Assembly (NCBI GenBank): GCA_041743505.1
Contig: JBGTMQ010000019.1
Coordinates: 6,147-70,146, forward strand
From: Candidatus Saccharimonadia bacterium
GTDB lineage: Bacteria; Patescibacteriota; Saccharimonadia; UBA4664
Reading direction: 5' to 3'
Length of the DNA: 64,000 bases
Shown here: one piece after another, positions 1-64,000 of the stretch
How the letters are laid out: each line of letters starts with the position of its first letter
Position numbering within the stretch: position 1 is the first letter of the stretch
Notes under the pieces: model-generated
The model's input: the letters and a program-made list of their open reading frames with translations, nothing else
Told to the model about the DNA's origin: nothing
Database searches by the model: none
Program-made: the position numbers and the translations under genes

Positions 1-1386
1 GGCTGGGCGTACAATGATCGAGTCAATAGCCCAATGATGAAAGAATGGCTCGGCAAAGTCGTAGGAGGTGAGGGCGAAGACTTAACCAGACACGACAAGT
101 GGCTTTGTATGATGCTGCCACGCCTTAAACTCCTCCGGGAACTATTGACTGAAGATGGCGCGATATTCATAAGTATTGATGACAATGAACAGCACAATCT
201 GCGAACCCTTATGGACGAAATCTTTGGAGACCAGAACTTCGTTGCTAGCATTGTTTGGCAAAAGAAGTACTCGCCCCAGAACGATGCACGGCATTTTTCG
301 GCAATGCATGAATACGTAGTGGCATACGCAAGAAGTATCGACAAATGGCAGAGAAATCTAATGCCAAGAACTGCAAAGCAGGATGATGCCTATAAAAACC
401 CCGATAATGATTCAAGAGGTCCGTGGAAGCCCAGTGACCTAACACGAGCCGAGCATCGTGATCGTGATTACTACGTCATAACCACACCGTCCGGAAAAGA
501 AGTACTCCCTGCTAAAGGCAGGAGCTGGAGCAGGCCTGTAGATGAAATAAAGCGACTACGCGAAGATAATCGTCTATGGTTCGGAACGAGGGGAGACTCA
601 ATACCGTCCCTTAAGAGATTCTTATCTGAAGTCAAGGAAGGTGTGGTGCCTGTCACGCTATGGTTCCAAGATGATGTCGGGAGCACTGACTCTGCAATGA
701 AAGAACTTAAGAGCATATTCGATGGGAACGGTCAGATTGAGACCCCGAAGCCTTCCACACTTATTCGTAGAGTTATACAGCTCGCTACAGATCCCAACGA
801 TATTATCCTAGATTCATTCGCTGGATCAGGCACAACAGCCCATGCGGTTTTAGCCGCAAATAAAGAGGATGGCGGAAATCGAAAGTTCGTTCTGGTTGAA
901 ATGGAAGATTATGCCGATAAGATCACCGCTGAACGGGTACGACGCGTCATAAAAGGAGTGCCCGATTCGCGTAACGATCTACTGAGACAGGGTCTGGGTG
1001 GCACGTTCAGCTACTTTACTCTCGGCAAGGCTATCGAAACCGAAAGCCTATTAAGTGGCAAACATTTACCGAGCTATGAAGAACTTGCTAGATATGTTTT
1101 CTACACCGCCACAGGCGAAGACTTTGACCCATTTAAGCTTAATGAAATTAAGCATTTTGCTGGATCAAGCAGCTATCATGATGTATACGTCTACTACAAA
1201 CCAGACCTCGAGTATCTCAAAAGCACAGCCTTGACGCTTGATGAAGCTCGCCGCTTACGCAAAGAAGTGGGAGATCGACCGCTACTGGTATTCGCACCAA
1301 CTAAGTACATCGAGCAAACCGAATTGGATAATCTCAAAATAAGCTTTTGCCAACTGCCCTTTGAGATATATAAATTGAAGGTATAA
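1..1386 (+). CDS. mod: Type III restriction-modification DNA methyltransferase (Mod), N-terminus likely truncated by window edge
   Basis: N6/N4 DNA-methylase domain with the AdoMet-binding motif DSFAGSGTTAHAV. The gene ends 6 nt before a Res-type helicase ORF, which is the classic Mod-Res order. The ORF abuts the window start. Confidence 0.8.
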   Translation, partial: GWAYNDRVNSPMMKEWLGKVVGGEGEDLTRHDKWLCMMLPRLKLLRELLTEDGAIFISIDDNEQHNLRTLMDEIFGDQNFVASIVWQKKYSPQNDARHFSAMHEYVVAYARSIDKWQRNLMPRTAKQDDAYKNPDNDSRGPWKPSDLTRAEHRDRDYYVITTPSGKEVLPAKGRSWSRPVDEIKRLREDNRLWFGTRGDSIPSLKRFLSEVKEGVVPVTLWFQDDVGSTDSAMKELKSIFDGNGQIETPKPSTLIRRVIQLATDPNDIILDSFAGSGTTAHAVLAANKEDGGNRKFVLVEMEDYADKITAERVRRVIKGVPDSRNDLLRQGLGGTFSYFTLGKAIETESLLSGKHLPSYEELARYVFYTATGEDFDPFKLNEIKHFAGSSSYHDVYVYYKPDLEYLKSTALTLDEARRLRKEVGDRPLLVFAPTKYIEQTELDNLKISFCQLPFEIYKLKV

Positions 1387-1392
1387 TCCGCT

Positions 1393-3918
1393 ATGGAGCT
1401 AAAAGAATACCAAAAGAAAGTTGTAAACCGCCTCAGCGAATACTTGCAGGCTCTTAGCACTGAAAAAAACCGCTATGAGCGGCTGAACGCCGTTGAGCCA
1501 GACCTTGCCGCCGAATTCAACTATCCCAAACGAGCTTGGGAGACAATCGGGCTACGCAATTACCACTCAGCGGTGAACGGCATCAACCAACCCTTGCCAC
1601 ACCTCTACTTCAAAGTGCCTACTGGCGGAGGTAAAACACTACTTGCATGTCACGCGGTTGATCTAATCCACAAGCTCTATTTACAAAAGCAGCACGGCCT
1701 TGTCCTGTGGATCGTACCAACCACACAGATTTACCGCCAAACTCTCAAAAGCCTGCGTGACCGTCACCATCCATACCGTCAAGTACTCGATGTATCTAGT
1801 GGTGGGCGCACAATGATCTTAGAAAAACTAGATCAATTTAACGTTGACGACGTAGCTAGTAACCTTTGCGTGCTCTTACTCATGTTGCCCTCAGCTTCTC
1901 GTCAGACCAAAGAAACGCTCAAAGTATTCAAGGACAATACCGGCTACACTAGCTTTTTTCCTGCCGAAGATGCGTACAAGCTCCAGAAAGAGCTTCTAGA
2001 CAAATATCCCAACTTAGACACCTTTAGCGAGAGTGATGGTCTTTTTGGGCACATACCAAAAACGTCACTTGGCAATGCCCTCCGAATGCTAAGGCCAATA
2101 ACAATCGTCGATGAAGGTCATAAGGCATATTCGGAGATGGCCCGAAGCACTATTTACGGCTTTAACCCCAGCTTTGTGCTTGAACTATCTGCAACGCCTC
2201 CCGAAAACACCAATCGCCTCGTCGCCATTACGGGCCGTGAGCTGAATGATGAGCAGATGATTAAGCTCGATCTACATCTGATTAATAAAAATACTTCTGA
2301 CTGGCAAGACACCATGAATGAAGCGGTTGCATGGCGGGCCGAACTTGAGCAAAAAGCCAAAGAGTACGAGCAAAACACTAATAACTACATCCGCCCAATC
2401 ATGCTCGTACAGGTTGAGAGAACTGGCAAAGATCAGCGAGACGGCAAGTTTATTCATGCCGAAGACATCCGCGAATACCTGATAAAGCAATGTATGATTC
2501 CGAATGAGCAAATCGCCGTCAAGTCTTCTGATAAAGACGAGATTGAGAATATAGACCTGTTAGAACGTGGCTGCCATATTCGCTTCATTATCACCAAACA
2601 GGCACTACAAGAGGGCTGGGATTGTCCTTTCGCCTATGTACTTACTGCACTTACTAAATCTCAATCCGAAACGGCCATGACACAACTTATTGGCCGTGTA
2701 TTGCGTCAGCCCTACGCCCGCAAGTCCGGCATAAAAGAACTTGACGAGTGTTACGTATACTCTTTCCAGCACGACACCGCAAAGCTCGTTGGTGGGATTA
2801 AAAAAAATCTAGAGGGCGAAGGCCTGGGTGATGTAATCGGCCGCATCAATGTTGAGTCAGATGGTGACGAGAATCCAGACTATGAACCAGAAAGAACCCT
2901 GCGCTACCGGAAGCAATTCAAGAAGTTTGAAGGCCGCGTATATTTGCCAGTATTCGCGATTGAATCAGAAAGCTCATGGCGTGAACTGAGCTATGAGACC
3001 GATCTACTTGGCCGGCTCGACTGGTCAAAGGTTGACCTGTCAGCTATAGACTCGCTCAGCCTAGAGCAGCGCACCGTAGATGATGATATTCGGGCCTTGG
3101 GGTATGGCGCTAGCGGGGAGCTAGACATGACAGCGCAGCAAGAGCGATCATTTGAGTCAGAACTGAGTGACGAATATGTGACACGCCAGATTATCGATAT
3201 CGTGCCTAACCCGTGGCTCGCATATGGTGTGGCGCGGGACTTTCTAATCAGACTTCAAAAACGCTATGACAAAGAAATTGTAGCTTCAAATTTAGTGTAC
3301 GCAGTCGAACGGCTTAAAAGTCTCTTATTTGAGCAACGCAATATACTATCTGAGCAAGTATTTCGCAAACTCCTAAAAGGAGGCACATTGCGCTTCTACT
3401 TATTGAAAGGCGCCAGTCATTCAATGATCCCTAGTAGTATCACTATGCAAACCAGACGACGCTTGACCCACGCGGACGGTGAGCAGATACAAGCCAGTCT
3501 GTTTGATTATATCCCAGCCGAGAGTATCAACGGACTAGAGGAAGAAGTGGCTTTATACCTGGATCGTCAGCAAAAGCTACTGTGGTGGTATCGCAATATG
3601 GCCAAAGCTGATTATCGCATTCAGGGTTGGAAACCCGGTCGGGTGTATCCGGACTTTATTACGGCCGCGAAAGCCGAGGACGAAACGACTTACGATAAAC
3701 TTTATGTCCTCGAAACCAAGGGCGAACATCTGTTGGGTAATGAAGACACAGAGTATAAGCGGCAGTTACTAGAACTTTGCAACGAGCAAGCGGTTGAGAA
3801 AAATTGGCAGGAGCTTGATCTTGGTTTTGGTGAGTCAGATTTTGTATTTCAGATGGTCAATGAAGATGGCTGGAAATCACAGCTTAGTGGTCTGCTGGCT
3901 AATAGCGATAAGGCCTAG
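1393..3918 (+). CDS. res: Type III restriction endonuclease Res subunit (SF2 helicase/nuclease)
   Basis: Walker A motif PTGGGKTLLA and DEGH box (IVDEGHKA). Length of 841 aa and position immediately after Mod. Confidence 0.8.
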   Translation: MELKEYQKKVVNRLSEYLQALSTEKNRYERLNAVEPDLAAEFNYPKRAWETIGLRNYHSAVNGINQPLPHLYFKVPTGGGKTLLACHAVDLIHKLYLQKQHGLVLWIVPTTQIYRQTLKSLRDRHHPYRQVLDVSSGGRTMILEKLDQFNVDDVASNLCVLLLMLPSASRQTKETLKVFKDNTGYTSFFPAEDAYKLQKELLDKYPNLDTFSESDGLFGHIPKTSLGNALRMLRPITIVDEGHKAYSEMARSTIYGFNPSFVLELSATPPENTNRLVAITGRELNDEQMIKLDLHLINKNTSDWQDTMNEAVAWRAELEQKAKEYEQNTNNYIRPIMLVQVERTGKDQRDGKFIHAEDIREYLIKQCMIPNEQIAVKSSDKDEIENIDLLERGCHIRFIITKQALQEGWDCPFAYVLTALTKSQSETAMTQLIGRVLRQPYARKSGIKELDECYVYSFQHDTAKLVGGIKKNLEGEGLGDVIGRINVESDGDENPDYEPERTLRYRKQFKKFEGRVYLPVFAIESESSWRELSYETDLLGRLDWSKVDLSAIDSLSLEQRTVDDDIRALGYGASGELDMTAQQERSFESELSDEYVTRQIIDIVPNPWLAYGVARDFLIRLQKRYDKEIVASNLVYAVERLKSLLFEQRNILSEQVFRKLLKGGTLRFYLLKGASHSMIPSSITMQTRRRLTHADGEQIQASLFDYIPAESINGLEEEVALYLDRQQKLLWWYRNMAKADYRIQGWKPGRVYPDFITAAKAEDETTYDKLYVLETKGEHLLGNEDTEYKRQLLELCNEQAVEKNWQELDLGFGESDFVFQMVNEDGWKSQLSGLLANSDKA

Positions 3919-3956
3919 TAATACAACAATTAAGGTTGCGTGGTAAAATATACCCA

Positions 3957-4169
3957 ATGGGTAAAGCAACGACACCAGGACAAATTTTAAAAGAGGCCCG
4001 ACTTAAAAAAGGATGGACTCAGGTTGAACTCGCTAAAAAGGCCGGGTTGGGCGAAAATACATACCCCAAGATTGAGCGTAATGTCAGTAAGCCTGCTCCT
4101 GAGTCAATCAAGAGACTCATGAAAGTTCTTGATATTGATCCCTCGAAGCTCCCGTATTTGCTTGGTTAA
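3957..4169 (+). CDS. XRE-family helix-turn-helix transcriptional regulator (possible RM controller)
   Basis: HTH_XRE signature LKEARLKKGWTQVELAKKAGL...IER. Small ORF directly after res. An alternative TTG start lies at 3936. Confidence 0.7.
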   Translation: MGKATTPGQILKEARLKKGWTQVELAKKAGLGENTYPKIERNVSKPAPESIKRLMKVLDIDPSKLPYLLG

Positions 4170-4173
4170 GGTG

Positions 4174-4653
4174 CTATCTCCCTAATAACTTGTCAAGCTT
4201 CACAAAACTAATCATTTGGCGCGTAAGCTCCTCCGACTCAATCCGGCGCATTACCTCGCAACTATCGTTCTGAGAAAGAATATTTAGGCTACCCTCGTAC
4301 AGGATATAACCGTCAAGGATAGCCAACTTGCGGTGATGATTACCGGTAAATAGCACTGAAACTCCGATATCCTGAAGCAATGAGACTACCTCATTGGCCA
4401 CTATGTTCATCGGGGAGTCATGTTCTATAGGATCACGGGTATTGATTACTACACGAACCCCTCTTTTCGTAAGCCTACGAAATGAGGGGTAAAGCGCATT
4501 CATGCGCTTATGGGTTATAAACGGACATTCAATAAATAGCACACGTTTACACTTCTCAATATCCTTCATGAAAGCTGGATAGAAAGTCTGTTCGTTGAAG
4601 AGCTTTGATTGCACTAGATTGTCGTCCGCCCGACGCCGGAATATACTTAGCAT
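4174..4653 (-). CDS. Single-domain phospholipase D-family (HKD) nuclease, Nuc/BfiI-like
   Basis: Canonical HxK(x4)D(x6)GSxN motif HHRKLAILDGYILYEGSLN in a 159-aa protein. Good RBS (GAGGAAccatcATG). Confidence 0.75.
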   Translation of the reverse strand: MLSIFRRRADDNLVQSKLFNEQTFYPAFMKDIEKCKRVLFIECPFITHKRMNALYPSFRRLTKRGVRVVINTRDPIEHDSPMNIVANEVVSLLQDIGVSVLFTGNHHRKLAILDGYILYEGSLNILSQNDSCEVMRRIESEELTRQMISFVKLDKLLGR

Positions 4654-4906
4654 GATGGTTCCTCATCGGGCTCGTCCAAGAGTCGCCGGACTTCTTCAAC
4701 ATCACACTCCTCATCCTCTTCAAAAGGTTGGACTACGCCCTCTAAGCCCAGCCAAGAAATTATTTCAACATCCGGCATATGTAAACAGCACTATAATGCT
4801 TGCAATATATCAGATAATATGGCATATTAAGGAACGACTTGCATTACGCAGTCGTTCTTTGGTCTAGAAATATCCGAATCAATCCCCCGATCGGAAGGAG
4901 CTGGAG

Positions 4907-6286
4907 ATGAAACCTCTGGCTAGACAGTCCTTAGGCAGTAGTCTGGTAGGCCGGACCTTGACCGTACTAAGTGTTGCAGCATTAGCGGCGCTTGGAGCTA
5001 CTCCCGCTGCATCGGCAGACGAGGACGAGGCGCTGGAAAGAGCCAGTGCTATCGCCAAGTCGGCGTCCGTTAAGATAGTCACCGAATATACCGGGTACAT
5101 CTACTACACAAACGCCGATGGCTTTGTGTGGTCAGACGATGCTTATGTCATCAAAAGTGGTTGCACCGGCTTCGCGGTCAGTCCCGACGGCCACATTCTC
5201 ACCGCCGGCCATTGCGCCGATCCTGGCGAGGTAACCGCGAAATTCTTCGAAGGTTTCCTCACCGATCAGGTCAAGGAAGGCCTGATAACGGTACAGACTG
5301 CTAATGAATTGCTGGCTGACCCCACCGCCACCAAAGGCTGGAAGGTCGCCGGCTCTCCGAGCAGCGCAGCCGCCAACGTGAAAGTCGAGGTTACACAAAC
5401 CGTCGCTGCCACAGGTATCTCGGTTGGTAAGCCCTATCAGGCAGTAGTCCTTGAAAACCAACCACTCGATAGAGGCGACATCACGCTGCTCAAAGTGGAA
5501 CCAAACGAGCCGATGCCGTCCCTGCAAATATCACGCGCCAAGCCTAAAAACGGCGATTTCGTCGTCGCGGCAGGATGGCCGGCTTCGGTTGAGGGAGTTG
5601 TAGACCCTGGCTCAGAACCCACCGTCGAGGACGGACGAGTCACGAACGACAGTCAGACCTCAAACGGAAGCCCGTTCATCCAGACCAATGCACCCGTAAG
5701 TCAGGGTATGAGCGGGGGACCGGTCGTTAACAGGCAGGACGAGGCCGTCGGTCTCAACAGCTACGGCCCAAGCAAAGAGACCCAGTCGTTCAACTTCGCA
5801 GCCGGTCTCTCTACGCTCCAGGGCGTAATTGACCGTCATTCGATCAGCCAGGAGCTCAGTCCAGCCGACAAAGCCTTCCGGGACGGGCTTGATGCCTATT
5901 TCGAAGGTAAATACCGCTCTGCAGCTGAGCACTTCACGAGCACACTAGACACCATCCCAAGCCACGCGCAAGCTCAGAAGTACAAGGGCTTAGCAATCCA
6001 GAACTACCCGAACGAGAAGACAAGCTTCCTCTGGATCGCGATCTGGGCACTCGTCGGATTGGCAATCATCGGTCTACTCGCGCTACTGGTAATTCGAGTC
6101 ATACTTCCCCGAAGGCGCCAGCGCAATCAAGCAACGCTAGCGGGCCAGTCGGCTCCGGCCACCAGGAAACACTGCCCCGACTGCGGGCAAATGTACTCCA
6201 CAGCCGGAAAGTTCTGCACCGCTACTGGCCGGTCACATGACGGTCCTCAGGATTACCCAACCGAACAGCTGGGTCCCATCAGCTGA
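4907..6286 (+). CDS. Membrane-anchored trypsin-like (S1) serine peptidase with C-terminal zinc-ribbon
   Basis: N-terminal signal peptide. Catalytic His motif TAGHCAD and serine motif GMSGGP. A TM helix (WIAIWALVGLAIIGLLALLVI) is followed by a cytoplasmic tail with CPDCG...CTATG. RBS is GGAAGGAG. Confidence 0.75.
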   Translation: MKPLARQSLGSSLVGRTLTVLSVAALAALGATPAASADEDEALERASAIAKSASVKIVTEYTGYIYYTNADGFVWSDDAYVIKSGCTGFAVSPDGHILTAGHCADPGEVTAKFFEGFLTDQVKEGLITVQTANELLADPTATKGWKVAGSPSSAAANVKVEVTQTVAATGISVGKPYQAVVLENQPLDRGDITLLKVEPNEPMPSLQISRAKPKNGDFVVAAGWPASVEGVVDPGSEPTVEDGRVTNDSQTSNGSPFIQTNAPVSQGMSGGPVVNRQDEAVGLNSYGPSKETQSFNFAAGLSTLQGVIDRHSISQELSPADKAFRDGLDAYFEGKYRSAAEHFTSTLDTIPSHAQAQKYKGLAIQNYPNEKTSFLWIAIWALVGLAIIGLLALLVIRVILPRRRQRNQATLAGQSAPATRKHCPDCGQMYSTAGKFCTATGRSHDGPQDYPTEQLGPIS

Positions 6287-6310
6287 CGGACAAGATCATT
6301 CTACTACCAC

Positions 6311-6340
6311 CCGCATCAACCAGATGCGGGCTTTTACTTA
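6311..6340. terminator. Intrinsic terminator hairpin (CCCGCATC..GATGCGGG + TTTTACTT) after the protease gene
   Basis: GC-rich inverted repeat followed by a T-run on the + strand. An A-run precedes it, so it may also act on the minus-strand micro-ORF. Confidence 0.6.
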
Positions 6341-6587
6341 TACAGACTTCTTATCTTTTTTGACGCTCTTGGGCTTCTTCGTTTCTTTTTTCTTATTTTG
6401 ACCCTTCATGACGCCTCGCTATTCATAATGCTGCTGCTTACTATAACACGAATGCAATAAACGTCTATTGCGGTTATGGTACATTCCTGCGACAGTTAAC
6501 GCAGTAACGCGGGCTCACATGCCAAACAAAAGTCACCACCGGCTTAAACAGAAAAATCAAAAACCCGTGAGCACTCTGGAGCAAGTA

Positions 6588-6818
6588 ATGGTTTTGGTAG
6601 CCATTACCGAGCCACTCATGACAATACCGCAAATTATCGATATCTATGCCCACCCCGGACAAAATCAAGTCTCATTGCTAACCTGGGTATTATATTTATT
6701 CGCATCGGTCCTATGGCTTTTTTATGGTATAAAAATGCGCAACCGCCCCTTAATCTGGAGTGGTATCCTCTGGATGCTCATGGAAGGCGCAGTGGTCGGC
6801 GGCATACTGCTTTACTGA
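6588..6818 (+). CDS. SemiSWEET / PQ-loop small sugar transporter (3-TM)
   Basis: PQ motif in TM1 (MTIPQIIDIY) and WxxYG-like motif in TM2 (VLWLFYGI). About 76 aa with three hydrophobic helices. The upstream ATG at 6468 is a less likely start. Confidence 0.55.
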   Translation: MVLVAITEPLMTIPQIIDIYAHPGQNQVSLLTWVLYLFASVLWLFYGIKMRNRPLIWSGILWMLMEGAVVGGILLY

Positions 6819-6892
6819 GTAATTCACAAAAAAATAGTCCTGAGATAAGATGCAATCTAAACTGCAATCTCATCCCAGGACATTCCTAGAAA

Positions 6893-7654
6893 CTAACGCT
6901 GCTTCTGACGAAACCGGAGGTATCGCTCGTACAGCGATACGCTGCAGAGCGTCTTGCCATCGACCAACCCGCACTGGGGCAGGGTGATCAAGGCATCCTC
7001 GAGAGGAACGACAACCGGCTCTGTTTTCTCGTTCTCAATATCCAGTCCACCAGACTGCCGGCGAAGCTCAGCCAGCTGGGCGGGCGTCACAACCCCTTCA
7101 GCAGCCATGTACCAGGTCACTTCGTTGGTCATACCTGGGCTTACCAGTGCTGGGCGAGTGCTACCAGTAGCAGCTTCGGTCAAGTTAATAACCGGCCCCC
7201 ACTTAATGCCATCGGTACCGCGAAGCTCTTCACCGCGTTCTCGAATTGCAGCGGCAATCGGGCTTGCGTCACTTGAGTCGATAATTCCGGCCGGATTGGA
7301 CAAAACCCAGTCATGAGCGGCTAGCGTGCGCGATTGGCGCACGAATGCTACATGCGGACCGGAACCATCATCGAGAACGGTCAAAATGTCCACGGTCGGG
7401 TCACGCAGAATACCAGCCGTCAATACTTCTCGACCATTTTGACCAAGCGTCGTGACTGCAACCTGCAGCATCTTGATCTCTTTCGGCTCCCCCCAACTGA
7501 ATGCACCCTTAATCCGCACCCCGGTAAGGTTAGTATTCGGACCAGTCTGAGAGAATTGGTTGATCCACTGACGAAACAAACGCGAGCGTAGTACCGCGTC
7601 AACGTTAACACCGGCATCAGGCGCACAGGTAATATCAAGCTCGGTAACAGACAT
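6893..7654 (-). CDS. Hypothetical protein (253 aa)
   Basis: Long ORF with RBS AGAGGAAccccgATG at the internal Met (MSVTELD). No motif recognised. Confidence 0.5.
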   Translation of the reverse strand: MSVTELDITCAPDAGVNVDAVLRSRLFRQWINQFSQTGPNTNLTGVRIKGAFSWGEPKEIKMLQVAVTTLGQNGREVLTAGILRDPTVDILTVLDDGSGPHVAFVRQSRTLAAHDWVLSNPAGIIDSSDASPIAAAIRERGEELRGTDGIKWGPVINLTEAATGSTRPALVSPGMTNEVTWYMAAEGVVTPAQLAELRRQSGGLDIENEKTEPVVVPLEDALITLPQCGLVDGKTLCSVSLYERYLRFRQKQR

Positions 7655-7749
7655 CGGGGTTCCTCTCAGTATAGAGTACCAACAGCCATCAGCGTCACTA
7701 CACTGAAATCGTCCAGTGTCATCCATTTTATACATTAATTTTTACAAGC

Positions 7750-8712
7750 TGTCAATATATCGTAATGGTTCAATAGCTTTGCACCAAGGTTGTGCTTAAA
7801 CTGTTGCCATGCCATATACCTCAAACCCCAATCTGGAACGAGTCCGCATGCAGGCGGTCAAGCTTGTAAGGGGTGGGCAAACCACCCGTGAAGTAGCCCG
7901 TCATTTGGGGTATTCTCATTCCTCGGTGGTGCGCTGGGTGCAGCGGGTAGAGAAAGAACGGCTACATGGCAATGGCGGCGTACCGACCCGTTCCTCGAAG
8001 CCTAAGTCGCATCCCCGTGCCCTCGAACCGGCAATTGTTCAGGCCATTGTCAATGAGCGTCTGAAATCCGGCCGCTGTGCCGAAGTCGTTTACGAGGATC
8101 TCAAAGAGCGAGGAGTCCAGGTTAGTTTGTCGAGTGTCAAACGCACTCTCGACCGACATGAGCTACTCAAGAAAAAATCAAAATGGAAGCGGATCCGACA
8201 ATCGTTACCAAGACCCGACATAACCGCTCCCGGAAGCCTTATTCAAATGGATACGGTTCATTTTGTCGACTGGTCTACCGGAAAACGATTCTATATTTAC
8301 ACCGTTATTGACCTGTATTCCCGCTGGGCATACGCCGAAGTCCACGACAACTTGAGTCAGGCGCTGAGTCTCAAAGTAGCCCTCCGGGCCCAGGTCAAAG
8401 CCGGTTTCGGATTCCAGATGATGCAAACGGACAACGGACCCGAATTCCAAAAATACTTTCATGACATGCTGGCTGCCAGAAAGATTGCCCTGAGGCATTC
8501 ACGGGTACGACAGAGCAACGACAATGCTCATGTGGAGCGGTTCAACCGCACCTTACAAGATGAGTGCGTGAGTTCGTATCCGCTACGGAGGAATGTGACT
8601 CAAAGACGACTAGATGAGTATCTGGATTACTACAATAATGGCCGTCGGCACATGGGAATTAACATGCGGAGACCGGCGGAAGTGGTGCAAAGCTATTGAA
8701 CGCTAAACGACA
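7750..8712 (+). mobile_element. IS481-family insertion sequence (about 963 bp)
   Basis: Single HTH+DDE (rve) transposase ORF. Terminal TGTC ends with a 19-nt perfect subterminal inverted repeat GTTCAATAGCTTTGCACCA (7773-7791, and reverse-complemented at 8682-8700). The right IR overlaps the transposase stop codon. Confidence 0.7.
7809..8699 (+). CDS. IS481-family transposase (HTH + integrase core/DDE)
   Basis: N-terminal HTH followed by an rve core (DTVHF..., TDNGPEF, ERFNRTLQDE). Confidence 0.8.
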   Translation: MPYTSNPNLERVRMQAVKLVRGGQTTREVARHLGYSHSSVVRWVQRVEKERLHGNGGVPTRSSKPKSHPRALEPAIVQAIVNERLKSGRCAEVVYEDLKERGVQVSLSSVKRTLDRHELLKKKSKWKRIRQSLPRPDITAPGSLIQMDTVHFVDWSTGKRFYIYTVIDLYSRWAYAEVHDNLSQALSLKVALRAQVKAGFGFQMMQTDNGPEFQKYFHDMLAARKIALRHSRVRQSNDNAHVERFNRTLQDECVSSYPLRRNVTQRRLDEYLDYYNNGRRHMGINMRRPAEVVQSY

Positions 8713-8762
8713 CCCTGCTAACCGGGGGGTCAGCAGGGCGCCATTTGTAGCAGCAGGTATCA

Positions 8763-9110
8763 TTAACCGGTCCCCGGCTCGAGGCCACTGACCTTCGCCG
8801 GATCGAGCTTATTGCCGCCCTTCGGGAATATGGTGCCGTGCCCAAGCAGCGGTATTGCGAAGAAGATGCGGCCGTCGCCTATGTCGCCTGGCGGCGACAT
8901 CTCGGCATCCACAAAACACTCAACGGCGCGCCGTTTTTCCCATACGAAATCCAGGCTAAGCTGTGCAGCCCAAAGCAACTTGAAGGTCACTCGTCCATTC
9001 TCCAGTGTGATGCTCTCTATGGGACCGCGATAGAGAATTCCAGACTCATGGAATTCGACATCACCACCAACGAGATCGTCCCGTTCCAGGACCTGCTGCC
9101 AGGTTGTCAC
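8763..9110 (-). CDS. Hypothetical protein; possibly the 3' part of a gene interrupted by an in-frame TGA (see 9144-9389)
   Basis: ORF with a GTG start. The upstream ORF 9144..9389 is in the same frame, separated by one TGA. Confidence 0.35.
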   Translation of the reverse strand: MTTWQQVLERDDLVGGDVEFHESGILYRGPIESITLENGRVTFKLLWAAQLSLDFVWEKRRAVECFVDAEMSPPGDIGDGRIFFAIPLLGHGTIFPKGGNKLDPAKVSGLEPGTG

Positions 9111-9474
9111 TATAAAACATCCCTTATATGTCGAAGAGTATTGTCAGTGGATCTTAACTCTCCAGCGGCCTTCCTCGTGGGATAGTATTGCAACGTGCAG
9201 CCAGTCGGCTTTTTTGGGCTGGAGAGCGATGGCCAACAAGGCTACTAGCGCATGTTCTCGTAGCAGTAGCAGGATGACCGGGCGGCCTTCTGTTCCTCCT
9301 TGGCTCGTGATCCGCTCTAGGGCTCGCCGATTACCAATGGCTTCTTTGCCATGTGCTGACCTCCTTACAAAGGTGCGGATATGGTGCAAAGCCTATAAAA
9401 TAATGACACAAAAAATAAAAAAGTAAAGGCTCCGCTGGCGGCGGAGCCTTGTGCACGTTAGTGCGGTGGGGTCT

Positions 9475-9684
9475 TCACTCCGGCTCAGCCGGAGCAATCA
9501 AGTCCAACAACCTGCGGGTGGCACAGGGCCAAGCCTGTACGGTGCCTTGCCGGTCCCGGCACTGGGCAGCACAGATCACTGGCGCGAACCTGGTTCCATC
9601 AACGCGGTTGTGGAGTGCGAGCAGCTCAGCCAGCTGCGCGCCGCTGACCGTCAGTACCACGGGTGCACCATCGGTGGAGTCCAT
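9475..9684 (-). CDS. Small hypothetical protein (69 aa)
   Basis: RBS AGGAAGGGactactATG. Preceded by an extended -10 TGTGTTATAAT promoter and followed by a hairpin + T-run terminator (9427-9450). Confidence 0.45.
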   Translation of the reverse strand: MDSTDGAPVVLTVSGAQLAELLALHNRVDGTRFAPVICAAQCRDRQGTVQAWPCATRRLLDLIAPAEPE

Positions 9685-9919
9685 AGTAGTCCCTTCCTGT
9701 CCGGTAGTATTGCCTAGCTAACTACGACGCTCAAACCGGATCAACCGGGGTCTGTGAATGCTCAGAGGGAGCATCAAACCTATCCAAGTGCGGATCTATA
9801 CATTATAACACATATGCGAAAATTATGCAAGTATAAGGCCCCGCCAAATTGCGGCGGGGCCGGTGTGTAGGCTAGTCGGCCCACGGAGCATACTATGGAT
9901 TTTCTGACCACCTAAGTCG

Positions 9920-10321
9920 CTAAGCGGCCTGCATATAGGCCCGCGGCCAAAGTGATTTGGGTATCCAATTACCAGCCTCATTTCTAAGCGCCAGGAAGAT
10001 ACACGGTCCCGAGGAGTACTCTATGGACTGCACCGCTTCGACATACACCCGCCCATCCGGGAAGGTGTATTTATAAAGCGGGTAACCTTCGCACATTCCC
10101 GAATAGTGCTCGCCACTCGGCTCCCGCGCCACCGTAGAGCCAAGTACCTGGCGTGGTTCCTGCGTCTCGCGCCGTCCGTCCGGGTACACCCGCACCACCT
10201 CCTCGGTGTACAGGAGAACTTTCTCGCCCCCGACCAACTTCTGCGCCCATGCATTTAGACCAAAAATTTGGTCCTCACGGATCCCCATGTCGGCTCCTTC
10301 GGCTCGTAAACGACTGGTCAC
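9920..10321 (-). CDS. Hypothetical protein (133 aa)
   Basis: ORF coupled by a 4-nt overlap to the upstream ORF. Terminator hairpin at 9836-9862. Confidence 0.5.
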   Translation of the reverse strand: MTSRLRAEGADMGIREDQIFGLNAWAQKLVGGEKVLLYTEEVVRVYPDGRRETQEPRQVLGSTVAREPSGEHYSGMCEGYPLYKYTFPDGRVYVEAVQSIEYSSGPCIFLALRNEAGNWIPKSLWPRAYMQAA

Positions 10322-10818
10322 TGCCGCACAACGAATGCGCCAGACTCGGCCTCATAGACCATTACCTCAGCTTCTGCGTCTGCGGGCCAGTCTTCACCCA
10401 CCAGTACCAGGCAGAGTCGCTGCTCCAGCATCTCCAGCTCTCTCAGCGGCATTTCGTCCCGAATATCATTATAGAAACTTTCGGGAGTCGCGAAACCCAG
10501 GCGCCGTAAAGCGTACTCGCTATCAGTTTCGAATTCGCCGTCATCACCGAAGTAGCCCCGGTAGTAAGAGCTGAGCTCGGCGTAACTTTTCCGGTAGTCG
10601 GCGTTTCCAGGGTCTTCATCGCCGGTAGTAACCTTCCGGTAAAGCTCCGCTTCGTCATCATCGACCAAGACGAACAGAGTGAAGCCGTCATTTTCGCCAT
10701 CAGTACGCTCCGCGCTACCCAAGAAGACACCTTCAGCCACCTCCAGCTGCAAGAGCTTTCTTGCCGCTCGGGCAGCCAAACCAAACAAGGGCTCATGAAC
10801 TTCCGTATGCACTATTGC
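10318..10818 (-). CDS. Hypothetical acidic protein (about 166 aa)
   Basis: RBS GGAGtgataATG at the internal Met (MAIVHTE). Acidic composition. Bicistronic with 9920..10321. Confidence 0.5.
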   Translation of the reverse strand, partial: AIVHTEVHEPLFGLAARAARKLLQLEVAEGVFLGSAERTDGENDGFTLFVLVDDDEAELYRKVTTGDEDPGNADYRKSYAELSSYYRGYFGDDGEFETDSEYALRRLGFATPESFYNDIRDEMPLRELEMLEQRLCLVLVGEDWPADAEAEVMVYEAESGAFVVRQ

Positions 10819-10926
10819 CATTATCACTCCAAATAGTAGGCCAACGGGATGCCCTAATAAATAACATAAATATTGTAAAATGTCCAATATAGTAGCCCCG
10901 TCTCAAGTTGAGTGACCCCTCAAATA

Positions 10927-10978
10927 AAAACCCACCGAAGCGAGATCACCAGTAGGTGAAATCTCGCCCCGGCGGGGG
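10927..10978 (-). terminator. Conserved family-B terminator repeat (copy 1)
   Basis: Same core as 13214-13268. Hairpin + TTTTTATTT on the minus strand, directly after the stop of 10982..11551. Confidence 0.65.
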
Positions 10979-10981
10979 TTA

Positions 10982-11551
10982 CTACGATCCTTTGAGGCGC
11001 TTCAGCCAGTAGGCAGCTCGGGTGGACTCATCCCGGTCACGGAGATTCTCGAGTGTGGCAATGACCATTGCCTGCTCCTCGGCAGTGAAAGCATGCCAGC
11101 GCACTGAGGCCAAGGTGGCAGAATTGTCTTGCTCGAGGCGCCAGGCGGCGTTTCGCCCCACTTTCTTGACCTCTGTCTTAGCGAACGAGTCCCAGAACTG
11201 GTGGTTGTCGTACAGCGTTACCATCTCAATGCCTCGTTCATCCCGGATAGAGGTGAGGTACATGCTTAGCACCTCGACCGTCCAGTCCTCCGGCGGCACC
11301 ACCGTCACGTAATCCGCCGGCCCGGGATTCTCGGCCGGCTCCTCAAGCCAGACGAAGCCTGCGGCTTCAAGGTCGGCCCGAGTGCCTCCAATAATGTGCA
11401 CTGGAATCTTGATCGCCCGGAGGTTGTCGTGCTCCACGTCGTGAGCCTGCAAGACACTGAAACCCTCGGCCAGGTGCATGGCACTATCGGGGTCGTTGCT
11501 GCTTCCAATTGCGCTCAACGCAACTTGGAACGGGCTGGGTGATGCGGTCAT
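10982..11551 (-). CDS. Hypothetical protein (189 aa)
   Basis: RBS AGAGGAGAAcccATG. Followed by a family-B conserved terminator. Confidence 0.55.
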   Translation of the reverse strand: MTASPSPFQVALSAIGSSNDPDSAMHLAEGFSVLQAHDVEHDNLRAIKIPVHIIGGTRADLEAAGFVWLEEPAENPGPADYVTVVPPEDWTVEVLSMYLTSIRDERGIEMVTLYDNHQFWDSFAKTEVKKVGRNAAWRLEQDNSATLASVRWHAFTAEEQAMVIATLENLRDRDESTRAAYWLKRLKGS

Positions 11552-11883
11552 GGGTTCTCCTCTTAGGAGTGTAGTTACTCGTGCATCATGTAGACACTTG
11601 CGTTCGGCGCCTTGGTCACGTTCTCAGTCATTGGACTCCATTTCTTCGAGGCTACGCCATGGACCGCCGCGATCGGCGTTCATTAGCAACGCCAACGTTG
11701 GCGCACTGGGTATGCGCCCACTGGCCAGATACAAACTCAAGGCTGGCCCGGCGCCGGCTTCAGGCTGCTGCTCAGGGGTCGGGTCTGCGGGCGTAGTGGC
11801 CCGCCTCTTCCATCGGCCTAACATTCCCAGCTCCAATCGCGTGGTTAATACCAGAGTTCGACTAGATCCACAGCCATCCTCTG

Positions 11884-12189
11884 CTAAGGCTTCGCAGCGA
11901 TCGCATAGAGGATGAACATAAAGAACGCCATGGCGCCAAACTGGAGCAGGCTTGAACATACTAGCCGCTTCCAGAACGCCCTGGCCGACGTAAACGTCAT
12001 ATCATCCGAGGTAAACATTACCATCACGGAACTGACCAGAATCATGGCCAACCCAAGAGGCAAGTTGACCAGTGCGCCAAAAAACATGCCGCCGAAACCA
12101 AGAGTAGTCTGGGCTAGAATGAACCAAAGGTTGTCACCCAGTCGCTTACTGAGCCGGCCAAGGTATTGAGTATCCAGTGACGAAGTCAT
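11884..12189 (-). CDS. Small membrane protein (about 101 aa); a downstream ORF 11624..11959 in another frame may be a continuation
   Basis: RBS GGGAGccagaATG with an extended -10 TGGTATTATAT upstream. Two hydrophobic helices. Confidence 0.45.
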   Translation of the reverse strand: MTSSLDTQYLGRLSKRLGDNLWFILAQTTLGFGGMFFGALVNLPLGLAMILVSSVMVMFTSDDMTFTSARAFWKRLVCSSLLQFGAMAFFMFILYAIAAKP

Positions 12190-12298
12190 TCTGGCTCCCT
12201 TCGGAAAGCTAGATGTCAAAGAAACCTCAATATAATACCATATTTAGGGAACAAAAGCAACATCAAATTCAATGAAGACATAAAATACTCGGCCAGAA

Positions 12299-12368
12299 GT
12301 GAAAACCCCGCTGGCTGCGAGGCTCACCCATACGGGTGGTCTCGCCCTGGCGGGGCAAAAAGCGGGGA
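12299..12368 (-). terminator. Conserved family-A intrinsic terminator repeat (copy 1)
   Basis: 50-nt core CCCCGCTGGCTGCGAGGCTCACCCATACGGGTGGTCTCGCCCTGGCGGGG, near-identical at 4 loci. On the minus strand the hairpin is followed by TTTTCAC. Confidence 0.7.
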
Positions 12369-12371
12369 CTG

Positions 12372-12836
12372 TTACTCCCCGAGTCGAGATTTCAGGCTAT
12401 GCCACGCCGTCGCGGCAACCTTGGCCCAGTGGTAAGCGGCCGCCGGTATGAGCTCCGTTGGCGTGGAGGGGTAGCAATCCATTCGCTCCTCCGCCCGGCG
12501 GCTGGCTTCAGCGAAGGTTAAACTCTCACCGGGCGCCAGTAACTCCAGTTGATCGAGGTAAAACATCTCAATTGTATCCTCGTACGTCTGGTATCCGAAC
12601 TGCCCTGCGCTGTGACATTCCCCCATCGTAGTGAACCGGCTCTGCAGCGCGTCACTGAAAGCCCTCGGCCGGGTCAGCTTGTCGTTCGGGTCGACCGGCT
12701 CAAAATCTGGGGTCACGTTCAGGAGGCGGTAGTACCGGTCTCCCTCAACCAAAGTAATTGTGAGGCTGCCGTCCGGGTTGACCTCAGCCGCCACCAACCG
12801 GATTACGTTCTGGGCATCAACTACTGAAACGGACAT
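12372..12836 (-). CDS. Hypothetical protein, paralog of 17852..18325
   Basis: RBS AGAGGAcaacATG. N-terminal about 50 aa (SLTITLVEGDRYYRLLNVTPDFEPV) is alignable with SVTITFLLDGRYYTAERIRPDFPAV of the paralog. Confidence 0.6.
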   Translation of the reverse strand: MSVSVVDAQNVIRLVAAEVNPDGSLTITLVEGDRYYRLLNVTPDFEPVDPNDKLTRPRAFSDALQSRFTTMGECHSAGQFGYQTYEDTIEMFYLDQLELLAPGESLTFAEASRRAEERMDCYPSTPTELIPAAAYHWAKVAATAWHSLKSRLGE

Positions 12837-13213
12837 GGTTGTCCTCTCGAGCATGCATCACTACAGATGCGAGCAAATGCGAACACATACATAATAACAT
12901 AAATCCTATGACTTTGCAAGCAAAATAGTGTAAAATGATGGATTGTACCACGTCGGCCACAGTCGTAACGGACACTTCACTTATCGTCAATCGAAACGCC
13001 CCGCACATTAGCGGGGCGTAGTGGTCTCGGCCTACTTGAACTCGGCCAGCCGTTAGAGAAACAACGTCAGCGCGCGGCCACCTCACGCCTAACGCTCAAA
13101 CCGGCCTGTCCGATAGATCTAGGACTTGGCAACGGATCACCTCCTTTCTCTTAATACAATCGCTATCTTATAGGGCCCCCGCCAAACGGTCAATGCCATC
13201 AGCACATGCCAAG

Positions 13214-13268
13214 AAAAACCGCCGGAGCGAGATCACTAGTAGGTGAAATCTCGCCCCAGCGGGGTGGG
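13214..13268 (-). terminator. Conserved family-B terminator repeat (copy 2)
   Basis: GCGAGATCAC(T/C)AGTAGGTGAAATCTCGCCCC core shared with 10927-10978. Followed by a T-run on the minus strand. Confidence 0.65.
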
Positions 13269-14285
13269 TTAGAGCTGCCGCTCAATAATCAGGTCGCCCG
13301 AACCTCGGCGGCGCTTCTGTATCTCGCCCTCGACTATGTTGACCTTGAGGTCTCCTGAGCCATTCAGCTTCAGGTTGGCCGTGCCGGCGGTGCCATCGAT
13401 TGTGAGTTCGCCGGAGCCATTGTTGGTGGCCGTCAGTCTCGGGTGGTAACCAAACACAACCGTCAGATCACCTGATCCATTGATCTCGGCCTCAACCGGA
13501 CCATTAACCCGGACAACCTCGATCTCGCCGCTGGCGGATACATTGGCATCCAGTGAGGTGGCCGAGCCGCCCAAGATATTGATATCGCCGCTGGCCCTAG
13601 TCTTGGCTGTCACCGGTCCTGAAACCGCTGCAACCTCGATGTCGCCACTTGCGAGAGTGGTCAGGTCAGCGCTGCTGACCTGACCTGCCGTGACATTGCC
13701 ACTACGTGCTTCCACGAACAGTGGACCGTGAGTATCGCCAATCACGACATCACCCGAGTCACCGTCCACGTTCACGGAGGTGCCCGGCGGCACCTTCACC
13801 AGAACCTGAACGGACGGACCGCTCTGGATGGTCGTTTGACTGAAAAAGCTGCCAAAGCGGAGGCTGCCAACCCGCATGTTGCTGGTACTGAGGCTTGCCG
13901 GCCGCGCCGCGGTAGAATCCTCGTCGATTCGGAGGACCGAGCCAGTTTCGCCGGTACCAGTGGCAACATTGCACCGCACCGCCCTGGCCAGATCATCCGG
14001 ACCCGTGACAGTGACTTCGAAGCCGCTGACATCCGCTACTTCAACCGTGACATCGGCCTTCAGCCGGGACAGGATCAGGCGGTCGGCTTGGTAACGGGTA
14101 GGGCCGAGCGTGACTCGGTCCGGGCTAACGTCTGTGTCGAGGTTGATGTAGCCCGGTCCCCCGTTGTGCACTTGCCCGGTTCTAACGTTGCACCAGCTGC
14201 CGTCCGCGAAATACACGGTGTCGTTGACAATGCTCCGGACTGCTTTGTCGGAATCGATAACGCGGTCATTGACGGTGAAGGCCAT
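13269..14285 (-). CDS. DUF4097/DUF2807-like repeat protein (putative beta-helical adhesin-like)
   Basis: Multiple SGD(I/L)/SGE(I) repeats spaced about 20 aa apart (ASGDIEV, ASGDINI, ASGEIEV, GSGDLTV, GSGELTI, GSGDLKV). RBS GAAAGGatggctATG. Confidence 0.6.
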   Translation of the reverse strand: MAFTVNDRVIDSDKAVRSIVNDTVYFADGSWCNVRTGQVHNGGPGYINLDTDVSPDRVTLGPTRYQADRLILSRLKADVTVEVADVSGFEVTVTGPDDLARAVRCNVATGTGETGSVLRIDEDSTAARPASLSTSNMRVGSLRFGSFFSQTTIQSGPSVQVLVKVPPGTSVNVDGDSGDVVIGDTHGPLFVEARSGNVTAGQVSSADLTTLASGDIEVAAVSGPVTAKTRASGDINILGGSATSLDANVSASGEIEVVRVNGPVEAEINGSGDLTVVFGYHPRLTATNNGSGELTIDGTAGTANLKLNGSGDLKVNIVEGEIQKRRRGSGDLIIERQL

Positions 14286-14410
14286 AGCCATCCTTTCAGG
14301 GTACGAGCAGAGGTTTGCTAGCTTCCTGAGCTAGGCACAGGATTTTAAATCATAACACAAAAAATGAAAGTTGTCTACTATAGGCGAATAACAATCCAAT
14401 GTTGCCAAAA

Positions 14411-14466
14411 TAAAGGCCCCGCTGGCTGCGAGGCTCACCCATACGGGTGGTCTCGCCCTGGCGGGG
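14411..14466 (-). terminator. Conserved family-A terminator repeat (copy 2)
   Basis: Core identical to copy 1, immediately 3' of the gene 14467..15273. Confidence 0.7.
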
Positions 14467-15273
14467 CTAGGCAGGCTGAGCCCGGCTCTCATGTTCGAGC
14501 ATTATCGTCCCAGCCCGGATGAAACGGTCTGTGTAATTCGAGTCCGGATTGCTATCCTCGAAGGTGGCATGGCCGCTCGGAAATATGAATCCAAAGGCTT
14601 CATCACCACCCTCCTTGTCCGAAGGCTCGCTGGTGACTTCACCCTCGAACATCTTGCCAGACTGGCCGTTTTCCTCCCATTTCAACTCGCATGGACATAT
14701 CTTTGTGATACGGACAACGACTATCTTCGAGTAGGGATTGTCAGCCTCAGGCTCTGTCGTAAAGGTTACGACGCTACCAACACCCAGCGACTCGTAGGGT
14801 TCCGGGTACGTGGCCATGAAACGGCGCATGGAGAACATACCAATCGCTTCAGCTTCGGTAATCCGGAAACTTCTCCAGTACCAACTAGGATCGTACGTTG
14901 CATCCGGTATGCCCAGAGCTTCCCAATCCACGCGTGAAAGCCGTTTGAGGAAACCATCAATGAAGTCAACGTTTGGTCGTAAGGCATCAAATTCCGCCTC
15001 ACTCAGTTTGTGCCGGCTTGTCAGCAGGATCTTGCGCTCATGGCGAACAATCAAAACGAGGTCAATACGATCTTCGACGCGAACAATCTTACTGGTGAGC
15101 AGCCGGTTCAGGATAGCGACTTCGTCAGCAAAGATCTTGAGACATGATGTGAGCTCATCGCCTTTGAGATCTTTCAGGAGTTTGGCGTCCCTAACCACGT
15201 TTCGCTGCAGTGTATTTGCTAGCCAGGAAAGCTCTTCCGAATGAAGTCCGTAACCCTCTACCTCAGCGGACAT
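14467..15273 (-). CDS. Hypothetical protein (268 aa)
   Basis: ORF with an RBS at the internal Met (MSAEVEG). Extended -10 promoter upstream. Confidence 0.5.
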   Translation of the reverse strand: MSAEVEGYGLHSEELSWLANTLQRNVVRDAKLLKDLKGDELTSCLKIFADEVAILNRLLTSKIVRVEDRIDLVLIVRHERKILLTSRHKLSEAEFDALRPNVDFIDGFLKRLSRVDWEALGIPDATYDPSWYWRSFRITEAEAIGMFSMRRFMATYPEPYESLGVGSVVTFTTEPEADNPYSKIVVVRITKICPCELKWEENGQSGKMFEGEVTSEPSDKEGGDEAFGFIFPSGHATFEDSNPDSNYTDRFIRAGTIMLEHESRAQPA

Positions 15274-15370
15274 TACTTGCCCTTCTGTGAGAAAACAATC
15301 GAACATATATATAAAAACGCGAAACCAAAATAATTACAATGTGGGCCCGGCCAACGATCAGCGCCGCATA

Positions 15371-15403
15371 AAAATAAAGGCCCCGCTAAACTTCAGCGGG
15401 GCC
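15371..15403 (-). terminator. Family-C terminator (GGCCCCGCtaaacttcaGCGGGGCC)
   Basis: Near-identical hairpin also at 16075-16104. Preceded by an A-run (a T-run on the minus strand). Confidence 0.6.
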
Positions 15404-15433
15404 ATCAGCGGCTGTTGATAGGCAAACGTGGTG

Positions 15434-16003
15434 TCACGCCTTATCAGATTCCCATGGGCCGAACCACAGTCCAGTGGCGGCCAAGAGCGACCGGCGGGCC
15501 ATATCCCGGTCACTGGCCTGGTAGGCCGGACTGAGCGCGGCGTAGCGCAAGCGGGCCAATGCCCGCCAGCGTTGCACCTTTTCCGGATTCCACGCTAACA
15601 GCATATAGGAAACCCAGTGCGTGGTCTGCTCCCATTCCTGCCGCTCCATCGCCTCAAACCGCACCGGCCGGATCGTGGTCCGGCACTCGGTCTCGATGAT
15701 GTGTTGGGCAATCCGCGCCCAGCGTGTGCAATAGATCTCACGCTCATAAGGTGTCAATTCTTCGAAAGATTTGCGCATTAGGATGCAGTAGGCTGCATCC
15801 TCACTTGGGACAGCGTGCATCCAGGGCTCAAACATATCAATCCATTGTTCGTGTTCGAGGTCCCCAAGTAAATGCAGGAGCGGGAAGTCTGGGTCAAATG
15901 CCCGCAACTCCTCATCCCGCCGGTCATTACTGAGCGAGTCGAAGGCGAAAGTGGGCCGCCACTCGCCCATGTCAGCGTACGGGAAACTTGGGCGGTCAGT
16001 CAT
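15434..16003 (-). CDS. Hypothetical Trp-rich protein (189 aa)
   Basis: Long ORF flanked by a family-C terminator and an AT-rich promoter. Confidence 0.5.
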   Translation of the reverse strand: MTDRPSFPYADMGEWRPTFAFDSLSNDRRDEELRAFDPDFPLLHLLGDLEHEQWIDMFEPWMHAVPSEDAAYCILMRKSFEELTPYEREIYCTRWARIAQHIIETECRTTIRPVRFEAMERQEWEQTTHWVSYMLLAWNPEKVQRWRALARLRYAALSPAYQASDRDMARRSLLAATGLWFGPWESDKA

Positions 16004-16074
16004 CGTGGTCCAATCGGCCGAATTTTTGATCTAGGACCGCTATATAATACAATATTTAATTGACAATTGCAATA

Positions 16075-16104
16075 GAAAAACCCCGCCAAACTTCAGCGGG
16101 GCCA
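16075..16104 (-). terminator. Family-C terminator (copy 2)
   Basis: CCCCGCCaaacttcaGCGGGGCC + A/T runs. Confidence 0.6.
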
Positions 16105-16113
16105 GCTCATGGT

Positions 16114-17478
16114 CTAATTTCGAAGCTTGGTCCTGTGGCCTAAAGCCGGATTGGGCGCCTGACCACGCTGATGAGTCCGGACGTAGGTTTCGCCTTCAGA
16201 TAAGCTAATTCCTCGCTCCTCCCAAGCTAGCTGGCGCGCCCTTTCGGTCGCTGTGCACCCCGCCGGTAGCGGGCGGACGAAGCCGGTTACGGAGTGACGA
16301 GCCGTCGGCTCACGGTCCAAACGCTCCGTCTCGGCCATAGCATCCGCCATTTCTCGCTGCAGAGCGAGCCGTACGGCTGCTGGATCCCCGAGCACGCGCA
16401 GGCGGGGAAGCACCAGGTCGCGCAGACCGGCTCTCCATCGCTGCCTGTGCTCGTCACGTTCGCGGTGTCCCTTTGGCAGTACCGGCCAGGCCGGCACTGC
16501 CAAGCCAGGCGCTACGTACTGCGGTACAATCAAGTTATACAGCCTCAGTAGCTGAATAATTCGGAAGAGCGTGTAGGCTACAGTCCGGTCCGCCTGAACA
16601 AAGCATTCGCGCAGTGATACGGCGCCAATCCCAACATCAGTCGTAAACTCGCCGGCAACGCCAATGGCGGCCATCAGCTTACTCCGAAAGTCGAATTCAA
16701 CGCCGGCGTAGTCGAGGTTCTCAGCCCGGTGCGCCACCCTCGTTGGTTCAAGGTGCCCAATTTCGCTCCTTGCAGCCAAAATTGCCAACGCCAATGGCTT
16801 TGTCAACTCGAGACGGTCGTCGCTGTCTATGTCACGTACGACGTCATAGCCGTCCACGAAGACCCAGGCGTCCTCATTGCTATGCAAGATACCGTCTTGA
16901 AACAAACAGGGCTTCACGCCATACGCCCGGTGCTCCGCCAAGGCCGTCGCCAACTCGGAGATCACTCGCTCGCCGTCTTTGATGCCCACAGCAGCCAGCT
17001 GTTCGGCCGCTTCCTCGTCAGCCGGCATCTGCCGCTTCAGTAGGTGCACAGCGTAGTGGTGGGCCACGTAACTCTTGTAGAAGCTACCCGCCTTGAAGTA
17101 GAGCCAGCCGTGGAACTGTGACAGCCGGAGCGACTCCACGAACTGCCCTAGCTCTTTCAGGTACGACTCGTCCAGAGGTAACCGCACCGCGCCGAGCCGC
17201 GCCAGCGATACCGCCAGCATATTGCTAATAACTGACGCATGCTGGTAACCCACAACCTCCTGTTTGATCGTGTCGATCGTGTCCATAACATCCAGGAGGC
17301 GCTGGAGTTGGTTGCGAATCGGCCCGGCTATTTCGAACCAGCCGTATATCCGGTGAACCGCCGCGGCTATTTGCGCAGCCGATACGGCATCAGGCTGGCG
17401 CAGCAGCTTAGTAACCAGCAGCTCCAGCGAGGTGTCACGCACTCGTCTCGGTGCCTGGATAGGCCACGGGATAGTCAT
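16114..17478 (-). CDS. Hypothetical protein (about 454 aa), largest cassette gene
   Basis: RBS GGAAGAAGGtagccATG. Contains an Rx4H-like motif (GHRERDEHR), but no confident domain assignment. Confidence 0.5.
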   Translation of the reverse strand: MTIPWPIQAPRRVRDTSLELLVTKLLRQPDAVSAAQIAAAVHRIYGWFEIAGPIRNQLQRLLDVMDTIDTIKQEVVGYQHASVISNMLAVSLARLGAVRLPLDESYLKELGQFVESLRLSQFHGWLYFKAGSFYKSYVAHHYAVHLLKRQMPADEEAAEQLAAVGIKDGERVISELATALAEHRAYGVKPCLFQDGILHSNEDAWVFVDGYDVVRDIDSDDRLELTKPLALAILAARSEIGHLEPTRVAHRAENLDYAGVEFDFRSKLMAAIGVAGEFTTDVGIGAVSLRECFVQADRTVAYTLFRIIQLLRLYNLIVPQYVAPGLAVPAWPVLPKGHRERDEHRQRWRAGLRDLVLPRLRVLGDPAAVRLALQREMADAMAETERLDREPTARHSVTGFVRPLPAGCTATERARQLAWEERGISLSEGETYVRTHQRGQAPNPALGHRTKLRN

Positions 17479-17780
17479 GGCTACCTTCTTCCGCATCCGA
17501 TGTAAATGACCAGTAAACTATACTTCTATAGCATAAAATAAACAAAAAGTCCAAAAATAACTAGCCGGCCCCCAAAGCGGGAGCCGGCCATTGTCGCTGT
17601 GCAAGATTCAGGATAGGTCGCAGTAGGCGCTGTACTCATGAAGCACGTCGGGGCCCAGGTATGCCCGGACTGAGTTGCCCGAGGTGCGGCAGCCGGTGGC
17701 CACCGGGTCTTCAATCGCGTTGTGATAGTAGCCGGTGTTAGAACCGTCCGTATTGAAATAGACCTTGGTTAGGCCTGCAA

Positions 17781-17839
17781 AGTGAAAACCCCGCTGGCTG
17801 CGAGGCTCACCCATTCGGGTGGTGCTCGCCCTGGCGGGG
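17781..17839 (-). terminator. Conserved family-A terminator repeat (copy 3)
   Basis: Core is 48/50 identical to copies 1 and 2. Confidence 0.7.
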
Positions 17840-17851
17840 CGGTGTGGAAAT

Positions 17852-18325
17852 CTATTTTCCGGTGATGATCTTTTCGAGCCGCAGCCAGACCGTTGTGAAG
17901 ACCTTGAGGGCCTCGTAGTACGACCTGTTGGTCGGCTCCACATCGTCCAGCCTACAGCTGATGAGGTAAGCCTGGAAAGCCGGTCCAAACGTCTGATCGC
18001 GTTTTCTGAGGAGGTCTAGGATGAGTTTCAACTCGCAGCGCTCTTCAGGCAGGAAGTACCGCCGCGATACTCCGGTGTTCTCGACTTCGAGACGCCGGTC
18101 GTCCAGCCTGTCGCCTCCGGGGGAGTAGATGGAACCGGCAAACACCAGCTTGGCATCGTCGGGCACGGCAGGGAAGTCTGGACGGATGCGCTCGGCAGTG
18201 TAATACCTGCCGTCGAGCAAAAATGTGATGGTGACACTTCCGCCGTGAAGACTCAAATCCACACGCTGGGGCGTGAAACGGGCGTTCAGCTCAGCCATAC
18301 GGTCATCGGTAGTGCTGGCGGTCAT
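17852..18325 (-). CDS. Hypothetical protein, paralog of 12372..12836
   Basis: RBS GAGGAGtggtccaaATG. Shared N-terminal motif with 12372..12836. Confidence 0.6.
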   Translation of the reverse strand: MTASTTDDRMAELNARFTPQRVDLSLHGGSVTITFLLDGRYYTAERIRPDFPAVPDDAKLVFAGSIYSPGGDRLDDRRLEVENTGVSRRYFLPEERCELKLILDLLRKRDQTFGPAFQAYLISCRLDDVEPTNRSYYEALKVFTTVWLRLEKIITGK

Positions 18326-18601
18326 TTGGACCACTCCTCACTTGGGGCTAGGTCATCTTGGAGATGTTTAAGGTCCTGTTATCCGAACAGTAATATAATA
18401 ACACACAAGGCGTAAAAAGTCAAGGTGAAATTACTGACAGTCAATCGATATCGTCCTTAACTCTGCTTGCTCTTGATCTAGGCCACCTCAAATGAAGCCT
18501 ACCTGCCAGCACCCACCCCGCAGCCGAACCTGGTTTGCGGGGTGATTATTATTAAAAAGGCTCCATAAGTACAATCAAACTTCCTTTTCAGGGTGAGTTA
18601 G

Positions 18602-18630
18602 TTGACACAATGACAATCATATTATAGAAT
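18602..18630 (+). promoter_or_regulatory. Strong sigma70-type promoter (TTGACA-17-TAGAAT) driving an ORF-less transcript
   Basis: Perfect -35 TTGACA at 18602-18607, a 17-nt spacer, and TAGAAT at 18625-18630. Confidence 0.6.
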
Positions 18631-18636
18631 ACCAAA

Positions 18637-19355
18637 TGTTACTTGAAAGAATATTGTGTAGCGTTAATTGATCTTTTACTCAAAAAGCTTAGTTAACGCT
18701 ACACAAGTAGCGACAAACATGCACCAGGGCACTGGCGAAGCGCGCACTTGCCACCGCCTGCTGCATGAGTAAAAACGGTACTCCAGTCTGGCGGGACCCT
18801 CCGCACCTCCGCCTTCGGGCTGAGGTAAGTGCCGTTGCATATCGTACCTTGCTGAGAGGTGCGGTCAGTGCCTTGCGTGGTGCTGTCATACTCAGCCGGG
18901 CCAGGGGTTAGTCGCCTGTCCCGTTTGCTAAGAGCCGGAAACGACTGCTGTGCCGTGGTGCATTCCCACGGCTGACACTGATTCAGTGTTGCTCGCCCGT
19001 AAGCGGGTTGGAATGCCCATTGGGAACATGTCAGGAGGTAGCTCCTCCGCATGTGAGCCGCCCAAAGGCCTACGCTCAGTCTTAGGCAAACTGAGGCAGC
19101 ACAGCCCATCAAGGGCCTCCCCGCTGCACCAAGAGGGGATACTTCTCGGGTAAGGTTCTAGCGCCATTGCGCACCCTATAGAGCGGAACCGGGACGCAAC
19201 TCGGAACCGTGGGTACTCGCCAAGCCTCCCGCTAAGTCGGGGAACGAGCGATAGATGGCTGCAACTCTGTGTGTCCCGAGGACACAGAAGCTATCGAACA
19301 ATTACCTACGCCTACGGCATCTGCCGCCGGCCGGCCCCTTCGGGGGCCTTTTTTT
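18637..19355 (+). ncRNA. Candidate large structured non-coding RNA (about 720 nt) of unknown class
   Basis: Bounded by the promoter above and an intrinsic terminator (GGCCCCttcgGGGGCC + T7 at 19333-19355). About 60% GC. Numerous local hairpins (GGAGGtagctCCTCC, GCGCcattGCGC, CCCGtaagCGGG, CCCGctaagtCGGGG, 12-bp stem GTGTAGCGTTAA/TTAACGCTACAC). All six frames carry only junk ORFs rich in Cys, Trp and Arg. Confidence 0.5.
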
Positions 19356-19396
19356 GTCAAAATCATCGGAGCACTGACCCTGATCGCTTTGCACAA

Positions 19397-19594
19397 CTAC
19401 AAAGTTACCAGCCTCTTTGAGCTGCCTTGTAATAATACCGCCAGTCTTGACGCCACTAAATCGGCTATGAGCTGATGACCTTCATCATTGGGGTGGACAC
19501 TATCCGGCAATAACTCAGATTCTAATTCCGCCTTTGAAAATGGCTCAAATATATCAACAAATTCTAAGTTGTTGTATGAGCAAAAATTACCCAA
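19397..19594 (-). pseudogene. Remnant of a TesA-like SGNH/GDSL hydrolase (C-terminal block V only)
   Basis: LLPDSVHPNDEGHQLIADLVASRL matches GDSL block V (DGxHPN..A..IA). The upstream part of the gene is absent in all frames. Confidence 0.55.
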
Positions 19595-19662
19595 CGTATT
19601 GTCAAATTCTTTAATTCGCGCTATCGCAACTAAAATTCAGAGACAAATTCAGGCAGGTACGT

Positions 19663-20241
19663 TTACAGTCTGGCAACTACAACAACGATAAATATTCCTG
19701 CAGCATTCAACAAAAAGGTTACTACGAAAAATTGCCAGCGTCGTATTTTAGATAGCCCCAGCATACTTACTCCAATCTCATCAGGGAGCGGAGAGGCAAT
19801 AATAGCTGCTCCAATCACAGGTAGCGTCCAGGCAAATAGTGGAGTTTTAAAAAGTGTTCTTAGGTAAGGATGATTAATTTTACTAAACAATGGCTGAAGC
19901 TCGTCAAAAACTCTATCTTTCATAAAACGAAAAATAATGTAATCACCCACCATTGCTCCGAGGCCAGCAAGAAGTGCTACTTCAATAGGGTGTAGGCTGT
20001 CGGCGAGATGATATAGGACAACCGCCGCAGGAGCAACCGTAAAAGTAGAAACAAAAAATATTCCTGTAATGAAGGCACCGAGATAGCCCAGGTTACCAAT
20101 CTGGCCAATAATACTATCTACGAAAGGTGTCTGTGCAAGGATGAAAAACAAAACGAGACTTAGCAATAAAAAACATGTATTTTTATATCGCCACCGACGC
20201 CAACGTCTACGCATCTGTTTGTAATGCTTGTGTTTCGGCAT
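19663..20241 (-). CDS. Membrane protein, DedA/VTT-like (192 aa)
   Basis: Several TM helices with a basic N-terminus. Lies in an AT-rich patch (19360-20300). Confidence 0.4.
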   Translation of the reverse strand: MPKHKHYKQMRRRWRRWRYKNTCFLLLSLVLFFILAQTPFVDSIIGQIGNLGYLGAFITGIFFVSTFTVAPAAVVLYHLADSLHPIEVALLAGLGAMVGDYIIFRFMKDRVFDELQPLFSKINHPYLRTLFKTPLFAWTLPVIGAAIIASPLPDEIGVSMLGLSKIRRWQFFVVTFLLNAAGIFIVVVVARL

Positions 20242-20349
20242 TGTTTATGGAGTATCTCATAATGACGAGAAAAGAACATAATACAGAGGTCATTTCGCTT
20301 ATGCTTGGAGGGCCAGATCAGATTCGAAGTAACAATCACAAAACAAAGT

Positions 20350-20390
20350 GAAAACCCCGCTGGCTGCGAGGTTCGCTCATAGCTAGCGGG
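20350..20390 (-). terminator. Family-A terminator, truncated variant (copy 4)
   Basis: Shares AGTGAAAACCCCGCTGGCTGCGAGG with the other copies. The hairpin overlaps the stop codon of 20383..21162. Confidence 0.55.
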
Positions 20391-21162
20391 GCGGGTGGTC
20401 GGTCACGACAACAGGTTGAAGCTCAGAATGGCGTTCCATGAGCTCCTCGTACTGGCGATCAAGCCAATCCATCATGCTCTGGTCATGCCATTCCGCAAAC
20501 TCGCGGTCGGCAATGCGCCGGTAAATGGCGTTCTGCCGCTCAACCCATCGCAGGTAACGCCTGTAGCGTCGGCCTCGCGTAGGAATGGGATGACGCGGCC
20601 GCTCGACACCGAAGTGGTCGTACAGGATCACTAGGATGGACGGCACCGGCAACGCGTCTTCGAAATCATGTGGATACTCCTGCCCCTGCCAGAGCATTAC
20701 GCGCTGGAAATGCTGGACCGTACCCGTCGCAAGCCACTCGAAGAGCAGGGTGTCACACTCCGGACAGCGGTTACACTGAGCGCTGATCTGCTTGTACGGG
20801 ATGAAATGACCACAGTGGTCGCACTTGGCCACCAGCGGCAAGTACAGCACGTACTCGTCCGCCCAATTGAGCGGACTGTCAAAGCCGCCATCGTAAGAGT
20901 AGCCGTAGCTGCACAGCTCAGCGATGAGTTCATCCAGCGTCTGCTGGATAGGTGGCAGGTCAGGCCGGAAGTGTTCACTAATCATGATGTGAACATTGTC
21001 GTCCTCCACAGTGCTCCAGCGAACATGCCCAGTCGTAATGCGCAAACCTTTGCGCAGCAAAGCTGCAGCGCGTGCATGCTGCCTACGAGTAGGGCCGCTA
21101 GGACAGCGCAAGCGCTTCAGGGCCTTTTTCGCCTTACGGGGGAGCTTCTTGGTTGGGTCCAT
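20383..21162 (-). CDS. Hypothetical protein with Cys4 zinc ribbon (CDHCGH...CNRCPEC)
   Basis: RBS GAGTGAGGttcgtaATG. Basic N-terminus and a zinc-ribbon motif. Confidence 0.5.
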   Translation of the reverse strand: MDPTKKLPRKAKKALKRLRCPSGPTRRQHARAAALLRKGLRITTGHVRWSTVEDDNVHIMISEHFRPDLPPIQQTLDELIAELCSYGYSYDGGFDSPLNWADEYVLYLPLVAKCDHCGHFIPYKQISAQCNRCPECDTLLFEWLATGTVQHFQRVMLWQGQEYPHDFEDALPVPSILVILYDHFGVERPRHPIPTRGRRYRRYLRWVERQNAIYRRIADREFAEWHDQSMMDWLDRQYEELMERHSELQPVVVTDHPPR

Positions 21163-21242
21163 TACGAACCTCACTCTGTCGGTGGGAGATGGATTAGGTA
21201 CGAGACAATAATTATATTAACATAAAACACAAATAATTGCAA

Positions 21243-21318
21243 TGGTGGGCCCGGCTGGACTTGAACCAGCGACCAAGCGGTTATGAGCCGCCTGCTCTAA
21301 CCACTGAGCTACGGGCCC
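21243..21318 (-). tRNA. tRNA with CAT anticodon, Ile2 (lysidine)-like
   Basis: Cloverleaf: GGGCCCG acceptor stem, D-arm GCTCAGTGGTTAGAGC, anticodon loop CTCATAA, T-arm GGTTCAAGTCC, encoded CCA. Sequence closely resembles enterobacterial tRNA-Ile2 (ileX) as recalled from memory. Confidence 0.75.
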
Positions 21319-21351
21319 CTGGACACCTAAGCAGTATACTATACTGTAAAT

Positions 21352-21747
21352 ATGAAACTGCCCGGCCTACCTAAATTCGAGCTCAACCTGGTGAACGTCC
21401 TGAACGTAGCCGGTGCTGCCGCTATCATATATTTGGTCGTGATTCTTGGCCAGACCATTACCAAGAATTACACCTTAAACAAGCAAGTTTCTGACCTGCA
21501 AGAGCAAATCACGCAGCTACAGGACCAAAAAGACACGTTGGCGTATAACATCGAGTACTACAAGACCAAATCGTATCAGGAGCGCGAGGCGCGCGCTAAA
21601 CTCGGTTTGCAGATGCCGGACGAGACCGTCGTCATACTGCCAGCGCCCAAAGTAGCGCCCACCCCGGTTCCCGAATCGCCAACCACCGCCATCAAAAAGA
21701 AGTCCAATTTTGCCCAATGGGTCGATTTTCTGAGCGGTAAAAGCTAG
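21352..21747 (+). CDS. ftsB: Septum formation initiator family protein (FtsB/DivIC-like)
   Basis: N-terminal TM helix then a coiled coil (QVSDLQEQITQLQDQKDTLAYNIEYYK), typical of FtsB/DivIC. Confidence 0.55.
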   Translation: MKLPGLPKFELNLVNVLNVAGAAAIIYLVVILGQTITKNYTLNKQVSDLQEQITQLQDQKDTLAYNIEYYKTKSYQEREARAKLGLQMPDETVVILPAPKVAPTPVPESPTTAIKKKSNFAQWVDFLSGKS

Positions 21748-22907
21748 GCTCTCGCTTCACGCAGGCTCAATCCAAGGGCGCCTAAAGCCCACCAGGTAGC
21801 CACCAACCACAAAGTCCAACCCAGGATCGGTATGGCAAATATCAGAATAGTCGCAGGAATGCCTATGACAGCAGCCCACACTAGCGAGTCACGAGCTTCT
21901 TGCCAGTCAGTCCGGCCAAGAATCCAGCGGCCGGCCGCAATACCGACAAGTATGCCGCTTACACCCCAGGCAAGCAGCCAAGCGCCGAACGCCAGCAGGG
22001 CCAGTGGTATGCCAACAAGTGTGAAGAGCAGGACAAAAGCTGCCAATGGCACCACAAACATCACCACGACGCCCCAGCCAATACTGGGCCCCGGCCGGTT
22101 AGCCATAATGCCCGTAACCGTGCGGACAGCCCGCGGTAGAAGCCAGATCAGTAACAGCGCAATCACCAGCGAGGCCAGCATCCAGTAAACGGCTCCGGCT
22201 ACCCAACCCAGAAACTCATCTCGCGGTGAGTCCTTCGGCTGCTGCTCCTTGGGCGGCTCGTGGCGGTTTATGTTGCCACCAACCCTGTCGTCACCAACAC
22301 TCGCCGTCTTAGCGCTGGTGTAGTTGAGGTCGCCATTCACCCGGCCGGTCGAGGTCACATTAAGGTTGTCCACGTGCGCGTCCACACTGCCCTCGATCGC
22401 CGCCGCCAGCGTCAGGCTCTCCATAGCACCGTACAAGTCCCGGCCCACCGAACCATTGATGGTACCGACCTGGCTCAGCGTAGCCACCTCGCCGGTAACT
22501 CTCGCGCTGGAACCTAGTGTAAAGGTCTGCGATGCCACAGACACGTTGCGGCCAACGGTACCGTTAATCCCCACGGTCTGCGCGGCCACCCGCACATTCC
22601 CCTCAACCGGGCCGTTAATCGTCACGGTCTGCCCGGCACACAGCACGTCACCGCGCACGCTACCGTTGACGGTTATGGTGTTACCAGCGCACCACACATC
22701 GCCGTCCACATCGCCGTCAATGGTGATATTCTGCCCGGCCGCATACAGCGAGCCGCGGTGCGTTTCGCCCTTGGCTACAGTCACATTATCGCCTGATTTA
22801 AGGCTAAAACCGAGCGCAACGCTCGGCACCAGAACAAGGGCCAGCGCCGCCAACCCCGATGCAACAAACAGATGAAATCGCTTCATGTTATCACTCACTA
22901 TTATCAC
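21744..22907 (-). CDS. Bactofilin-like/beta-helical repeat protein with N-terminal signal peptide and C-terminal multi-TM domain
   Basis: Repeats of the type GDVxCAGxTVTINGxVxGNV. Signal peptide, and a C-terminal Trp-rich TM region. Confidence 0.5.
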   Translation of the reverse strand: MIIVSDNMKRFHLFVASGLAALALVLVPSVALGFSLKSGDNVTVAKGETHRGSLYAAGQNITIDGDVDGDVWCAGNTITVNGSVRGDVLCAGQTVTINGPVEGNVRVAAQTVGINGTVGRNVSVASQTFTLGSSARVTGEVATLSQVGTINGSVGRDLYGAMESLTLAAAIEGSVDAHVDNLNVTSTGRVNGDLNYTSAKTASVGDDRVGGNINRHEPPKEQQPKDSPRDEFLGWVAGAVYWMLASLVIALLLIWLLPRAVRTVTGIMANRPGPSIGWGVVVMFVVPLAAFVLLFTLVGIPLALLAFGAWLLAWGVSGILVGIAAGRWILGRTDWQEARDSLVWAAVIGIPATILIFAIPILGWTLWLVATWWALGALGLSLREARA

Positions 22908-23027
22908 TTATTAGCATACTCCAAGCCTTACCCAAGCTCAAACATAAGCCGGTAGTTTGCTGACAAAGGGCCGGTCCACCTATGAAAACTTGCCATTACG
23001 AATCTAATACTGTATAAGTGTGTCAGC

Positions 23028-23450
23028 ATGAATAAAGCGCTTTCCTCAATCTATCAACACATCGCTCCGGCCCACCGCGCGATTTGGCGCTTTGGCATAT
23101 TGCTATGGCCTGGTTTCTTCTGGAAATATGCTTTGGCATCGGGCAGTTATAAGCCGGAGAGCTTTTTTTCATTTGTCGTGGTGGTTTATCTGGGACTTGA
23201 ACTGGCAAATATTATCCACGAATACCAACGCCCTCGACCGGATAAACTTGGCGTGTCCCAATCTTCCAAAGAATTTATAAAATCATTAATCTGGATTCAC
23301 GGGAGCTTTACGATCGTTTGTCTGGTTATCCAGCGTGATCATCTCCTGACCAGCTTACCTTGGCTAGCACTAATATGGCTTGTCGCAGTAGGAGCTTATT
23401 TCCTCCGCCCCAAGCCAATAACTGACAGCCCAAAATTTGCTATTGCATAG
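23028..23450 (+). CDS. Small membrane protein, tandem paralog 1 (YxHIAPAHRAIWR family)
   Basis: Leaderless start directly after a TGTATAAGT -10 element. Conserved N-terminal motif SIYQHIAPAHRAIWR followed by 3-4 TM helices. Confidence 0.6.
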   Translation: MNKALSSIYQHIAPAHRAIWRFGILLWPGFFWKYALASGSYKPESFFSFVVVVYLGLELANIIHEYQRPRPDKLGVSQSSKEFIKSLIWIHGSFTIVCLVIQRDHLLTSLPWLALIWLVAVGAYFLRPKPITDSPKFAIA

Positions 23451-23471
23451 TAATTAATGTATAATATAATT

Positions 23472-23867
23472 ATGGACCAAACCATTTCTACCGCTTACAA
23501 ATATATCGCTCCGGCCCACCGGGCGATCTGGCGACTAGATATTATTTTCTGGCTTGGCATTATCTTCTGGTACGCCAACAATCCGGGTTACCGTACCCTG
23601 GCGGACGCGCAGGTATATTATTTATTTGTCATCATACTCAGCATTTATCATGTTGTGTCAGAGTATCGGCATCCGCGCCCAAATGAACTGGGGCTCTCTG
23701 CACCAAATGAGGCGAGGTATTGGTTCGCAGGATTTGCCGTTATTATTACAGTGCTTTTGTTGCTTGTTAACGTGATGATGAATAAACAAAGTGATTTGTT
23801 ATGGCTTCTAATGGCATTAGCCGCTACGGGTGTAGCCTACACTATCCGTCCGAAGCCGGTAGCTTGA
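23472..23867 (+). CDS. Small membrane protein, tandem paralog 2
   Basis: Start ATG immediately after TGTATAATATAATT. Motif TAYKYIAPAHRAIWR. Confidence 0.6.
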   Translation: MDQTISTAYKYIAPAHRAIWRLDIIFWLGIIFWYANNPGYRTLADAQVYYLFVIILSIYHVVSEYRHPRPNELGLSAPNEARYWFAGFAVIITVLLLLVNVMMNKQSDLLWLLMALAATGVAYTIRPKPVA

Positions 23868-23915
23868 AGTCCTAAATTTGCCTTTACAAAGCTAACACTG
23901 TATAAGTGCATCAGC

Positions 23916-24311
23916 ATGAACCAGACGCTTTCCTCAATTTATCAATACATTGCTCCGGCCCACCGGGCGATCTGGCGCATGCCTATCTTTTTGTGGCTTA
24001 CCTTAATCTTCTGGTATGCGAATAACCCGGATAAATGGACTATTTGGGGCCCCCTGGAATACATTGTCCTTTTTCTCGGCTTTAGTATTTATTATATTGC
24101 CTCAGAATTCCGCCATCCTCGACCAGCCGATCTAGGCTTCTCTGGTGGAAATGAGGCGAAATACTGGTTTATCGGAGTTGCTGTATTAGGCATGGGAGTA
24201 TCGGTCCTTATTAACGGACTCTTGCAAGAGCAAAACGGCTTGCTATGGCTTCTGCTCGCATTAGCTGCCACCGGTGTAGCCTACGCTCTCCGTCCGAAGC
24301 TCAAAACTTGA
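23916..24311 (+). CDS. Small membrane protein, tandem paralog 3
   Basis: Start after TGTATAAGTGCATCAGC. Motif SIYQYIAPAHRAIWR. Confidence 0.6.
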   Translation: MNQTLSSIYQYIAPAHRAIWRMPIFLWLTLIFWYANNPDKWTIWGPLEYIVLFLGFSIYYIASEFRHPRPADLGFSGGNEAKYWFIGVAVLGMGVSVLINGLLQEQNGLLWLLLALAATGVAYALRPKLKT

Positions 24312-24342
24312 CAATCACAGTATAAGCACGTACCATAATATA

Positions 24343-24366
24343 TGCCGGGAAAGCCCGGTGTTTTTT
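24343..24366 (+). terminator. Intrinsic terminator after the paralog array (GCCGGGaaaGCCCGG + T6)
   Basis: Hairpin + T-run, preceded by a fourth partial copy of the paralog promoter (CAGTATAAGCACG). Confidence 0.6.
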
Positions 24367-24397
24367 CACATCCATCCGACATCTATTGGGGGCTGAA

Positions 24398-25621
24398 ATG
24401 ATTCAGCGCAGGATTGGCATTAGCATAGCGGCTTTAGTGGCCGCGGTTTTTATGATTGTCCTGGTAGGAAGAAGTTCAGTATTTGCGAATGCTGCTGACA
24501 ACACGCCAGATGTGGAGTCCTTCGACTCTACCTATATCTATAACCAGATCGTTAACCATAAGTTACCGATTCAGGCGGATGACCAGCCCACATACGTCCC
24601 GGGGTGGGGCCGCTACTATACAGGCACTAACGGGCTAGAGCTTCGGTTTAACCGCGCTGGCACCCTAAAAGCCACGCAGCTCAACTTCTTGATCGATAGC
24701 GCTATTATAGGCACAGTCATAGTGCGTGCTTCGGGTGCTGTTACGGCCGGCGGTAGCGTTTCGCTACTAAGCGATGTGGTATTGTCATCCATAACGCCGG
24801 CAAAGCTCAAGGGGGCTGCCGGTATAGCAGCTGCCGCAACGGGAATCATTATTAGCAATGAACTCTTCCAAGATGCTCTCAAAGACGACTGCATCGGAGT
24901 AACCATCCCAAATCGGGATGCGCTTAATCAGATACTCACCCGGGTAGACGCACTGGCACAATTGGGTGTGCTCCTCAAGCTCACTGAGGACCCCAGCCTC
25001 AATGACGTCTGGCGGGCTAACCTGGCAATGCTGAGTATTCCTTATGCCAACGCTGATATCCGGGTCTGGTTCGAGCCGTGTACTCCGGGTGACAAGGCAA
25101 GTGATATTGTGACCACGCCTCCGCCCCCGGTTGCTGACACGCAGCCAGTGGTCAAGGCAGAGCCCATTCCTGCTCCCGTCCAGAAGGCTCAGCCGGTACA
25201 GGCATCGTCAACACCCGCGCCAGCAGCTCCGCCGGCCCCGCCACCCGCTCCGGTGCACAATGAGGCGGTTAGTACGCCAAATGATGTCTGCTGGACGCCA
25301 GGGCCGGACTACAGGACTTATGTGAAGCCCTGGGACCATAGTTATCTGTGGTTTTTCGTTCGGGAGCATGGACCGACCACCCAAATCCAAACCCCTACCT
25401 GGCGGCATTGGACGCAGAACACCGATGGGGAATACCGACTAGAGGGCCAATACAAGGACTCAGGCGGCAACGACATGTGGTCAGAAGGCGACTTCTTCTC
25501 GGCTCCGTTCTGGACCGGCATGGACCAGTCGGAACAAAACAACCAGCTAGAAGCCTATGATCAGCTCAGGAATAGCTGGGGACATCACATGAACGCAATC
25601 AACAACGCTCCTCAATGCTGA
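24398..25621 (+). CDS. Secreted/membrane-anchored protein with Pro-rich linker
   Basis: RBS GGGGGctgaaATG. N-terminal signal/TM, then a PAPVQKAQPVQASSTPAPAAPPAPPPAP linker and a Trp-rich C-terminal domain. Confidence 0.5.
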   Translation: MIQRRIGISIAALVAAVFMIVLVGRSSVFANAADNTPDVESFDSTYIYNQIVNHKLPIQADDQPTYVPGWGRYYTGTNGLELRFNRAGTLKATQLNFLIDSAIIGTVIVRASGAVTAGGSVSLLSDVVLSSITPAKLKGAAGIAAAATGIIISNELFQDALKDDCIGVTIPNRDALNQILTRVDALAQLGVLLKLTEDPSLNDVWRANLAMLSIPYANADIRVWFEPCTPGDKASDIVTTPPPPVADTQPVVKAEPIPAPVQKAQPVQASSTPAPAAPPAPPPAPVHNEAVSTPNDVCWTPGPDYRTYVKPWDHSYLWFFVREHGPTTQIQTPTWRHWTQNTDGEYRLEGQYKDSGGNDMWSEGDFFSAPFWTGMDQSEQNNQLEAYDQLRNSWGHHMNAINNAPQC

Positions 25622-25725
25622 TGGGCTGGCCGGTGATGAACGAAAGTTCGTTACCGGTCTTTTTAGTTCCTAGCCAGCGCAACATGCCTTGACCAGCGGC
25701 CGAATTCCTGCTAAATTGTTCAGGT

Positions 25726-25800
25726 TGACGCGGGGTGGAGCAGTGGCAGCTCGTTGGGCTCATAACCCAAAGGTCGTAGGTTCGAATCCTGCCCCCGCTA
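25726..25800 (+). tRNA. Initiator tRNA-fMet (CAT)
   Basis: C1 mismatched with position 72. Three consecutive G-C pairs in the anticodon stem (GGG/CCC), loop CTCATAA, T-loop TTCGAAT, CCA encoded. Promoter TTGACC-17-TAAATT at 25688-25716. Confidence 0.8.
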
Positions 25801-25814
25801 CCAAGCAATTATCA

Positions 25815-25848
25815 TCAAAAAGATTAGCCTAACCGCTAATCTTTTTCA
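25815..25848. terminator. Bidirectional terminator (AAAGATTAGCctaaccGCTAATCTTTTT)
   Basis: Perfect hairpin flanked by A and T runs. Lies between the tRNA (+ strand) and the minus-strand gene 25850..26179. Confidence 0.65.
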
Positions 25849-25849
25849 T

Positions 25850-26179
25850 CTACAGCTCCGACTGTACAAACTTCATCGATGCCACGGCCAAGTCCGCATA
25901 GCTCGCCTCATGCTCAAACGGCACCACTACCCATTGCTTCATCACCGGGCCTTTCCTGCCATGCATCTCCGGCTGAAACAAATGCGCTCCGGACATTGCC
26001 AGCGCCTGGTCATACGCTGGGCTACCCACCGGCAGCTTAAAGTTAATCCCGTCATCAGCCAGTCCGGCAATCGGTTTCTTGCCCAGCTTCAACACCGGCA
26101 TCCCAAACATATTTGACTTTACAATCCCGGCCTCCGCCATCGAATTAGCCAGCCGGTCATATGCTTCGTGTTCTCTCAT
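25850..26179 (-). CDS. TfoX N-terminal domain-like protein (109 aa)
   Basis: Motif SNMFGMPVLKLGKKPIAGLADDGINFKL resembles the TfoX_N/Sxy N-terminal domain. Confidence 0.35.
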   Translation of the reverse strand: MREHEAYDRLANSMAEAGIVKSNMFGMPVLKLGKKPIAGLADDGINFKLPVGSPAYDQALAMSGAHLFQPEMHGRKGPVMKQWVVVPFEHEASYADLAVASMKFVQSEL

Positions 26180-26231
26180 CTTTTTCCCTTCATTGACGTA
26201 ATTTTACCACCGCCTGCGAGGCTATGGTATT

Positions 26232-26597
26232 GTGGGAGCCATGATCGGACATTCAAGCATTCAAGTCGGTAATGCGGCCGCCGACTCAACCAAAGGCTGG
26301 TTTATCGGCAGCTTTTTTGATGAATCACTTGGCCTTAGACGTACCAAGGACGTTGAGGTCAAATGGGGAATTCATCCAGCCGGCGAAGAACGGCCGGAGT
26401 GGGTCACCGGTGAAGCCCGCACCACATTAAGCATCCTCGTCTCTGGAAAGTGGGAAATGATATTCCCAGATCAAACCGTAGTGCTCTCCAAGCCGGGTGA
26501 CTTTGTTATGTGGGGTAAAGGAGTTGAGCATAAATGGCGGGCCATTGAAGATACAGTGGTCATGACCGTCCGCTGGCCCTCGATCAAACAGTACTAG
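26232..26597 (+). CDS. Cupin-domain protein
   Basis: Small beta-barrel-type sequence (GDFVMWGKGVEHKWRAIEDTVVMTV). Confidence 0.45.
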   Translation: MGAMIGHSSIQVGNAAADSTKGWFIGSFFDESLGLRRTKDVEVKWGIHPAGEERPEWVTGEARTTLSILVSGKWEMIFPDQTVVLSKPGDFVMWGKGVEHKWRAIEDTVVMTVRWPSIKQY

Positions 26598-26658
26598 GCT
26601 AGTAAGCTCCGTACCCGGCTGGCGCCCAAAGCGCCGGCCTTTTTGTTATCATAAAACC

Positions 26659-27216
26659 ATGAAACGAGCTATCATCATCCACTGCTGGGGCGGAAATCCA
26701 GGTTATTCCTGGTATCCATGGGCCAAAACTCAATTAGAAAAACACGGCTACCAAGTCACCGTTCCCGAAATGCCCGACACCGGCGCACCCCGGCTCGATA
26801 ATTGGCTGCCACACCTCCAGCAGGTCATAGGCCAGCCGGATGACGAACTGGTCCTCATCGGCCATAGCATCGGTACCGTCACCATCATGCGCTACCTCGA
26901 AACCCTCGGCGATGGGGAGCAGGTGGGCAAGGTCATACTAGTCGGCGGCTACACCGACCAAATCGGCTTCAAAGAGCTCGAAAACTTCTTCGAAGGGCAT
27001 CTCAACTTCGAGCAAATCAAAACCAAGAGCGCCCACGGGTTTGTCGCTATCCAATCGGATAATGACCCTTACGTATCAGCGCAATACGGCCACCGGTTCA
27101 AAGCCGAATTAGGCGCAAAACTCATAATCAAACCTGGTGCCAAACATATGTCCGGCGAGCTCGATGGCGAAAAACCTTACCTGGAGCTTCCAGAAGTTAT
27201 CGCAGAACTTTCCTAA
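26659..27216 (+). CDS. RBBP9/YdeN-family serine hydrolase (alpha/beta fold)
   Basis: About 185 aa. Nucleophile elbow GHSIG, and IIHCWGG near the N-terminus. Confidence 0.6.
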   Translation: MKRAIIIHCWGGNPGYSWYPWAKTQLEKHGYQVTVPEMPDTGAPRLDNWLPHLQQVIGQPDDELVLIGHSIGTVTIMRYLETLGDGEQVGKVILVGGYTDQIGFKELENFFEGHLNFEQIKTKSAHGFVAIQSDNDPYVSAQYGHRFKAELGAKLIIKPGAKHMSGELDGEKPYLELPEVIAELS

Positions 27217-27219
27217 CCT

Positions 27220-27978
27220 GTGTTAACCGAAGTCATTTTATCCATCCTGGCCGGATTCCTCGCTGGCAACATGAACGCCATTTCCGGTGGCGGCACGTTC
27301 ATTACCTACCCATTTTTGTTACTAATGGGTAATAGCAGCATCGTGGCCAACACTACCTCCACCGTAGCGCTCTGGCCCGGAATCCTGGCCAGCCTGCCTG
27401 GCTACAAAAAAGAACTAGTCCAGGTCAAATCCTGGATCAAGCTGTTCATCATTCCAGCGCTCATCGGCGGCCTTATCGGGAGCTTTATCCTCACGCATAC
27501 TCCCGAAAAAACCTTCAACCTCATCGTCCCGCTCCTTATTATCACCGGCTCACTAATTCTCCAGTTCCAGGAGCAAATCACCGGCTTCTTCCAGCGCATT
27601 CACCTGGACCGCCGAGCCCAGCGCATCATGTTTGTGCCACTGCTCCTAGTCATTGCCATCTACGGTGCCTACTTCGGCGCCGGTATCGGCATCTTGCTGT
27701 TAGGTTGCTTGGCGCTGGTCGGCATCAAGGACATCTACGAGAACATCGCTCTCAAAAACTCCCTGTCGCTCATCGTCAACTTCACCGCCGTGGTCTACTT
27801 CATCGCCGGCGGCTTCGTGCATTGGGCCATCGTCCCCACGCTGGCCCTGGGCGCCATAGTCGGAGGCTACACCGGCTCGCATCTGGCTCACCGCGTCAAT
27901 AAACGCACCGTCAAAACCTTCACGGTCATACTCGGCTTCGTCATCGCCATAACCCTCTTGGCGACAACCGTCAAATAG
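27220..27978 (+). CDS. TSUP (TauE/SafE) family membrane transporter
   Basis: Internal duplication with Gly-rich TM motifs (ISGGGTF, YFGAGIGILLLG). Confidence 0.65.
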   Translation: MLTEVILSILAGFLAGNMNAISGGGTFITYPFLLLMGNSSIVANTTSTVALWPGILASLPGYKKELVQVKSWIKLFIIPALIGGLIGSFILTHTPEKTFNLIVPLLIITGSLILQFQEQITGFFQRIHLDRRAQRIMFVPLLLVIAIYGAYFGAGIGILLLGCLALVGIKDIYENIALKNSLSLIVNFTAVVYFIAGGFVHWAIVPTLALGAIVGGYTGSHLAHRVNKRTVKTFTVILGFVIAITLLATTVK

Positions 27979-27981
27979 CTT

Positions 27982-28791
27982 ATGCTTGAACCAATAGTCA
28001 CGGGATCCTTTGTGCTTAAATCATTGCTAAAAATTCGCATCAGCACCATAGCGGTGGTTTTGTTTGTATTCTACCTGGTATTCATTCAGCTCAACGTGCC
28101 CATGAAGCTAACTCCCGGCCAACTAGCCCTCTTCTCCGTCAATTCGTTCCTGTTTGGTTATTACTTCGCACCCATGCTGTCGGCTCAAAAATCCCGTGTT
28201 GCGGCCCTCATTGCCGCCGTCCGCCAGGAGGAAACAGCCATCCTCGATATCCTCACCCAATCCCACTTGCTATCCAAGCCGGTCCGCCACAAGCTCAAGG
28301 TTAAACTGCGCGTCTACCTCGACGACATCATCGGCAACACCCATGTCAAAGCCGACAACCCGTACTATGACGAGCTACTCTACTACTCCAAAAAAGCCAC
28401 CGGCGAAGATGCGGCGGTGATGAATGTTATCTACGACCGCCTGGCCAAGACCCTAACCAACCGCGATACGATGAACAACCTGTTTGCCACCCGGGTTTAC
28501 AGCCATGAATGGCTGGTCGGCACCGTACTATTCTTCATTACCTTGTTCTTCTCCCTCCAAATCGACTACAACGGCTCGGTCTTATTCGGGGTCATGATGG
28601 CCATTTTGTGCACTGGCCTAACGCTTCTCATGGTCATCCTCATCAAGTTCGCCACCCTGACTCATAAAGAGGCCAAGCGCATGTGGCGCCCGCTAGAGGA
28701 GCTCATCGTTAACCACTTTGAGGACATCACCCCGGCCGAAGCCAAAGCCGAAAAAGCCCGCGTCGACAAGCAGGCCCTCGCACCAAAATAG
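27982..28791 (+). CDS. Hypothetical membrane protein
   Basis: Four predicted TM helices. Function unknown. Confidence 0.4.
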   Translation: MLEPIVTGSFVLKSLLKIRISTIAVVLFVFYLVFIQLNVPMKLTPGQLALFSVNSFLFGYYFAPMLSAQKSRVAALIAAVRQEETAILDILTQSHLLSKPVRHKLKVKLRVYLDDIIGNTHVKADNPYYDELLYYSKKATGEDAAVMNVIYDRLAKTLTNRDTMNNLFATRVYSHEWLVGTVLFFITLFFSLQIDYNGSVLFGVMMAILCTGLTLLMVILIKFATLTHKEAKRMWRPLEELIVNHFEDITPAEAKAEKARVDKQALAPK

Positions 28792-28856
28792 CTTTGAGCA
28801 CAAGAACCTTTGCCCCCAAGCGCTTTCGTGGGTATAATAGGCGGGTTATAAATTAT

Positions 28857-28931
<75 letters not shown>

Positions 28932-29060
28932 TAGAACTCATACTTTATTTCAACTTATCGCTTTGATATTGACTTATAGAAGCAACTGTATTATAATTAC
29001 ATATACGTCCGGATTAGGAATCGTGCGCCCTTTGCGCATCCGCACTCTTCGAGGAGTCTC

Positions 29061-29489
29061 GTGTTCACAACAAAGTCAGTGCTGGAATTCGATCGGCATG
29101 AACTGATGGATCTTGTACATCAATCAGCCGCCTGCGTAATCGTGTTCTGCCAGCGGTCACTTGATGAGATGAGTCAGGATCCAATCGGCCAGGTACTCAA
29201 GGAGTACTTAGACTGCGGAGACCGCGTGCTAGCCGATAAGCTGTTCGCTCAGGTTAGCCTGATCTACGACTTCGCGAAGCTGGCTCTTGACGATAAGACC
29301 GGCGACTACCGCATCTACAATGAAGATGTGTTGATCATTACCATCGCGCTCCAGTATTTTCAGGGCTGGAAGACAGCCTACGTCGCCCCAATCGACCGGG
29401 ACCATGGTCATTGGGGCCGTGGGTCGATCGTCAACCAGCGGGATTGGACGGGTCTCAACAAGTTGCTCGTTCAAAAATTCACTAGGTAA
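29061..29489 (+). CDS. Hypothetical protein (142 aa)
   Basis: RBS GAGGAGtctcGTG. Followed by a family-D terminator at 29508-29550. Confidence 0.5.
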   Translation: MFTTKSVLEFDRHELMDLVHQSAACVIVFCQRSLDEMSQDPIGQVLKEYLDCGDRVLADKLFAQVSLIYDFAKLALDDKTGDYRIYNEDVLIITIALQYFQGWKTAYVAPIDRDHGHWGRGSIVNQRDWTGLNKLLVQKFTR

Positions 29490-29507
29490 CAATCCACAAC
29501 ACCTGCA

Positions 29508-29550
29508 TAAGGTGGAGCCCCGTCAAGTAGGACGGGGCTTTTACTTTTTA
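29508..29550 (+). terminator. Family-D conserved terminator (AAGGTGGAGCCCCG...CGGGGCTTTT) copy 1
   Basis: Hairpin + T-run. The AAGGTGGAGCCCCG lead-in is shared with copies at 30266-30307 and 31511-31550. Confidence 0.65.
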
Positions 29551-29662
29551 TGTCGGCCACCGCATAACAACATTGGACTTATTAGAGTTTATATGCTATA
29601 ATAATTAATCCATCTGGATAGCATAGTGCTCACTTTGAGCACTCGTACAGGAAGGAAAAATT

Positions 29663-29920
29663 GTGGCCGCCCTCGAGCGTGTCCTGCCCGATGCCACCGG
29701 CTTCACGCCCAACGGCTATGTTGATCCGTACCCTCACAGTGACCTCCAGCGTCCATGCACAGGACCGTGCTGTGAGCCCGAAGCATACCCGCAACCATAT
29801 CGCTGGTGGTGCCAAGGCGACAAATGCATGGCGGTTCTGCTGGAGCCGGGCGAGTGCATCAACTGCTACCCGCAGGACCACACCGTCACACGGCTGATGC
29901 CGATCCAGCACTCATGTTAG
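29663..29920 (+). CDS. Small Cys-rich protein (85 aa)
   Basis: RBS GGAAGGAaaaattGTG. 9 Cys residues (CTGPCCEPE...WWCQGDKCM...CINC). Confidence 0.45.
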   Translation: MAALERVLPDATGFTPNGYVDPYPHSDLQRPCTGPCCEPEAYPQPYRWWCQGDKCMAVLLEPGECINCYPQDHTVTRLMPIQHSC

Positions 29921-29934
29921 AAAGGAGACGCACC

Positions 29935-30243
29935 GTGTCTGGTCATGATGGGCATGAGACGCTCGTAGCATTGCGTGAGGGCAAAGTCGTCGATCTCGAT
30001 GGCGTCCTGCTCGTGATGGACGACGGCGAGCTGGCTCCCGGTGACACCTACATCGGCGCCCGCAACACCGTCGACGTCTACACCTGCAGGAGCATCAACC
30101 GCGAACAAGGTTGGGTCAACTCCGAAGGGCGAGGTTACAGCTTCGATACCTGGGAGTGCGTCAAGGTACGCTTTGCTACTGACGGCGCCACCGCGGACTA
30201 CGTCGTCCCCGGGCATTGTCTTCACAAAGCAGCCATATCCTAA
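29935..30243 (+). CDS. Hypothetical small protein (102 aa)
   Basis: RBS AAAGGAGacgcaccGTG. Followed by a family-D terminator at 30266-30307. Confidence 0.45.
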   Translation: MSGHDGHETLVALREGKVVDLDGVLLVMDDGELAPGDTYIGARNTVDVYTCRSINREQGWVNSEGRGYSFDTWECVKVRFATDGATADYVVPGHCLHKAAIS

Positions 30244-30265
30244 TCCGGCACAATACATCCTAACC

Positions 30266-30307
30266 AGGTGGAACCCCCGTCAATTGGCGGGGGTTCTTAC
30301 TTTTACC
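30266..30307 (+). terminator. Family-D conserved terminator copy 2
   Basis: GGTGGAACCCCCGtcaattgGCGGGGGTTCTTACTTTT. Confidence 0.65.
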
Positions 30308-30417
30308 TGCTTGCATGGCAAGCTCTCTGGACTTCTTGCCCATTTTATGCCATATTAATACATTCCCTTTTCAAATCTATCAGCATCATCTGCAAGGTAC
30401 TCACCCGAGGAGATAAC

Positions 30418-30975
30418 ATGCAGGCACAGATGTTCAGCTTTCTCGTCGAGCGCTTGCTACCTTTCGGGTATAGGAGAGCATGGAGGGAAACGGAAGAATC
30501 CTTCCGCGACGTCCAGGAAATACTGGCCCCATCCTGGAATCCGTTCGAATATGTACCGGAGGGTTCCCGCACACAGCTCTTCGCCGCCCTCGCCAACGGT
30601 GTTGCACCGTTCACGGCCGTCATGAGAGTCCTTGTGACACACCCCGAAGGGGCCTGGCCGGCCGGGTTCAAGCTTCTGTATCAGAGCGACCAAGCAGCCA
30701 CCCGGGCTTTCGACGAGCACGATCAGTCGAACTGGCACCTTCGCAATGCTTGGGGCAATTTGGTGCCCACCGCCATCGACCCACCTTCGTGCGGCTGCAC
30801 TGAGTGCCTTATCGGGGAGTACATTCCACTGCAGAGCGTCACTACGGGCATGATGCGTGACATGGTGGCCGGCTACATCCGCAATAACACCTATCAGGAC
30901 TACTGGGTGGAATTCGAGCAAGACCCCGAGAACTACGGCGGCTGGCGCCAAAAGCTAGTGTCCGCGTATCACTAA
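30418..30975 (+). CDS. Hypothetical protein (185 aa)
   Basis: RBS GAGGAGataacATG. Terminator at 30984-31014. Confidence 0.5.
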   Translation: MQAQMFSFLVERLLPFGYRRAWRETEESFRDVQEILAPSWNPFEYVPEGSRTQLFAALANGVAPFTAVMRVLVTHPEGAWPAGFKLLYQSDQAATRAFDEHDQSNWHLRNAWGNLVPTAIDPPSCGCTECLIGEYIPLQSVTTGMMRDMVAGYIRNNTYQDYWVEFEQDPENYGGWRQKLVSAYH

Positions 30976-31129
30976 TCTACCGGTCCCGCTAAACATGGCG
31001 GGGCCCTCTTTTTAATCTGGTTGAAACAACAGCCAGTTCAAAACTTGACTTTTTACACAAATAATGCTATTATGCATACGTCCATTGGGGTTTACCCCCA
31101 CAGAAGCATGGCCAGCGCAAGGAGTTGTC

Positions 31130-31474
31130 ATGACCAACGCGCCAAGCACCACCACACGTATCCCCGCCGACTGGACCGTAGACACCGCAACCGGCCGGTC
31201 CAACAGTTCGGCTGAGTTCACGAGCCTGGTCAAGTTCGTGGGTGAACTCATTCGCGGCCATGCTGCAATGCTCATGGGCGGCCAGGCGGACGCTGTCGGC
31301 CAGCTCATCATGGCCCAGCTTGCACATTTGAAGGGCCTCGTCCCCTCGCACTACGATCAAGGAGTTCAGATCGAGAGCGTGAGGCTCGAGGATGGCCGGC
31401 TCGTGGGCATATTGTGGTTCGGTGGCCAGCGTCTGACGTTCACGACCGAAACCGCCCCCGACCCCATGCCGTAA
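31130..31474 (+). CDS. Hypothetical protein (114 aa)
   Basis: RBS AAGGAGttgtcATG. Family-D terminator at 31511-31550. Confidence 0.5.
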   Translation: MTNAPSTTTRIPADWTVDTATGRSNSSAEFTSLVKFVGELIRGHAAMLMGGQADAVGQLIMAQLAHLKGLVPSHYDQGVQIESVRLEDGRLVGILWFGGQRLTFTTETAPDPMP

Positions 31475-31510
31475 GGCATCGCCCCGCCAGGGGCAGCCGG
31501 TAACACCACA

Positions 31511-31550
31511 AGGTGGAGCCCCGCTGCTTTTGGCGGGGCCCTCTTTTTAT
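31511..31550 (+). terminator. Family-D conserved terminator copy 3
   Basis: AAGGTGGAGCCCCGCtgcttttgGCGGGGCCCTCTTTTT. Confidence 0.65.
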
Positions 31551-31611
31551 AAATACCCCCAAATGAAAAATGCTCCCAACAAAGCCAAAGGCCTCATCGG
31601 GAGCTGTGTCG

Positions 31612-32331
31612 TCACGCCTTACTTGAACGATGCAGCCCGCTTAGCAGCATGCCGAGCCATTGCCGAACCGTCAGCGGAGCACGCCGGATACGCGACAAGG
31701 CTGCCTCGGCCCGCCAACCACCCAACAGCAGGGCTTTGGCCCGGCGCAAATGAGCAGGGGAGCCATGGTCCGGTATCAGCGTCAGCACCTGGCCGATTAC
31801 CCGCATCATGTCGTCATGCCGCCCGAGCCGGGACAAGGCGCTAGCATAATGAAGCTTGTTATACAGCTCACGTTTATGAGCCCCGGCCCGGTGCAATTCC
31901 CGATCTGCTATCTCGAAGGTGGTAACCGCCTCATCCAATTGGCCTTGCCTTACTTGCAGGCGGCCCAAGAAGCCCAGGCTTGTCGCATGTTCAGCCGGAT
32001 ACTGGTCCACCGACAAAATCAACAATGAGCGGTTAATGCAATCCTGTGCCTCCTGGAGATCACCCATCGCACCGTAGGACTCGGCCATATCACGGAGTAT
32101 GGCGGACAGCTCCGTGCCGAAGGCGCGCAGAAGGAGCTTCTTGTAACGCACAATTGCTTCTTCGTACCAGCCCGTCATCTGGAGGCAAACACCAATCATG
32201 TGTTCGCAATGCCGGTCTCGCGGGCCCCCGCGTGCCAGCGCGCATTCGTAGTAGTCAATCGCCATCGCCGGCTTATGCACACGCTCCCGCAGCCTGTCAC
32301 CCTCGTCTACAAAGATATCGTAGGCAGTCAT
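31612..32331 (-). CDS. TPR-like repeat protein, tandem paralog A
   Basis: Helical repeat composition. Shares blocks with the upstream paralog (HRAGAHKRELYNKLHYASALSRLGR vs QRAGPHALHNKLHYATALSCAGR). Start overlaps the upstream stop (ATGA). Confidence 0.55.
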   Translation of the reverse strand: MTAYDIFVDEGDRLRERVHKPAMAIDYYECALARGGPRDRHCEHMIGVCLQMTGWYEEAIVRYKKLLLRAFGTELSAILRDMAESYGAMGDLQEAQDCINRSLLILSVDQYPAEHATSLGFLGRLQVRQGQLDEAVTTFEIADRELHRAGAHKRELYNKLHYASALSRLGRHDDMMRVIGQVLTLIPDHGSPAHLRRAKALLLGGWRAEAALSRIRRAPLTVRQWLGMLLSGLHRSSKA

Positions 32332-33026
32332 CTTGGCTCCTCCGCTCGCTCCGTACGATTTGCCCACTTGCGCAGCCGCCGGGCCAGGTCACGGCCTTGC
32401 GTCACGGCGCTATCAGCCCGCCAGCCACCATACCGGATAACCAGGGCCCGGCCCAGGTCCACCCGGGTGCCGTGCTCAGGTATAAGCACCAGCGCCTCAC
32501 CAATAACCCGTACACACTCAACCCGCCGCCCGGCACAGGATAATGCCGTAGCATAGTGGAGCTTATTATGTAGTGCATGTGGCCCGGCCCGTTGATCATC
32601 GGCCACCGCAAAGTGTGCCAGAGCGTCTGCTAGTGCGCCCATCGATACCAACAGCCGCCCTCTAAAACCGAGTGTAATGAGATACTCTTGGTAATATTGC
32701 CTAGCGGGCAGAAGGTCAAATGACTCTTCCAATAGAGCCTCAGCCGTTTCGTATTCACCCAGGCACCGGTGGCACTCCGCCATGCTGCGCAGAGTCAGTC
32801 CGGCCGCGTAATTAGGGGCGTGCTTGGCGCCTTCTTCATACCAGGTCAGAGCCTCACGGTCCTCACCCATAGCGTGGCAGCAGCTACCAATCATACCCAT
32901 AAAATGCCGGTTAAAGGCGTGGTCAGTCGTTAATCGCCTTAGGCTGTTGTTCATAATCTGGCGGGGACTGGAATGCTTTTTTCGAAGAACTGCAACCACA
33001 ATCTTGATCATATCGCCACTAGTCAT
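32328..33026 (-). CDS. TPR-like repeat protein, tandem paralog B
   Basis: RBS AAGGAGcggaaATG. Paralogous to 31612..32331. Confidence 0.55.
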   Translation of the reverse strand: MTSGDMIKIVVAVLRKKHSSPRQIMNNSLRRLTTDHAFNRHFMGMIGSCCHAMGEDREALTWYEEGAKHAPNYAAGLTLRSMAECHRCLGEYETAEALLEESFDLLPARQYYQEYLITLGFRGRLLVSMGALADALAHFAVADDQRAGPHALHNKLHYATALSCAGRRVECVRVIGEALVLIPEHGTRVDLGRALVIRYGGWRADSAVTQGRDLARRLRKWANRTERAEEPR

Positions 33027-33109
33027 TTCCGCTCCTTGGGTTGGCCGGACGATGTGCGAAATTATGACTCAACAATCGGCACTTGTATAGATCGTGTATT
33101 ATTAGGGGC

Positions 33110-34069
33110 ATGGAAGCACTATCCAAGAAGTTCAATCTGTTCGGCAAGCATCCCGATCGCACAACCTTAATCCTGCGCTGGGTCGTGGCGGTAGTGTTAG
33201 TCGGGCTCGCCGTAGCAGCCGTACTGGCCGGCATCGCCCATGCCATGTCGCCGGCAGCTATTCGGGCGCCTAAGTCTACGCATTATCATTTTCGGATGCA
33301 ACTCATCAACGATGGCCAACCGGTTAATTTTGGCGATAAAGCCTTTCAGACGCCACTCAACCACGATGTTTGCAGCGCAAAACTAACCAAAGAGCCGGTT
33401 CATTTTCATGATAGAGTCGACCAGTTCGTGCATGTGCACTGGGACCACGTTACGGGCGCTTTATTACTCAAAAATTACGGCTGGAATCTTAGCGGTGGAC
33501 TGCCCGGCAGTCTCGGATACCGGTTTGACAAGCTGCCTGGCGTAACGAATGTGCCAGTTCATGGCAAAGTACTGCCGCAAGCACCCCAAGATGCCCGGTA
33601 TTACATCTATACGGGCGATGACAGCAGCTACCGTGAGCGCGATTGGAATAAGTTTCTAAACGAAGACCTTAACGTGTTCTTCGGCCACCCGAAAGTGACA
33701 GCATCGTCAGCCTCATCGACGGGGTTATGGAGCTGGTTAGTTCCGGCAGCCTCGGCCACGAGTTTTCCCGAAGAAACGCAGGCCCCCCCGGGGCCAGCCA
33801 AAAGTACGCAGCCGACACCCGCGCCTGGCAAAAGCAGCAATAGCCCCACTCCACGACCACACAACCATAGTGGTACTCAGGGACAAACGCCCAGCCCGAG
33901 CCCTGCTAGCCAGGCCGGTGGCGGGCAGTCGCAGGAGGAGTTAGCCAAAATTAACCGTCTAGTAGGTAATGTAGTGATTTTCGTCCAAAAGGACCGTCCG
34001 TCGGACCAGGCGGTCAAAAAACGGTTTACAAATCTGGTACCGATGCTTCTTAGCGCTTGTGGCGGCTAG
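33110..34069 (+). CDS. Membrane-anchored extracytoplasmic protein with Ser/Pro-rich region
   Basis: N-terminal TM (LILRWVVAVVLVGLAVAAVLAGIA), a His-rich central domain, and a PT/S-rich linker. The track ORF extends upstream to 33083. Confidence 0.45.
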   Translation: MEALSKKFNLFGKHPDRTTLILRWVVAVVLVGLAVAAVLAGIAHAMSPAAIRAPKSTHYHFRMQLINDGQPVNFGDKAFQTPLNHDVCSAKLTKEPVHFHDRVDQFVHVHWDHVTGALLLKNYGWNLSGGLPGSLGYRFDKLPGVTNVPVHGKVLPQAPQDARYYIYTGDDSSYRERDWNKFLNEDLNVFFGHPKVTASSASSTGLWSWLVPAASATSFPEETQAPPGPAKSTQPTPAPGKSSNSPTPRPHNHSGTQGQTPSPSPASQAGGGQSQEELAKINRLVGNVVIFVQKDRPSDQAVKKRFTNLVPMLLSACGG

Positions 34070-34072
34070 ATC

Positions 34073-34963
34073 GTGCTTGATCAGATTGTCTGGCCCAAGC
34101 CGGGCCGGTACGTGGTGGCCGTATCTGGCGGCTGTGACTCGATAACACTGCTAGATCTGGTCACAGCCGCCGCTAGCCGGCGCGGCTACCAGCTGGTTGT
34201 GGCCCACTTTGATCATGGCCTGCGCTCAGACTCTGCCACCGACCGCCATCTGGTCAAAGCCGCCGCCGCTCGTTACGGCTGGCCTTTCGCCACCACCGAA
34301 GGCCGGCTCGGCCAGGCCAGCGAGGATCAGGCCCGCACTGCGCGGCACCGGTTCCTGGAGCGCGTCCGCCATTACTATGATGCGCACGGCATTTTAACGG
34401 CCCACCACCAGGACGATCTTCTCGAGACCAGCTTGCTCAACCTGGCCCGGGGGTCAGGCCGGCGGGGCCTGGCGCCCATGCCGGCCGGCAGCCGCATCCT
34501 CCGCCCCTTGCTGGGCATTCCGCGACTTCAGGTCCGGGAGTACGCCCATACGCATAAGCTATTATGGCGCGAAGATTCCACCAACGACGACCGGTCTAAC
34601 CCGCGTAATTTTATCCGTCTCGAGCTCCTGCCCGCGGCCGAAGCCCCCTGGCGTGAACAATACCTGGAACTGGTCCGCCGGCTAAGCCGGCTCAATCAGG
34701 ATATTGATCACCAGCTGGAAACCATTCATACTGACGGGGAGCTGCTTCCCAGGCCGCTCGTTTTAGAATTAAGTCTCGAAGAACTAGCCGAACTCATTAT
34801 CAACATTACCCAAACGCTAGCACCGGGTATTGAGCTGGAATCACGTTTGGTTCAGGAACTGGCAGTCTTTGCCAAAACCGCCAAACCGGGACGCCGCCGC
34901 CCGCTGCGTCAGGGCATTAGCGTAAAAATTACGCGCGACGGAGCCTTGCTTTATCGGTCCTAG
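34073..34963 (+). CDS. tilS: tRNA(Ile)-lysidine synthetase
   Basis: PP-loop motif VAVSGGCDS. Position upstream of ftsH as in many bacteria. Confidence 0.8.
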   Translation: MLDQIVWPKPGRYVVAVSGGCDSITLLDLVTAAASRRGYQLVVAHFDHGLRSDSATDRHLVKAAAARYGWPFATTEGRLGQASEDQARTARHRFLERVRHYYDAHGILTAHHQDDLLETSLLNLARGSGRRGLAPMPAGSRILRPLLGIPRLQVREYAHTHKLLWREDSTNDDRSNPRNFIRLELLPAAEAPWREQYLELVRRLSRLNQDIDHQLETIHTDGELLPRPLVLELSLEELAELIINITQTLAPGIELESRLVQELAVFAKTAKPGRRRPLRQGISVKITRDGALLYRS

Positions 34964-35023
34964 CGCTAGCCACGGCGACTAATGTCGGCGTATACTGTAT
35001 GGGTATTTCGAAAGTAGGATGAT

Positions 35024-36925
35024 ATGAAGATGAAGAAAAGTACCCGGAGTTTCATGTTTCTGGTGGGCGCCATTTTAGTGGCGGCCGTTCTCTTGGTGCT
35101 AACGTTGCCCACGACGCGCACCGAAAATGTTTCACTGTCACAGCTCGTAGATGAAGCCAAGTCTGGCAAGGTTGAACGGATTGAAGTCGACGGCGACAAG
35201 CTAACTGCCACTCTCAAGGATTCAAACGCAGCTAAACAGGTGGCCTACAAGGAGAGCGGCACCAGCTTAGTTAAAGATTATGGCATTGACCCCAAGAAGG
35301 TCGTCATTGATCCCAAGTCGAGCGAGGGCGGATCAAATATCTGGCTGCAACTGTTGCTGACCCTGCTCCCAATCGCGCTGATTATTGGTTTCTTTTACTT
35401 CATGATGCGCCAGGCCCAAGGGCAAGGGAACCAAGCCATGAATTTTGGCAAAAGCCGGGCCCGGTTATATGGCACCGATAAGAAGAAAGTCACTTTCAAA
35501 GAGGTGGCCGGCGCCGACGAGGCCAAGCAGGAGCTAACCGAAATTGTTGAGTTCCTCAAATACCCCACCAAATTCGAGGCACTGGGAGCCAAAATCCCCA
35601 AGGGCGTCCTGTTATACGGCCCTCCTGGAACCGGTAAAACGCTGTTAGCTCGAGCCGTAGCCGGTGAAGCCGGCGTACCGTTCTTTAGTATCGCTGGTTC
35701 GGATTTTGTGGAAATGTTTGTGGGTGTCGGTGCCTCCCGCGTACGCGACCTGTTCATGAAAGCCAAGAAGAACGCACCCTGCATCATCTTTATTGATGAG
35801 ATCGACGCCGTCGGCCGCCAGCGCGGCACCGGCATGGGCGGCGGCCACGATGAGCGCGAGCAAACGCTCAATCAGATTCTGGTCGAAATGGACGGCTTCG
35901 AGCAAGGCACCAACGTCATCGTCATGGCGGCCACCAACCGGCCTGACGTCCTTGACCCGGCCCTCCTGCGTCCTGGCCGTTTCGACCGCCGTGTTACTCT
36001 AGACTCGCCCGATTACAAGAGCCGCAAAGCTATTCTGGAAGTCCATTCGGAAGGCAAACCGCTCGATAAAGACGCTAACCTCGACGAGGTCGCCAAAAAG
36101 ACGCCCGGCTTTAGTGGCGCCGACCTGGAGAACCTCATGAACGAGGCGGCTATCTTTGCTGCCCGGCAAGACAAGAAGAAGATCAACCAGAAGGACATGA
36201 CCGTATCACTCGAGAAAGTCCTCATGGGACCGGAACGCAAAACCCACGTCATGAACGCCGCCGAAAAGGAGATTACCGCCTACCACGAGGCCGGTCATGC
36301 CATCGTGGCTCATATCTTGCCCAACTGCCATCCGGTTAACAAAGTCTCGATCATCTCGCGCGGCCGCGCCGGCGGGTTTACCTGGACTCTGCCCGATGAA
36401 GACCGCCACCTAAACAGCATTGCCGATTTCAAGGATGACCTCGCCCATATGCTAGGCGGCCGTTTTGCTGAGCAAGTCGTATTTGGCGCGACAGCCATTA
36501 CCACCGGTGCCTCCAACGATTTGCAAAAGGCCACCCAACTGGCCCGCAGCATGATCATGGATTACGGCATGAGTCAAAAATTACCTAACCGGGTATTTGG
36601 CTCTCAGAGCGATGCTGTTTTCTTGGGCCGGGAGTTAGGTGAGCAGCGTAATTACTCGGAAGACGTCGCCAAGATCATCGACGAGGAGGTAGCAGCGCTC
36701 ATCTATGAGGCCGGTCAGCGGGCCGAGAAGGTTATTACAGAGCACCGCACCAAAGTCGACAAGATCGCCACCAAACTTGTCAAAGACGAGGTCATTGACA
36801 AGGAAGAGTTCATTGAACTGGTCGGCCCGCGTCCCGCTAAACCCAAGAAAGATGACCCGCGCGAACCTGACGTTCCTGGTCAAGAAATCGGACCAGACAT
36901 CTCCGGGAGCCCAGCGGCAGCGTAG
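35024..36925 (+). CDS. ftsH: ATP-dependent zinc metalloprotease FtsH
   Basis: N-terminal TM helices, AAA Walker A GPPGTGKT, second region of homology, and zinc motif HEAGHA. Confidence 0.95.
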
Positions 36926-36928
36926 CAC

Positions 36929-38518
36929 ATGGTAAACCAGGCCAAGCGGATTCTCGGGCGGGCCACAGCGGCTCAGACAGTCGGCGCCGCCGCCATGCTT
37001 ATCTCGGTAGCCTACCTGGTCTCTCGTCTGCTTGGCCTGCTACGTGACCGGCTGCTGGCCGGCCACTTTGGCAAAGGCCCTCTGCTCGACGCCTACTACG
37101 CCGCTTTCCGCTTGCCCGAGCTGTTATTCGCCTTGCTCGTAACTGGCGCCTTTGCAGTCGCCTTCATCCCGGTGCTCACCGGTTATCTCGAAAAGAAACA
37201 GCAGGACGAGGCTTGGCGGGTGACTGCCAGTCTGTTCAATATTTTGGTGCTCGCGACGATAGTCGGCAGCGTTATTATTGCTATCTTTGCCGGTCCGCTG
37301 ACCAAGCTGCTAGTGCCCGGCTTTGATCCTGAGCAACAGCGTCTTACCGTCGAGCTGACGCGTATTATGCTCATCGCTCCGGTCTTTTTTGCTATTTCCA
37401 GTGTGCTCGGCAGCGTGCAGCAGGCCTTTAACCGCTTCCTTATCTTTGCCTTGGCCGGAGTGTTCTACAATCTGGGTATCATTGCCGGCATCATCTGGCT
37501 CGCGCCTGAGTATTCGGTTTACGGAGTTGCCTGGGGAGTCATCATCGGTGTTGTGTTGCAGGCGCTTCTGCAATGGCTTGGCCTCTACGGACTCGGCTTT
37601 CGCTACCGTCCGGAAATCAACTTTCGTTTACAAGGTGTCAGGCAGACGCTCAAGCTGATGGCGCCACGAGGCATCAACCAGGGCGCCGAGCAGGTCAACT
37701 ACATAGTTGAGATTGTCATTGCTTCTTTACTCAGTAAGGGCTCCATTACCGCCTTTACACTGGCCAATAACCTCAAAAACGTCCCCTTAGTGCTAATTGC
37801 CGGGTCTATCACTACGGCGGCTTTCCCGCTCCTTGCCTCGCGAGCCGCCAAAGGAGCCCGGACCGAGCTAATTGAAGGTTATGTGCAAACCGCTCGTCTT
37901 ATTCTATTCCTGGCCGTCCCGGCCGCTATTTTTATGGTGGTGACCCGCGGTTACCTAGTGCGGCTCTTGTATGGCTTTGGTGACGTTGACACTGCTAACA
38001 CGCTCGGCTGGTTTGCTGGCACCGTGGTATTCACCGGCCTGTTTCTATTGGTGTCGCGGGTATTTTTTGCCATGCAAGATACCCGGACGCCGCTGTATCT
38101 AAGCTTGGCCAGCATCCCGCTCAATATTGCATTGAGCTACTTCCTATCCCAAAACTTCGGTGTATCCGGATTATCCATGGCCGCCAGTATTGTAGCCTTC
38201 TTAGAAATGATTGTGTTGATGTGGCTACTAAGGCGCCGCCAGGGTGACTTCGGAGAGAAAACCATCTGGCAAGGCGCCTGGCGTATGGGACTGGCCGGCG
38301 TCTTTATGGGTGGCATTATCTACCTGACCGTCAGCCGCCTCCTGCCGCTCTACGCCGACGACCGCGGATTCATGACCTTGGCGCCCAAGTTCCTGCTTCT
38401 GCTCATCATCGGGGCCGCCGCCTACCTGGCCCCATGTTACCTCCTCAAACTCAAAGAAGCCCATAACTTCGTCAGTCGGGTCAAAGACATCATGGTCCGC
38501 TCACTTAATTTGACTTAG
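36929..38518 (+). CDS. murJ: Lipid II flippase MurJ (MviN)
   Basis: 529 aa, about 14 TM helices, and MurJ-like N-terminal region (LLGLLRDRLLAGHFG). Confidence 0.8.
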   Translation: MVNQAKRILGRATAAQTVGAAAMLISVAYLVSRLLGLLRDRLLAGHFGKGPLLDAYYAAFRLPELLFALLVTGAFAVAFIPVLTGYLEKKQQDEAWRVTASLFNILVLATIVGSVIIAIFAGPLTKLLVPGFDPEQQRLTVELTRIMLIAPVFFAISSVLGSVQQAFNRFLIFALAGVFYNLGIIAGIIWLAPEYSVYGVAWGVIIGVVLQALLQWLGLYGLGFRYRPEINFRLQGVRQTLKLMAPRGINQGAEQVNYIVEIVIASLLSKGSITAFTLANNLKNVPLVLIAGSITTAAFPLLASRAAKGARTELIEGYVQTARLILFLAVPAAIFMVVTRGYLVRLLYGFGDVDTANTLGWFAGTVVFTGLFLLVSRVFFAMQDTRTPLYLSLASIPLNIALSYFLSQNFGVSGLSMAASIVAFLEMIVLMWLLRRRQGDFGEKTIWQGAWRMGLAGVFMGGIIYLTVSRLLPLYADDRGFMTLAPKFLLLLIIGAAAYLAPCYLLKLKEAHNFVSRVKDIMVRSLNLT

Positions 38519-38571
38519 GATACCCATGTACCAGCGACTTCAACCCGGCATTATCGGGTACAATATGACTT

Positions 38572-39843
38572 ATGATTCAAAAGCTTAAACGTTGGCTTTT
38601 TTTCCCGGCAGCGACATACTTTAGATTTTGGGCCGCCATCCGGCTAAAACGCTGGCATCCCCGGATCATTCTCATTACCGGCTCAAGCGGCAAGACCACG
38701 CTGCTTCATTTACTAGAAACTCAGATCGGTGCCAGGGCCCATTATTCTCACCATGCCAACAGCGCCTTTGGCATCCCTTTTGATATTCTAGGCTTTCCCG
38801 CCCGCACCAACCGGACCTCGGAATGGCTGAGACTTATCTTATTCGCGCCCTTCCAGGCGTTCAAGCAGCCGTTTGATCAGCCTTTTTATGTTGTCGAAGC
38901 CGATTCCGACCGGCCGGGCGAAGCCAGGTTCTTAACCCGGTTATTGCAGCCAGAAATCACTATTTGGTTAAGCAGCGACAAAAGTCACAGCGGTAATTTT
39001 GACTCACAGGTACAAGGCGGCCAATTTAACGCCGTGGAGGAAGCCATAGCCCAAGAATTTGGTCACTTTCTAGTCGCCACCTCCCGGCTGGTAATTGTAA
39101 ATGGCGATTCCCAGCTCATTGCTAGTCAGCTCAAACGAACGTCCGCCACTATTGAAAAGATTATCGCCCATCAAATCAGCGGCTATCGGCTCGGTGCCGA
39201 CTCCACTACATTTACCATCCATAAGCAGTCAATCCAGCTGCCGGTTTTACTGCCCGAAGCAGCCGGTCGCTCAGTCGCGGCTGTTCTCGCCGTCTGTAAA
39301 TACTTGGATATGCCAGTAAATCCATCTTTTGAGGGACTATCACTGCCGCCGGGTCGCAGCTCGGTTTTTAAAGGTATCAAAAACACCACCATTATTGACA
39401 GCACCTATAACGCTATTCCGGATGCTGTTCGGGCCATCCTCGGTCTCTTTGAGCACTACCCCGGCTCACACAAATGGGTCGTTGTCGGTGATATGGTGGA
39501 ACAAGGCCAATCCGAAGCCTCGGAACACGGTCGGCTCGCCGAAGACATCGCCAAACTAAACCTGGATCACATTATCCTGATGGGCCCGCGGGTAGCCCGC
39601 TACACCGCACCCAAGCTCAAAGCGTTAATCGGTCAAACGACCCCCCTCCAGGTCTTTACTGAACCCAAACCAGCTCTTGACTACCTATCCACCCATCTCC
39701 AAGGGGGAGAAGTGGTTTTGTTTAAAGGTGCCCGCTTTTTAGAAGGTGTCATAGAGCACCTTCTGGCCGATCCCGCCGACGCGGCAAGATTGTGCCGCCG
39801 GGAACCAGTCTGGCAACAACGGCGCCGAAGGTGGGGACTATGA
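38572..39843 (+). CDS. Mur ligase family protein (MurF-like/tripeptide ligase-like)
   Basis: Mur ligase P-loop ITGSSGKTT, plus central and C-terminal Mur ligase-like regions. Confidence 0.55.
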   Translation: MIQKLKRWLFFPAATYFRFWAAIRLKRWHPRIILITGSSGKTTLLHLLETQIGARAHYSHHANSAFGIPFDILGFPARTNRTSEWLRLILFAPFQAFKQPFDQPFYVVEADSDRPGEARFLTRLLQPEITIWLSSDKSHSGNFDSQVQGGQFNAVEEAIAQEFGHFLVATSRLVIVNGDSQLIASQLKRTSATIEKIIAHQISGYRLGADSTTFTIHKQSIQLPVLLPEAAGRSVAAVLAVCKYLDMPVNPSFEGLSLPPGRSSVFKGIKNTTIIDSTYNAIPDAVRAILGLFEHYPGSHKWVVVGDMVEQGQSEASEHGRLAEDIAKLNLDHIILMGPRVARYTAPKLKALIGQTTPLQVFTEPKPALDYLSTHLQGGEVVLFKGARFLEGVIEHLLADPADAARLCRREPVWQQRRRRWGL

Positions 39844-40529
39844 CACGGGTCTACATTCTTCATGGGTGGACGTATTCCACGGACAAGTGGCAGCCCCTCA
39901 TCGCCTGGCTGCGCCAACACGGCATTGAACCAGTTATGTTAAACGTCCCTGGACTTACCTCGCCGAGCACTAAGGTTTGGGACATCAAAGACTATGTCGC
40001 CTGGCTTAATAACTCTACCCAGCATGAGACCGGTCCTTTCATTCTCATCGGCCACTCCAATGGCGGGCGCATCGCCTTAAATTTCGCCATTCAATACCCC
40101 CGCCGCTTGCATCGTCTAATTCTCATCGATAGTGCCGGTATTTATCACGACGAGCCGTCGGTCCGGTTAAAGCGGTTCGTATTTGGCCTGTTGGCTAAGA
40201 TTGGTAAAAAGTTCACTCGATCACGTCATCTTCGTACGCTGCTGTACAAAGTGGCCCGGGCAGAGGACTACCGCCAAGCACCGCCTAACATGCGCCAAAC
40301 CATGGCCAACCTTCAGGCCTCCGACCAGCACCTCAGACTCGCGTCCATCCGCACGCCCACTACCATTATCTGGGGCGGCCAAGACAAAATGACTCCATTA
40401 TCTGATGGTCAAGCTATGGCCCGTCATCTCAAAACCGATCAGCTGCTTATTATTTCTGAAGCCCGACACTCGCCATTTTTTACACATCCAGCTGAAACCG
40501 GTCGCATCATTCGGGAAACCTTGCAATGA
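39840..40529 (+). CDS. Alpha/beta hydrolase
   Basis: HGW motif and GHSNGG nucleophile elbow. 4-nt overlap with the upstream gene. Confidence 0.65.
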   Translation: MTRVYILHGWTYSTDKWQPLIAWLRQHGIEPVMLNVPGLTSPSTKVWDIKDYVAWLNNSTQHETGPFILIGHSNGGRIALNFAIQYPRRLHRLILIDSAGIYHDEPSVRLKRFVFGLLAKIGKKFTRSRHLRTLLYKVARAEDYRQAPPNMRQTMANLQASDQHLRLASIRTPTTIIWGGQDKMTPLSDGQAMARHLKTDQLLIISEARHSPFFTHPAETGRIIRETLQ

Positions 40530-41722
40530 GCCTTTTTAATTCGCTTGGCTCAAACTATACCTCTCGTATCGCCATTCGTTCGCTGTTTTCTTCGGGCCGC
40601 CTTGAGCCTAACATCAAGCTCGTCGACCTTATGGAGCAGCGCTATGGTGGACCGGCCCACCTAACCTATAAAGGCCGGGAGGCGCTTGCCATGGCCTTGG
40701 CAGCTGCCAATTTAGCCCCGGGGTCGGCCGTGGCTATAACCGGGTTCACCTGCTACGCCGTCTATAGGGCCGTGGTCAGTACCAAACTTGATGTCCATTA
40801 TCTGGACATTGATCCTGGAACTCTCAATTTTTCGCCCCGTACCCTGACCGGAGCCATCACCGCAAACCCTCAGATCAAGGCTGTAATTGTGCAAAACACC
40901 TTAGGCTACCCGTGTGATATCGCCGCCATAGAGCAGATCTGCCAAGCCCACAAGCTAATTCTCATCGAGGATCTCGCCCACAGTGTCGGTGCTACCTATC
41001 CTGACGGTCGGGAAGTTGGCACCGTAGGCGATTTCACTATGCTCTCGTTCGGTCGCGACAAGATCATCGACGCTGTATCCGGCGGCGCCTTAATAACTCG
41101 CCGTCCCCGCTATCGCAACTTTCAACCCCGCCCGCTACTTCCGGTACCAGCCGGTCCGAAGCTTCGAGACCGCCTCTACCCGGCTCTCACGGCCGCAATC
41201 AGGGCCACTTATGCAGCCGGACTTGGCAAGCCATTGCATTTGATATTCAAAAAAATCGGCCTGTTGTCCCGGTCCGTTGACGGCGAATTTTATGGTGGCC
41301 ATAAACTGCCATACTGGTACACCGACCTGGCTTTTGAGCGCTACCAAACTTTAGACAGTCTCTTGGCTCATCGCCGCCGAACAGCCAGTCTCTACGCTCG
41401 CCATCTTGACCCATCAATCCAGTTTGGCAGTCTCCAGGACCATATCCCCAACGCCACCAACCTTAGGTTTCCCATTCGGGTCAAAAATCGTGCTGGGCTC
41501 ATCCAGCACCTCGCCGGCCGTCGCATTTACCTCTCCGACACCTGGTACGATGCCCCTGTAGCACCTCCCAGGTACCTTCACCTCACGAGCTATAATCACC
41601 ACTGCCCCCAGGCCGAAGTAGTCGCCGCCCACATCCTCAATCTCCCCACCCACCTTGCCGTCTCCGAACATGATGCAATTAAACTGAGCGAGCATATCAA
41701 CCAATGGCTTCAATCACACTAA
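40526..41722 (+). CDS. DegT/DnrJ/EryC1/StrS-family PLP-dependent aminotransferase
   Basis: Fold-type I aminotransferase pattern with a PLP-lysine region (SFGRDKII). Confidence 0.65.
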   Translation: MSLFNSLGSNYTSRIAIRSLFSSGRLEPNIKLVDLMEQRYGGPAHLTYKGREALAMALAAANLAPGSAVAITGFTCYAVYRAVVSTKLDVHYLDIDPGTLNFSPRTLTGAITANPQIKAVIVQNTLGYPCDIAAIEQICQAHKLILIEDLAHSVGATYPDGREVGTVGDFTMLSFGRDKIIDAVSGGALITRRPRYRNFQPRPLLPVPAGPKLRDRLYPALTAAIRATYAAGLGKPLHLIFKKIGLLSRSVDGEFYGGHKLPYWYTDLAFERYQTLDSLLAHRRRTASLYARHLDPSIQFGSLQDHIPNATNLRFPIRVKNRAGLIQHLAGRRIYLSDTWYDAPVAPPRYLHLTSYNHHCPQAEVVAAHILNLPTHLAVSEHDAIKLSEHINQWLQSH

Positions 41723-42729
41723 AATCTATCGACACCCAGGCAGATTGGGACACCTTCCTCGCGTCTCATCCAGAGTCCAACTTCTTGCAATCCTGGCAAT
41801 GGGGCCAGTTCCACGCTGCCCTCAAAAAACCAGTCTATCGGCAAGGGTTTTATCAGGCTGATCGCCTGGTTGGAGTCATGCTATCGGTAGTTGAGCCGGC
41901 CCGTCGTGGTCGCTACCTAACAGTCCCGGGCGGACCAATTATCAATTGGCACGATAAAGCTGTCGTCACCGCCTTTGTCAAAGCGGTTTCAAGCCAAGCC
42001 CGTATCGAAAAATGTGTCTTCGTTCGGGTCCGGCCCCAGCTACTGTCAGACGATTTCTCGCGTCAGCTCTTCGCAGGTCTAGGCTTCCGCAGCGCCCCCA
42101 TTCATATGCATGCCGAGCTTACCCATCAGCTCGATATCACGCGGCCCGAAGACGAACTACTAGCCGGCTTGCGCAAAGGCACCCGCTATGAGCTCAAGAA
42201 AGCCGGCAAGGAGGGAATCGTCGTCACAACTTCGTCCGACCCCGCCGATATCCCCGCCTTCTACGATATCCAAATAGACACCTCTAAGCGCCAGGGCTTT
42301 GTACCATTCTCGCTCAGTTTCCTTCTGACGCAATTCAAAACCCTGGCCGCCGCCGACCAAGCCTTGCTCTTCACGGCTTCACTCGACGGACAACTCCTGG
42401 CGCAGGCTTTCATAATTATGCAAGGCCAAGAGGCTGTCTATCACTATGGCGCCAGCACCGACGCCGGCCGTAAGCATCCCGGCGCCTATCTTATTCAATG
42501 GGAGGCCATTAAAGAGGCCAAACGTCGTGGCCTCACCAGATATAACTTTTGGGGCGTCGCTCCTCCCGACAAACCTCAGCATGGTTTTGCCGGCGTCTCC
42601 ATTTTTAAGCGTGGGTTTGGCGGGGGAGACATTCAGTACTTGCACGCTCATGACCTCGTTATCAACCGCCCACATTATCTTTTTAATCTCCTCATCGAGG
42701 AGACCCGCCGCCGTATCAGGCGCGTTTAA
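41704..42729 (+). CDS. FemAB-family peptidoglycan bridge peptidyltransferase
   Basis: N-terminal region (ESNFLQSWQWGQFHAALKK) and C-terminal region (FWGVAPPDKPQHGFAGVSIFKRGFGG) typical of FemX/FemAB. Confidence 0.7.
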   Translation: MASITLKSIDTQADWDTFLASHPESNFLQSWQWGQFHAALKKPVYRQGFYQADRLVGVMLSVVEPARRGRYLTVPGGPIINWHDKAVVTAFVKAVSSQARIEKCVFVRVRPQLLSDDFSRQLFAGLGFRSAPIHMHAELTHQLDITRPEDELLAGLRKGTRYELKKAGKEGIVVTTSSDPADIPAFYDIQIDTSKRQGFVPFSLSFLLTQFKTLAAADQALLFTASLDGQLLAQAFIIMQGQEAVYHYGASTDAGRKHPGAYLIQWEAIKEAKRRGLTRYNFWGVAPPDKPQHGFAGVSIFKRGFGGGDIQYLHAHDLVINRPHYLFNLLIEETRRRIRRV

Positions 42730-42847
42730 CACAGCACACCTTCCGCATCCAGTAGCAAAAATCACAACCACTAGTAAATCCCGGACCTCGTATTCGAGGT
42801 CCGGGATTTCACGTTTCTATATTTGTCTACCTAGACTCAGTGCGAAA

Positions 42848-44140
42848 CTAGCGCAGTGGGTTCGTTGCCCACGGTGCTCCTGGCAAAGTAGTCGCTCCAG
42901 GCGAGGCTCCGTGTAGGTCTTCTGTTGTGCTGTTGGTGCCCGTACCGCAGAATACATGGTCAAGCAACTGCCCGGTCGCAATGCCGCTGTCGTTAGCGTA
43001 CTGGGCGTCGGTAAACGTTGTCGTAGACAGTGCCACAACCACGCTGCGCTTTGCGTCGGGCGAGGCCAGGACGTACGTTCCGTAGCCAACTACGCCGCCC
43101 GTGTGCCCCCAGAACTCTGCATTACAGCTTGTTCCCACAGTCTGGTGCAACAAGCCAAGCCCGTATCCTGCGCCCGGTACTATCTCAACGGTCTTTTTCA
43201 TTTCTGCCAACATTGCCGGCTTCAATACCTTGCCCGAAAGCAACGCCGTTATAAAACGGTTTTCGTCCTTGGTCGTGGTAATTAGCTCTCCGGCTGCATC
43301 ACCCCAGCTCATGTCGTGCTGTGTGGTGTCGGTGTACTCACGCTCAACCGGCTCTGTGGTCGGGTCGTCAGTGGTAAAGATGTGGTACCCATTCATGCGA
43401 GGCCAAGCGATCGTCGGGTCATGTCCCGGCGCCCTTGTCCCTGTAAGGCCGAGCGGCACAATAATGCGCTTCTTCACCTCTTTGTCCCAGCTATTACCGG
43501 TCACGGCTTTAATGACCTTACCGATTATCACGTAGCCGGTATTCGAATAACTCCAACCCGCACCGGGCTCAAACGTCGGCGGATGTGACAAGGCAATATC
43601 AATCAGATCATCCGGGGTATAGCGATGGTAGCGGTTAGCCATAAAGTCTTCTCGCGTCGAGAGAGTGGCAGAGAACTCCGGATCCGATGTGTAATCAAAG
43701 ACGCCGCTCGTGTGCTGCAGCAATTGGCGGATGGTAATCTTGTTTCCATCGTAGCCGTTGCCCTGTATCTCGCCTGGCAGCCACTTTTCGACCGAATCTT
43801 CCAGCTTTAGCTTGCCTTCACCTACGAGCTGCAATACGGTCGCCGCCACAATAGTCTTGGTGTTGCTGCCAGTCCTAAACTGCGCGTCAAATGGCACCGG
43901 CTGTCCGCTATCTAACTTGGCTTCACCAGCCCTGGCCTTAACCGATTGGCCATCCTTAATCACATGAGCCAAAACCCCAGCGGTGCCGGCAGCATGTATG
44001 GCATCAACATCCAGCTGCAACTGACCCGACGCCGATACCGGCACCGCGGCCAAAGTCGTTCCCAACAATAAAGCCGGCACCGTGGCCATAATAACCAGGG
44101 TTCGGCTGCAGATTTTTAATAGTCTTCCCTTTAAACTCAT
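42848..44140 (-). CDS. Secreted class-C beta-lactamase-like serine hydrolase (S12 family)
   Basis: Signal peptide, SxxK motif (FRTGSNTKT), and YSN-like motif (WSYSNTGY). RBS AGGAGGaagtgtATG. Confidence 0.75.
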   Translation of the reverse strand: MSLKGRLLKICSRTLVIMATVPALLLGTTLAAVPVSASGQLQLDVDAIHAAGTAGVLAHVIKDGQSVKARAGEAKLDSGQPVPFDAQFRTGSNTKTIVAATVLQLVGEGKLKLEDSVEKWLPGEIQGNGYDGNKITIRQLLQHTSGVFDYTSDPEFSATLSTREDFMANRYHRYTPDDLIDIALSHPPTFEPGAGWSYSNTGYVIIGKVIKAVTGNSWDKEVKKRIIVPLGLTGTRAPGHDPTIAWPRMNGYHIFTTDDPTTEPVEREYTDTTQHDMSWGDAAGELITTTKDENRFITALLSGKVLKPAMLAEMKKTVEIVPGAGYGLGLLHQTVGTSCNAEFWGHTGGVVGYGTYVLASPDAKRSVVVALSTTTFTDAQYANDSGIATGQLLDHVFCGTGTNSTTEDLHGASPGATTLPGAPWATNPLR

Positions 44141-44300
44141 ACACTTCCTCCTAAATAACTTAGTCTTTATACTTCAGGGGTCAAAAGCTTGTCATGTCTG
44201 TTATTCCAAAGGATCACCCTCCCACCTTTTGACCTGTTGACTACTAGAACTCATTAAACTCGCTGACCGGAAGAGATACTTCTGGTATAATAACGCCACT

Positions 44301-44575
44301 ATGTCAAAGTTACCGGCTGAATCTGAAATTATTGAACACAAGGAAAGTCTTGCGGAGAAGAACGATGCTGGGGCGGATCTTTGCGCTTTTGCCAACAAAC
44401 GCGGCGGTACATTGTATTTCGGGGTGACCAAATTTATGTTCTTTTACGCGAATTAAAGCGCGAGGGGCTCATCATTCTCGATGGCCGGCCAACATCCATT
44501 TATAGCTCTTGGCATCTTACCGATAAAGGACGAACACAGATCAGCGACATAAAAATCGAAGTTAGTCGAAGTTAG
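44301..44575 (+). pseudogene. Degraded AlbA_2/HTH (Schlafen-like ATP-binding regulator) gene fragments
   Basis: Frame 1 encodes an AlbA_2-like N-terminus (ESLAEKNDAGADLCAFANKRGGTLYFGV) then stops. A second frame encodes a wHTH-like C-terminus (VLLRELKREGLIILDGRPTS). The central roughly 300 aa are missing. Confidence 0.5.
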
Positions 44576-44605
44576 TCGAAGAGTTAATCGAAGTTCCCAT
44601 TAATT

Positions 44606-46570
44606 ATGAACCAATCTCAGACCCGAAATTTTTGCATCATCGCCCACATCGACCACGGCAAGTCCACGCTGGCCGACCGCATGCTCGAGCTCACCGGCAC
44701 CGTCCAGCGGCGCGACATGCAGGCCCAATTGCTCGACTCCATGGACCTTGAGCGCGAAAAAGGCATCACCATCAAGCTCCAGCCCGTTCGCATGTCCTGG
44801 CAGCTTCATGGTGCACCGGAGCAAGGAAGTGATAGCTATAGCACTACGGGTCGTGCGCAGCCAGATATGATCGCGCCCGCCGGTGCAGGTACAGCGAAGG
44901 TACTGCATGAAGAAACGTCCCACGTTCGCCGGCCAGCGATCGTATCTGGTGGAGCGAACCCAGATGAATCTCAAACCTACACCCTCAACCTCATCGACAC
45001 ACCCGGCCACGTCGATTTCAGCTACGAGGTCTCCCGCAGCCTCGCCGCCTGCGAAGGCGCTGTACTCGTCGTCGATGCCAGCCAGGGTATCCAGGCCCAA
45101 ACCCTGGCCAACGTCTACCTCGCCATTGAGGCCGGCCTCGAGATCATCCCCGTCCTCAACAAAATCGACTTGCCCGCCGCCGATCCCGAGCGCGTCGCAG
45201 CCGAAGTCTCCAGCCTCCTCGGCTGCGATCCAGACACTATCCTGCGGGTATCGGGCAAAACAGGGGACGGCGTCACCGAATTGCTCGATGCCATCGTGGT
45301 ACAAATCCCGGCGCCCAAAGGTGACCCTGAAGCCCCGCTTCGGGGCCTCATCTTCGACTCCATCTACGACGAATACCGCGGCGTCATCCTATTTGTCCGC
45401 ATTGTGGACGGCGCACTGCACAAAAACGACGCCATTACGCTCATGGCCACCGACGCAACCGGCTTAGCCATCGAAACCGGCATCTTCAAGCCCGCCCAAA
45501 CCCCCGAGCCCGAGCTGGCCACCGGCCAAATCGGCTACGTCGTCACCAACCTCAAATCCATTGCCGATGCCCAGGTAGGGGACACGCTCACCACGGCCAC
45601 AGCCGCCAAAGACACCACGCTTGCGGCCCTGCCCGGTTACCGTCAAGTCAAGCCCTTTGTCTTCGCCGGCTTTTTCCCCAGCTCCGGCGAGCAATACCCC
45701 GACCTCAAGGATGCTCTCGAAAAACTCAAACTCAACGACGCCGCCCTCCTCTACGAACCCGAATCCAGCCAAGTGCTCGGTTTTGGCTACCGCGTCGGCT
45801 TCCTCGGCCTGCTACATCTAGATATCATCAAAGAACGCCTCGAGCGCGAATATGGCCTCGACATGGTCGTTACCAGCCCCAGTACCGACTACATCGTAGT
45901 CACCACCACCGGCCAACAATCCACTATCCGTAGCGCCGCCGAGTTACCCGATCCATCCTACATCGAGCAAATCCGCGAACCCTGGATCCGCGGCGAAATC
46001 GTGGTGCCCAAAGATTACGTTGGCGGCGTTATCCAGCTCATCAACCGGATCCGCGGCCTCCAAAAAAACCTCAGCTTTCTCGATGAAACCCTGGCCCTCA
46101 TCACCTTCGAAGCCCCTCTCGCCAACGTCCTAACCGACTTCTACGACTCCCTCAAATCCATCACCTCCGGCTATGGCAGCTTCAACTACGAACTCGACGA
46201 TTACCGCGCCGAAAAACTCGTCCGCCTCGACATCCTGGTCGGTGGCGGGCTCATCGACTCATTATCAGCCATCACCCACCGGGACGAAGCCTACCGCGTC
46301 GGCAAGGAAGTTGTAGAAAAACTCAAAGAAGTTATCCCCAAACAATCCTTCGAAGTCAGCCTTCAGGCAGCCATCGGTGGCAAAATCATCGCCCGGGAAG
46401 ACATCAAAGCCATGCGCAAGGATGTTATCGCCAAACTCTACGGCGGCGATGTCACCCGCAAAAACAAGCTCCTGGACAAGCAAAAGAAGGGCAAAAAGAA
46501 AATGAAGCGTATCGGCAAAGTCGACATCCCGGCCGAGGCGTTTATGGTGCTCGTCCGCAAAGACGGCTAA
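44606..46570 (+). CDS. lepA: Elongation factor 4 (LepA) with lineage-specific insertion in the G domain
   Basis: G1 motif AHIDHGKST, DTPGHVDF, and the LepA C-terminal domain. 654 aa versus about 600 aa typical. Confidence 0.95.
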   Translation: MNQSQTRNFCIIAHIDHGKSTLADRMLELTGTVQRRDMQAQLLDSMDLEREKGITIKLQPVRMSWQLHGAPEQGSDSYSTTGRAQPDMIAPAGAGTAKVLHEETSHVRRPAIVSGGANPDESQTYTLNLIDTPGHVDFSYEVSRSLAACEGAVLVVDASQGIQAQTLANVYLAIEAGLEIIPVLNKIDLPAADPERVAAEVSSLLGCDPDTILRVSGKTGDGVTELLDAIVVQIPAPKGDPEAPLRGLIFDSIYDEYRGVILFVRIVDGALHKNDAITLMATDATGLAIETGIFKPAQTPEPELATGQIGYVVTNLKSIADAQVGDTLTTATAAKDTTLAALPGYRQVKPFVFAGFFPSSGEQYPDLKDALEKLKLNDAALLYEPESSQVLGFGYRVGFLGLLHLDIIKERLEREYGLDMVVTSPSTDYIVVTTTGQQSTIRSAAELPDPSYIEQIREPWIRGEIVVPKDYVGGVIQLINRIRGLQKNLSFLDETLALITFEAPLANVLTDFYDSLKSITSGYGSFNYELDDYRAEKLVRLDILVGGGLIDSLSAITHRDEAYRVGKEVVEKLKEVIPKQSFEVSLQAAIGGKIIAREDIKAMRKDVIAKLYGGDVTRKNKLLDKQKKGKKKMKRIGKVDIPAEAFMVLVRKDG

Positions 46571-46669
46571 CTAATCAATTGGCCTATCCGTAACTATTAA
46601 AAGTAGTGAAGAGGTTACTTACTCTAAAAAAACTAGCCCGGCAACATTACGCCGCCGGGCCATTTGTGT

Positions 46670-47149
46670 TCAGAGCTTCCCATGCTCCCTCAGGTGTGCA
46701 ACATACAAAACGGCATCAGGCTCACCAAGCTCAGCTGCCCGCAGCCACCACCGGACAGCACCGGCCTCATCATCCAAGAGCTCGTAAATCTCGGCCAAGC
46801 GGCGGGTGCTCCAAGCGTCACCGGTCATCGCCTCATCCAGAAGCACCTCCCGGTAAGCTTCGACTTGTGTCCGGTCTTGAAAATCCAGGCCTGCTTCCCG
46901 TTGCCGCCTCAGACCGGCCGGCGGAATAATGGTCATAACCTCTGCGCCGATTTTAACAACCAACCCCTCATGCAGAAGTTCCCGGCGTTCCTGGATCGTC
47001 AGATCTTCCACGGCCTTGCCCTTTTTGACTGCGAACCGCTGGTCAACCAACCTAAATATCTCTCGTAAGGGCCGCAAAAAAACTTCATCATCCTCTGCAA
47101 AAACCGGCTCTCCTACCTGAGCGCCATCGCTAGTGCCAGATTGGTTCAT
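46670..47149 (-). CDS. Hypothetical protein with C-terminal Sel1/TPR-like repeat
   Basis: RBS GGAGGAtagtcATG. C-terminal LAEIYELLDDEAGAVRWWLRAAELGEPDA. Confidence 0.45.
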   Translation of the reverse strand: MNQSGTSDGAQVGEPVFAEDDEVFLRPLREIFRLVDQRFAVKKGKAVEDLTIQERRELLHEGLVVKIGAEVMTIIPPAGLRRQREAGLDFQDRTQVEAYREVLLDEAMTGDAWSTRRLAEIYELLDDEAGAVRWWLRAAELGEPDAVLYVAHLREHGKL

Positions 47150-47283
47150 GACTATCCTCCGAATCCGCTCCAGTGAGCATCAGCGGACCAAACAATACCA
47201 GAAAACTAAATCTCTGACTAGCAAAAGCCGAGCAAACCTCCGGCATAAATGATATAACTGTGGTAGGAATAAAATAGAGACTT

Positions 47284-47664
47284 ATGCAGAATAACGACCC
47301 GACATCCCGGCCGCCGGCCACCGCCACACCAGCTGGCACTCCGCTCCCGCCACCAACTCAGCCCGACCCTATGACGGTACTCAACCCCGGACCGAGCGGC
47401 GCGTTGACCGACCCTGACCAGACTGATACCAGCAAAATTGCCATGATAGTCCTAGCCGTTCTGCTGGTCATAGCAGTGGGCATCGCCGCTTGGCAATTCG
47501 TGCCGTGGCCAAAGCCCGACACGCCCCGCCCGGCAGCGACGATCAACACCGTCAAGGTCGAAGCGGCCCTCGTCCAAGTCGATGCAGCCTTCGATGACCT
47601 CGATAGTAATATGGCGGGAGTCGATCCGGCCCTCAGCGACGTCCAGGGGAGTCTTAACGAATGA
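47284..47664 (+). CDS. Pro-rich single-pass membrane protein
   Basis: Pro/Thr-rich N-terminus and a TM helix (IAMIVLAVLLVIAVGIAAW). Confidence 0.4.
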   Translation: MQNNDPTSRPPATATPAGTPLPPPTQPDPMTVLNPGPSGALTDPDQTDTSKIAMIVLAVLLVIAVGIAAWQFVPWPKPDTPRPAATINTVKVEAALVQVDAAFDDLDSNMAGVDPALSDVQGSLNE

Positions 47665-48422
47665 AAAAACACAACATAGGCATCAAAATCTTTCTGGTTT
47701 TACTCGCCATAATATTTGCAGCGCTGCCTCTAGCTGCAGCCCTGGGCTCCGATACTCTGCCGGCACCTACCCCCGCCTCAACAGTCGCGCCGTCACTAGA
47801 ACAGCCAAAGCGGCTCAATAACCTCAAAACCCGTGGCGCCTCCGAGATAGACCGCCGCCTCGACCGGCTGCAACAGGCCCTCGATAAGGCGCAAACCGGC
47901 ACCAAGCTGCCAGAATCTACCAAGAAGCAGTTGGTCAGCCAGTTGCAAAACGAGATCACCTCACTCACCAATATCAAGAGCAAGCTATCCTCCGGCACCG
48001 ACCTGGCGGCCGCCCGCCTGGACGTCCAAAAAATCATCGACGATTACCGGGTCTATGGCTTGTTACTGCCCAAGGCGCGGATAATCGCAGCAGCCGACCG
48101 GTACTATTTAGCAGAAGAGCGCCTCAAGCTGCTCCGGGCTCAGTTGCAGCATGGCATCAATGTAGCCAAGCAGCAGGGCAAAAACGTCACGGCGCTGCAG
48201 AAGTCCCAGGATAACCTCATCAAACGGCTGGCCGCTGCGGAAAAGCATTACAAAGAGTTGCCCAATAAGCTCATTAATCTGCCGACGGCCGACTATCCGG
48301 CCAGCCACAAGCTACTGGCCCAAAGTACCGCCGGCCTCAAGGCCGCCCGTACCGATATTGCCGTCGCCGAAGACGAGGCCAAAAAGATCTTGACCGGTCT
48401 GCGTGGGTACAGCAAGTCATGA
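47661..48422 (+). CDS. Secreted coiled-coil protein
   Basis: Signal peptide and long heptad-like helical regions. 4-nt overlaps with both flanking genes. Confidence 0.45.
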   Translation: MKKHNIGIKIFLVLLAIIFAALPLAAALGSDTLPAPTPASTVAPSLEQPKRLNNLKTRGASEIDRRLDRLQQALDKAQTGTKLPESTKKQLVSQLQNEITSLTNIKSKLSSGTDLAAARLDVQKIIDDYRVYGLLLPKARIIAAADRYYLAEERLKLLRAQLQHGINVAKQQGKNVTALQKSQDNLIKRLAAAEKHYKELPNKLINLPTADYPASHKLLAQSTAGLKAARTDIAVAEDEAKKILTGLRGYSKS

Positions 48423-49582
48423 CCAAGAGGGGAATTATGGAGTCAAAAGTTGACATCGGGCCGGCTGCACTCGAGGAGCATCGCCGCCTACAGGGCAAGC
48501 TCGAAATCCTCTCTAAAGCCCCGATCAAGGACGCCGCCGCGCTCAGCATTTACTACACCCCCGGCGTCGGCGCCGTATCCAGCTACCTCGCCGAGAACCC
48601 TGAGGACATGGCCAAATTCACCATCAAAGGCAACACCGTCGCCGTCGTCAGCGACGGATCGGCCGTCCTCGGTCTTGGCAACATCGGCCCGGCCGGCGCC
48701 GCTCCGGTCATGGAAGGCAAAGCCCAACTCTTTCGCGAGCTGGCCGGCGTCAACGCTTTCCCAATCGTGCTCGACACTCAGGACACTGAACAAATCATCC
48801 AGACCGTCAAAAACATCGCCCCCATATTCGGCGGCATCAACCTCGAAGACATCTCCGCCCCCCGCTGCTTTGAAATCGAACGCCGCCTCATCAATGAACT
48901 AGACATCCCCGTCATGCACGACGACCAGCACGGCACTGCCATCGTTGTCCTGGCCGGCCTCATCAACGCTGCCAAAGTCACCAGCCGCCAGGTCAAAGAT
49001 ATGCGCATCGTCATCATCGGCGCGGGCGCAGCCGGTATAGCCGTGGCCAAACTGCTCCACCGCTATGGCGTGGCCGACATCCTCATGATCGACCGCCAAG
49101 GTATCATTGCCCACGACCGCTCAGGCCTTAACGACTCCAAGCGCGAGCTCGCCGCCTTCACTAACCGCGACCACCGCACCGGCTCCCTCGACGACTCGCT
49201 CACCGGCGCCGATGTCCTCATCGGTGTCTCCGGCGCCGGCCTCATCACTGAAGACCAGGCCCGTCGTATGAACACCCAATCCATCGTCTTCGCCATGGCC
49301 AACCCGACGCCCGAAATCATGCCCGGCGTAGCCAAACGCGCCGGCGTCGCCGTCATGGCTACCGGCCGCTCCGATTTCCCCAACCAGGTCAACAACGCCC
49401 TCGGTTTTCCTGGCATCTTCCGGGGCGCCCTCGACCACGGCGTCCACCGTATCACCGAAGACATGAAACTAGCCGCAGCCGTTGCTCTGGCCGGAATCAT
49501 CACCGAGCCCACTCCAGAGCTCATCATCCCGTCACCGTTTGACCCTCGTGTGGTACCGGCGGTCGCTGCGGCCATCAAATAA
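48419..49582 (+). CDS. maeA: NAD(P)-dependent malic enzyme (short form)
   Basis: Motifs LSIYYTPGVGAVS, VVSDGSAVLGLGNIGPAGAAPVMEGKAQLF and the NAD-binding IVIIGAGAAGIA. Confidence 0.85.
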   Translation: MTKRGIMESKVDIGPAALEEHRRLQGKLEILSKAPIKDAAALSIYYTPGVGAVSSYLAENPEDMAKFTIKGNTVAVVSDGSAVLGLGNIGPAGAAPVMEGKAQLFRELAGVNAFPIVLDTQDTEQIIQTVKNIAPIFGGINLEDISAPRCFEIERRLINELDIPVMHDDQHGTAIVVLAGLINAAKVTSRQVKDMRIVIIGAGAAGIAVAKLLHRYGVADILMIDRQGIIAHDRSGLNDSKRELAAFTNRDHRTGSLDDSLTGADVLIGVSGAGLITEDQARRMNTQSIVFAMANPTPEIMPGVAKRAGVAVMATGRSDFPNQVNNALGFPGIFRGALDHGVHRITEDMKLAAAVALAGIITEPTPELIIPSPFDPRVVPAVAAAIK

Positions 49583-49995
49583 ATCAAAACATCAGTCAAA
49601 AGCCTGATCAGTTTCTTCATATGGCTCATGAGCAAGATGGTCCGCGCATGAGGTCACTGGACCTGCGCTACTACATGGCAATGGTTACGTTACCGGTACA
49701 GGAGTGTCTGTCCCGGTCAGGCCCTCGAAAAGGATCGTATCCGTAACTGTTGCGCTGCCGTGTGGCCTTAGAGTATTTGGCCATAATTGAAGTTCTTTGC
49801 AGAGTTTCAGTACATATGTGACCCCAGCCTTTGCCGTCATTCCTAAACCACCTTTCGTCATTTAGCGAAAAAGTCTTTGCCATAATATCAAAAATGCCTC
49901 AGAGAACTTTGGCCTCGAGGCATTATATAGTTACTTGGGGTTAGCCCCCGAAGTCGCTAGGCGACTCCGGGGACCCTGCCCTACTTCTGTTTCAG

Positions 49996-50547
49996 CTAGC
50001 GCCGGATACGCTCCGCGCACATTGCCGCCACCCCATCCGTGACACAGCGGGAAACAAAATGCATACCCGCCGGGCCGTAGACCCAGCCGGGGATTTCCCG
50101 GCCGTCACTTAGGGCCGGCCGGGAGGTTGCACCGGTCATGAGCTCACCCACGTTCTTGGTTACATATGCGCCGCCAGGGTAGACGTACAGCTTAGCGGCC
50201 AGGTCAGTCTTGAGCTGGGTTTCCTCTTCGACTGGAACGCCATCAACCGCCTTAGCCAGCAAAGCCTGAATCTCGTTGCCGAGCTGGATGGCCCGGTCGG
50301 ACTCCGCCTTGTTGTTGCGGGCGTCCAACTCGTTCACCTCGCGGTACGTTTTGAGGCTCGCCAGATCTTCGTTGTGCTGTTTCTGGAGCTCCCCGATCGT
50401 GGCCGAAGCCACCGCGGCCTGCTTCTGCAGGTCCTCGATCGTGTTCCCGCGAATAACCGCAAGGAACAAGAATACGACCGCCAGGGCAGCGAAAACGACG
50501 GCCAGGATCCACGGCAAGCTCAGGCGGGAAGAGGTTCGGGTTGTCAT
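49996..50547 (-). CDS. Membrane-anchored hypothetical protein
   Basis: RBS AAGGTGaaattcATG. N-terminal TM helix and a coiled-coil segment. Confidence 0.45.
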   Translation of the reverse strand: MTTRTSSRLSLPWILAVVFAALAVVFLFLAVIRGNTIEDLQKQAAVASATIGELQKQHNEDLASLKTYREVNELDARNNKAESDRAIQLGNEIQALLAKAVDGVPVEEETQLKTDLAAKLYVYPGGAYVTKNVGELMTGATSRPALSDGREIPGWVYGPAGMHFVSRCVTDGVAAMCAERIRR

Positions 50548-50632
50548 GAATTTCACCTTACTGAAGGGGCCCGTAGGCCAAAAAGTAGGATAATTAACAT
50601 TGTAGCATAAAATTGCCACAAAGTCAAATTAA

Positions 50633-50659
50633 GTTAGCACTCTTGACGCTTGAGTGCTA
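50633..50659 (+). promoter_or_regulatory. CIRCE operator (TTAGCACTC-N9-GAGTGCTAA) upstream of hrcA
   Basis: Perfect CIRCE consensus overlapping a TTGACG...TATAGT promoter. Confidence 0.9.
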
Positions 50660-50681
50660 AACCTCGTATAGTAGTAATATT

Positions 50682-51374
50682 ATGACGCCGCGCCAACAAG
50701 ACATTCTCAAAGCCATTGTTGAGCTCTACGCCGCCACTGCCGAGCCGGTCGGCTCATCGTCCTTGGCTGCCCAGTTCGAGATGTCCAGCGCCACTATTCG
50801 TTCCGAAATGGCCGAACTGGAGCGCCTAGGCTACATCATGCAGCCGCACATTTCCGCCGGCCGGGTGCCCACCGACAAAGGTTACCGGTCCTACGTCAAC
50901 GGCCTGGAAGACCGCCCCGGCGACACCCGCCACCAAGCCGCCCTCGAACGCCAGGTCCGCAGCTCCGGCGAGCTCGAGCGCTCCATCAAGAACGCCGTGG
51001 AGAGCCTAGCGCACGTCACTCGCAACCTTGGCCTTGGCACCATTGGCAACAACCTCTATCTCAGCGGTATGGCCGGGCTGTTCCAGCATCCCGAGTTCTA
51101 TGGCGGCCGCGAGGCCTATGAGGTTGCCCGCCTACTCGACAGCCTCGAAGAATGGCTACAGGAAGCCGCCCCCAACGATCCCATCAGTGTTTACATCGGC
51201 CACGAAAACCCCATCGGGCGCACTAGCGGCGCCACACTCATCATTAGCCGCTTCGAGTCGCCCTACAGTGCCCGGAGCTACATAGGCGTCCTCGGACCGA
51301 CCCGCCAGGACTACGGCTCAGTCATCGGCCTGGTGGGCTATACCGGCAGATTACTAGAGGAGACCTTAGCTTAA
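50682..51374 (+). CDS. hrcA: Heat-inducible transcription repressor HrcA (short form)
   Basis: N-terminal wHTH (ILKAIVELYAATAEPVGSSSLA). Lies upstream of grpE-dnaK with CIRCE. Confidence 0.8.
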   Translation: MTPRQQDILKAIVELYAATAEPVGSSSLAAQFEMSSATIRSEMAELERLGYIMQPHISAGRVPTDKGYRSYVNGLEDRPGDTRHQAALERQVRSSGELERSIKNAVESLAHVTRNLGLGTIGNNLYLSGMAGLFQHPEFYGGREAYEVARLLDSLEEWLQEAAPNDPISVYIGHENPIGRTSGATLIISRFESPYSARSYIGVLGPTRQDYGSVIGLVGYTGRLLEETLA

Positions 51375-51375
51375 A

Positions 51376-51903
51376 ATGACCAAGAAAGACCCCAAACAAT
51401 CCAGCGCCAAGCAGCGCAACCAGCAGCATACCGAAGTGCATGTTGAAACACACTCCGAGCAGCATACCTCGGGTGGCGCCAGTGACGTCCAAACAACCGA
51501 ACTCATGGCCGATCTCCAGCGTGTCCAGGCCGAATTTATCAACTACAAGCGCCGGGCCGAGCAAGAACGCGGCGAGATTATGACTGCCGCCAAAGCCCGC
51601 GTCGCCCGCGAGTTCCTCACTGTCCGCGACAGTTTCGACCAGGAACTAGCCCATCGCCCGGCCAAGATGGACGCAGCTTGGGCAGCCTCCATCGACAGCA
51701 TCCGCGCTCAATTTGACGCCGTCCTCAAAAACCTGGGCGTCGAACGCTTCGACAGCCTCGGCCAGCCATTTGATCCCCATCGCCACGAAGCCATTGCCAC
51801 CAACGGCGACGGGGACACCGTCATCGAGGAACTCCAGGCCGGCTATCAGCTGGGCGATACCGTCCTCCGCCACGCCATCGTCAGAGTAGGACAGCCTGAT
51901 TGA
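51376..51903 (+). CDS. grpE: Nucleotide exchange factor GrpE
   Basis: GrpE coiled-coil and C-terminal motifs (FINYKRRAEQE, FDPHRHEAIA). Confidence 0.85.
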   Translation: MTKKDPKQSSAKQRNQQHTEVHVETHSEQHTSGGASDVQTTELMADLQRVQAEFINYKRRAEQERGEIMTAAKARVAREFLTVRDSFDQELAHRPAKMDAAWAASIDSIRAQFDAVLKNLGVERFDSLGQPFDPHRHEAIATNGDGDTVIEELQAGYQLGDTVLRHAIVRVGQPD

Positions 51904-51961
51904 CATTCCCAAACCCAGGTGTTTAGCTATCACTAGCAATTAACTGGAAGAACCGAAAAAC

Positions 51962-52444
51962 ATGTCTATGCTCGCCGCGACTCCTGCATATTCCCCCGAT
52001 GAAGCCACCGCTACGGGCCTTATGGTCATCTTGCCGATAATGCTCGTCCTTTATGTCATTCCATCAATCATCGTCACCTGGAAGCTTTACACCAAAGCGG
52101 GCAAACCAGGCTGGGCAGCCATTATACCTGTCTATACCAACATGGTTATGGCCGAAATTGGCCAAAAACCGGTGGGGTTGGGTGTCGCCGCCGGTGTCCT
52201 GGGCCTTATCAGCAACATCAAATTTCCCGGCTCCAGTATACTCGCGCTCATCTCCTTGGTTCTCGTCATCGTGCTCGTCGTCGCCATGGCCCGCCAATAT
52301 AACCGTGGCGTCGGTTTCTGGATCAGCTATGTACTACTGCCAGTAATCACACTCTTCCTGGTTAAAGATACCAAGTACATTGGCGCCCAAGGCTCAGCAC
52401 CAGTAGCTACACCCGAGACGCCTGCCACACCACCATCTCAGTAG
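51962..52444 (+). CDS. Hypothetical membrane protein
   Basis: 4 TM helices. Inserted between grpE and dnaK. Confidence 0.45.
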   Translation: MSMLAATPAYSPDEATATGLMVILPIMLVLYVIPSIIVTWKLYTKAGKPGWAAIIPVYTNMVMAEIGQKPVGLGVAAGVLGLISNIKFPGSSILALISLVLVIVLVVAMARQYNRGVGFWISYVLLPVITLFLVKDTKYIGAQGSAPVATPETPATPPSQ

Positions 52445-52544
52445 CAATATCCTTGTAGTATCGGAAAATCAATGCTATCTTACATGTGCCCTAGTTGACC
52501 GCTGCGTAAACACGCAGCTTGTTCATTGGAAGATGAGGTGTCGG

Positions 52545-53333
52545 ATGAGTGGTATGGCTATTATTGACAGGCTGGACATCCCCGGCGCAACCGTAGTCCG
52601 GCAAGACGGCAGTTTGCTGACCTTGCGTCTCGACAGCCCCCGCATGGGCCATGATTGCTCTACTAGGTATGATGAGGATGGCACTAACCACCACGATCAC
52701 GAAACACCCCTAGATGACCCGGTTGACTACTCAGGTGATCTAACAGTCCGCGCTTGGGACGTGCCGGTCGCCAAGGAATTTTTTGAGCGTATCTCCTCCA
52801 TCGCCGTCACCAATGCCGACGCGCATGAGGCCATCCATTTCCCCGGAATGTTTGATCCGTTGTGGCTAAGCCGGCTGCCGTTACCACCGTCGGAGCGCTC
52901 GACCTCTTTGACGAACTACGAAGGCTTCTGGCGGGGCGACGATGCTGATGCCTACAAAGATGTCGGCGCCCGGCTAACCCGGGTCCATGAGAGCATCGAC
53001 ACGCGTCATAGCGGGTGGTACAGTCTCGTAGCCCTGCACCTCGAGCACCTGATGGACTGCCAAGTACGGTCCGATATGTACCAGTCATCTGATGGCGACG
53101 ACTCGCTTCACCCCCACTTCGACAACTGGCTAGGGCTCATCACGCAAATGTCCGGGGAGAAAGTCTGGACGCTTTGGGAAGCGCCAGGTCAGCCTCCTCG
53201 CCAGCTTATCACCCGCGCAGGCGACGTGCTACTCATGCCGAAGACGGTGAAGCACGCCGTAAGCACCCCCGACTCATCGACCCACTTGGTCTTCACCATT
53301 ATGCAGCACAAGCCGCTTTTGCGCTCTGCATAA
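52545..53333 (+). CDS. JmjC/cupin-like putative 2-oxoglutarate/Fe(II) oxygenase
   Basis: HxD...H triad candidates (LHPHFD ... VKHAV) in a cupin-like C-terminal half. RBS AGGTGtcggATG. Alternative starts at 52533 and 52554. Confidence 0.4.
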   Translation: MSGMAIIDRLDIPGATVVRQDGSLLTLRLDSPRMGHDCSTRYDEDGTNHHDHETPLDDPVDYSGDLTVRAWDVPVAKEFFERISSIAVTNADAHEAIHFPGMFDPLWLSRLPLPPSERSTSLTNYEGFWRGDDADAYKDVGARLTRVHESIDTRHSGWYSLVALHLEHLMDCQVRSDMYQSSDGDDSLHPHFDNWLGLITQMSGEKVWTLWEAPGQPPRQLITRAGDVLLMPKTVKHAVSTPDSSTHLVFTIMQHKPLLRSA

Positions 53334-53479
53334 GGCGGGGAAGGATAGCTCAAACAATGCCCGCAAGCGATGCCATCGTGCACTGCTTGCGGGCATCTTC
53401 TATAGAGGCGTTATTAAGTCAAATTACATATGTAGAATGACTTAATAGTCGTGGTACTGAGATCATACCGCCATTCTCG

Positions 53480-53506
53480 TTAGCACTCTTGACATGAGAG
53501 TGCTAA
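53480..53506 (+). promoter_or_regulatory. CIRCE operator upstream of dnaK
   Basis: TTAGCACTCttgacatgaGAGTGCTAA, a second perfect CIRCE. Confidence 0.9.
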
Positions 53507-53563
53507 TTTTTTAGTATTAGCTCAACGGATTCATCATCCCCATTTACGTTCAAAGGAGAAATT

Positions 53564-55486
<1,923 letters not shown>

Positions 55487-55580
55487 AAACAAGTGAAGGC
55501 GAACCTGCCATCTAAAGATGGTTCGCTTGCGCCACTCCATTGCGTCAAGGTCGATATAACTAGACATACCTTCAACAAGG

Positions 55581-55679
55581 TACTGGAATTTTTCTAGTCG
55601 ACAGCCATGGGCTCATTAATTTTGCCTACCCCAAGCCACATAAAAGGGGAAGAGGCGCCTTACTAGAAAAATTCCAGTA
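55581..55679. repeat. MITE-like element: 18-bp perfect terminal inverted repeat TACTGGAATTTTTCTAGT flanking a 63-nt spacer
   Basis: Left arm at 55581-55598, right arm (reverse complement) at 55662-55679. Confidence 0.55.
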
Positions 55680-55774
55680 GGTACTCAAACATAAAAGTAA
55701 ATTCTTCAGTCCCAAACCCACCCCACAAGCATGTATCGCCCTCGCCAAATTTAGACCAAAGGACAAAGAGGTAG

Positions 55775-56632
55775 ATGAGCCAAGAATTAGTGATCCGCTC
55801 CCCCCAATCCAAAGAGTTTCAAGCCATCCGCCGGCTGCGTTACGAGATTTTGGATCAAGACAAGGGTATGGAGCTCAAGACTATCAGCAGGACGGACGAC
55901 ATGCCGGCCACTGTTCATATGGCTGCCTTCATTAACAGCGAAGTAGTCTGTACCATCCGCCTAAATCCGCTCGAGGACGATCCAGCAGTATACTTGGTCC
56001 GACGAATGGCTACCAGCATAAACTACCAGGGGCAGGGAATCGGCGCCAAAGTACTACGAGCCGCCGAAGCCGAGGCTATCCGGCGAGGCGCCAAAGGTTT
56101 TGTACTGGACGCGCGCGAAAAGGCAGTCGCCTTCTACGCCCGGGCCGGTTACTGGCCGACCGGCCAGCGGCCAATTCACGCTGGAGATGTTAATATCACC
56201 ATGGTAAAGTCAGCCCCAGGAATCAACCAAGACTTCCACCCGCCCATCTCCATCAAAAGCGTTGTCTTCGAAGATAACCGGGTCTGGCTGCGCCGGAACG
56301 AGTTCAACAAATGGGAGCTACCCGGCGGCCGCCTCGAGAATGGCGAGCAGCCGGTGGAAACAATCATCCGCGAGCTGAACGAAGAGCTGGGCATAGAGGC
56401 ATCAGTTGAGCGGTTATTGGATACAACGGTCTGGTACAAGAATTGGGGTAAAAATCACGAGATAATGATTATCAGTTATCTTTGCCGGCTCAAGCGCTGC
56501 GTAGGAGGGGTCGAACATATTGGCGAAGCCGGCCCGGCCGAATTTCGCACTTTCGCGCTCGACGAGCTGGCCGACCTCGATCTGCCTGAGCCGTACCGCA
56601 GGGCAATTTCTTTGAGCAAAAAGGCAGCTTAA
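55775..56632 (+). CDS. GNAT acetyltransferase-NUDIX hydrolase fusion protein
   Basis: N-terminal GNAT (INYQGQGIGAKVLRAAE). C-terminal Nudix box GGRLENGEQPVETIIRELNEELGI. Confidence 0.7.
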   Translation: MSQELVIRSPQSKEFQAIRRLRYEILDQDKGMELKTISRTDDMPATVHMAAFINSEVVCTIRLNPLEDDPAVYLVRRMATSINYQGQGIGAKVLRAAEAEAIRRGAKGFVLDAREKAVAFYARAGYWPTGQRPIHAGDVNITMVKSAPGINQDFHPPISIKSVVFEDNRVWLRRNEFNKWELPGGRLENGEQPVETIIRELNEELGIEASVERLLDTTVWYKNWGKNHEIMIISYLCRLKRCVGGVEHIGEAGPAEFRTFALDELADLDLPEPYRRAISLSKKAA

Positions 56633-56894
56633 GCCTCCCCCACAGTCAGAACCAGTACAATCGCTCCAACATAACAAGGCAAATGCTGGCGGGAGGAGTC
56701 GGCCTCCTAGGTTATTGGCGCGCACAAAGAAGGCAAGCCAGCAACATTTAGTAGGTACTCAAACAAACTAATTGAATCGGCCCGGGGCCCGCATGCTATC
56801 CAATATTGACTAACCCCCAGCATCTTGATAATATTATCTTGCATCGCCCCGTGTTGCTCGCCAGAGCTCAGCGGGGTATTTTTTTGGAGAATTT

Positions 56895-57530
56895 ATGAAA
56901 ATTTATATTGATGGCGAAAATTTCCGCCATAAGGCAGTAGATATATTACAGTCCGGCCGCATTATCGCCAATTCCCGCGAAATGGGGAAGTATCCCTTGC
57001 GCAAGCTCCTCGAAGACGTCCTGGCCTCAAAGGATGTAGAAATTGTCTACTACTCTTCTCGGCTAAAACTACCCCGTGGCTACCAGCCCTCAGACCAAAT
57101 CCTCGAAAAAGCCGAAATCATCAAAGAATTCAACCGGCATTGGGTCGCCCAGCTAAGAACTCAAAACATCCAGCACATCAAAGCCGGCTACCTAAAAGTT
57201 AAAAATGCCGATTCGTGCCCCAATTGCGGTCACCGGCAAGAGATATTGCAAGAGAAAGGCGTGGACGTCCGCATCGCTGTCGATCTCATCACCGACTCAC
57301 ACGACACCGATAGCAAAACCATTGCTCTCATGAGCTCAGACAGTGATCTCATCCCGGCCCTCGACCGCATCCAACGCTCAGGCATTAAGGTAATTTATAT
57401 TTGTTTTGCCAACGCCGTAAACCAAGCCATGAGCTCAACTGCCGATGAAACCATTACCATCCCGACTGCCAAAGTCCGGCAAATATACCAGCATGCGACA
57501 AACGAAGATCGCCCGGCTGGCAGGGAATAA
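56895..57530 (+). CDS. NYN-domain (LabA-like) ribonuclease with inserted zinc ribbon
   Basis: MKIYIDGENF, GVDVRIAVDLI, SSDSDLIPA, plus CPNCGH. Confidence 0.6.
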   Translation: MKIYIDGENFRHKAVDILQSGRIIANSREMGKYPLRKLLEDVLASKDVEIVYYSSRLKLPRGYQPSDQILEKAEIIKEFNRHWVAQLRTQNIQHIKAGYLKVKNADSCPNCGHRQEILQEKGVDVRIAVDLITDSHDTDSKTIALMSSDSDLIPALDRIQRSGIKVIYICFANAVNQAMSSTADETITIPTAKVRQIYQHATNEDRPAGRE

Positions 57531-57586
57531 CCCTTCACCAGCCTGCTTATGCTCCACAAAGCAAACGTTATGCGCTATTATGGCTG

Positions 57587-58036
57587 ATGAAGAATTCTCA
57601 CCCTCAACTTATTCGCGAGACGCTGCTCGACCTGGTTCTCGTCGACCAGGGCGGAGCCATTTGGCTTCAACAAGGCAAAGAATATAACAGCGATTGGCGA
57701 CTCATCGACCGCCAAACCACCACCGCCGATCTCATAGACTATGCCTATGAGCAACTCACCGGCCTGGGCTTTCTCGTGCATGAATTAACCCTATTGCGCG
57801 AGGGCTCCACCTTCTGGACCTACGAGGGCAAGCATAAACGAGCCCATCACGCAGTTATCCTAGCCGAGGTAAATTACGCCTACCCGCCGACCGAAACATC
57901 CACCCACTACCTGGGAGCCTTCCCGTATAACGAAGCGGCCGCCATTCCTCAGCGCTTTTTCTCCGACCTGCGTCTCTTAAACGACCCCGCCATCGAGGCC
58001 GCCAGCCGCCGCATTCAGCAAAACAGGCTCGCGTAG
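57587..58036 (+). CDS. Hypothetical protein (149 aa)
   Basis: ORF only, with a weak RBS. Confidence 0.35.
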   Translation: MKNSHPQLIRETLLDLVLVDQGGAIWLQQGKEYNSDWRLIDRQTTTADLIDYAYEQLTGLGFLVHELTLLREGSTFWTYEGKHKRAHHAVILAEVNYAYPPTETSTHYLGAFPYNEAAAIPQRFFSDLRLLNDPAIEAASRRIQQNRLA

Positions 58037-58097
58037 CCATTCTATAGTTGACGGTTATGCATACTTTCAAGTAGGGTGACAGGTAAGGAGGTTAGTT

Positions 58098-58919
58098 GTG
58101 ACCATAACTATCTCATCTCGCTCGCTGCTTATCGCAGCCGGTGCAGTTGTCGCAATTGCTGGACTCGCTGTGGCCCTCAGCGTCTATGCCCGCAACGCCG
58201 AACCAAAGCGGGCCAGCCTGTTCGACGCCGATAAAAAAGCCATTGCCATGCAGCTGGTCTCAAGTGCCGAAAACTCCACCCTGGACTGGAAGGGTCAGTA
58301 TGGCTTCATCAAAGACATTGGTGACGGCCGCGGTTATACCGCCGGCATTATTGGCTTTACCTCTGCTACGCACGACATGCTGGCACTGGTGAAGCACTAT
58401 ACCTCTACTTCTCCCGGCAACGTCCTGGCCAAATACCTGCCCGCCCTCGAAAAAGTTGACGGCACGCCCTCGCACGAGGGCCTCGATCCGGACTTTGTCA
58501 CCGCTTGGAAGGACGCCGCCACCGACCCCAAGTTCCAGCAGGCCCAGGACCATGAACGCGACCGGCTATACTTCGAGCCGTCAGTCGACCAGGCCATCGC
58601 GGACGGACTGGGTGCGCTTGGCCAGTTTATGTACTACGATGCAACCGTTGTGCATGGTCCTGGTAATGAAGACATCAGCTTTAGCGGCATCCGGAAGGCC
58701 GCCATGAAAAAAGCCAAAACGCCAACCGATGGTGGCGACGAAGCCAAATATCTCAACGCCTTCTTGGATGCCCGTCGCATAGTCATGCTCAAAGAAACTG
58801 CCCATCAAAATACCGACCGGGTCGATCTCGGCCAGCGTAAATTCCTCCGCGAAGGTAACCTTGAACTTAAGCCACCACTCAAATGGACCACCTACGGCGA
58901 TCGGTTCTCAATCAAATAG
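58098..58919 (+). CDS. Glycoside hydrolase family 46 chitosanase, membrane-anchored
   Basis: GH46 catalytic-region signature AENSTLDWKGQYGFIKDIGDGRGYTAGIIGFTSATHDML. N-terminal TM. RBS AAGGAGGttagttGTG. Confidence 0.65.
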   Translation: MTITISSRSLLIAAGAVVAIAGLAVALSVYARNAEPKRASLFDADKKAIAMQLVSSAENSTLDWKGQYGFIKDIGDGRGYTAGIIGFTSATHDMLALVKHYTSTSPGNVLAKYLPALEKVDGTPSHEGLDPDFVTAWKDAATDPKFQQAQDHERDRLYFEPSVDQAIADGLGALGQFMYYDATVVHGPGNEDISFSGIRKAAMKKAKTPTDGGDEAKYLNAFLDARRIVMLKETAHQNTDRVDLGQRKFLREGNLELKPPLKWTTYGDRFSIK

Positions 58920-58989
58920 CCGGCTACAACGAACTACTTAGGTTGGCACTCTCATACTCAGACTGCTATAATTGGTCCTGTATTTAGAC

Positions 58990-60081
58990 ATGCCAACCAA
59001 ACGCGATTATTACGAAACCCTGGGATTATCCAAGTCCGCCACCGCGGATGAGATTAAGCGTGCCTATCGCAAACTGGCTATGGAGCACCACCCCGACAAA
59101 CATGGCGGAGATGATGCCCAGTTCAAGGAAGTCAGTGAGGCCTATGAAGTCCTCAAAGATGACCAGAAACGGGCGGCCTACGACCAATTTGGTCATGCCG
59201 GCGCGCAGGGCAATCCGTTTGGCGGCGGCCAGAATGCCGGCGCCGGCTTCGATTTCAATGGCGCCGGCTTCGACTTCAGCGACATCCTCAACCAATTCAT
59301 GGGCGGCGCCGGCGGCCAACGCTCTGGTCCGGCCCGCGGCCGCGACCTTGAGGTTAGTGTCGTCATCGAGTTCATGGAGGCGGTCAAAGGCGTCGAAAAA
59401 GACATCAGTCTAACGCTCGACGACACCTGCGAACGCTGTAGCGGCGACGGCGCCGAGCCGGGCGCCAGCCTCAAAACCTGCGCCACCTGCCAGGGTCAGG
59501 GCCAGGTCCGGCGCGTCCAGCAGACCATCCTGGGCGCCATCCAGCAAGTGTCCACCTGCCACACCTGTGATGGTCGTGGCAAGGTGCCGGAAAAGCCTTG
59601 CACAGTCTGCCGCGGCTCCGGCGTCATGCGTCGGCAGCGCACCATTTCCGTGCGCATCCCGGCCGGCATCGATGACGGCGCCACCATGCGACTATCGGGC
59701 AAAGGCGCGGCCCCCAAGGGCGGCGGGCCCAAAGGCGATTTATACGTCCAGGTCCGCGTCCGCCCGGACAAGCGGTTTGAGCGCCGCGGCAGCGAGATCC
59801 TAAGCAGTGTCACCGTACCAATGGCTCCGGCTGCGCTAGGCACCGACGTACCCGTAGAAACGGTCGACGGGCCGGTCACGCTCAAAATACCGGCCGGTAC
59901 CCAGAGTGGCAAAGTCTTCAAATTCAGCGACCGGGGGATGCCCAGCCTATCCGGCCGCGGCCGCGGTGATCATCTTGTAACGGTCATCGTCGAAACTCCG
60001 GGCAAGCTCACCGCCAAGCAGCGCGAATTATTGGAGCAATTCGTGGGCGAAAGCAGCAAAAAAGGCTTTTTCAGGCGCTAA
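58990..60081 (+). CDS. dnaJ: Chaperone DnaJ
   Basis: J-domain with HPD, a G/F region, four CxxCxGxG zinc-finger repeats, and the C-terminal domain. Confidence 0.95.
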   Translation: MPTKRDYYETLGLSKSATADEIKRAYRKLAMEHHPDKHGGDDAQFKEVSEAYEVLKDDQKRAAYDQFGHAGAQGNPFGGGQNAGAGFDFNGAGFDFSDILNQFMGGAGGQRSGPARGRDLEVSVVIEFMEAVKGVEKDISLTLDDTCERCSGDGAEPGASLKTCATCQGQGQVRRVQQTILGAIQQVSTCHTCDGRGKVPEKPCTVCRGSGVMRRQRTISVRIPAGIDDGATMRLSGKGAAPKGGGPKGDLYVQVRVRPDKRFERRGSEILSSVTVPMAPAALGTDVPVETVDGPVTLKIPAGTQSGKVFKFSDRGMPSLSGRGRGDHLVTVIVETPGKLTAKQRELLEQFVGESSKKGFFRR

Positions 60082-60095
60082 TCAGACCAAAATCT

Positions 60096-60887
60096 CTATC
60101 GGTTCGGAATGCCAAAAACTGAATTTTGACCGAGGTACGTTGGCAGTTTGCCGTCCCACTTTTCAATCGCCATTTTCTGCAGGATTTCCGGTGTCAAACT
60201 AGCCCGCTGCACCGCCTGTGCCTCAGCGTCTTTTGTCGCTTGCTGGAGGGTGAAAACTGCCCGCTCAGCATTCTGCTGAGCCACTTGTTTTTGCTCAATG
60301 GCCTTGGCAAAGTCCTCGCTAAACTGGAAGTCTACAATCGACAGGTCATCCACGATGATGCCGCGCTTTTCGAGCCGGCTCTTTAGGCTCGCCACAGTGT
60401 CATTCTTCACGTCGGCCCGGTTTGTAATCAGCTGCGCGGCCGTAAACTTAGCACTGGCCGACTTAAAAACCTCCTGCACCGCCGGGCTAATAATCCGGTC
60501 CTTGTAATTGGGGCCAAGATTACGATGGATATCAGAGATCCGGCCTCGGTCAATGTGGTAATTCACGGCCAAAACCGACGAAATATCCTGCAAGTCATTA
60601 GTGGCGGCCTGAGCCTTAGTCTCTTCTTTTTGCACCCGCACGTCATAAACAGTAACTTGCTGCCACGGCGCCTTAAAGTTAAACCCTTCACCGATTTCAC
60701 GGCCGGTAACCTTACCAAATTGCGTCACAACGCCGACTTTACCGGTACCAATGATGCTAATTGTGCTAAGCAGAGCCACAACAACCACAAATCCCACGAT
60801 GCCCATAGTAACCGTGCTGCGTGATGGAGCAGAGAATGAGCCGTAAGTCGGGGTAGCCATGTTTGTGCCTTGGTTATTACTTACCAT
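60096..60887 (-). CDS. SPFH/band-7 (prohibitin/HflC-like) membrane protein
   Basis: N-terminal TM followed by an SPFH domain. RBS GGAGATattATG. Confidence 0.7.
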   Translation of the reverse strand: MVSNNQGTNMATPTYGSFSAPSRSTVTMGIVGFVVVVALLSTISIIGTGKVGVVTQFGKVTGREIGEGFNFKAPWQQVTVYDVRVQKEETKAQAATNDLQDISSVLAVNYHIDRGRISDIHRNLGPNYKDRIISPAVQEVFKSASAKFTAAQLITNRADVKNDTVASLKSRLEKRGIIVDDLSIVDFQFSEDFAKAIEQKQVAQQNAERAVFTLQQATKDAEAQAVQRASLTPEILQKMAIEKWDGKLPTYLGQNSVFGIPNR

Positions 60888-61036
60888 AATATCTCCAACG
60901 CCATGCCAAAAGCTAGGCTTACTCCTCAAATTCCATTCTCAGGCTATAGTATTTTATGCCTCTGCACAGTAGAATAAGTCCGTCCAGTCGAAATAATCAG
61001 TTCGGATCAACAAGAGCCGACCAAAAGGAGTTTTAA

Positions 61037-62440
61037 GTGAAGGGTCATTTCTACTTTATTGGCATTGCCGGCCACGCCGTTCGTGGACTGGCGCTCATGA
61101 GCCGGGAGCATGGTTATCAGGTGAGCGGGCTGGACGAGGGTGCCGTCTCACCGGGCAGCGACTGGCTCGATGAACGAGGCATCCCCTGGAGCAAAACGTT
61201 TGAGCCGGGCCAACTGGACGGCGTAACGGCCATAATTGTGACCGGCGCCTACGCCACCCCGGAATACCCGGCCATCATCGAGGCCAACAAGCGCAGCATC
61301 CCCATCAAATCATGGGCTCAAATGGTGGGCGAGATGACCGCCGACGAGCGCTCCATTGTGGTCGCCGGTACTCACGGCAAGACCACCACCACCTCACTCA
61401 TTGCGTGGCTGATGGAAAGTGTGGGGCGTAACCCGGATTTCCTCATCGGAATTAAGCCGTTTAACTTTAACTCCAGCGTTCGGCTGGAAAATTCAGAAGT
61501 GGTAGTACTTGAAGGGGACGAGTATAAAGCTTCTGACCTCGAAGACAAAGCCAAGCTCCAATACTATCACCCTGACGTGCTGGTACTGACCTCGATTGAG
61601 CACGACCACCCGGATGTCTATCCGGACCTGGATTCAGTCATCACCCGCTTTACCGGCGTCGTGCAGGGCCTACCGCAAGATGGACGGCTCGTGGCGTGGT
61701 CGGGCAGCCCAACAGTCACGCAAGTAGCCGCTGGTGCAAAGTGTCAGGTCGTTACCTACGGCCTGACTGAAGGCGACTACCAAGCCCGCAATATTGCATT
61801 CTTGCCCACAGGCATCGAATTCGATGTTCAAACCAGCGAAGGATCTCTCGGCCGGCTGGCCCTGCCGTTATACGGCCGCCACAACGTACTGAATGCTCTG
61901 GCAGCCGCAGCGGTAGCCATCGGTGAAGGCCTCAGCTTTGAACAGCTCCGCGAAGGAGCGGCCACGTTCAAGGGCACGTATCGCCGGTTTAATATTTTGA
62001 CCGGCCCGCAAGACCCGATCGCGGTTCTTGACGACTATGCCCATCACCCTACGGAGGTTGAAACCACCATCGAGGCGGCCAAGCTTCACTTCCCGGACCG
62101 TCGGTTGGTCGTAGTGTTCCGCCCGCACACCTACTCCCGCACCAAGGCTCTGCTGTCCGAGTTCCAGGCTGTGTTTGGCCAGGCTGACATCGCCTACATC
62201 ACCGATGTCGAGGGTGCGCGCGAAGCCGCCCACGAAAAAACCGTCTCCGGGGCCGACATGGTAGACGGGATGGACGACAAGGCTGTCTTCGAGGCTGATC
62301 GGACCAAGTTAGTTGAGCGCATCACCGCCGATGCCAGGGCCGGTGACGTCGTGCTATGTATGAGTGTATCCGGTTACCAGGACATCGCGCCTGAGCTAGC
62401 CAAGCAGCTCAATGCCCATGTGAGCGGGCTGCAGCATTAG
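61037..62440 (+). CDS. murC: Mur ligase, MurC/Mpl-like (UDP-N-acetylmuramate-L-alanine or tripeptide ligase)
   Basis: N-terminal HFYFIGIAG Rossmann motif, P-loop GTHGKTTTTS, and the Mur ligase central and C-terminal domains. RBS AAGGAGttttaaGTG. Confidence 0.7.
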   Translation: MKGHFYFIGIAGHAVRGLALMSREHGYQVSGLDEGAVSPGSDWLDERGIPWSKTFEPGQLDGVTAIIVTGAYATPEYPAIIEANKRSIPIKSWAQMVGEMTADERSIVVAGTHGKTTTTSLIAWLMESVGRNPDFLIGIKPFNFNSSVRLENSEVVVLEGDEYKASDLEDKAKLQYYHPDVLVLTSIEHDHPDVYPDLDSVITRFTGVVQGLPQDGRLVAWSGSPTVTQVAAGAKCQVVTYGLTEGDYQARNIAFLPTGIEFDVQTSEGSLGRLALPLYGRHNVLNALAAAAVAIGEGLSFEQLREGAATFKGTYRRFNILTGPQDPIAVLDDYAHHPTEVETTIEAAKLHFPDRRLVVVFRPHTYSRTKALLSEFQAVFGQADIAYITDVEGAREAAHEKTVSGADMVDGMDDKAVFEADRTKLVERITADARAGDVVLCMSVSGYQDIAPELAKQLNAHVSGLQH

Positions 62441-62524
62441 TATCCCAATCGCCCGAACCCGTCAGTAGTGCTGAGGGTGAACTAAAGGAATGGTCAGCCA
62501 CACCAGCTGCCCATTCCTTTCTAA

Positions 62525-63268
62525 TTAATAAGCACCAAGCCGCTTGGCTTTTGCGACAAAACCTGACTTATCACCGGTCACAATGTAGCGAATAGTCCGG
62601 CTGCCGCCGGCCGCGCCGCCAAGTAAAGCCAACAACCTCTGCGCCATTGTCTCGCCGGGTTCTATGATTTTCATATCAGGCGCTGCCTGCCGAATAATCG
62701 GTTCCAGAAAGGCAAAGTGGGTGCAACCCAGAACCACCGTGTCAACACCGTGGCGGGCAAACGCCTGAATTTGCTCGACCACCAAATGGTCGCCGTCTAA
62801 GTTGCCCGATTCCACCAGCCTGACCCAGTCAAAACACGCCTGTGCATAAACGGTCACATGATCCGGTACGATATCCTGGATAGCCCGGTAATAATCAGAG
62901 GCCAGAGTAGCAAACGTGGCCGCTACCACGATCTTGCCGGTTTTAGTCGCAATAACCGCCTGGCCAAGCAGCGGAGCCACACCCAAAATGCGCGTCTCGG
63001 GCCACCCACGTTGATACTCCTCAAGGCTAACCGTGCTGGCAGTATTGCAGGCCAAAACAATCGTCTCGCAACCCTCGGCTTTGAGCCGCTCAATACCGGT
63101 CTGCACCAATCGACGGACTACCTCTTCGGACTTCTCGCCGTAAGGGAAGTTAGCAGTATCCGCATAGTAAATAACATCAACATCCGGCATTAACCGCCGT
63201 ATCGCGCGAAGAACACTCAGGCCGCCCACGCCGGAATCAAGTATGCCAATGGGGGAAGTCTTATTCAT
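62525..63268 (-). CDS. murI: Glutamate racemase
   Basis: GILDSGVGGLSV and CNTAS motifs. Confidence 0.9.
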   Translation of the reverse strand: MNKTSPIGILDSGVGGLSVLRAIRRLMPDVDVIYYADTANFPYGEKSEEVVRRLVQTGIERLKAEGCETIVLACNTASTVSLEEYQRGWPETRILGVAPLLGQAVIATKTGKIVVAATFATLASDYYRAIQDIVPDHVTVYAQACFDWVRLVESGNLDGDHLVVEQIQAFARHGVDTVVLGCTHFAFLEPIIRQAAPDMKIIEPGETMAQRLLALLGGAAGGSRTIRYIVTGDKSGFVAKAKRLGAY

Positions 63269-63293
63269 GTATACTTAGCCTAAAGAAACACTT

Positions 63294-63779
63294 ATGCAAT
63301 TGCCAGCCTTTGATCCAAATATTCTCATCATCACTATCCTTCTTCTTGCAGGTGTATATGGCCTGATTGGCGGTAAACATCGCTTGCGTGTGCTTATTCT
63401 AAGCATTTACGTCGGCATTGTACTGGCCGAACAAATGGACACGGTCGTCCGGCCGTACCTCCAGATGCTCAGCCCTGAACAGGTCGGATGGCTACTCCTG
63501 GGCCTGCCAATCCTCCTGTTCGGCTTTGCCAGGTCGCATCACGGCAAAAACCACGGCAAAGGCTCAGCTATTGCCAATATTATCATTGGTATCGCGGCCG
63601 GCGCCCTCATACTTTCGAGCGCCCTCCATATCTTGCCTACCAGCCAGCTATCCGACATCAATGGCGCCTCGTATTTCGCCATGCTGCTCGACCAATATCA
63701 CCTCTGGTTACTGGGTCTACTACCTGTAATAGCTATTATTTTTGGCCTCCTTAAGGGCAAAGAGAAAAGTCATCACTAG
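63294..63779 (+). CDS. Hypothetical membrane protein (4-5 TM)
   Basis: Hydrophobic ORF between murI and tRNA-Lys. Confidence 0.4.
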   Translation: MQLPAFDPNILIITILLLAGVYGLIGGKHRLRVLILSIYVGIVLAEQMDTVVRPYLQMLSPEQVGWLLLGLPILLFGFARSHHGKNHGKGSAIANIIIGIAAGALILSSALHILPTSQLSDINGASYFAMLLDQYHLWLLGLLPVIAIIFGLLKGKEKSHH

Positions 63780-63832
63780 CTCCAAGTTGCCAGAAACGCC
63801 GTTTTCGGATATGATTGGGCGGTTAAAAACAT

Positions 63833-63909
63833 GGGCCCATAGCTCAGTTGGTTAGAGCAGCTGCCTTTTAAGCAGCGTGTCCTGGGTTCGAGCCCCAGTG
63901 GGCCCTCCA
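63833..63909 (+). tRNA. tRNA-Lys (TTT)
   Basis: Acceptor stem GGGCCCA/TGGGCCC, anticodon stem-loop GCTGC-CTTTTAA-GCAGC, T-loop TTCGAGC, CCA encoded. Downstream hairpin terminator. Confidence 0.85.
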
Positions 63910-64000
63910 GTTATCATTCACAGCCGCCATTGCGGCTGTTTTTGTTTCTGTAGAGGACGGCCAGTACAGATTTGTAATAATTGCGGTTTCCCGGAACCTG

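Follow-up and report, generated by a model that had tools for sequence, protein, structure and literature searches.

Self-contained expression cassettes arrayed 3' of a tRNA gene in a Saccharimonadia genome: a probable flexible region

The 64-kb stretch of Candidatus Saccharimonadia DNA analysed here (the window) was found to carry, between 9.4 and 21.2 kb, about 11 minus-strand transcription units adjacent to a tRNA gene. With a probability of roughly 60%, the small-genome chromosome has here a flexible region that is anchored at a tRNA and assembled from self-contained expression cassettes. A cassette would begin with a sigma70 promoter of the extended -10 type, in many cases followed by a 5' leader hairpin, would continue with a Shine-Dalgarno site and one or two ORFs restricted to the lineage, and would close with a long, GC-rich intrinsic terminator that insulates it from its neighbours. 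The promoter-ORF-terminator units of the original prediction were confirmed, and their repeated regulatory modules are common to unrelated ORFs.

The tRNA gene (21243..21318, minus strand; ARAGORN, Rfam) has the anticodon CAT and lies on the array strand, so that the array is 3' of it, as had been proposed; the promoter of unit 1 begins 1 nt past the CCA end. Identification of this tRNA as tRNA-Ile2 is plausible: its acceptor stem is GGGCCCG with C4-G69/C5-G68, the other two CAT tRNAs of the window are one initiator-like and one elongator-like, and tilS is present at 34073-34963. At the distal border lies a gene for an IS481-family DDE transposase (rve + HTH; 7809..8699, plus strand), and the predicted type III R-M system (N6_N4_Mtase + ResIII) and PLD nuclease were also found at this end. 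IS481-like genes flank related arrays too (L018, L026/L027). The ORFs (69-460 aa, minus strand) span 9475 to 21174, in line with the approximately 12 kb of minus-strand genes described earlier, but the array is discontinuous, with a 1.3-kb non-genic gap at 18335-19662 and a second break at 17600-17780.

Unit 1 (20346..21242; all units are on the minus strand) has the promoter TTGCAA-N17-TATGTTAATAT (21214-21241) and encodes a 263-aa Zn-ribbon-like orphan (20383-21174). Unit 2 (19663..20345) encodes a 192-aa protein that has five TM-like segments and weakly matches VTT/DedA-like proteins; with a GC3 of 0.34 it stands apart from the remaining array, and it has no family terminator. The gap that follows contains a pseudogene, the truncated 3' part of a GDSL/SGNH hydrolase gene (19400..19640, minus strand), whose translation matches positions 126-178 of the 178 of the Lipase_GDSL_2 profile (E 8e-7), and, antisense to the array, a candidate structured RNA of about 720 nt (18602..19355, plus strand) with a promoter at 18602-18630, a 24-bp 5' hairpin at 18654-18706 and a terminator at 19333-19355. 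This RNA candidate gave no Rfam match, and a search for its relatives found none. Unit 3 (17780..18423) has the promoter TTGACT-17-TGTGTTATTAT (18395-18423), a 160-aa ORF (17852-18334) and a family A terminator (17780-17840). It cuts an older ORF, of which a 3' remnant (17552..17779, minus strand) with its own terminator (17562-17590) is left at the second break. In unit 4 (16071..17554) the promoter TTGGAC-18-TATAGA (17525-17554) abuts the preceding U-tract and is followed by a 460-aa ORF (16114-17496), while the promoter of unit 5 (15371..16072), TTGCAA-17-TATTAT (16044-16072), comes straight after a family B terminator and precedes a 189-aa ORF (15434-16003).

Unit 6 (14408..15345) has a weak promoter at about 15308-15339 and an ORF of 268/279 aa (14467-15273/15306). 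Unit 7 (13214..14377) combines the promoter TAGACA-17-TGTGTTATGAT (14349-14377) with an ORF for a 340-aa DUF4097/DUF2807 (LiaG-like) beta-helix protein (13269-14291), and unit 8 (12297..12919) combines TTGCAA-17-TATGTTATTAT (12891-12919) with an ORF of 154/160 aa (12372-12854) that has a small hairpin over its stop codon. Unit 9 (10927..12262) is polycistronic, with the promoter TATGGTATTAT (12232-12262) and ORFs for a 111-aa membrane protein (11884-12219) and a 189-aa protein (10982-11551). Unit 10 (9829..10887) is bicistronic, encoding an acidic 167-aa protein (10318-10821) and a 122-aa protein (9920-10288). Finally, unit 11 (9415..9830) has the promoter TTGCAT-N17-TGTGTTATAAT (9802-9830), which abuts a family B terminator, a 5' leader of two hairpins, a 69-aa ORF (9475-9684) and a terminator at 9426-9450.

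The extended -10 motif TRTGNTAWDAT occurs seven times in the window, against 0.96 +/- 1.0 expected for the whole window from shuffled sequence. Six of them lie between genes of the region, on the minus strand (9802, 12232, 12891, 14349, 18395 and 21214), and the seventh, at 29592, is in a second array. An extended -10 promoter had been claimed for every unit; the motif is present at six. Since core genes are also driven by extended -10 promoters (44283, 50607, 58964), such promoters are ordinary in this genome and it is the density that is unusual.

Nine units end with one of three repeated families of hairpin-plus-U terminators. The families A, B and C of the original prediction are real, with copy numbers different from those given: A has three copies (12297-12356, 14408-14467 and 17780-17839) plus a 3'-half copy in unit 1 (20346-20392), B has three (9829-9862, 15371-15404 and 16071-16104) and C two (10927-10977 and 13214-13264, 90% identity). 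The A copies at 12297-12356 and 14408-14467 share a 50-nt perfect match, and the one at 14408 is a mosaic, ending in the same tail as the B copy at 15371. All family terminators form stable hairpins (-16 to -37 kcal/mol), each followed by a U-tract, and terminator-like sites in the region number 23, compared with 12.9 +/- 3.3 in shuffles. Similarity between the repeats is confined to the hairpin and U-tract and is absent from the genes, so the array genes are not duplicates of each other. In several cases (17552-17554, 16072-16079, 9830-9837) the next promoter abuts the U-tract, giving composite terminator-promoter modules. The family A hairpin folds better on the antisense strand, which is unexpected under a pure terminator reading, whereas families B and C keep their pairing on the mRNA strand through G-U pairs, which points to RNA-level selection.

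A shorter array of like kind is located directly 3' of a tRNA-Met gene (28857-28931) at 28857..31550 on the plus strand. It comprises three to four orphan units with extended -10 promoters at 28970-28997, 29573-29602 and 31046-31073 and with terminators that resemble one another (29513-29545, 30981-31014, 31514-31549), and two of its units have 5' leaders sharing the two-hairpin leader of unit 11. Within the 64 kb, the A/B/C repeats and TRTGNTAWDAT were found only in these two tRNA-anchored arrays.

The array proteins gave no Pfam, NCBIfam, PADLOC or PHROG family match, with one exception: the DUF4097/DUF2807 domain of unit 7 qualifies the earlier statement that no product had a recognisable function. 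Structure searches returned generic matches only and no viral structural neighbour; two array proteins with confident AlphaFold models have no PDB neighbour, and the model of the unit 6 protein (pLDDT 88.6) has no specific one. The 460-aa protein has only one other protein cluster among 5.8 billion, at 51% identity, while for the remaining cassette proteins the number of clusters at 50% identity ranges from 2 to more than 100, with the 122-aa family exceeding 100. The supposed paralogue pair (12372-12854 and 17852-18334) proved weak, its products being alike only over the N-terminal ~40 residues (BLASTP E 3e-5; hhalign probability 88%). Not all products are cytoplasmic, as had been thought, since two are membrane proteins (11884-12219 and 19663-20241). 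The remainder would be soluble, mostly acidic accessory proteins. Their small size, the predicted individual expression of the units and the neighbouring type III R-M and PLD nuclease could fit an orphan repertoire for immunity, antitoxin or anti-defence functions, by analogy with rAID-type islands, a functional reading compatible with any origin of the array. It is improbable, however, and the earlier proposal of an immunity/antitoxin or new defence array found no support: PADLOC, PHROG, NCBIfam and Imm/SUKH-type Pfam searches gave no matches, there is no adjacent toxin or recombinase gene, and no structure match was specific.

Homologues of seven cassette proteins sit in unrelated neighbourhoods and are never syntenic; in one locus (L007) homologues of two window genes, one per array, adjoin each other. 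Three families keep their terminator type together with the gene, among them the 460-aa family, whose homologue retains a B-type terminator (L001), and the 160-aa family, whose homologue in L007 retains the A/C-type architecture. The 122-aa family appears to travel as a promoter-to-terminator unit: between L015 and L018 nucleotide identity is 83% in the coding sequence, 76% in the promoter and leader and 87% in the terminator, the flanks are unrelated, and the cassettes have a GC content of 0.43-0.56 versus 0.34-0.47 in the remainder of those contigs. The 122-aa gene has homologues at distances of 134 nt to 1.8 kb downstream of tRNA-Arg, -Leu, -Glu and -Met genes and also inside a 29-tRNA array, always on the tRNA strand; the family thus occurs downstream of five different tRNAs. 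Units of this kind accumulate 3' of tRNA genes in relatives, and the promoter-to-terminator unit is conserved where flanks differ.

Gain or loss of units was seen between three genomes that are 99.9% identical. A four-gene block of 2,260 bp distinguishes L025/L027 from L026; it is part of a tRNA-Asn array that holds a homologue of the window gene 12372-12854. On either side of the block are 112-nt direct repeats (97% identical) starting 7 nt inside the 3' end of the tRNA; the repeat is an intergenic module, and the cassette junctions lie outside the hairpins. Copies resembling a tRNA 3' end are present between blocks in L025, and the modules of this array are unrelated in sequence to those of the window. 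Public contigs of the window's own strain have an identical array, and a search for a close relative with different cassette content found none, so the variability of the window array is judged from relatives sharing one or two genes. The predicted variable accessory island is supported mostly by such relatives, in which no conserved gene order was found; nor did the array proteins match a housekeeping family.

The window array may owe its growth and reshuffling to Campbell-type recombination, in which DNA carrying cassettes joins at the tRNA flank or at the repeated modules, through homologous recombination on 50-110-nt repeats, a recombinase acting in trans, or both. Truncated genes sit at cassette junctions and may have been left by occasional illegitimate joins. 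A less probable alternative is an ordinary resident region of lineage-specific, vertically inherited small genes, in a small-genome bacterium where single-gene units with strong terminators are the rule and the near-identical terminators, having no role in gene flux, come from local gene conversion or a genome-wide REP-like repeat. The GC3 of most cassettes (0.64 +/- 0.10) matches that of core genes (0.68 +/- 0.06), so they may be long-resident, and recent foreign origin is unsupported by GC3. Extended -10 promoters and long hairpin terminators occur at core genes as well, neither a recombinase among the window ORFs scanned nor a copy of the tRNA 3' end or other att repeat within the 64-kb window was found, and the same-strain contigs are identical. 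Against vertical residence stand the unsyntenic homologues of seven cassettes, the truncated genes and IS in or beside the array, the restriction of the repeats and motif, within the 64 kb, to two tRNA-anchored arrays, and the polymorphic tRNA-Asn array.

Two further origins are much less likely still, and equally so. Chromosomal integrons and CALINs are arrays of small, mostly orphan ORFs in the same orientation, each followed by a similar imperfect palindrome, and the window array shares this layout; its hairpins (outer stem, internal loop, middle stem, variable tip) could be attC-like sites of a CALIN-type cluster served by a site-specific recombinase encoded elsewhere. The better folding of family A on the strand opposite the mRNA and the tRNA-end-like att remnants of L025 would agree. 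However, the ORFs scanned include no IntI or other tyrosine recombinase, a reading of the sequence gave no RYYYAAC/GTTRRRY (attC R/L) boxes, the cassettes carry their own promoters, and every hairpin is followed on the mRNA strand by a U-tract, as predicted for intrinsic terminators; the G-U pairs of families B and C also argue against this origin. As for a decayed prophage or integrative element at the tRNA, whose moron-type genes outlived the integrase and structural genes, the tRNA 3' end, the unit form, the nearby defence genes and IS and the L025 remnants are in its favour. The lack of matches to PHROG and to phage, plasmid or IMG/VR collections, of a viral structural neighbour and of an att repeat, together with the second similar array at another tRNA, speaks against it.

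For the preferred reading, a flexible region built from cassettes, the closest analogues would be phage morons, tRNA-anchored islands and the PeSL modules of T4-type phages. Morons are reportedly autonomous promoter-gene-terminator insertions. Their presence varies between relatives and their composition can differ from that of the flanks. Like them, a unit combines one gene with a promoter and a terminator of its own, and the 122-aa cassettes of metagenome loci differ in composition from their flanks; unlike them, the units are outside a prophage, in tandem arrays of about 11 with shared regulatory modules. In Prochlorococcus, tycheposons remodel tRNA-anchored genomic islands as integrative elements (Hackl et al., bioRxiv 10.1101/2020.12.28.424599). 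The arrays resemble these islands in their position directly 3' of tRNA genes, the partial tRNA copies between blocks (L025) and the blocks gained or lost between near-identical strains, but they have no integrase or replication module in or adjoining them, the window has no tRNA-end repeat, and the cargo is single orphan genes rather than operons. Like the arrays described here, PeSL (promoter-early stem-loop) cassettes, found in the hyperplastic regions of T4-type phages, place a strong sigma70 promoter and a stem-loop terminator between small ORFans, recur next to unrelated genes and cluster where variability is highest; the repeated motifs border the indels that separate close relatives, which fits circle formation and integration (Arbiol et al. 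2010, PMC2839356; Comeau et al. 2014, PMC4122927). The window array differs in lying on a bacterial chromosome beside tRNA genes, in having terminator and promoter adjacent rather than interleaved, and in the sequence of its repeat families; recombination at its motifs is a proposal, and no mini-circles were observed. It shares with PeSL the composite promoter and stem-loop terminator motifs repeated between unrelated small ORFans.

The main array was found to begin 1 nt past the CCA end of its anchor, a minus-strand tRNA(CAT) gene (21243–21318), and to run to 9415 as about 11 minus-strand transcription units. This tRNA had been named tRNA-Ile2 in the original prediction, and the call is reasonable because its acceptor stem contains C4-G69/C5-G68, because the remaining two CAT tRNAs of the window are initiator-like (C1 mismatch, GGG/CCC anticodon stem) and elongator-like, respectively, and because tilS (PP-loop), followed by ftsH, is present at 34073–36925 on the plus strand, which fits the use of a lysidine-modified tRNA-Ile2(CAU). 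A second, shorter array of orphan promoter-ORF-terminator units (28857–31550, plus strand) directly follows tRNA-Met (28857–28931), such that both arrays lie immediately 3' of a tRNA. The setting is that of a bacterial chromosome, with FtsH, MurJ, Mur ligases (including MurC), LepA, DnaK and TilS encoded at 33–64 kb. Neither a copy of the tRNA 3'-end (up to 3 mismatches) nor any tRNA-end-like intergenic sequence was detected in the window, and the classic island signature was rejected for it, the tRNA 3'-end direct repeat being absent. A synteny search of genome contigs with the flanking bactofilin-like gene gave a single distant match, in a Candidatus Falkowbacteria MAG (39% identity) with no tRNA there, and exact look-up of the DivIC-like protein returned no record.

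Alignment of nine upstream regions disclosed a common TTG at -35 and an extended -10 element. Seven copies of TRTGNTAWDAT are present in the 64-kb window, against 0.96 ± 1.0 expected for the whole window from shuffles; six of these copies are intergenic, on the minus strand and within the main array, and the seventh (29592) is in the second array. The near-consensus extended -10 promoter foreseen for each unit was found for most of them. Core genes at 44283, 50607 and 58964 carry the same type of promoter; the type is normal for this genome, and it is the density that is unusual. A two-hairpin 5' UTR is common to three leaders, one in unit 11, the farthest from the tRNA, and two in units of the second array. 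A short leader motif, CCGGTTTGAGCGT, has two exact copies and is borderline, and another, CCTAGATC, was dropped as not significant. Upstream of the ORF at 8763–9110, whose promoter is at about 9395–9420, the long leader includes an 11-codon mini-ORF, MAKKPLVIGEP (about 9317–9352, minus strand), with a strong Shine-Dalgarno site.

Nine of the units end with one of three families of repeated terminators, A, B and C, each copy of which is a stable hairpin followed by a U-tract. The existence of these families had been predicted correctly, though not their copy numbers: four, two and two to three copies were claimed for A, B and C, and three copies of A (55–60 nt) plus one 3'-half copy at 20346, three of B and two of C were found. 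A 50-nt perfect match joins the A copies at 12297 and 14408. Sequence similarity between copies stops at the hairpin and U-tract, and the coding sequences on either side are unrelated. Families A and C share an architecture composed of an outer stem CCCCGC/GCGGGG, an internal loop, a middle stem GCGAG/CTCGC and a variable tip. As the tail of the B copy at 15371 (AGCGGGGCCTTTATTTT) is also present on the A copy at 14408, the modules are mosaic. At three places (9830, 16072 and 17554) the U-tract runs directly into the following -35 element, giving composite terminator-promoter modules. Comparison of the two strands gave a mixed outcome. Families C and B retain pairing via G-U pairs on the mRNA strand, while family A folds better antisense, the plus-strand RNA of its hairpins (12304–12356, 14415–14467 and 17787–17840) being 5–7 kcal/mol more stable than the mRNA-strand RNA; the internal loops of family A are C-A mismatches on the mRNA strand, and B and C behave in the opposite way. 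Three public short-read contigs of the same strain (L004, L028 and L029, aligned with window 14438–25755) terminate exactly within family-A repeats (14438 and 17785–17809), and the repeats are therefore long and identical enough to break assemblies. No matches to the family-A 24-mer and 29-mer were found in viral and metagenome collections.

Profile searches (Pfam, NCBIfam, PADLOC and PHROGs) covered all main ORFs and gave no match for the cassette proteins except DUF4097/DUF2807 (LiaG-like) in 13269–14291 and a weak VTT match in 19663–20241. The original view that none had a recognisable function is amended by the known domain of the LiaG-like protein. The products had been proposed to be cytoplasmic; most are soluble and acidic, but two are membrane proteins, one of them encoded by 19663–20241. 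The claim of a paralog pair is weak, only about 40 N-terminal residues being in common. An exhaustive HMMER search with six concatenated cassette proteins as the query gave over 100 clusters for the 122-aa protein (9920–10288, unit 10), about 14 for the 279-aa protein of unit 6 and two to six for each of the others, all of them unnamed metagenome singletons; the 460-aa protein of unit 4 has one further cluster among 5.8 billion. For the 122-aa and 279-aa families, AlphaFold gave confident models (pLDDT 95.5 and 88.6, respectively), which showed no meaningful structural neighbour in the PDB or among viral structures.

Two remnants occupy cassette junctions on the minus strand, namely the C-terminal ~55 residues of a GDSL/SGNH hydrolase (3' remnant, 19400–19640) and the 3' part of an unidentified ORF with its own terminator (17600–17780), and these truncated genes suggest imprecise insertions. 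Antisense to the array, the plus strand at 18602–19355 includes a candidate structured RNA of about 720 nt, with a promoter (TTGACA-17-TAGAAT), a hairpin of 24 bp at the 5' end and a terminator capped by UUCG. The minimum free energy of this GC-rich stretch is -309 kcal/mol, with z-scores against shuffles of -6.15 for the plus and -3.5 for the minus strand. At E≤1 no Rfam family matched the candidate, and searches of phage and plasmid DNA and of miscalled ORFs gave no relatives. Besides this candidate large structured RNA, the region yields two protein families whose predicted folds are confident and lack PDB neighbours.

On its distal side the array is followed by an IS481-type transposase, a NUDIX-like gene, a trypsin-like protease, a PLD nuclease and a type III R-M system, with GC3 values (0.45–0.64) below those of core genes; the GC3 of the cassettes equals that of the core genes in the window, except for 19663–20241. 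Elsewhere, 23028–24311 (plus strand) contains a tandem set of three paralogous genes encoding small membrane proteins of 131–140 aa, with a 444-bp period and a GC content of about 0.45, lower than the genome average. Of the eight SNPs that separate the window from the public contig L028, six fall within this segment.

Homologues of seven cassette proteins were located on other contigs, in unrelated neighbourhoods. In one of these contigs (L007), homologues of one gene from each window array, the 235-aa gene of the second array and the 160-aa family gene, are adjacent, beside YebC/RuvC, and the latter is accompanied by an A/C-type composite hairpin; in another (L001), a B-type terminator accompanies the 460-aa family gene. 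Among four contigs with the 122-aa family (L013, L015, L016 and L018), similarity extends from the -35 element to the terminator, with nothing beyond. Between L015 and L018, identity is 83% in the coding part, 76% in the promoter and leader and 87% in the terminator. The 122-aa family cassettes are 7–16 GC points richer than their own contigs. Their position is 134 nt to 1.8 kb 3' of tRNA-Arg, -Leu, -Glu or -Met, or within an array of 29 tRNAs, and without exception on the strand of the tRNA; in all, five tRNA species have such a unit downstream. This association was seen at five of the six independent loci having sufficient upstream sequence, and by a rough null based on about 45 tRNAs per Mb it would be expected at less than 10% per locus. 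The array of 29 tRNA genes is on contig L019, where it spans 10 kb and is interspersed with small ORFs. Relatives of one cassette were sampled from 0.1-micron fractions of groundwater; together with the Falkowbacteria match, this makes a Patescibacteria-like organism likely.

The clearest evidence among the relatives is the comparison of three 99.9%-identical contigs from three samples (L025, L026 and L027), each with a tRNA-Asn followed by eight to nine small same-strand genes without a Pfam match (L025 5833–11198), one of which is a 40% homologue of the window gene 12372–12854. A four-gene block of 2,260 bp is absent from L026. Intergenic direct repeats of 112 nt, 97% identical, border the block and start 7 nt inside the tRNA, and tRNA-3'-end-like copies are found between blocks (L025 6053–6071, 8256–8285 and 9828–9858). 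Promoter-leader and terminator modules recur along the L025 array, with no sequence similarity to those of the window. IS481-like genes flank the array in these contigs, and no recombinase, site-specific integrase or replication hallmark genes were found within it.

The modular organisation originally predicted, with its promoters and terminator families, is thus largely correct. Its reading as a variable island of autonomous cassettes anchored at a tRNA also has support, mainly from comparison with the relatives; an indel bounded by the 112-nt repeats was seen in L025/L026, and the window array itself is identical in the public same-strain contigs. No recombinase was found in the window, and the most likely mechanism is that promoter-to-terminator units would be gained and lost by Campbell-type recombination at repeated regulatory modules and tRNA flanks. 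We give a probability of about one in four to a wider reading, namely that small-genome (CPR-like) bacteria possess a recombinase-less cassette system in which complete units (promoter, leader, ORF and terminator) are captured serially 3' of tRNAs and reshuffled via terminator-promoter modules, and that this may be their main route for gaining and testing orphan genes. Ultra-small bacteria have many genes of unknown function, whose acquisition route is poorly understood. If such cassettes were the unit of exchange, with tRNA flanks and modules as docking points, the sites where orphan genes accumulate would be explained, metagenome-assembled genomes would offer a simple sequence signature for flexible genes, and a mechanism known only from T4-type phages would be extended to cellular chromosomes.

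Integrons consist of an IntI tyrosine recombinase with attI adjoining the array, and CALINs of two or more bona fide attC sites. Such sites contain R''/R' boxes (RYYYAAC ... GTTRRRY) as well as L boxes, and the cassettes are promoterless and expressed from a common Pc promoter. In contrast, most of the window units have their own extended -10 promoter. Pfam scans of the ORFs within and near the two arrays disclosed no Phage_integrase domain, the only related match being the rve (IS481) transposase, and attC identity was rejected for the hairpins, whose arms are CCCCGC...GCGGGG, without AAC/GTT cores and with a U-tract after each. The recombinase-less system, if real, would be a functional analogue of the integron without IntI or attC. 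REP/BIME palindromes occur in many copies genome-wide, often with a RAYT transposase; within the 64 kb, all A, B and C copies are confined to the arrays. Orphan immunity islands (rAID-like) and polymorphic-toxin immunity arrays encode members of established immunity families next to a recombinase or a toxin gene. The guess that the array is an immunity/antitoxin repertoire or a defence array found no support, as the window products gave no Imm/SUKH/Tsi-type Pfam match and no PADLOC match, and no toxin or recombinase adjoins them. A phage moron is an autonomous promoter-ORF-terminator unit inserted among prophage genes, and the window units match its structure but not its prophage context.

Islands that integrate at tRNAs, such as tycheposons, have a site-specific integrase, replication hallmark genes and tRNA 3'-end direct repeats, either between blocks or at the distal border (bioRxiv 10.1101/2020.12.28.424599). 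The window arrays resemble them in lying immediately 3' of tRNAs, and tRNA-end copies occur in L025, but the window has no integrase, replication hallmark genes or tRNA-end repeat. PeSL cassettes, from hyperplastic regions of T4-type phages, consist of a composite sigma70 promoter and stem-loop terminator placed between ORFans and repeated over unrelated genes, and copies of the motif border the indels that distinguish close relatives (PMC2839356, PMC4122927). Likewise, the window has A, B and C terminators and aligned promoters repeated across unrelated genes, with the promoter abutting the U-tract, though on a bacterial chromosome rather than in a T4-type phage genome, and no PHROG or viral-collection matches were found in it. 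Of the known systems, PeSL modules, phage morons and tRNA-anchored islands such as those shaped by tycheposons are nearest to the window arrays, although membership in each of these three appears to be excluded by the lack of phage context, an integrase or attC features. A recombinase-less cassette system would be a chromosomal counterpart of phage PeSL shuffling.

Follow-up and report, generated by a model that had tools for sequence, protein, structure and literature searches.

How did a second copy of the end of a tRNA gene come to lie about 5.9 kb from the intact gene, and is the DNA between the two copies a single mobile element? Insertion beside tRNA genes is a familiar route of gene gain in bacteria. 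In the window, by which we mean the whole 64-kb stretch of DNA that was analyzed, the 3' end of a tRNA-Ile2 gene recurs just upstream of an orphan gene, X. The left copy is probably an att-type scar in an additive, tRNA-linked flexible island, and the 5.9 kb is not a self-contained element. Four features define the locus.

21243..21318, minus strand: intact tRNA-Ile2 gene (anticodon CAT) with CCA encoded; ARAGORN, Rfam 73.5 bits
21225..21255, no strand: right repeat copy (attL-like); covers 13 nt of the tRNA 3' end and 18 nt of trailer beyond it, with a -35-like TTGCAA for the downstream gene
15322..15352, no strand: left repeat copy (attR-like scar); GCCGGGCCCA-CA plus TTGTAATTATTT; non-functional tRNA-end DNA
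14467..15273, minus strand: orphan gene X of 268 aa (same sequence as P0022); lies immediately beyond the left repeat copy

The repeat and its tRNA anchor

The right copy spans the 3' end of tRNA-Ile2(CAT) and the adjoining flank. The left copy is in direct orientation, between the terminator of the gene at 15434-16003 and the promoter region of X. A gapped alignment of 15322-15351 with 21225-21255 has 27 of 31 positions identical and a gap of 1 nt within CCA. Its local-alignment score, 19.5, was reached by none of 200 dinucleotide-preserving shuffles of the window (mean 12.2, sd 1.1, maximum 16.5). The tRNA-derived part consists of 13 nt, GCCGGGCCCACCA, made up of the acceptor 3' strand, discriminator, and CCA, and in the left copy about 18 nt of tRNA 3' trailer lie beyond it. 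Extension of the left copy into the T arm gave no significant match (p ~0.9), and nothing is duplicated beyond the 31 nt. The 10-mer TGGGCCCGGC does not reach significance by itself, and the 14-nt flank motif AAATAATTRCAATG is found at just the two repeat sites in 64 kb. The non-random element is the juxtaposition of the tRNA-end decamer and the flank motif. The flank half is partly generic: it holds an AATTAT trailer motif seen behind many tRNAs of the clade, as well as a -35-like TTGCAA/TTGTAA. In relatives, AATTAT-type trailers are found behind initiator and elongator tRNA-Met, and AATTAT(T)CAG followed by an A-run is found behind tRNA-Ala (L056).

A sequence-only reading of this DNA had described a displaced tRNA-Ile2 3' end in direct orientation, and the position and score of the repeat bear this out. 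Both strings that it quoted are present, and its right-copy coordinates (21231-21256) are correct. Its left-copy string, placed at 15338-15362, is actually at 15328-15352, the start having been set 10 nt too high.

The tRNA is 92% identical to E. coli genes annotated as tRNA-Ile, and its positional orthologue in relatives has the anticodon TAT, so the tRNA-Ile2 label given to it earlier holds. Its 3' end is at 21243, and the gene for DivIC (21352-21747) is divergent from it. The tRNA(CAT)/DivIC pair is kept in more than 15 metagenome loci, with DivIC identity down to 34%, and the tRNA is therefore regarded as native. Judged by this sequence comparison, the pair is conserved core. Beside the intact tRNA, the initial 26 nt of flank (21217-21242) can be aligned with the relative L004. 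The adjoining flank of about 26 nt also resembles that of the relatives L019 and L020, which puts the junction with variable DNA beyond the repeat. Such a junction fits shared arm sequences without proving them.

Contents of the segment

Besides five orphan genes, the segment contains a GDSL pseudogene and an ORF-less unit; the length without ORFs is about 1 kb. From the tRNA to the left copy, the units are as follows.

20383..21174, minus strand: tRNA-proximal orphan of 263 aa (259 aa in the L002 gene call); zinc-ribbon-like CxxC...CxxC motif
19663..20241, minus strand: 192-aa membrane protein; Pfam VTT_dom E = 0.028, below threshold, a weak DedA/VTT assignment
19397..19636, minus strand: C-terminal remnant of a GDSL/SGNH hydrolase, a pseudogene; translation, PF13472 E = 8e-7
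18602..19356, plus strand: ORF-less stretch, possibly structured RNA; the sole plus-strand unit of the array
17852..18334, minus strand: 160-aa orphan, followed by hairpin terminator D1 (17780-17839)
16114..17496, minus strand: orphan of 460 aa (P0028, 454 aa); hairpin D5 comes next (16071-16104)
15434..16003, minus strand: 189-aa orphan, followed by hairpin D5 (15371-15404); final gene before the left copy

The cargo inventory of the sequence-only reading broadly holds. Its GDSL remnant is confirmed, and it matches positions 126-178 alone of the 178-position PF13472 profile. Its DedA-like gene is weakly supported, and what it called a paralog (the 160-aa orphan compared with 12372-12854) shows similarity over 30 aa only. 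In the ORF-less stretch, a promoter-like site at 18602-18630 is followed by a palindrome (18654-18706, each arm 24 nt long) and, at 19333-19348, by a terminator-like hairpin. The fold z of the stretch is -3.78, and it is possibly a structured RNA. It has no match in Rfam and none in Pfam in six frames, so no integrase pseudogene was found there. Homologues were sought for a single cargo gene, the 460-aa orphan. It has one distant homologue, P0029, which is 51% identical and is found in an unrelated context with no adjoining tRNA; no co-occurrence with other cargo was found elsewhere.

No integrase or other site-specific recombinase was found between the copies or among the scanned ORFs of the window, in agreement with the earlier claim that the segment lacks an integrase. 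Of 81 ORFs (60 aa or longer, greedily selected), the Pfam/NCBIfam scan covered about 60, including most of those of at least about 110 aa, and no tyrosine recombinase was among those scanned. The island ORFs have no integrase match in Pfam, PHROGs, or PADLOC. The only recombinase-type gene of the window is a DDE rve transposase at 7809-8699. The tRNA-proximal slot, which is the usual place of an integrase gene, is occupied here by the 263-aa orphan, and this protein has no recombinase signature. The ends of the segment have no inverted repeats, and the repeat of about 31 nt is unlike the 2-15 bp target site duplication of a transposon with terminal inverted repeats.

The proteins of the island and array have no matches in PHROGs or PADLOC. 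Scans of viral contigs found no relatives of X or of the 460-aa and 263-aa proteins, and no match to the att junction. A search with the tRNA 3' half matched a single locus, L060, which was set aside: it is an rpoD-tRNA-Met locus unrelated to this one, and the ORF behind it resembles a P4-type integrase by eye. The base composition of the segment is not atypical: its GC content is 0.48-0.58, and the core portion of the window has about 0.50-0.60.

The same site in related genomes

DNA behind the tRNA varies among relatives while the DivIC side is conserved. On the DivIC side the strains L019 and L020 share 96.7-99% identity, and from 26-28 nt past the tRNA end they are unrelated. The content behind the tRNA differs among the window, L004/L019, L020, L017, and the P0008 contig. 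In L020 the same junction is repeated independently (score 15, compared to a maximum of 10.5 in 30 shuffles), the only such case found when a tRNA-end repeat was sought in 14 other orthologous loci. The L020 repeat bounds a 750-nt single-gene cassette, whose protein is 59% identical to that of the window gene at 10982-11551. Thus a homologue of a gene lying to the left of the scar is a tRNA-proximal, repeat-bounded cassette in L020, in support of the earlier suggestion of older integrations on that side. Older tRNA fragments were sought in every intergenic region of the array, and the candidates at 13021-13041 and 9396-9438 are within noise. A contig search with the neighbor that has a bactofilin domain gave one distant, non-syntenic locus, L001.

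Gene X shows a similar association with tRNAs. Its homologues are found directly behind tRNA genes in other genomes. The nearest approach to an empty site is the tRNA-then-X order in L017 and L018, where an X homologue only about 51% identical lies about 190 nt behind the same tRNA. The ABC-transporter genes at the far end of this locus match L004, indicating that it is the same chromosomal region. However, X homologues are also found behind tRNA-Phe and tRNA-Val, so X itself is hotspot cargo and L017 is not a clean ancestral empty site. The other available copies of the segment, L002 and L015, are from the same strain, and both are occupied. In L016 a strong tRNA-Phe 3'-end repeat lies ahead of the X homologue (score 17.5, reached by 0 of 200 shuffles). 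In L059 a tRNA-end-like fragment, GGTCCACCATGCAATTAT, lies about 150 nt upstream of X with other genes before it, and this match is marginal (p ~0.02). We considered whether ATTATTACAGAY plus a hairpin, present behind tRNA-Phe, tRNA-Ile2, and tRNA-Val, marks the end of a mobile X block, and dropped the idea because similar trailers follow tRNA-Ala and tRNA-Met. A PDB profile search with X gave nothing credible, and an AlphaFold model built from 6 sequences has a mean pLDDT of 54.6.

The locus thus resembles an integration hotspot, with a conserved core flank next to differing gene content. Partial tRNA repeats lie behind individual cassettes in the window, in L020, and in L016 (at tRNA-Phe). 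As in tRNA islands, the segment begins right at the 3' end of tRNA-Ile2 at 21243, and its distal repeat contains the tRNA 3' end; an integrase gene inside, another mark of such islands, was not found.

Origin of the scar and its meaning

The explanation that we favor is that the tRNA-Ile2 gene formerly had the left copy as its 3' end and trailer. Insertion of DNA at its 3' terminus would have moved this old end 5.9 kb away, still joined to gene X, and the incoming DNA would have brought its own last 13 nt and trailer, which now complete the tRNA gene. The empty junction would then have been the tRNA followed directly by ...TTGYAATTATTTTGGTTTCGCG and X. The likeliest mechanism would be a tyrosine-type integrase that recombined the DNA site-specifically at the asymmetric 3'-end sublocation of the tRNA, a step that we infer because no enzyme was seen. 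The tRNA-Ile2/DivIC junction would be a conserved hotspot behind which self-terminated single-gene orphan cassettes gather and turn over, and the present 5.9 kb would be accreted, partly decayed cargo. As it has no recombinase of its own, it is probably immobile today, or movable only with an enzyme acting in trans.

An unlikely alternative is that no site-specific integration took place. The repeat would then have come from illegitimate or homologous recombination, for example if an imported segment with its own tRNA end crossed in at the conserved tRNA and a repeated hairpin. Or else the tRNA locus would have been partly duplicated, with a deletion afterwards. That no recombinase was found fits this explanation, and the near-identical hairpins D1, D5, and D6 scattered through the array could be recombination substrates. 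In addition, the difference between the close strains L019 and L020 lies in replaced content and not in a simple insertion. However, fragments made up of just the 3'-terminal 13-24 nt and trailer recur independently in L020, L016, and perhaps L059, which indicates systematic crossover at the tRNA end, and the absence of any duplication beyond the 31 nt also argues against it.

It is less likely still that 15353-21224 is one discrete integrase-less island, or satellite, that can still be mobilized by a recombinase from the genome or a phage. There is a single pair of well-preserved repeats with no internal tRNA fragment, and islands with repeats and no integrase are on record (bioRxiv 10.1101/2020.11.02.365908). 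On the other hand, the repeats have already diverged by a substitution and an indel inside CCA, and the segment includes the truncated GDSL gene and the ORF-less kilobase. The 460-aa gene is alone in another genome, the two island genes searched (460-aa and 263-aa) have no viral relatives, and the only other sample of the strain shows the same occupied state. The sequence-only reading had proposed one integrated module; with the solitary 460-aa gene, the pseudogene, and the ORF-less stretch, the 5.9 kb gives no sign of moving as a unit.

A more speculative possibility, which we consider very improbable, is that the array is a recombinase-poor, integron-like capture platform in an uncultured lineage. 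Single orphan genes with portable hairpins (D1/D5/D6) would enter tRNA 3' ends (Ile2, Phe, Val), the enzyme would be trans-acting or still unrecognized, and the tRNA end and hairpins would be analogues of attI and attC. D1, D5, and D6 end cassettes, and all lie within the array. Copies that follow unrelated genes reach as much as 100% identity, the hairpins are better conserved across genomes than the coding sequence, and assemblies break at them. By inspection they resemble GC-stem/U-tract terminators without GTTRRRY. The array resembles integron cassette arrays in being unidirectional, with mostly single-gene units that each end in an imperfect hairpin, and in that the hairpins form families. 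It differs in having no IntI among the scanned ORFs, no evident attC core sites (RYYYAAC / GTTRRRY) in the hairpins, cassettes that appear to have their own promoters, and a tRNA end as anchor instead of attI.

Finally, a chance similarity of two promoter or tRNA-trailer-like motifs next to a GC-rich decamer would draw on the -35-like element common to other array promoters, the clade-wide AATTAT motif, and the non-significance of the decamer alone, but it is already disfavored and scarcely credible, since the flank motif with its two occurrences abuts a 10-nt exact tRNA-end match at the second site in the same register, and the combined alignment exceeds all 200 shuffles by 3 score units.

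The att-type scar can be compared with three kinds of tRNA-linked island. Direct repeats at tRNA 3' ends are 15-221 bp long with a mode of 20-25 bp (bioRxiv 10.1101/2020.11.02.365908). Like islands of tyrosine integrases, the segment adjoins a tRNA 3' end and has a repeat of about 25-30 nt, and its two boundaries hold the intact tRNA and a partial copy of it. Unlike them, no integrase or excisionase was found and there is no compositional signature, and the repeat takes in only 13 nt of the gene and continues for about 18 nt beyond it. Additive flexible genomic islands of Alteromonas and others (PMC4898812) share the tRNA hotspot, cassettes that differ in close strains, a partial tRNA repeat behind some cassettes, and cassettes common to divergent genomes at differing positions. 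In contrast to these, nearly all cassettes here are single orphans with their own promoter-like sites and long hairpin terminators, and the host is apparently an uncultured lineage known only from metagenomes. In the tycheposon-seeded islands of Prochlorococcus, serial integrations push older material outward and scatter partial tRNAs (bioRxiv 10.1101/2020.12.28.424599). The present locus is likewise tRNA-anchored, with outward-pushed older DNA and scattered partial tRNAs; most island DNA belongs to no identifiable element, and one target there is a tRNA with anticodon CAT. The hallmark modules of tycheposons (tyrosine recombinase and replication genes) were not found in the window, so membership in that group is not supported.

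The scar is an ordinary kind of feature, a textbook footprint, in an unusual host. It provides a concrete, datable boundary within a hypervariable region of an uncultured bacterium. Read as a scar, it would mean that the orphan genes beside the tRNA came by insertion at the tRNA end and not by local divergence. A broad range of related metagenomic genomes would share the tRNA-Ile2/DivIC junction as a conserved hotspot, and this junction may help to sort core from flexible genome in metagenome-assembled genomes, which assemble poorly right here. The scar is useful for annotation and offers a way in to the unexplained hairpin-terminated cassettes.

A tRNA-Ile2 gene and a probable displaced copy of its 3' end

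The direct repeat bounding the 5.9-kb segment is probably an att-type scar left by an insertion at tRNA-Ile2. Its right copy overlaps the end of the tRNA gene, and its left copy lies beside an orphan gene, X, just outside the segment. The features concerned are:

14467-15273: gene X (database protein P0022), just outside the left copy
15322-15351: left copy of the repeat in gapped alignment
21225-21255: right copy of the repeat in gapped alignment
21243-21318, minus strand: tRNA, anticodon CAT, 76 nt, CCA encoded (ARAGORN and Rfam)
34073-34963: TilS-like PP-loop gene, just upstream of FtsH

Both strings quoted in the sequence-only reading are present. The right one is correctly placed at 21231-21256, but the left one, put at 15338-15362, actually occupies 15328-15352, 10 nt further left. 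The gapped alignment has 27 of 31 positions identical, with a 1-nt gap in CCA, and scores 19.5, against a mean of 12.2 (sd 1.1, maximum 16.5) for 200 dinucleotide-preserving shuffles. The tRNA-derived part of the repeat is just the last 13 nt of the gene, and no further extension of the left copy's similarity into the T arm was detectable. The decamer TGGGCCCGGC taken by itself is not significant, while the 14-nt flank motif occurs twice in 64 kb, both times at the repeat copies, so it is the juxtaposition of the two that counts. The predicted synthetic junctions are:

empty site: ...ATATATATAAAAACGCGAAACCAAAATAATT[A/G]CAATGGTGGGCCCGGCTGGACTTGAACC...
circle: ...TAATTATATTAACATAAAACACAAATAATT[G/A]CAATG(G)TGGGCCCGGCCAACGATCAGCGCCGCATAAAAATAAAGG...

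The name tRNA-Ile2, used from the start, is justified by 92% identity to E. coli genes annotated as tRNA-Ile, by the TAT anticodon of the positional orthologue in relatives, and by the TilS-like gene in the window. The orthologues with TAT are at 9893-9969 in the relative L004/L019, at 1402-1478 in the relative L020, and at about 884 in locus L027. In the L004, L020 and L027 lineages the syntenic TilS position holds no gene, which suggests, judged at that position only, that the anticodon switch went together with the loss of tilS.

The flank half of the repeat shares features with other tRNA ends of the clade. Of 73 distinct tRNA ends, 23 have the motif CCA-N2-6-AATTAT, which follows many tRNA types of the closer relatives (Ala, initiator and elongator Met, Ile2, Phe, Val). 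TTGCAA/TTGTAA in the flank resembles the -35 element of other array promoters. Similarity in the flank is therefore partly expected of any tRNA trailer or promoter in this clade. This fits the left copy being a real former tRNA end plus trailer, and it makes identity in the flank half weaker evidence for an att core than first appears. The fuller form CCA-N2-6-AATTAT(T/C), frequently with a hairpin terminator after it, is found at 25804-25815 in the window and in metagenome loci L019-L027, L056, L016 and L061; perhaps it is a signal for processing or termination specific to this clade. An unrelated rpoD-tRNA-Met locus (L060, IMGVR_UViG_3300018079_000176, 2218-2818) has a 31-nt 3' half identical to that of the window tRNA, followed by an ORF that resembles a P4-type integrase by eye. 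Taking that resemblance at face value, it would illustrate the use of this tRNA-end sequence as an att site elsewhere.

The tRNA/DivIC junction and gene X in other loci

The tRNA belongs to the native core, since a divergent pair of tRNA (CAT or TAT) and DivIC is found again in over 15 metagenome loci, at DivIC identities down to 34%. Synteny with the roughly 75%-identical L004/L019 holds on the right side of the tRNA (DivIC, bactofilin, FtsH, MurJ) and ends 26 nt past the tRNA 3' end. The site is variable at the strain level, as L019 and L020 share 96.7-99% identity on the DivIC side and are unrelated from 26-28 nt past the tRNA end. L020 carries a separate direct repeat of this junction (622-649 and about 1391-1420; score 15, with 10.5 the highest of 30 shuffles), enclosing a unit of about 750 nt that consists of one gene and a D6-like hairpin. 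The protein of this cassette is 59% identical (E = 5e-75) to that of window gene 10982-11551, which lies 10 kb away from the tRNA. The window's own strain is represented by only two further contigs, L002 and L015, and both are occupied at this site in the same way.

Homologues of X are found behind several tRNA genes. In the distant relatives L017 and L018 they are 49-53% identical and lie about 190 nt behind the same tRNA-Ile2; this order is the nearest approach to an unoccupied arrangement. That locus ends in ABC-transporter genes that match those at the far end of the L004 region. Other homologues lie behind tRNA-Phe (L016) and tRNA-Val(CAC) (L061), so X is typical tRNA-proximal cargo rather than a fixed chromosomal neighbour. 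The tRNA-Phe 3'-end repeat of L016 scores 17.5, reached by 0 of 200 shuffles. In L059 the homologue is preceded by the fragment GGTCCACCATGCAATTAT, of marginal significance (p about 0.02), and other same-strand genes. The stretches that show this placement of the family (P0022-P0027) are L016 31-360, L017 1-255, L061 325-574 and L059 1722-1899. After X, L017 has a second tRNA-like fragment, TTTCCCTGGCTAGATCCACC, nearly identical to the one before X in L059.

Cargo and hairpins of the orphan array

The window is bacterial chromosome, with genes for DivIC, a bactofilin-domain protein, TauE, FtsH, MurJ, MurF, LepA, DnaK, DnaJ and MurC. Between 9.9 and 21.2 kb every gene is on the minus strand, and nearly all are orphans that match nothing in Pfam, PHROGs or PADLOC. 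From the tRNA outward, the segment contains:

zinc-ribbon-like orphan, 263 aa
membrane protein, 192 aa; weak VTT/DedA match (E = 0.03)
19397-19636: C-terminal GDSL hydrolase remnant (PF13472, E = 8e-7, covering just the final third of the profile)
ORF-less stretch, about 1 kb
orphan, 160 aa; a 30-aa match to 12372-12854 and nothing more
orphan, 460 aa
orphan, 189 aa

The GDSL remnant reported by the sequence-only reading is borne out, as is the lack of an integrase: the ORFs scanned across the window yielded no tyrosine or serine recombinase, and neither did six-frame translations of the ORF-less part. Its "DedA-like gene" does encode a membrane protein, but the family match is weak, and its "paralog copy" shows only a very short similarity. 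GC content of the segment is not unusual. For the 460-aa gene there is a single distant homologue (51% identity); trypsin, YcaO/nitroreductase and glycosyltransferase genes surround it, and no tRNA adjoins it. The other island genes have no homologue among all loci fetched. There is thus no indication that the 5.9 kb moves as a unit.

The sole plus-strand unit of the array, 18602-19356, lies in the ORF-less stretch. It combines a promoter-like site (11 of 12 matches) with a palindrome that has 24-nt arms (18654-18706) and a terminator on its strand (19333-19348). The longest ORF of the stretch is at most 68 aa, its RNA fold z-score is -3.8, and Rfam and Pfam gave no match to 18602-19356. The unit may encode a structured plus-strand RNA of about 0.7 kb, predicted to lie at about 18637-19355.

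A long GC-rich hairpin with a U-tract lies 0-30 nt behind each array gene, and several of the genes have a TTGCAA-N17-TATTAT-like site upstream. The hairpins (elements of 34-60 nt) sort into three repeat families:

D1: 12297-12356, 14408-14467, 17780-17839, 20346-20371
D5: 15371-15404, 16071-16104
D6: 10927-10977, 13214-13264; L004/L019 7904-7943

Copies behind unrelated orphan genes are up to 100% identical, and all those in the window lie within the array (9.8-20.4 kb). In L004/L019, whose coding DNA is only about 75% identical, D6 shows 90% identity over 40 nt. The short-read contigs L002 and L015 end exactly at D1 copies.

Two other regions stand out. Window 34-8699, a low-GC block (45-48%, measured for the first 5 kb) on the far side of the array, was probably acquired as well. 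It encodes a type III R-M-like pair (N6/N4 DNA methylase and ResIII helicase), a PLD-family nuclease, a trypsin-like protease, a NUDIX protein and an rve-type DDE transposase. At 23028-24311 (plus strand) are three tandem paralogous genes for small membrane proteins (131-140 aa, 32-55% identical), with upstream regions repeated at 444-nt spacing.

Origin of the repeat

On the best reading, an insertion scar, DNA would have entered at the 3' terminus of tRNA-Ile2 through a putative integrating enzyme. The incoming DNA would have brought the 13 terminal nt and trailer that now complete the gene, while the former end would have remained attached to X. The recurrence of 3'-end-only fragments in L020, at the same junction, and in L016, at tRNA-Phe, argues for systematic crossover at tRNA ends. 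The direct repeats of published tRNA-linked islands have a modal length of 20-25 bp and mostly include the gene's 3' part; some of these islands lack an integrase despite having repeats (bioRxiv 10.1101/2020.11.02.365908). In tRNA-anchored islands of Prochlorococcus, serial integrations shift older material outward and leave partial tRNAs (bioRxiv 10.1101/2020.12.28.424599). The fragments in the window, L020 and L016 follow the same pattern. The segment itself is best viewed as accreted, partly decayed cargo rather than an intact mobile element: one of its genes is a pseudogene, another part has no ORF, the two repeat copies have diverged by an indel in CCA, and nothing suggests that the cargo moves together.

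Recombination or duplication by a route other than a site-specific enzyme, possibly using the repeated hairpins, is unlikely, though it is the strongest alternative to an insertion scar. A satellite island that is still mobilisable is less likely again. An integron-like capture platform, in which the tRNA end would work with portable hairpins, is very improbable. Coincidence of motifs is scarcely credible, given a repeat score above that of every shuffle.

A partial tRNA repeat beside a tRNA-linked variable region will not surprise a specialist. What is less ordinary here is the host lineage, together with the hairpin-terminated single-gene cassettes.

Follow-up and report, generated by a model that had tools for sequence, protein, structure and literature searches.

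In bacterial RNase P RNA, helix P4 is formed by two distant conserved strands, GGAAAGUCC... and ACAGAA..GGCUUA. tmRNA is recognized by a tRNA-like domain with a T-arm and a CCA end together with a tag reading frame, and group I and II introns are recognized by a catalytic core (P3-P9, or domain V with a GUGYG 5′ end) and by insertion in a host gene. GOLLD and ROOL RNAs typically lie near tRNAs and in prophages. Large noncoding RNAs (ncRNAs) are rare in bacteria, and each new class (OLE, GOLLD, ROOL, and raiA) has brought an unexpected RNA architecture, with structures described for GOLLD and ROOL (PMC12286853). Long GC-rich intergenic regions are an accepted enrichment criterion for structured ncRNAs (PMC8723152, PMC11109978), and under the GC-IGR scheme a motif with a single representative ranks as "unnamed" or as a "low-ranking candidate" (PMC11109978).

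The window analyzed here, a 64-kb stretch of DNA taken at its full length, contains on its + strand a GC-rich, noncoding stretch of about 720 nt that is bracketed by a promoter and a terminator 700 nt apart on that same strand. A sequence-only reading had proposed a novel large structured ncRNA with its own transcription signals. The unit itself, its noncoding character, its GC richness, and the absence of a known family all stood, but its structure is predicted only locally and has moderate energy support. We put at about even the chance that approximately 18637 to 19355 (+ strand) represents a stand-alone, lineage-restricted ncRNA, stable and structured, that belongs to a new family and probably acts as a scaffold and not as an antisense regulator.

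Transcription signals and coding potential

The promoter described in the sequence-only reading (18602 to 18630) is present and matches the sigma-70 consensus at 11 of 12 positions, combining a perfect −35 hexamer (TTGACA, 18602 to 18607) with a −10 hexamer matching at five of six (TAGAAT, 18625 to 18630) across a 17-nt spacer. A consensus scan ranked it first among all sites between 15 and 22 kb. Sites of the form TTGACA-N17-TATAAT with at most one mismatch occurred three times in the 64-kb window, compared to 0.15 expected from shuffled sequence (none of 100 shuffles reached three), and sites with at most two mismatches occurred 16 times, compared to 2.9 expected. Near-consensus promoters were therefore enriched 20-fold over chance, and because most of them sit in gaps directly 5′ of genes or tRNAs, the organism appears to use the sigma-70 consensus. 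For example, consensus-like sites with at most two mismatches lie 12 to 20 nt upstream of tRNA-Met (28857) and tRNA-Lys (63833), and the ncRNA promoter is nearer the consensus than these promoter-like sites 5′ of the window's tRNA genes. Based on promoter geometry, the predicted transcription start is at 18636 to 18638, 6 to 8 nt past the −10 hexamer.

At the other end of the unit is a canonical intrinsic terminator on the same strand, GGCCCC-ttcg-GGGGCC plus T7 (19333 to 19355), as originally claimed. Its arms (19333 to 19338 and 19343 to 19348) form six G-C pairs around a UUCG loop, with a pairing probability of 1.00, and are followed by the T7 tract (U7 in the RNA) at 19349 to 19355. This terminator is unidirectional, since no T-run follows the stem on the − strand, and the stop codon of a converging gene remnant lies about 40 nt past its end. 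The open reading frame (ORF) listing places no + strand gene 3′ of the terminator, and the unit is therefore neither a leader nor a riboswitch. A discrete promoter-to-terminator unit was thus borne out in silico.

The body of the unit (18707 to 19332, + strand) has a GC content of 60.2%, lacks codon periodicity, and contains stop codons in every frame. Its GC content by codon position is flat (0.58 to 0.61) in all six frames, compared to 0.39 to 0.49 at position 2 in real genes of the window and 0.66 to 0.73 at position 3 in high-GC genes. Sliding Fourier analysis in 180-nt windows gave a 3-periodicity power in the body averaging 0.23 with a maximum of 0.64, versus a median of 3.2 for the whole window. 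The 1,080 nt from 18451 to 19530 form the longest nonperiodic run in the 64 kb, and just one other such run reaches 480 nt, an unremarkable spacer of 42% GC. A stop-codon census found at least two kinds of stop codon in each frame, so that no alternative genetic code with a single reassigned stop would open any of them.

The longest ORF in the stretch is the 137-aa antisense frame noted earlier (18699 to 19112). It had no Pfam match, and phmmer recovered no relative from 1.84 billion representative proteins; this search for a translated homolog, which could have overturned the noncoding interpretation, returned nothing. Likewise, tblastx against the window and all fetched loci revealed no paralog of the stretch. 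The statement that no frame holds a credible ORF was upheld by these results, and codon-position GC, Fourier periodicity, stop census, Pfam, phmmer, and tblastx together led to the rejection of a protein gene or pseudogene.

It is accordingly very improbable that the stretch is a pseudogene in decay or that it is transcribed as an mRNA encoding one or several small proteins. ORFs of 48 aa (18765 to 18911), 67 aa (18950 to 19153), and 40 aa (19255 to 19377) do exist on the + strand, and a true pseudogene fragment lies only 40 nt from the unit. However, reading of the sequence found no Shine-Dalgarno motif at a useful distance 5′ of these short ORFs, and the sole GGAGG in the stretch precedes AUG-UGA. 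Even a frameshifted pseudogene would retain local periodicity, and no 180-nt window of the stretch shows any. Together, the transcription signals and the coding analyses indicate that the stretch is very probably a noncoding transcription unit.

Base composition and predicted folding

At 60.2% GC, the body lies above every one of the 28 intergenic gaps in the window (mean, 47%; range, 32 to 58%) and within the range of the window's four tRNAs (56 to 65%). The contrast with the spacers that had first drawn attention to the stretch was therefore reproduced, even though AT-richness does not extend to the genome overall (54% GC).

Base-pair probabilities define about 12 local hairpins with pairing probabilities (P) of 0.8 to 1.0. 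Near the 5′ end, an AT-rich hairpin (18654 to 18706) has 24-nt arms with 23 of 24 positions paired, a 5-nt loop, and P of 0.96 to 0.97; its core consists of 12-bp perfect arms, GTGTAGCGTTAA (18656 to 18667) and TTAACGCTACAC (18693 to 18704). Two G-U wobbles in this hairpin would be A-C mismatches if read on the other strand, which points to an RNA-level hairpin of the + strand. Within the body, the predicted hairpins include a 10-bp stem with three G-U pairs (18841 to 18865; P, 0.82), GACACUG-auu-CAGUGUU (18974 to 18990; P, 0.95), and a two-tier hairpin, ACAUGU..GGAGG-uagcu-CCUCC..GCAUGU (19026 to 19054; P, 0.83 to 0.93), in which the GGAGG/CCUCC tier at 19034 to 19048 has a P of 0.83. Farther 3′ are two adjoining hairpins (19079 to 19097, P of 0.80, and 19104 to 19116, P of 0.96), followed between 19161 and 19204 by GCGC-cauu-GCGC (19161 to 19172; P, 0.99) and CCGGG..CUCGG (P, 0.86). 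The last, at 19254 to 19295, is a GAUGGCU/AGCUAUC stem (P, 0.99) enclosing UGUGUCC-cga-GGACACA (P, 0.72).

All five hairpins quoted in the sequence-only reading are present where it placed them, and the weaker ones among them are CCCG-uaag-CGGG (P, 0.39) and CCCG-cuaagu-CGGGG (P, 0.35). Support for the description of the region as densely structured is moderate. Long-range helices of the minimum free energy (MFE) structure have pairing probabilities of only 0.04 to 0.2, and a global architecture is therefore not claimable from a single sequence.

The + strand has an MFE of −308.7 kcal/mol (z, −7.2 against 20 dinucleotide shuffles) and is 16 kcal/mol more stable than the − strand (−292.8 kcal/mol; z, −5.3), with 29 G-U pairs in its fold versus 23 on the − strand. 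For comparison, 48 control windows of 719 nt were folded from both strands of the same genome at intervals of 2.6 kb. The control z-scores averaged −1.8 (standard deviation [SD], 2.1), with four of 48 at or below −5, and one control, inside the protein-coding FemAB gene at 42100, scored −8.6, lower than the ncRNA. Expressed as energy excess over shuffled sequence, the ncRNA (−42 kcal/mol) exceeded all 48 controls (mean, −11; SD, 11.5; minimum, −37), a difference of 2.7 background SDs. The folding signal is real and of moderate size, lying in the tail of the genomic background and not beyond it.

Known families, relatives, and genomic setting

When the whole window was compared with the 4,227 families of Rfam 15 by cmscan, only the four tRNAs passed gathering thresholds. 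A permissive search of 18200 to 19700 (E ≤ 10) returned only microRNA-hairpin and terminator noise far below gathering scores, so that the ncRNA matched no family even at this cutoff. A confident Rfam match would have refuted the earlier proposal, and none appeared. ARAGORN identified the same number of tRNAs in the window (four) and no tmRNA. The earlier impression, formed by eye, that the stretch matches none of RNase P, tmRNA, 6S, SRP, or group II intron RNAs was confirmed by these searches, and the Rfam comparison extends it to group I introns, OLE, GOLLD, ROOL, raiA, and HEARO, none of which shows detectable membership.

Three of these families merit separate comment. The ncRNA contains ACAGAAGCUAUCG, which superficially resembles the 3′ strand of RNase P helix P4. 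There is no covariance-model match to RNase P RNA and no 5′ P4 strand (GGAAAGUCC), and the ACAGAA segment sits in the local hairpin at 19254 to 19295 (P, 0.99) instead of a P4 helix. Neither ARAGORN nor Rfam gave a tmRNA match. For introns, no match to Intron_gpI, Intron_gpII, or group-II-D1D4 was found at E ≤ 10, and there is no flanking exon in the form of a tRNA, rRNA, or ORF; specifically, ARAGORN and reading of the sequence found no tRNA halves or rRNA flanking the unit.

The possibility that the stretch is a highly divergent member of one of the known large families (RNase P RNA, tmRNA, group I or II intron, OLE, GOLLD, ROOL, raiA, or HEARO) is one to which we attach almost no weight. 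Size and GC content are compatible with such a member, as is the superficial P4 likeness, and standard annotation is known to overlook introns in Patescibacteria (PMC13011429). Against this stand the Rfam and ARAGORN results, the local pairing of ACAGAA, and the absence of tRNA halves or rRNA beside the unit. Considered jointly, a pseudogene, a small-ORF mRNA, and a divergent known family still amount to an improbable set of explanations.

Searches for relatives of the ncRNA itself recovered no diverged homolog. Comparison with phage and plasmid records by blastn gave no match. Of four scans of viral contigs with 19- or 20-mers, three were empty, and the single match (L042) was rejected as a homolog because it lacked extended similarity and appears to be a chance match. 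Other copies of the ncRNA were found only in Logan assemblies SRR28170470 and SRR28170471, both 100% identical to the window. The ncRNA is a singleton among the collections searched and seems lineage-restricted.

Relatives of the flanking genes provided a second route to homologs, and nhmmer found no copy of the ncRNA in 35 loci of other organisms carrying such relatives. The divergently transcribed 160-aa neighbor had only two relatives (62% and 54% identity) among 5.8 billion clusters, and their contigs had coding genes or too little sequence at the ncRNA position, with no nhmmer match. The 192-aa membrane-protein neighbor had 32 relatives in JGI metagenomes (34 to 73% identity); none of these loci shared another gene with the window or had an nhmmer match to the ncRNA. 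The 460-aa neighbor, for which the AlphaFold model was unusable (pLDDT, 38.5), had one relative (51%) in an unrelated YcaO/nitroreductase neighborhood, where nhmmer did not find the ncRNA. Since relatives of these neighbors occur without the ncRNA, no partner protein is implied. In a query of 185,579 species genomes with the neighboring bactofilin, the only match was in a Falkowbacteria metagenome-assembled genome (39% identity). Over all of these walks, relatives at 39 to 70% identity were surrounded by wholly unlike genes.

The window is chromosomal, carrying genes for FtsH, a TilS-like protein, MurJ, a Mur ligase, FemAB, LepA, and malic enzyme, along with a type III restriction-modification system and an rve transposase. 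The region from about 8.7 to 21.2 kb is a block of ORFan genes on the − strand that all have terminators of their own, and only one of its proteins (DUF2807/DUF4097) had a match in Pfam, NCBIfam, PHROG, or PADLOC. A repeated terminator cassette also occurs in the neighborhood of the ncRNA. PADLOC and PHROG detected no defense-island or prophage context.

The gene remnant that converges on the ncRNA from 40 nt away is a 65-aa ORF on the − strand (19397 to 19594) whose match to Pfam PF13472 (E, 2.3e-5), although it falls short of the gathering score, identifies it as the C terminus of a GDSL/SGNH hydrolase. It is a real pseudogene fragment with residual similarity, unlike the ncRNA stretch. Together with the 192-aa gene, it forms a patch of 40 to 42% GC beside genes of 58 to 60% GC, and this patch was probably acquired from a lower-GC relative, as homologous contigs are 37 to 49% GC.

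The 3′ end of tRNA-Met and its flank are present as a direct repeat of 25 nt (23 of 25 identical) at 15328 to 15351 and at 21231 to 21255, bracketing 5.9 kb that includes the ncRNA. This att-like repeat is of marginal statistical significance (E = 0.1 within the window) but hints that the ncRNA may lie in an integrated element. In such a case, the transcript could be an element-borne RNA serving an integrated element of about 5.9 kb (15352 to 21230) at tRNA-Met, either as a ColE1 RNA II-like primer or copy control RNA or as a phage-derived RNA like GOLLD or ROOL. This we consider unlikely. It would fit with the usual position of GOLLD and ROOL near tRNAs and in prophages, as a tRNA-Met gene lies 1.9 kb from the ncRNA, and with the bracketed genes, which are all ORFans without a Pfam, NCBIfam, PHROG, or PADLOC match except for the 192-aa gene. 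However, the repeat could be a tRNA remnant, and no integrase, replicase, or phage gene was recognized with Pfam, NCBIfam, or PHROG. The neighbors also have no relatives in 2.9 million viral contigs, the ncRNA does not match the GOLLD or ROOL models, and primers of the RNA II type are not closed by a terminator.

The same surroundings bear on a different explanation, that the stretch is nonfunctional DNA, a relic of sequence that was acquired horizontally or rearranged within an ORFan block subject to rapid change, and that happens to keep, or to lie between, a promoter and a terminator; any transcript would then be junk. Every homolog search was negative and the ncRNA is a singleton, its setting is a mosaic (the GDSL remnant, the 40 to 42% GC patch, the repeated terminator cassette, and the att-like repeat) of the kind in which nonfunctional acquired DNA builds up, and its global fold is ill defined, with some control windows reaching similar z-scores. 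Spacers in this window, however, drift to 32 to 58% GC, and 630 nt kept at 60% without codon periodicity is unlike coding or spacer DNA in decay. In addition, the promoter ranks among the best three in the 64 kb, and the strong terminator with which it is correctly paired acts in one direction only; by energy excess, the stretch also surpasses every other window tested. We judge this explanation to be somewhat unlikely, though deserving of real weight, and conclude that the stretch is probably a functional RNA of a new family.

Proposed working and comparison with described RNAs

As a functional RNA, the transcript would begin at about 18637 from the near-consensus sigma-70 promoter identified in silico. 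The first 70 nt are predicted with high probability to fold into the long AT-rich hairpin, which may act as a 5′ stabilizer or as an RNase III-type processing site. The 630-nt body, with its tRNA-like GC content, would fold into many hairpins, of which the local ones are predicted, and transcription is predicted to stop at the UUCG-capped GC hairpin with its U7 tract, some 40 nt short of the converging remnant's stop codon. The weakest step is the last, in which the product would serve as a stable structural or scaffold RNA, either as the protein-binding core of a ribonucleoprotein (RNP) or as an RNA-only assembly like those of OLE, ROOL, and GOLLD.

Other modes of action were considered within the window. 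None of the translation-initiation regions of 59 genes tested there paired with the ncRNA better than with shuffled versions, and extended complementarity to it was found nowhere else in the window; a trans-antisense regulator is therefore unsupported within these 64 kb. No internal repeat, guide-like match, or template-repeat/variable-repeat (TR/VR) pair longer than 14 nt was found, and no reverse transcriptase, Cas, or TnpB-like gene was present among the 38 ORFs scanned. With no repeat of that length and no reverse transcriptase, a diversity-generating retroelement TR/VR pair was also rejected. By elimination, and given the strong promoter, the tRNA-like GC content among AT-rich spacers, and the lack of an antisense target, the ncRNA most likely works as a stable structural or scaffold RNA instead of a base-pairing regulator or cis-regulatory leader.

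A more ambitious proposal, which we find possible but hold more tentatively than the main interpretation, is that the ncRNA represents the first example of a new class, one of large (about 0.7-kb), highly expressed structural RNAs in an ultra-small CPR-like bacterium, comparable to OLE, ROOL, or GOLLD. If this is true, an RNA-only assembly or RNP core becomes possible, and the class would have been missed by comparative pipelines because its lineage is hardly sampled. A streamlined genome that gives 0.7 kb and one of its strongest promoters to an ncRNA would be expected to need the transcript. A real ncRNA would also supply an as yet unsolved fold and might open a way into the biology of its barely sampled lineage. 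Progress hinges on expression and structure work or on deeper sampling of relatives, and not on reanalysis of a single sequence.

Among described RNAs, bacterial RNase P RNA resembles the ncRNA in being a stable, GC-rich, independently transcribed RNA of several hundred nucleotides, and the two have short similar strings (GGUGCGGU..., ACAGAA...). The ncRNA differs in being about twice as long and in lacking both the 5′ P4 strand GGAAAGUCC and a covariance-model match. The ColE1-type RNA II primer is likewise a strongly promoted, highly folded noncoding transcript of 0.5 to 0.7 kb. RNA II sits on a mobile replicon, whereas the element status of the ncRNA rests on a single 25-nt repeat, and the ncRNA ends at an intrinsic terminator and has no origin, antisense RNA I promoter, or plasmid genes.

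Similarity to OLE, GOLLD, ROOL, and raiA lies in general form. Like these RNAs, the ncRNA is noncoding, measures 0.6 to 0.8 kb, exceeds its surroundings in GC content, and comes with a promoter and a terminator of its own; it lies 1.9 kb from a tRNA gene in a variable, possibly element-derived block, which may recall the setting of GOLLD and ROOL. However, it matches none of their covariance models at E ≤ 10, and base-pair probabilities establish no ornate multi-junction architecture. These classes are defined by hundreds of covarying representatives, and the ncRNA is known from one sequence. Its locus also lacks nearby OLE-associated proteins and prophage genes.

A further parallel is with the "unnamed" and "low-ranking" candidates of the GC-IGR and DIMPL pipelines, which follow the same logic of a long intergenic region with ncRNA-like GC content, fewer than five representatives, and no consensus model (PMC11109978, PMC8723152). 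As a singleton, the ncRNA would be ranked among these under the GC-IGR nomenclature, however conspicuous its features (PMC11109978). The GC contrast of the ncRNA (60% versus 47%, in a host of 54% GC) is smaller than in the AT-rich genomes targeted by the GC-IGR pipeline. Compared to most such candidates, however, the ncRNA is far longer, and its promoter and terminator are unusually clear.

Predicted divergent transcription from an AT-rich spacer

The promoter of the candidate ~720-nt noncoding RNA (TTGACA-17-TAGAAT, 18602-18630, + strand) shares its spacer with a second promoter of the opposite orientation. This good promoter, TTGACT-17-TATTAT (10 of 12 matches, TG extension; 18395-18423, - strand), faces the gene for a 160-aa protein, and because the two promoters point away from each other, the 160-aa gene and the RNA are predicted to be divergently transcribed out of a 300-nt AT-rich spacer. 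Directly upstream of the RNA promoter is a hairpin resembling a terminator (CCCCGCA-13 nt-TGCGGGG, then TGATTATTATT; 18517-18545, + strand). No + strand gene lies ahead of this hairpin; it may be a relic, or it may mark where a short unannotated transcript ends.

The hairpin is of the same sequence type as a repeated cassette of about 70 nt that contains several hairpins, ends in a terminator, and has the consensus GCCCCGCCAGGGCGAG-ACCACCCGTATGGGTGAGCCTCGCAGCCAGCGGGGTTTTCACTTTG. Copies on the - strand (17778-17851, 12297-12371, 14406-14468, and 20344-20382) recur 3' of several ORFan genes, and the same cassette follows the homologous gene in a different organism (locus L003, 2528-2601). As a 3' cassette, it may be mobile or have been duplicated.

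Repeated motifs and folding outliers

Within the body of the RNA (18707-19332), the core anti-Shine-Dalgarno motif CCUCC is present five times (z of 3.9) and CCUCCGC three times (z of 8.6 versus dinucleotide shuffles), at 18798-18813, 19044-19050, and other positions, both z-scores coming from a search in which many k-mers were tested. Among the 719-nt folding control windows, outliers were found inside a FemAB-family gene (42100-42818, + strand; z of −8.6), at 10900-11618 (+ strand; z of −6.0), and directly after a tRNA-Met (28857-28931), where both strands of 29100-29818 scored −5 and −6. Because each control window was compared to only 10 shuffles, these outlying scores may be noise.

Probable gene acquisition and att-like repeats around the RNA

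A type III restriction-modification system, made up of a DNA methylase and a ResIII helicase, and an rve transposase of the IS481/IS3-like type (34-3918 and 7809-8699) are located upstream of the ORFan block (~8.7 to 21.2 kb) that surrounds the RNA. Inside the block, the two 160-aa ORFan proteins (12372-12854 and 17852-18334, both - strand) are paralogues by tblastx, and a search of 5.8 billion protein clusters recovered only two further members of this family.

Downstream of the RNA, a patch of 40 to 42% GC (19360-20380) is flanked by neighbours of 58 to 60% GC and carries a 192-aa membrane protein gene along with the C-terminal remnant of a GDSL/SGNH hydrolase. Homologues of the 192-aa protein (50 to 70% identity) reside on contigs of 37 to 49% GC that share no synteny with the window, and this combination with the GC contrast suggests recent acquisition of the patch from a lower-GC relative. 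The remnant is a 65-aa ORF (19397-19594, - strand), convergent with the RNA terminator and 40 nt from it, that retains the DSVHPNDEGH block and aligns to positions 138 to 178 of the 178-position Pfam model PF13472 (E value of 2.3e-5, with a score below gathering). As the N-terminal two-thirds are absent, this ORF is a truncated pseudogene.

The 3' end of a tRNA-Met (21243-21318, - strand), together with about 12 nt of flanking sequence downstream of it, is present as a direct repeat of 25 nt (15328-15351 and 21231-21255; identical at 23 of 25 positions). Between the copies lie 5.9 kb with the RNA and five genes, encoding proteins of 189, 460, 160, 192, and 263 aa. The pair looks like attL/attR, but the search for genes recognised no integrase.

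What the first reader, a model, noticed from the sequence alone, without database searches (positions are those of the whole stretch)
23011..24366. Tandem triplication of a leaderless small-membrane-protein gene with conserved N-terminal motif IAPAHRAIWR
Three roughly 440-bp units lie head-to-tail. Each has a TGTATAAGT/TGTATAATA -10 element immediately followed by ATG (leaderless mRNA). Each encodes a 131-140 aa protein with an invariant S-I/A-Y-x-x-IAPAHRAIWR motif and 3-4 TM helices. A fourth promoter copy precedes the terminator. Paralogs are about 45-60% identical, consistent with diversifying selection. Such arrays are typical of bacteriocin-immunity or CPBP-like families, but this motif is not one I recognise.
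Basis: seen in the sequence. Interest (0 to 1): 0.6.

Follow-up and report, generated by a model that had tools for sequence, protein, structure and literature searches.

The report
Triplicated membrane gene with exported partner
Three diverged tandem copies of a small four-helix membrane protein from a very rare, unannotated family sit next to a gene for an exported protein that accompanies this family in most loci examined, in Saccharibacteria-like and actinomycete genomes; the pair looks like a new "exported effector plus membrane immunity or docking protein" cassette, but its function is untested.

Summary
Three head-to-tail genes (23028-23450, 23472-23867, 23916-24311, + strand) repeat with an exact 444-bp period. 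Each has its own TTGCxx-17-TATAAx promoter 6-9 nt from the ATG and no Shine-Dalgarno. Each encodes a 131-140 aa protein with the IAPAHRAIWR motif. Identities are lower than stated: 54% for g2/g3, 30-38% with g1.

No Pfam, NCBIfam, PADLOC, PHROG or PDB match exists for the family. It is very rare: about 28 clusters among 1.84 billion representatives.

The main new result is a partner gene. In 11 of 13 distinct loci the small gene lies beside an exported protein (here 24398-25621). That protein has a signal peptide, a conserved N-domain, a Pro-rich linker and a variable C-terminal domain. Small-gene copy number varies from 1 to 3. The cassette occurs in Saccharibacteria-type contigs and in high-GC actinomycete-type contigs (Nonomuraea confirmed), often near mobile-element or toxin genes.

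CPBP membership is rejected. Short or absent leaders are common in this genome.

Best guess, by inference only: membrane immunity or docking proteins for the exported partner.

The parts
22931..22959 (+). Short remnants resembling the 3' ends of g3 (CCCAAGCTCAAA) and g2 (AAGCCGGTAGTTTG), upstream of the first copy
   Evidence: repeat families D4 and D5 (92-93% identical to 24294-24305 and 23853-23866). These are short two-copy matches and could be chance.
22990..23018 (+). Promoter of g1: TTGCCA (22990-22995), 17 nt, TATAAG (23013-23018); 9 nt to the ATG; no Shine-Dalgarno
   Evidence: Sequence. The same layout occurs in 8 small genes of 5 loci.
23028..23450 (+). g1, 140 aa, the most divergent paralogue. 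It keeps all family motifs. Its 3' end runs over the -35 of the g2 promoter.
23437..23465 (+). Promoter of g2: TTGCTA-17-TATAAT; 6 nt to ATG 23472
   Evidence: (10 of 12 matches)
23472..23867 (+). g2, 131 aa. Its 3' end (23816-23858) carries a cluster of 6 SNPs relative to near-identical contigs L003/L004; at 4 of the 6 the window allele matches g3.
23878..23906 (+). Promoter of g3: TTGCCT (23878-23883), 17 nt, TATAAG (23901-23906); 9 nt to the ATG
23916..24311 (+). g3, 131 aa, the copy next to the partner gene; 55-58% identical to the orthologues in L005 and L008
24308..24336 (+). Promoter-like element of the partner gene: TTGACA-17-TACCAT.
   Evidence: TTGACA-17-TAnnnT is conserved in L001, L005, L008 and L010.
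24342..24367 (+). GC hairpin plus T-run (intrinsic-terminator-like) between the array and the partner gene. The structure is conserved with different arm sequences in other loci.
24388..24392 (+). GGGGG Shine-Dalgarno of the partner gene
24398..25621 (+). Partner gene, 407 aa (P0007). It has an N-terminal signal peptide with an invariant RR and an AxA site, a conserved N-domain (Y.QIVNH.IP.Q.D..PTY..G..Y.G..G.E.R.N ... C.G.TIP ... WFEPC), a Pro-rich linker and a variable C-terminal domain.
25628..25659 (+). Terminator-like hairpin after the partner gene

Best explanation
The three genes are old tandem paralogues that still exchange sequence. They belong to a new family of N-in/C-in four-helix inner-membrane proteins and form a functional cassette with the adjacent exported modular protein.

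Proposed mechanism (inference): the small proteins are made constitutively. Each has its own promoter and an mRNA with little or no leader, and a terminator insulates them from the partner gene. They sit in the producer's membrane as immunity proteins. There they bind and neutralise the membrane-associating conserved N-domain of the exported partner through contacts within the membrane.

The partner itself is separately transcribed. It is exported through its signal peptide and uses its variable C-terminal domain, held out on a Pro-rich linker, to bind a target cell surface. Extra diverged copies would widen protection to variants made by related strains.

Shown here: gene structure, promoters and terminator by sequence, topology by prediction, linkage, copy-number variation, distribution, and gene-conversion footprints.

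Inferred only: any physical interaction, any toxicity, and the immunity role.
For: 1. Linkage. The small gene is adjacent to a homologue of the partner in the window (L003 and L004 are the same locus), L001, L005, L008, L010, L006, L007, L009/L011, L015/L016, L012 and L013. That is 11 distinct loci. Gene order is reversed in Nonomuraea. Distances within the two families correlate (r about 0.6 using g2 or g3).
2. Copy number is 3, 2 or 1. Lone small genes with no visible partner occur in L002 and L014. In L001 the partner is split into two ORFs while both small genes are intact.
3. The partner has a hydrophobic signal peptide with an AxA site, a 60-70 aa semi-hydrophobic Ala/Gly/Ser/Val-rich stretch, two conserved Cys, a Pro-rich linker and at least three unrelated C-terminal domain types.
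4. Small-protein topology. K+R counts are 3.4 (N-terminus), 2.7 (loop 2) and 2.8 (C-terminus) against 0.9 and 0.5 for the outer loops. The outer loops are the least conserved parts.
5. Separate promoters for each small gene, and a conserved hairpin plus T-run before the partner gene.
6. The distribution is very sparse and patchy. The representative search gave 30 hits in 1.84 billion, of which 2 are spurious repeat translations, leaving about 28 clusters. Only one of 185,579 species representatives carries the partner.
7. Neighbours elsewhere include T4SS genes (L005), an integrase (L006), a resolvase (L007), a protein with a faint TrwB_AAD_bind match (possible conjugative coupling protein) in L009, and an SCP1.201-like deaminase toxin with Imm1 and PIN in L015.
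8. Footprints of gene conversion between paralogues.
Against: - Neither protein resembles any toxin, immunity, holin or anchor family by sequence: Pfam, NCBIfam, PADLOC, PHROGs and PDB sequences.
- The AF2 models are unusable (pLDDT 61 and 38) and the fold search returned nothing.
- The best-conserved parts of the small protein (HRAIWR, EYRHPRP, LRPRP) face the cytoplasm. An intramembrane immunity role does not explain that.
- The small gene lies upstream of the partner and tracks its conserved N-domain, not its variable C-terminus. This is unlike classical polymorphic toxin-immunity pairs.
- One C-terminal domain type is a repeat that I judged propeller-like from the sequence alone. That looks more like a binding or adhesin domain than a toxin.
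- In the Saccharibacteria-type loci some neighbours are cell-envelope or division genes (DivIC and bactofilin here; FtsW in L010; SLT, FtsA and FtsZ in L001).
Confidence: 0.35

Rival explanations
1. Surface-display module. The partner is a wall-spanning adhesin or binding protein. Its conserved N-domain docks on the small membrane protein after signal-peptide cleavage, and the Pro-rich linker carries a variable binding domain to the cell surface. For an epibiont this could serve host attachment.
For: The partner combines a signal peptide, a Pro-rich linker and variable C-terminal domains, one of them a ~40-aa repeat that looks propeller-like by eye. The small gene tracks the partner's N-domain rather than its C-terminus. 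The Saccharibacteria-type loci sit among envelope and division genes.
Against: Three diverged anchors for one cargo, lone small genes without a partner (L002, L014) and a split partner beside intact small genes (L001) are hard to explain. The outer loops of the small protein are only 5-10 residues long and poorly conserved. The cassette is far too rare to be a general attachment device.
Confidence: 0.28
2. Holin-like or export-helper protein paired with a secreted cell-wall hydrolase, analogous to holin-endolysin or CidA/LrgA-murein hydrolase pairs. The small protein would control the activity or release of a wall-active enzyme that has a C-terminal wall-binding domain.
For: A small polytopic protein with a basic cytoplasmic C-tail lies next to a secreted two-domain protein with a linker and a variable C-terminal domain, the layout of bacteriolysins and endolysins. 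An integrase or resolvase is nearby in L006 and L007.
Against: No PHROG hit and no match in phage records or IMG/VR contigs. There is no hydrolase, LrgA or holin Pfam match. No phage genes surround the window locus. The partner already carries its own signal peptide.
Confidence: 0.1
3. The small protein is a small membrane enzyme or transporter acting at the cytoplasmic face, for example on a lipid-linked envelope precursor. It is linked to the exported protein only through a shared pathway such as envelope modification, which could itself provide resistance.
For: The invariant or near-invariant residues are polar and lie on the cytoplasmic face: H16, R17, W20, R21, E64, P68, Y123, R126, P127. 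Both halves end in similar Y..RP(R/K)P motifs.
Against: No similarity to any known small membrane enzyme or transporter family. The internal-repeat test is not significant (hhalign probability 13%). No other pathway gene is conserved nearby.
Confidence: 0.12

Closest known systems
Immunity proteins of pore-forming colicins (Cai, Cbi, ImmE1 type), from my own knowledge of the family
   Same: They are small inner-membrane proteins (about 110-180 aa) with 3-4 TM helices and cytoplasmic termini. They are encoded next to an exported modular toxin and have their own constitutive promoter. They act through helix-helix contacts inside the membrane.
   Different: There is no sequence or profile similarity. 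Here the membrane-associating candidate domain is N-terminal rather than C-terminal. The genes are co-oriented and upstream. There are up to three paralogues. The partner uses a Sec/Tat-type signal peptide.
Polymorphic toxin systems with arrays of (orphan) immunity genes
   Same: A modular exported protein has a conserved N-part and swappable C-terminal domains. Adjacent small genes vary in copy number. The distribution is patchy and the cassette sits in mobile or conflict islands; L015 lies beside an SCP1.201-like deaminase with Imm1.
   Different: The small genes lie upstream and co-vary with the conserved N-domain, not with the variable C-terminus. They are membrane proteins rather than soluble immunity proteins. 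No known toxin domain is detected.
   Same: Polytopic membrane proteins that are often found next to bacteriocin loci and are sometimes duplicated.
   Different: No Pfam match at E up to 10 or in any of 28 family members. There are only 4 TM helices in 131 aa. The EExxxR, FxxxH and HxxxB motifs are absent.
Holin / CidA-LrgA-like proteins with adjacent murein hydrolases
   Same: Small multi-TM proteins with a basic C-terminal tail, lying next to a secreted two-domain protein.
   Different: No PHROG or Pfam match. No phage context. The partner has no recognisable hydrolase domain.

Membership tests
CPBP/Abi intramembrane protease (PF02517) | Match to the Pfam model, with conserved EExxxR, FxxxH and HxxxB motifs on about 6-8 TM helices | tested here: not met
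   No hit at E <= 10 for the three proteins or at E <= 0.1 for 28 family members. There are four TM helices only, and the motifs are absent from the alignment.
Tandem paralogue array produced by gene duplication | Head-to-tail homologous units with significant pairwise similarity | tested here: met
   Exact 444-bp period. BLASTP E = 1e-18 to 4e-18, and 54% identity for g2/g3.
Leaderless mRNA genes | Transcription start at, or within a few nt of, the start codon; no Shine-Dalgarno | tested here: inconclusive
   The -10 hexamers end 6-9 nt before the ATG and no SD is present. The layout is conserved in 8 genes of 5 loci. No transcription start data are available, so a 0-3 nt leader is inferred.
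Pore-forming-colicin-type membrane immunity proteins | Sequence or profile membership in a known immunity family | tested here: not met
   No Pfam, NCBIfam or PDB sequence match.
Pore-forming-colicin-type membrane immunity proteins | Protects the producer against the adjacent exported membrane-active toxin | not testable with these tools
   This needs expression and killing assays. Only the adjacency (11 loci) and the 4-TM N-in/C-in topology are shown.
Polymorphic toxin-immunity pair | The immunity gene lies immediately downstream of the variable C-terminal toxin domain and co-varies with it | tested here: not met
   The small gene is upstream in 10 of 11 loci. It occurs with three different C-terminal types, and with a partner that has no C-terminal domain at all (P0045).
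Holin / LrgA-CidA | Match to holin, LrgA or PHROG models, or a phage lysis-cassette context | tested here: not met
   No PHROG hit at E <= 0.1, no LrgA hit, and no phage or IMG/VR match.
Anti-phage defence systems (PADLOC) | Match to any PADLOC model | tested here: not met
   0 families for 8 proteins at E <= 1.

The most novel reading that the evidence does not exclude
The cassette is a previously unrecognised contact or secreted weapon-and-shield system exchanged between Saccharibacteria (obligate epibionts) and their actinomycete hosts. The exported partner would be a new membrane-active effector, targeted by swappable surface-binding domains. The HRAIWR/EYRHPRP four-helix proteins would be a new class of membrane immunity protein, and the triplication here would be an immunity repertoire against variants.
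Probability: 0.15. Interest if true: 0.8.

Novelty: new variant of a known kind. Interest (0 to 1): 0.5.

Why it matters
Both proteins define families with no annotation and no detectable relatives in any curated library. They nevertheless form a conserved two-gene unit in two very different kinds of genome: low-GC Saccharibacteria-type contigs and high-GC actinomycete-type contigs. Saccharibacteria live as parasites on Actinomycetota, and recent work shows active antagonism between them (PMC13622651). A shared, patchily distributed cassette of an exported protein and a membrane protein, often sitting near mobile or conflict genes, is therefore a concrete candidate for a host-epibiont or strain-strain interaction module.

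If that is wrong, it is still a clean example of a new small membrane protein family with a defined partner. It is directly testable by co-expression.

Tried and rejected
- **Curated libraries.** Pfam, NCBIfam, PADLOC, PHROGs and PDB-sequence profile searches for both families gave only sub-threshold, inconsistent hits.
- **Structure.** AF2 with the available shallow alignments gave pLDDT 61 (small protein) and 38 (partner). A Foldseek search of the small-protein model against PDB gave nothing with E < 1. No fold search was run on the partner model because it is too poor.
- **Genome representatives.** The first scan with the strict APAHRAIW pattern found nothing. The 28-sequence alignment was too diverse to derive search patterns. 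The partner alignment found only Nonomuraea sp. NPDC050790.
- **Other collections.** The metagenome scan gave two more loci. Phage records, plasmid records and IMG/VR gave no matches.
- **Hairpin covariation.** RNAalifold on a MAFFT alignment of the intergenic hairpins found no consensus because the arms were out of register. Single-sequence folds show a clean hairpin in four loci, a less clean one in L015 and only a weak one in L001.
- **Internal duplication.** A test of the small protein as two 2-TM halves gave hhalign probability 13%, which is not significant.
- **Long hits.** Two long proteins from the representative search (P0033, P0034) are translated tandem repeats, so they are spurious.
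- **Taxonomy.** Exact-sequence cluster look-ups named only L001's S21 cluster, as Candidatus Saccharibacteria. The window itself and L006, L007 and L015 remain unnamed.
- **Selection.** dN/dS between paralogues was not attempted because 54% or lower amino-acid identity means synonymous sites are saturated.
- **Literature.** No paper describes this family, and the sample accessions are not cited in any held paper.
Full report
**1. Observation**

The region contains three co-oriented ORFs at 23028-23450 (140 aa), 23472-23867 (131 aa) and 23916-24311 (131 aa). The repeat finder gives a three-copy family with start-to-start spacing of exactly 444 and 444 bp.

The proteins align over their whole length. 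They share the block IAPAHRAIWR and two further motifs, E-Y/F-R/Q-H/R-P-R-P..LG.S and AY..RPK. Identities are 54% (g2/g3), 36-38% (g1/g3) and 30-31% (g1/g2). BLASTP E-values are 1e-18 to 4e-18 even for the weakest pairs.

**2. Expression signals**

Each gene is preceded by a sigma-70-like promoter:
- g1: TTGCCA-17-TATAAG.
- g2: TTGCTA-17-TATAAT, which the scanner also picked up.
- g3: TTGCCT-17-TATAAG.

The -10 hexamer ends 9, 6 and 9 nt before the ATG, and there is no Shine-Dalgarno. The same layout (TTGCxx-17-TATAAx, mostly 9 nt to the ATG) precedes the homologous genes in L001, L002, L005 and L010. -10-like hexamers (some weak) also lie 4-13 nt upstream of the ATG in four of the five high-GC homologues examined; the fifth, L014, has no clear one. 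A transcript with no leader or a 0-3 nt leader is therefore a reasonable inference, but it is unmeasured.

This layout is not special to the family. Several unrelated genes in the window (starts at 1393, 21352, 26659, 38572, 50682) show the same -10-next-to-ATG arrangement. Only about 15 of 41 gene starts examined have a clear SD, and those starts were picked naively, so the figure is rough.

**3. The 'fourth promoter' and the terminator**

Downstream of g3 lie TTGACA(24308-13)-17-TACCAT(24331-36), then a GC hairpin with a T-run (24342-24367), then ACATCC, GGGGG and the ATG of the next gene at 24398.

The whole arrangement recurs upstream of the orthologous downstream gene in L005, L008 and L010, in a weaker form in L001, and partly in L015. 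It consists of TTGACA-17-TAnnnT, a hairpin whose arms differ in sequence, a T-run, ACATC and an SD. It recurs in loci with a single small gene. It therefore belongs to the downstream gene and is not a relic of the triplication. Why a terminator-like hairpin follows the promoter rather than preceding it is unexplained.

**4. The family**

None of the three proteins, nor any of 28 family members, matches a Pfam, NCBIfam, PADLOC or PHROG model or a PDB sequence in a consistent way.
- The word-indexed search of 5.8 billion proteins returned only the three window proteins and two others.
- An exhaustive HMMER search of 1.84 billion cluster representatives returned 30 hits. Two of them are spurious repeat translations.

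The family signature is HRAIWR at the N-terminus, EYRHPRP..LG.S after TM2, WPW at the start of TM4 and AYLLRPRP at the C-terminus.

AF2 secondary structure (low confidence, pLDDT 61) and hydropathy give an N-terminal helix plus four TM helices. K+R counts are 3.4, 2.7 and 2.8 for the N-terminus, loop 2 and the C-terminus, against 0.9 and 0.5 for loops 1 and 3. This gives an N-in/C-in topology. All conserved motifs face the cytoplasm, and the outer loops are the least conserved parts.

**5. The partner**

In every longer contig the small gene is adjacent to a homologue of the window gene at 24398-25621 (P0007, 407 aa):

| Locus | Small genes | Partner |
|---|---|---|
| Window (L003 and L004 are the same locus) | 3 | P0007, 407 aa |
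| L001 | 2 | split into two ORFs |
| L005 | 1 | P0040 |
| L008 | at least 1 (contig end) | P0043 |
| L010 | 1 | P0044 |
| L006, L007 | 1 each | P0042, P0041 |
| L009/L011 (Nonomuraea sp. NPDC050790) | 1, order reversed | P0045, 187 aa, N-domain only |
| L015/L016 | 1 | 458 aa with a repeat-containing C-terminus |
| L012, L013 | 1 divergent EYRY-type membrane protein each | present |

L013's small protein hits the family HMM at E = 1e-4. L012's does not hit the HMM; it was placed by the shared EYRY motif and its position only.

Two loci, L002 and L014, show no partner on the short sequence available.

The partner has these features:
- A strongly hydrophobic signal peptide with an RR that is conserved in all homologues except the L015 partner, and an AxA site.
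- A conserved N-domain.
- A 60-70 aa Ala/Gly/Ser/Val-rich region of borderline hydrophobicity.
- Two conserved Cys.
- A Pro-rich linker.
- At least three unrelated C-terminal domain types.

It matches no curated family, and its AF2 model is unusable (pLDDT 38). Distances within the small-protein and partner N-domain families correlate moderately: r is about 0.6 with g2 or g3 and about 0.4 with g1.

**6. Distribution and context**

L001's ribosomal protein S21 falls in a 90% identity cluster named Candidatus Saccharibacteria. L005 carries a T4SS with PrgI and VirB2-like pilins, as described for Patescibacteria (bioRxiv 10.1101/2025.01.22.634366). The window's closest homologues are in these contigs, which come from the same sequencing runs. 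A Saccharibacteria origin for the window is therefore likely but not shown directly.

The high-GC loci (61-63% GC) include a named Nonomuraea genome. Only that genome among 185,579 species representatives matched the partner patterns. Nothing matched in the phage, plasmid or IMG/VR collections.

Neighbours elsewhere include:
- T4SS genes (L005).
- An integrase (L006).
- A resolvase (L007).
- A protein with a faint TrwB_AAD_bind match, possibly a conjugative coupling protein (L009).
- An SCP1.201-like deaminase toxin with Imm1 and a PIN protein (L015).

In the Saccharibacteria-type contigs the neighbours differ from locus to locus and include envelope and division genes.

**7. Evolution of the array**

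A neighbour-joining tree places g2 and g3 in one clade with the single-copy Saccharibacteria-type genes (83% support for the clade). L001_g1 groups with P0009 as a separate old branch. g1 is a long branch outside that clade. The copies are therefore old, not a recent triplication.

g1 and g3 are nevertheless 78-89% identical in DNA across the promoter and first ~25 codons, and 20-55% identical elsewhere.

Two independent assemblies of the same strain (L003, L004; 99.8-99.9% identical to the window) differ from the window at 8 and 6 positions. Six of these fall within 43 bp at the 3' end of g2. At four of those six the window allele equals g3. Both patterns are what gene conversion between paralogues produces. 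Assembly chimerism across repeats is the alternative.

**8. Interpretation**

These points together fit an exported-effector plus membrane-immunity cassette best:
- The strict linkage to an exported modular protein.
- Variable copy number.
- Lone small genes without a partner.
- An apparently disrupted partner beside intact small genes.
- Separate promoters with an insulating terminator.
- A sparse, patchy distribution, often near mobile or conflict genes.
- A variable outer face on the small protein.

The closest analogue is the set of 3-4-TM immunity proteins of pore-forming colicins. That comparison rests on my own knowledge of the family; no homology was detected.

The fit is imperfect. 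The conserved face of the small protein is cytoplasmic. The small gene tracks the partner's N-domain, not its variable C-terminus. At least one C-terminal domain looks like a binding module. A surface-display or docking role is nearly as likely. Holin-like and enzyme or transporter roles are less likely.

CPBP membership is rejected. No step of any proposed mechanism has been tested.

**9. Verdict**

The finding is real and the family is new to the curated libraries. The most useful result is the conserved partner gene and the two-group distribution. Function remains inferred. Interest is moderate (0.5).

Noticed in passing
window 24308-24397; also L005 10409-10494, L008 442-534, L010 1077-1156, L001 2352-2450, L015 6455-6512: A consensus-like promoter (TTGACA-17-TAnnnT) is followed within 5-8 nt by a GC hairpin with a T-run, then a conserved ACATCC, then the SD and ATG of the partner gene. 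This promoter-then-terminator order is conserved across loci while the hairpin arms differ in sequence. It could be a 5' stabiliser or an attenuator.
   Followed up: partly
window 23816-23858 versus L003/L004: Six of the eight differences between the window and a 99.9% identical 8-kb contig cluster in 43 bp at the 3' end of g2. At four of them the window allele equals g3. This is a likely gene-conversion tract, or an assembly chimera across the repeat.
   Followed up: yes
window 22931-22959: Two short matches to the 3' ends of g3 and g2 lie just upstream of the g1 promoter. They may be remnants of an earlier copy, or chance.
   Followed up: no
window 21243-21318 (-), 25729-25803 (+), 28857-28931 (+): All three CAT-anticodon tRNA genes found in the window lie within 8 kb, and two of them bracket the segment holding DivIC, bactofilin, the array and the partner. 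I presume they are initiator Met, elongator Met and Ile2, but did not check their identities.
   Followed up: no
window gene starts at 1393, 21352, 26659, 38572, 50682: Several unrelated genes have a TAnnnT hexamer 5-11 nt upstream of the ATG and no Shine-Dalgarno. Short or absent leaders therefore seem common in this genome.
   Followed up: partly
window 34-3918: A DNA methylase (N6_N4_Mtase) followed by a ResIII helicase-type subunit, which looks like a type III restriction-modification pair.
   Followed up: no
L001 2448-3505: The partner homologue is split into two overlapping ORFs (170 and 182 aa), with the break inside the conserved C.G.TIP region, while both adjacent small genes are intact. 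This is either a pseudogene or a sequencing error.
   Followed up: partly
L015 3612-5781: An SCP1.201-like deaminase toxin, an Imm1 immunity protein and a PIN_4 protein lie immediately upstream of the small-gene/partner cassette in this high-GC contig.
   Followed up: no
L011 4889-5902 and L013 2-613 (-): A homologous protein of about 300 aa (sequence ...LKEALALAFWYKKDLR.FL...) lies near the cassette in two otherwise different high-GC loci. It has only faint, sub-threshold Pfam matches.
   Followed up: no
window 23437-23450: g1 has lost the stop position used by g2 and g3. It reads 9 codons further, so its 3' end overlaps the -35 element of the g2 promoter.
   Followed up: partly
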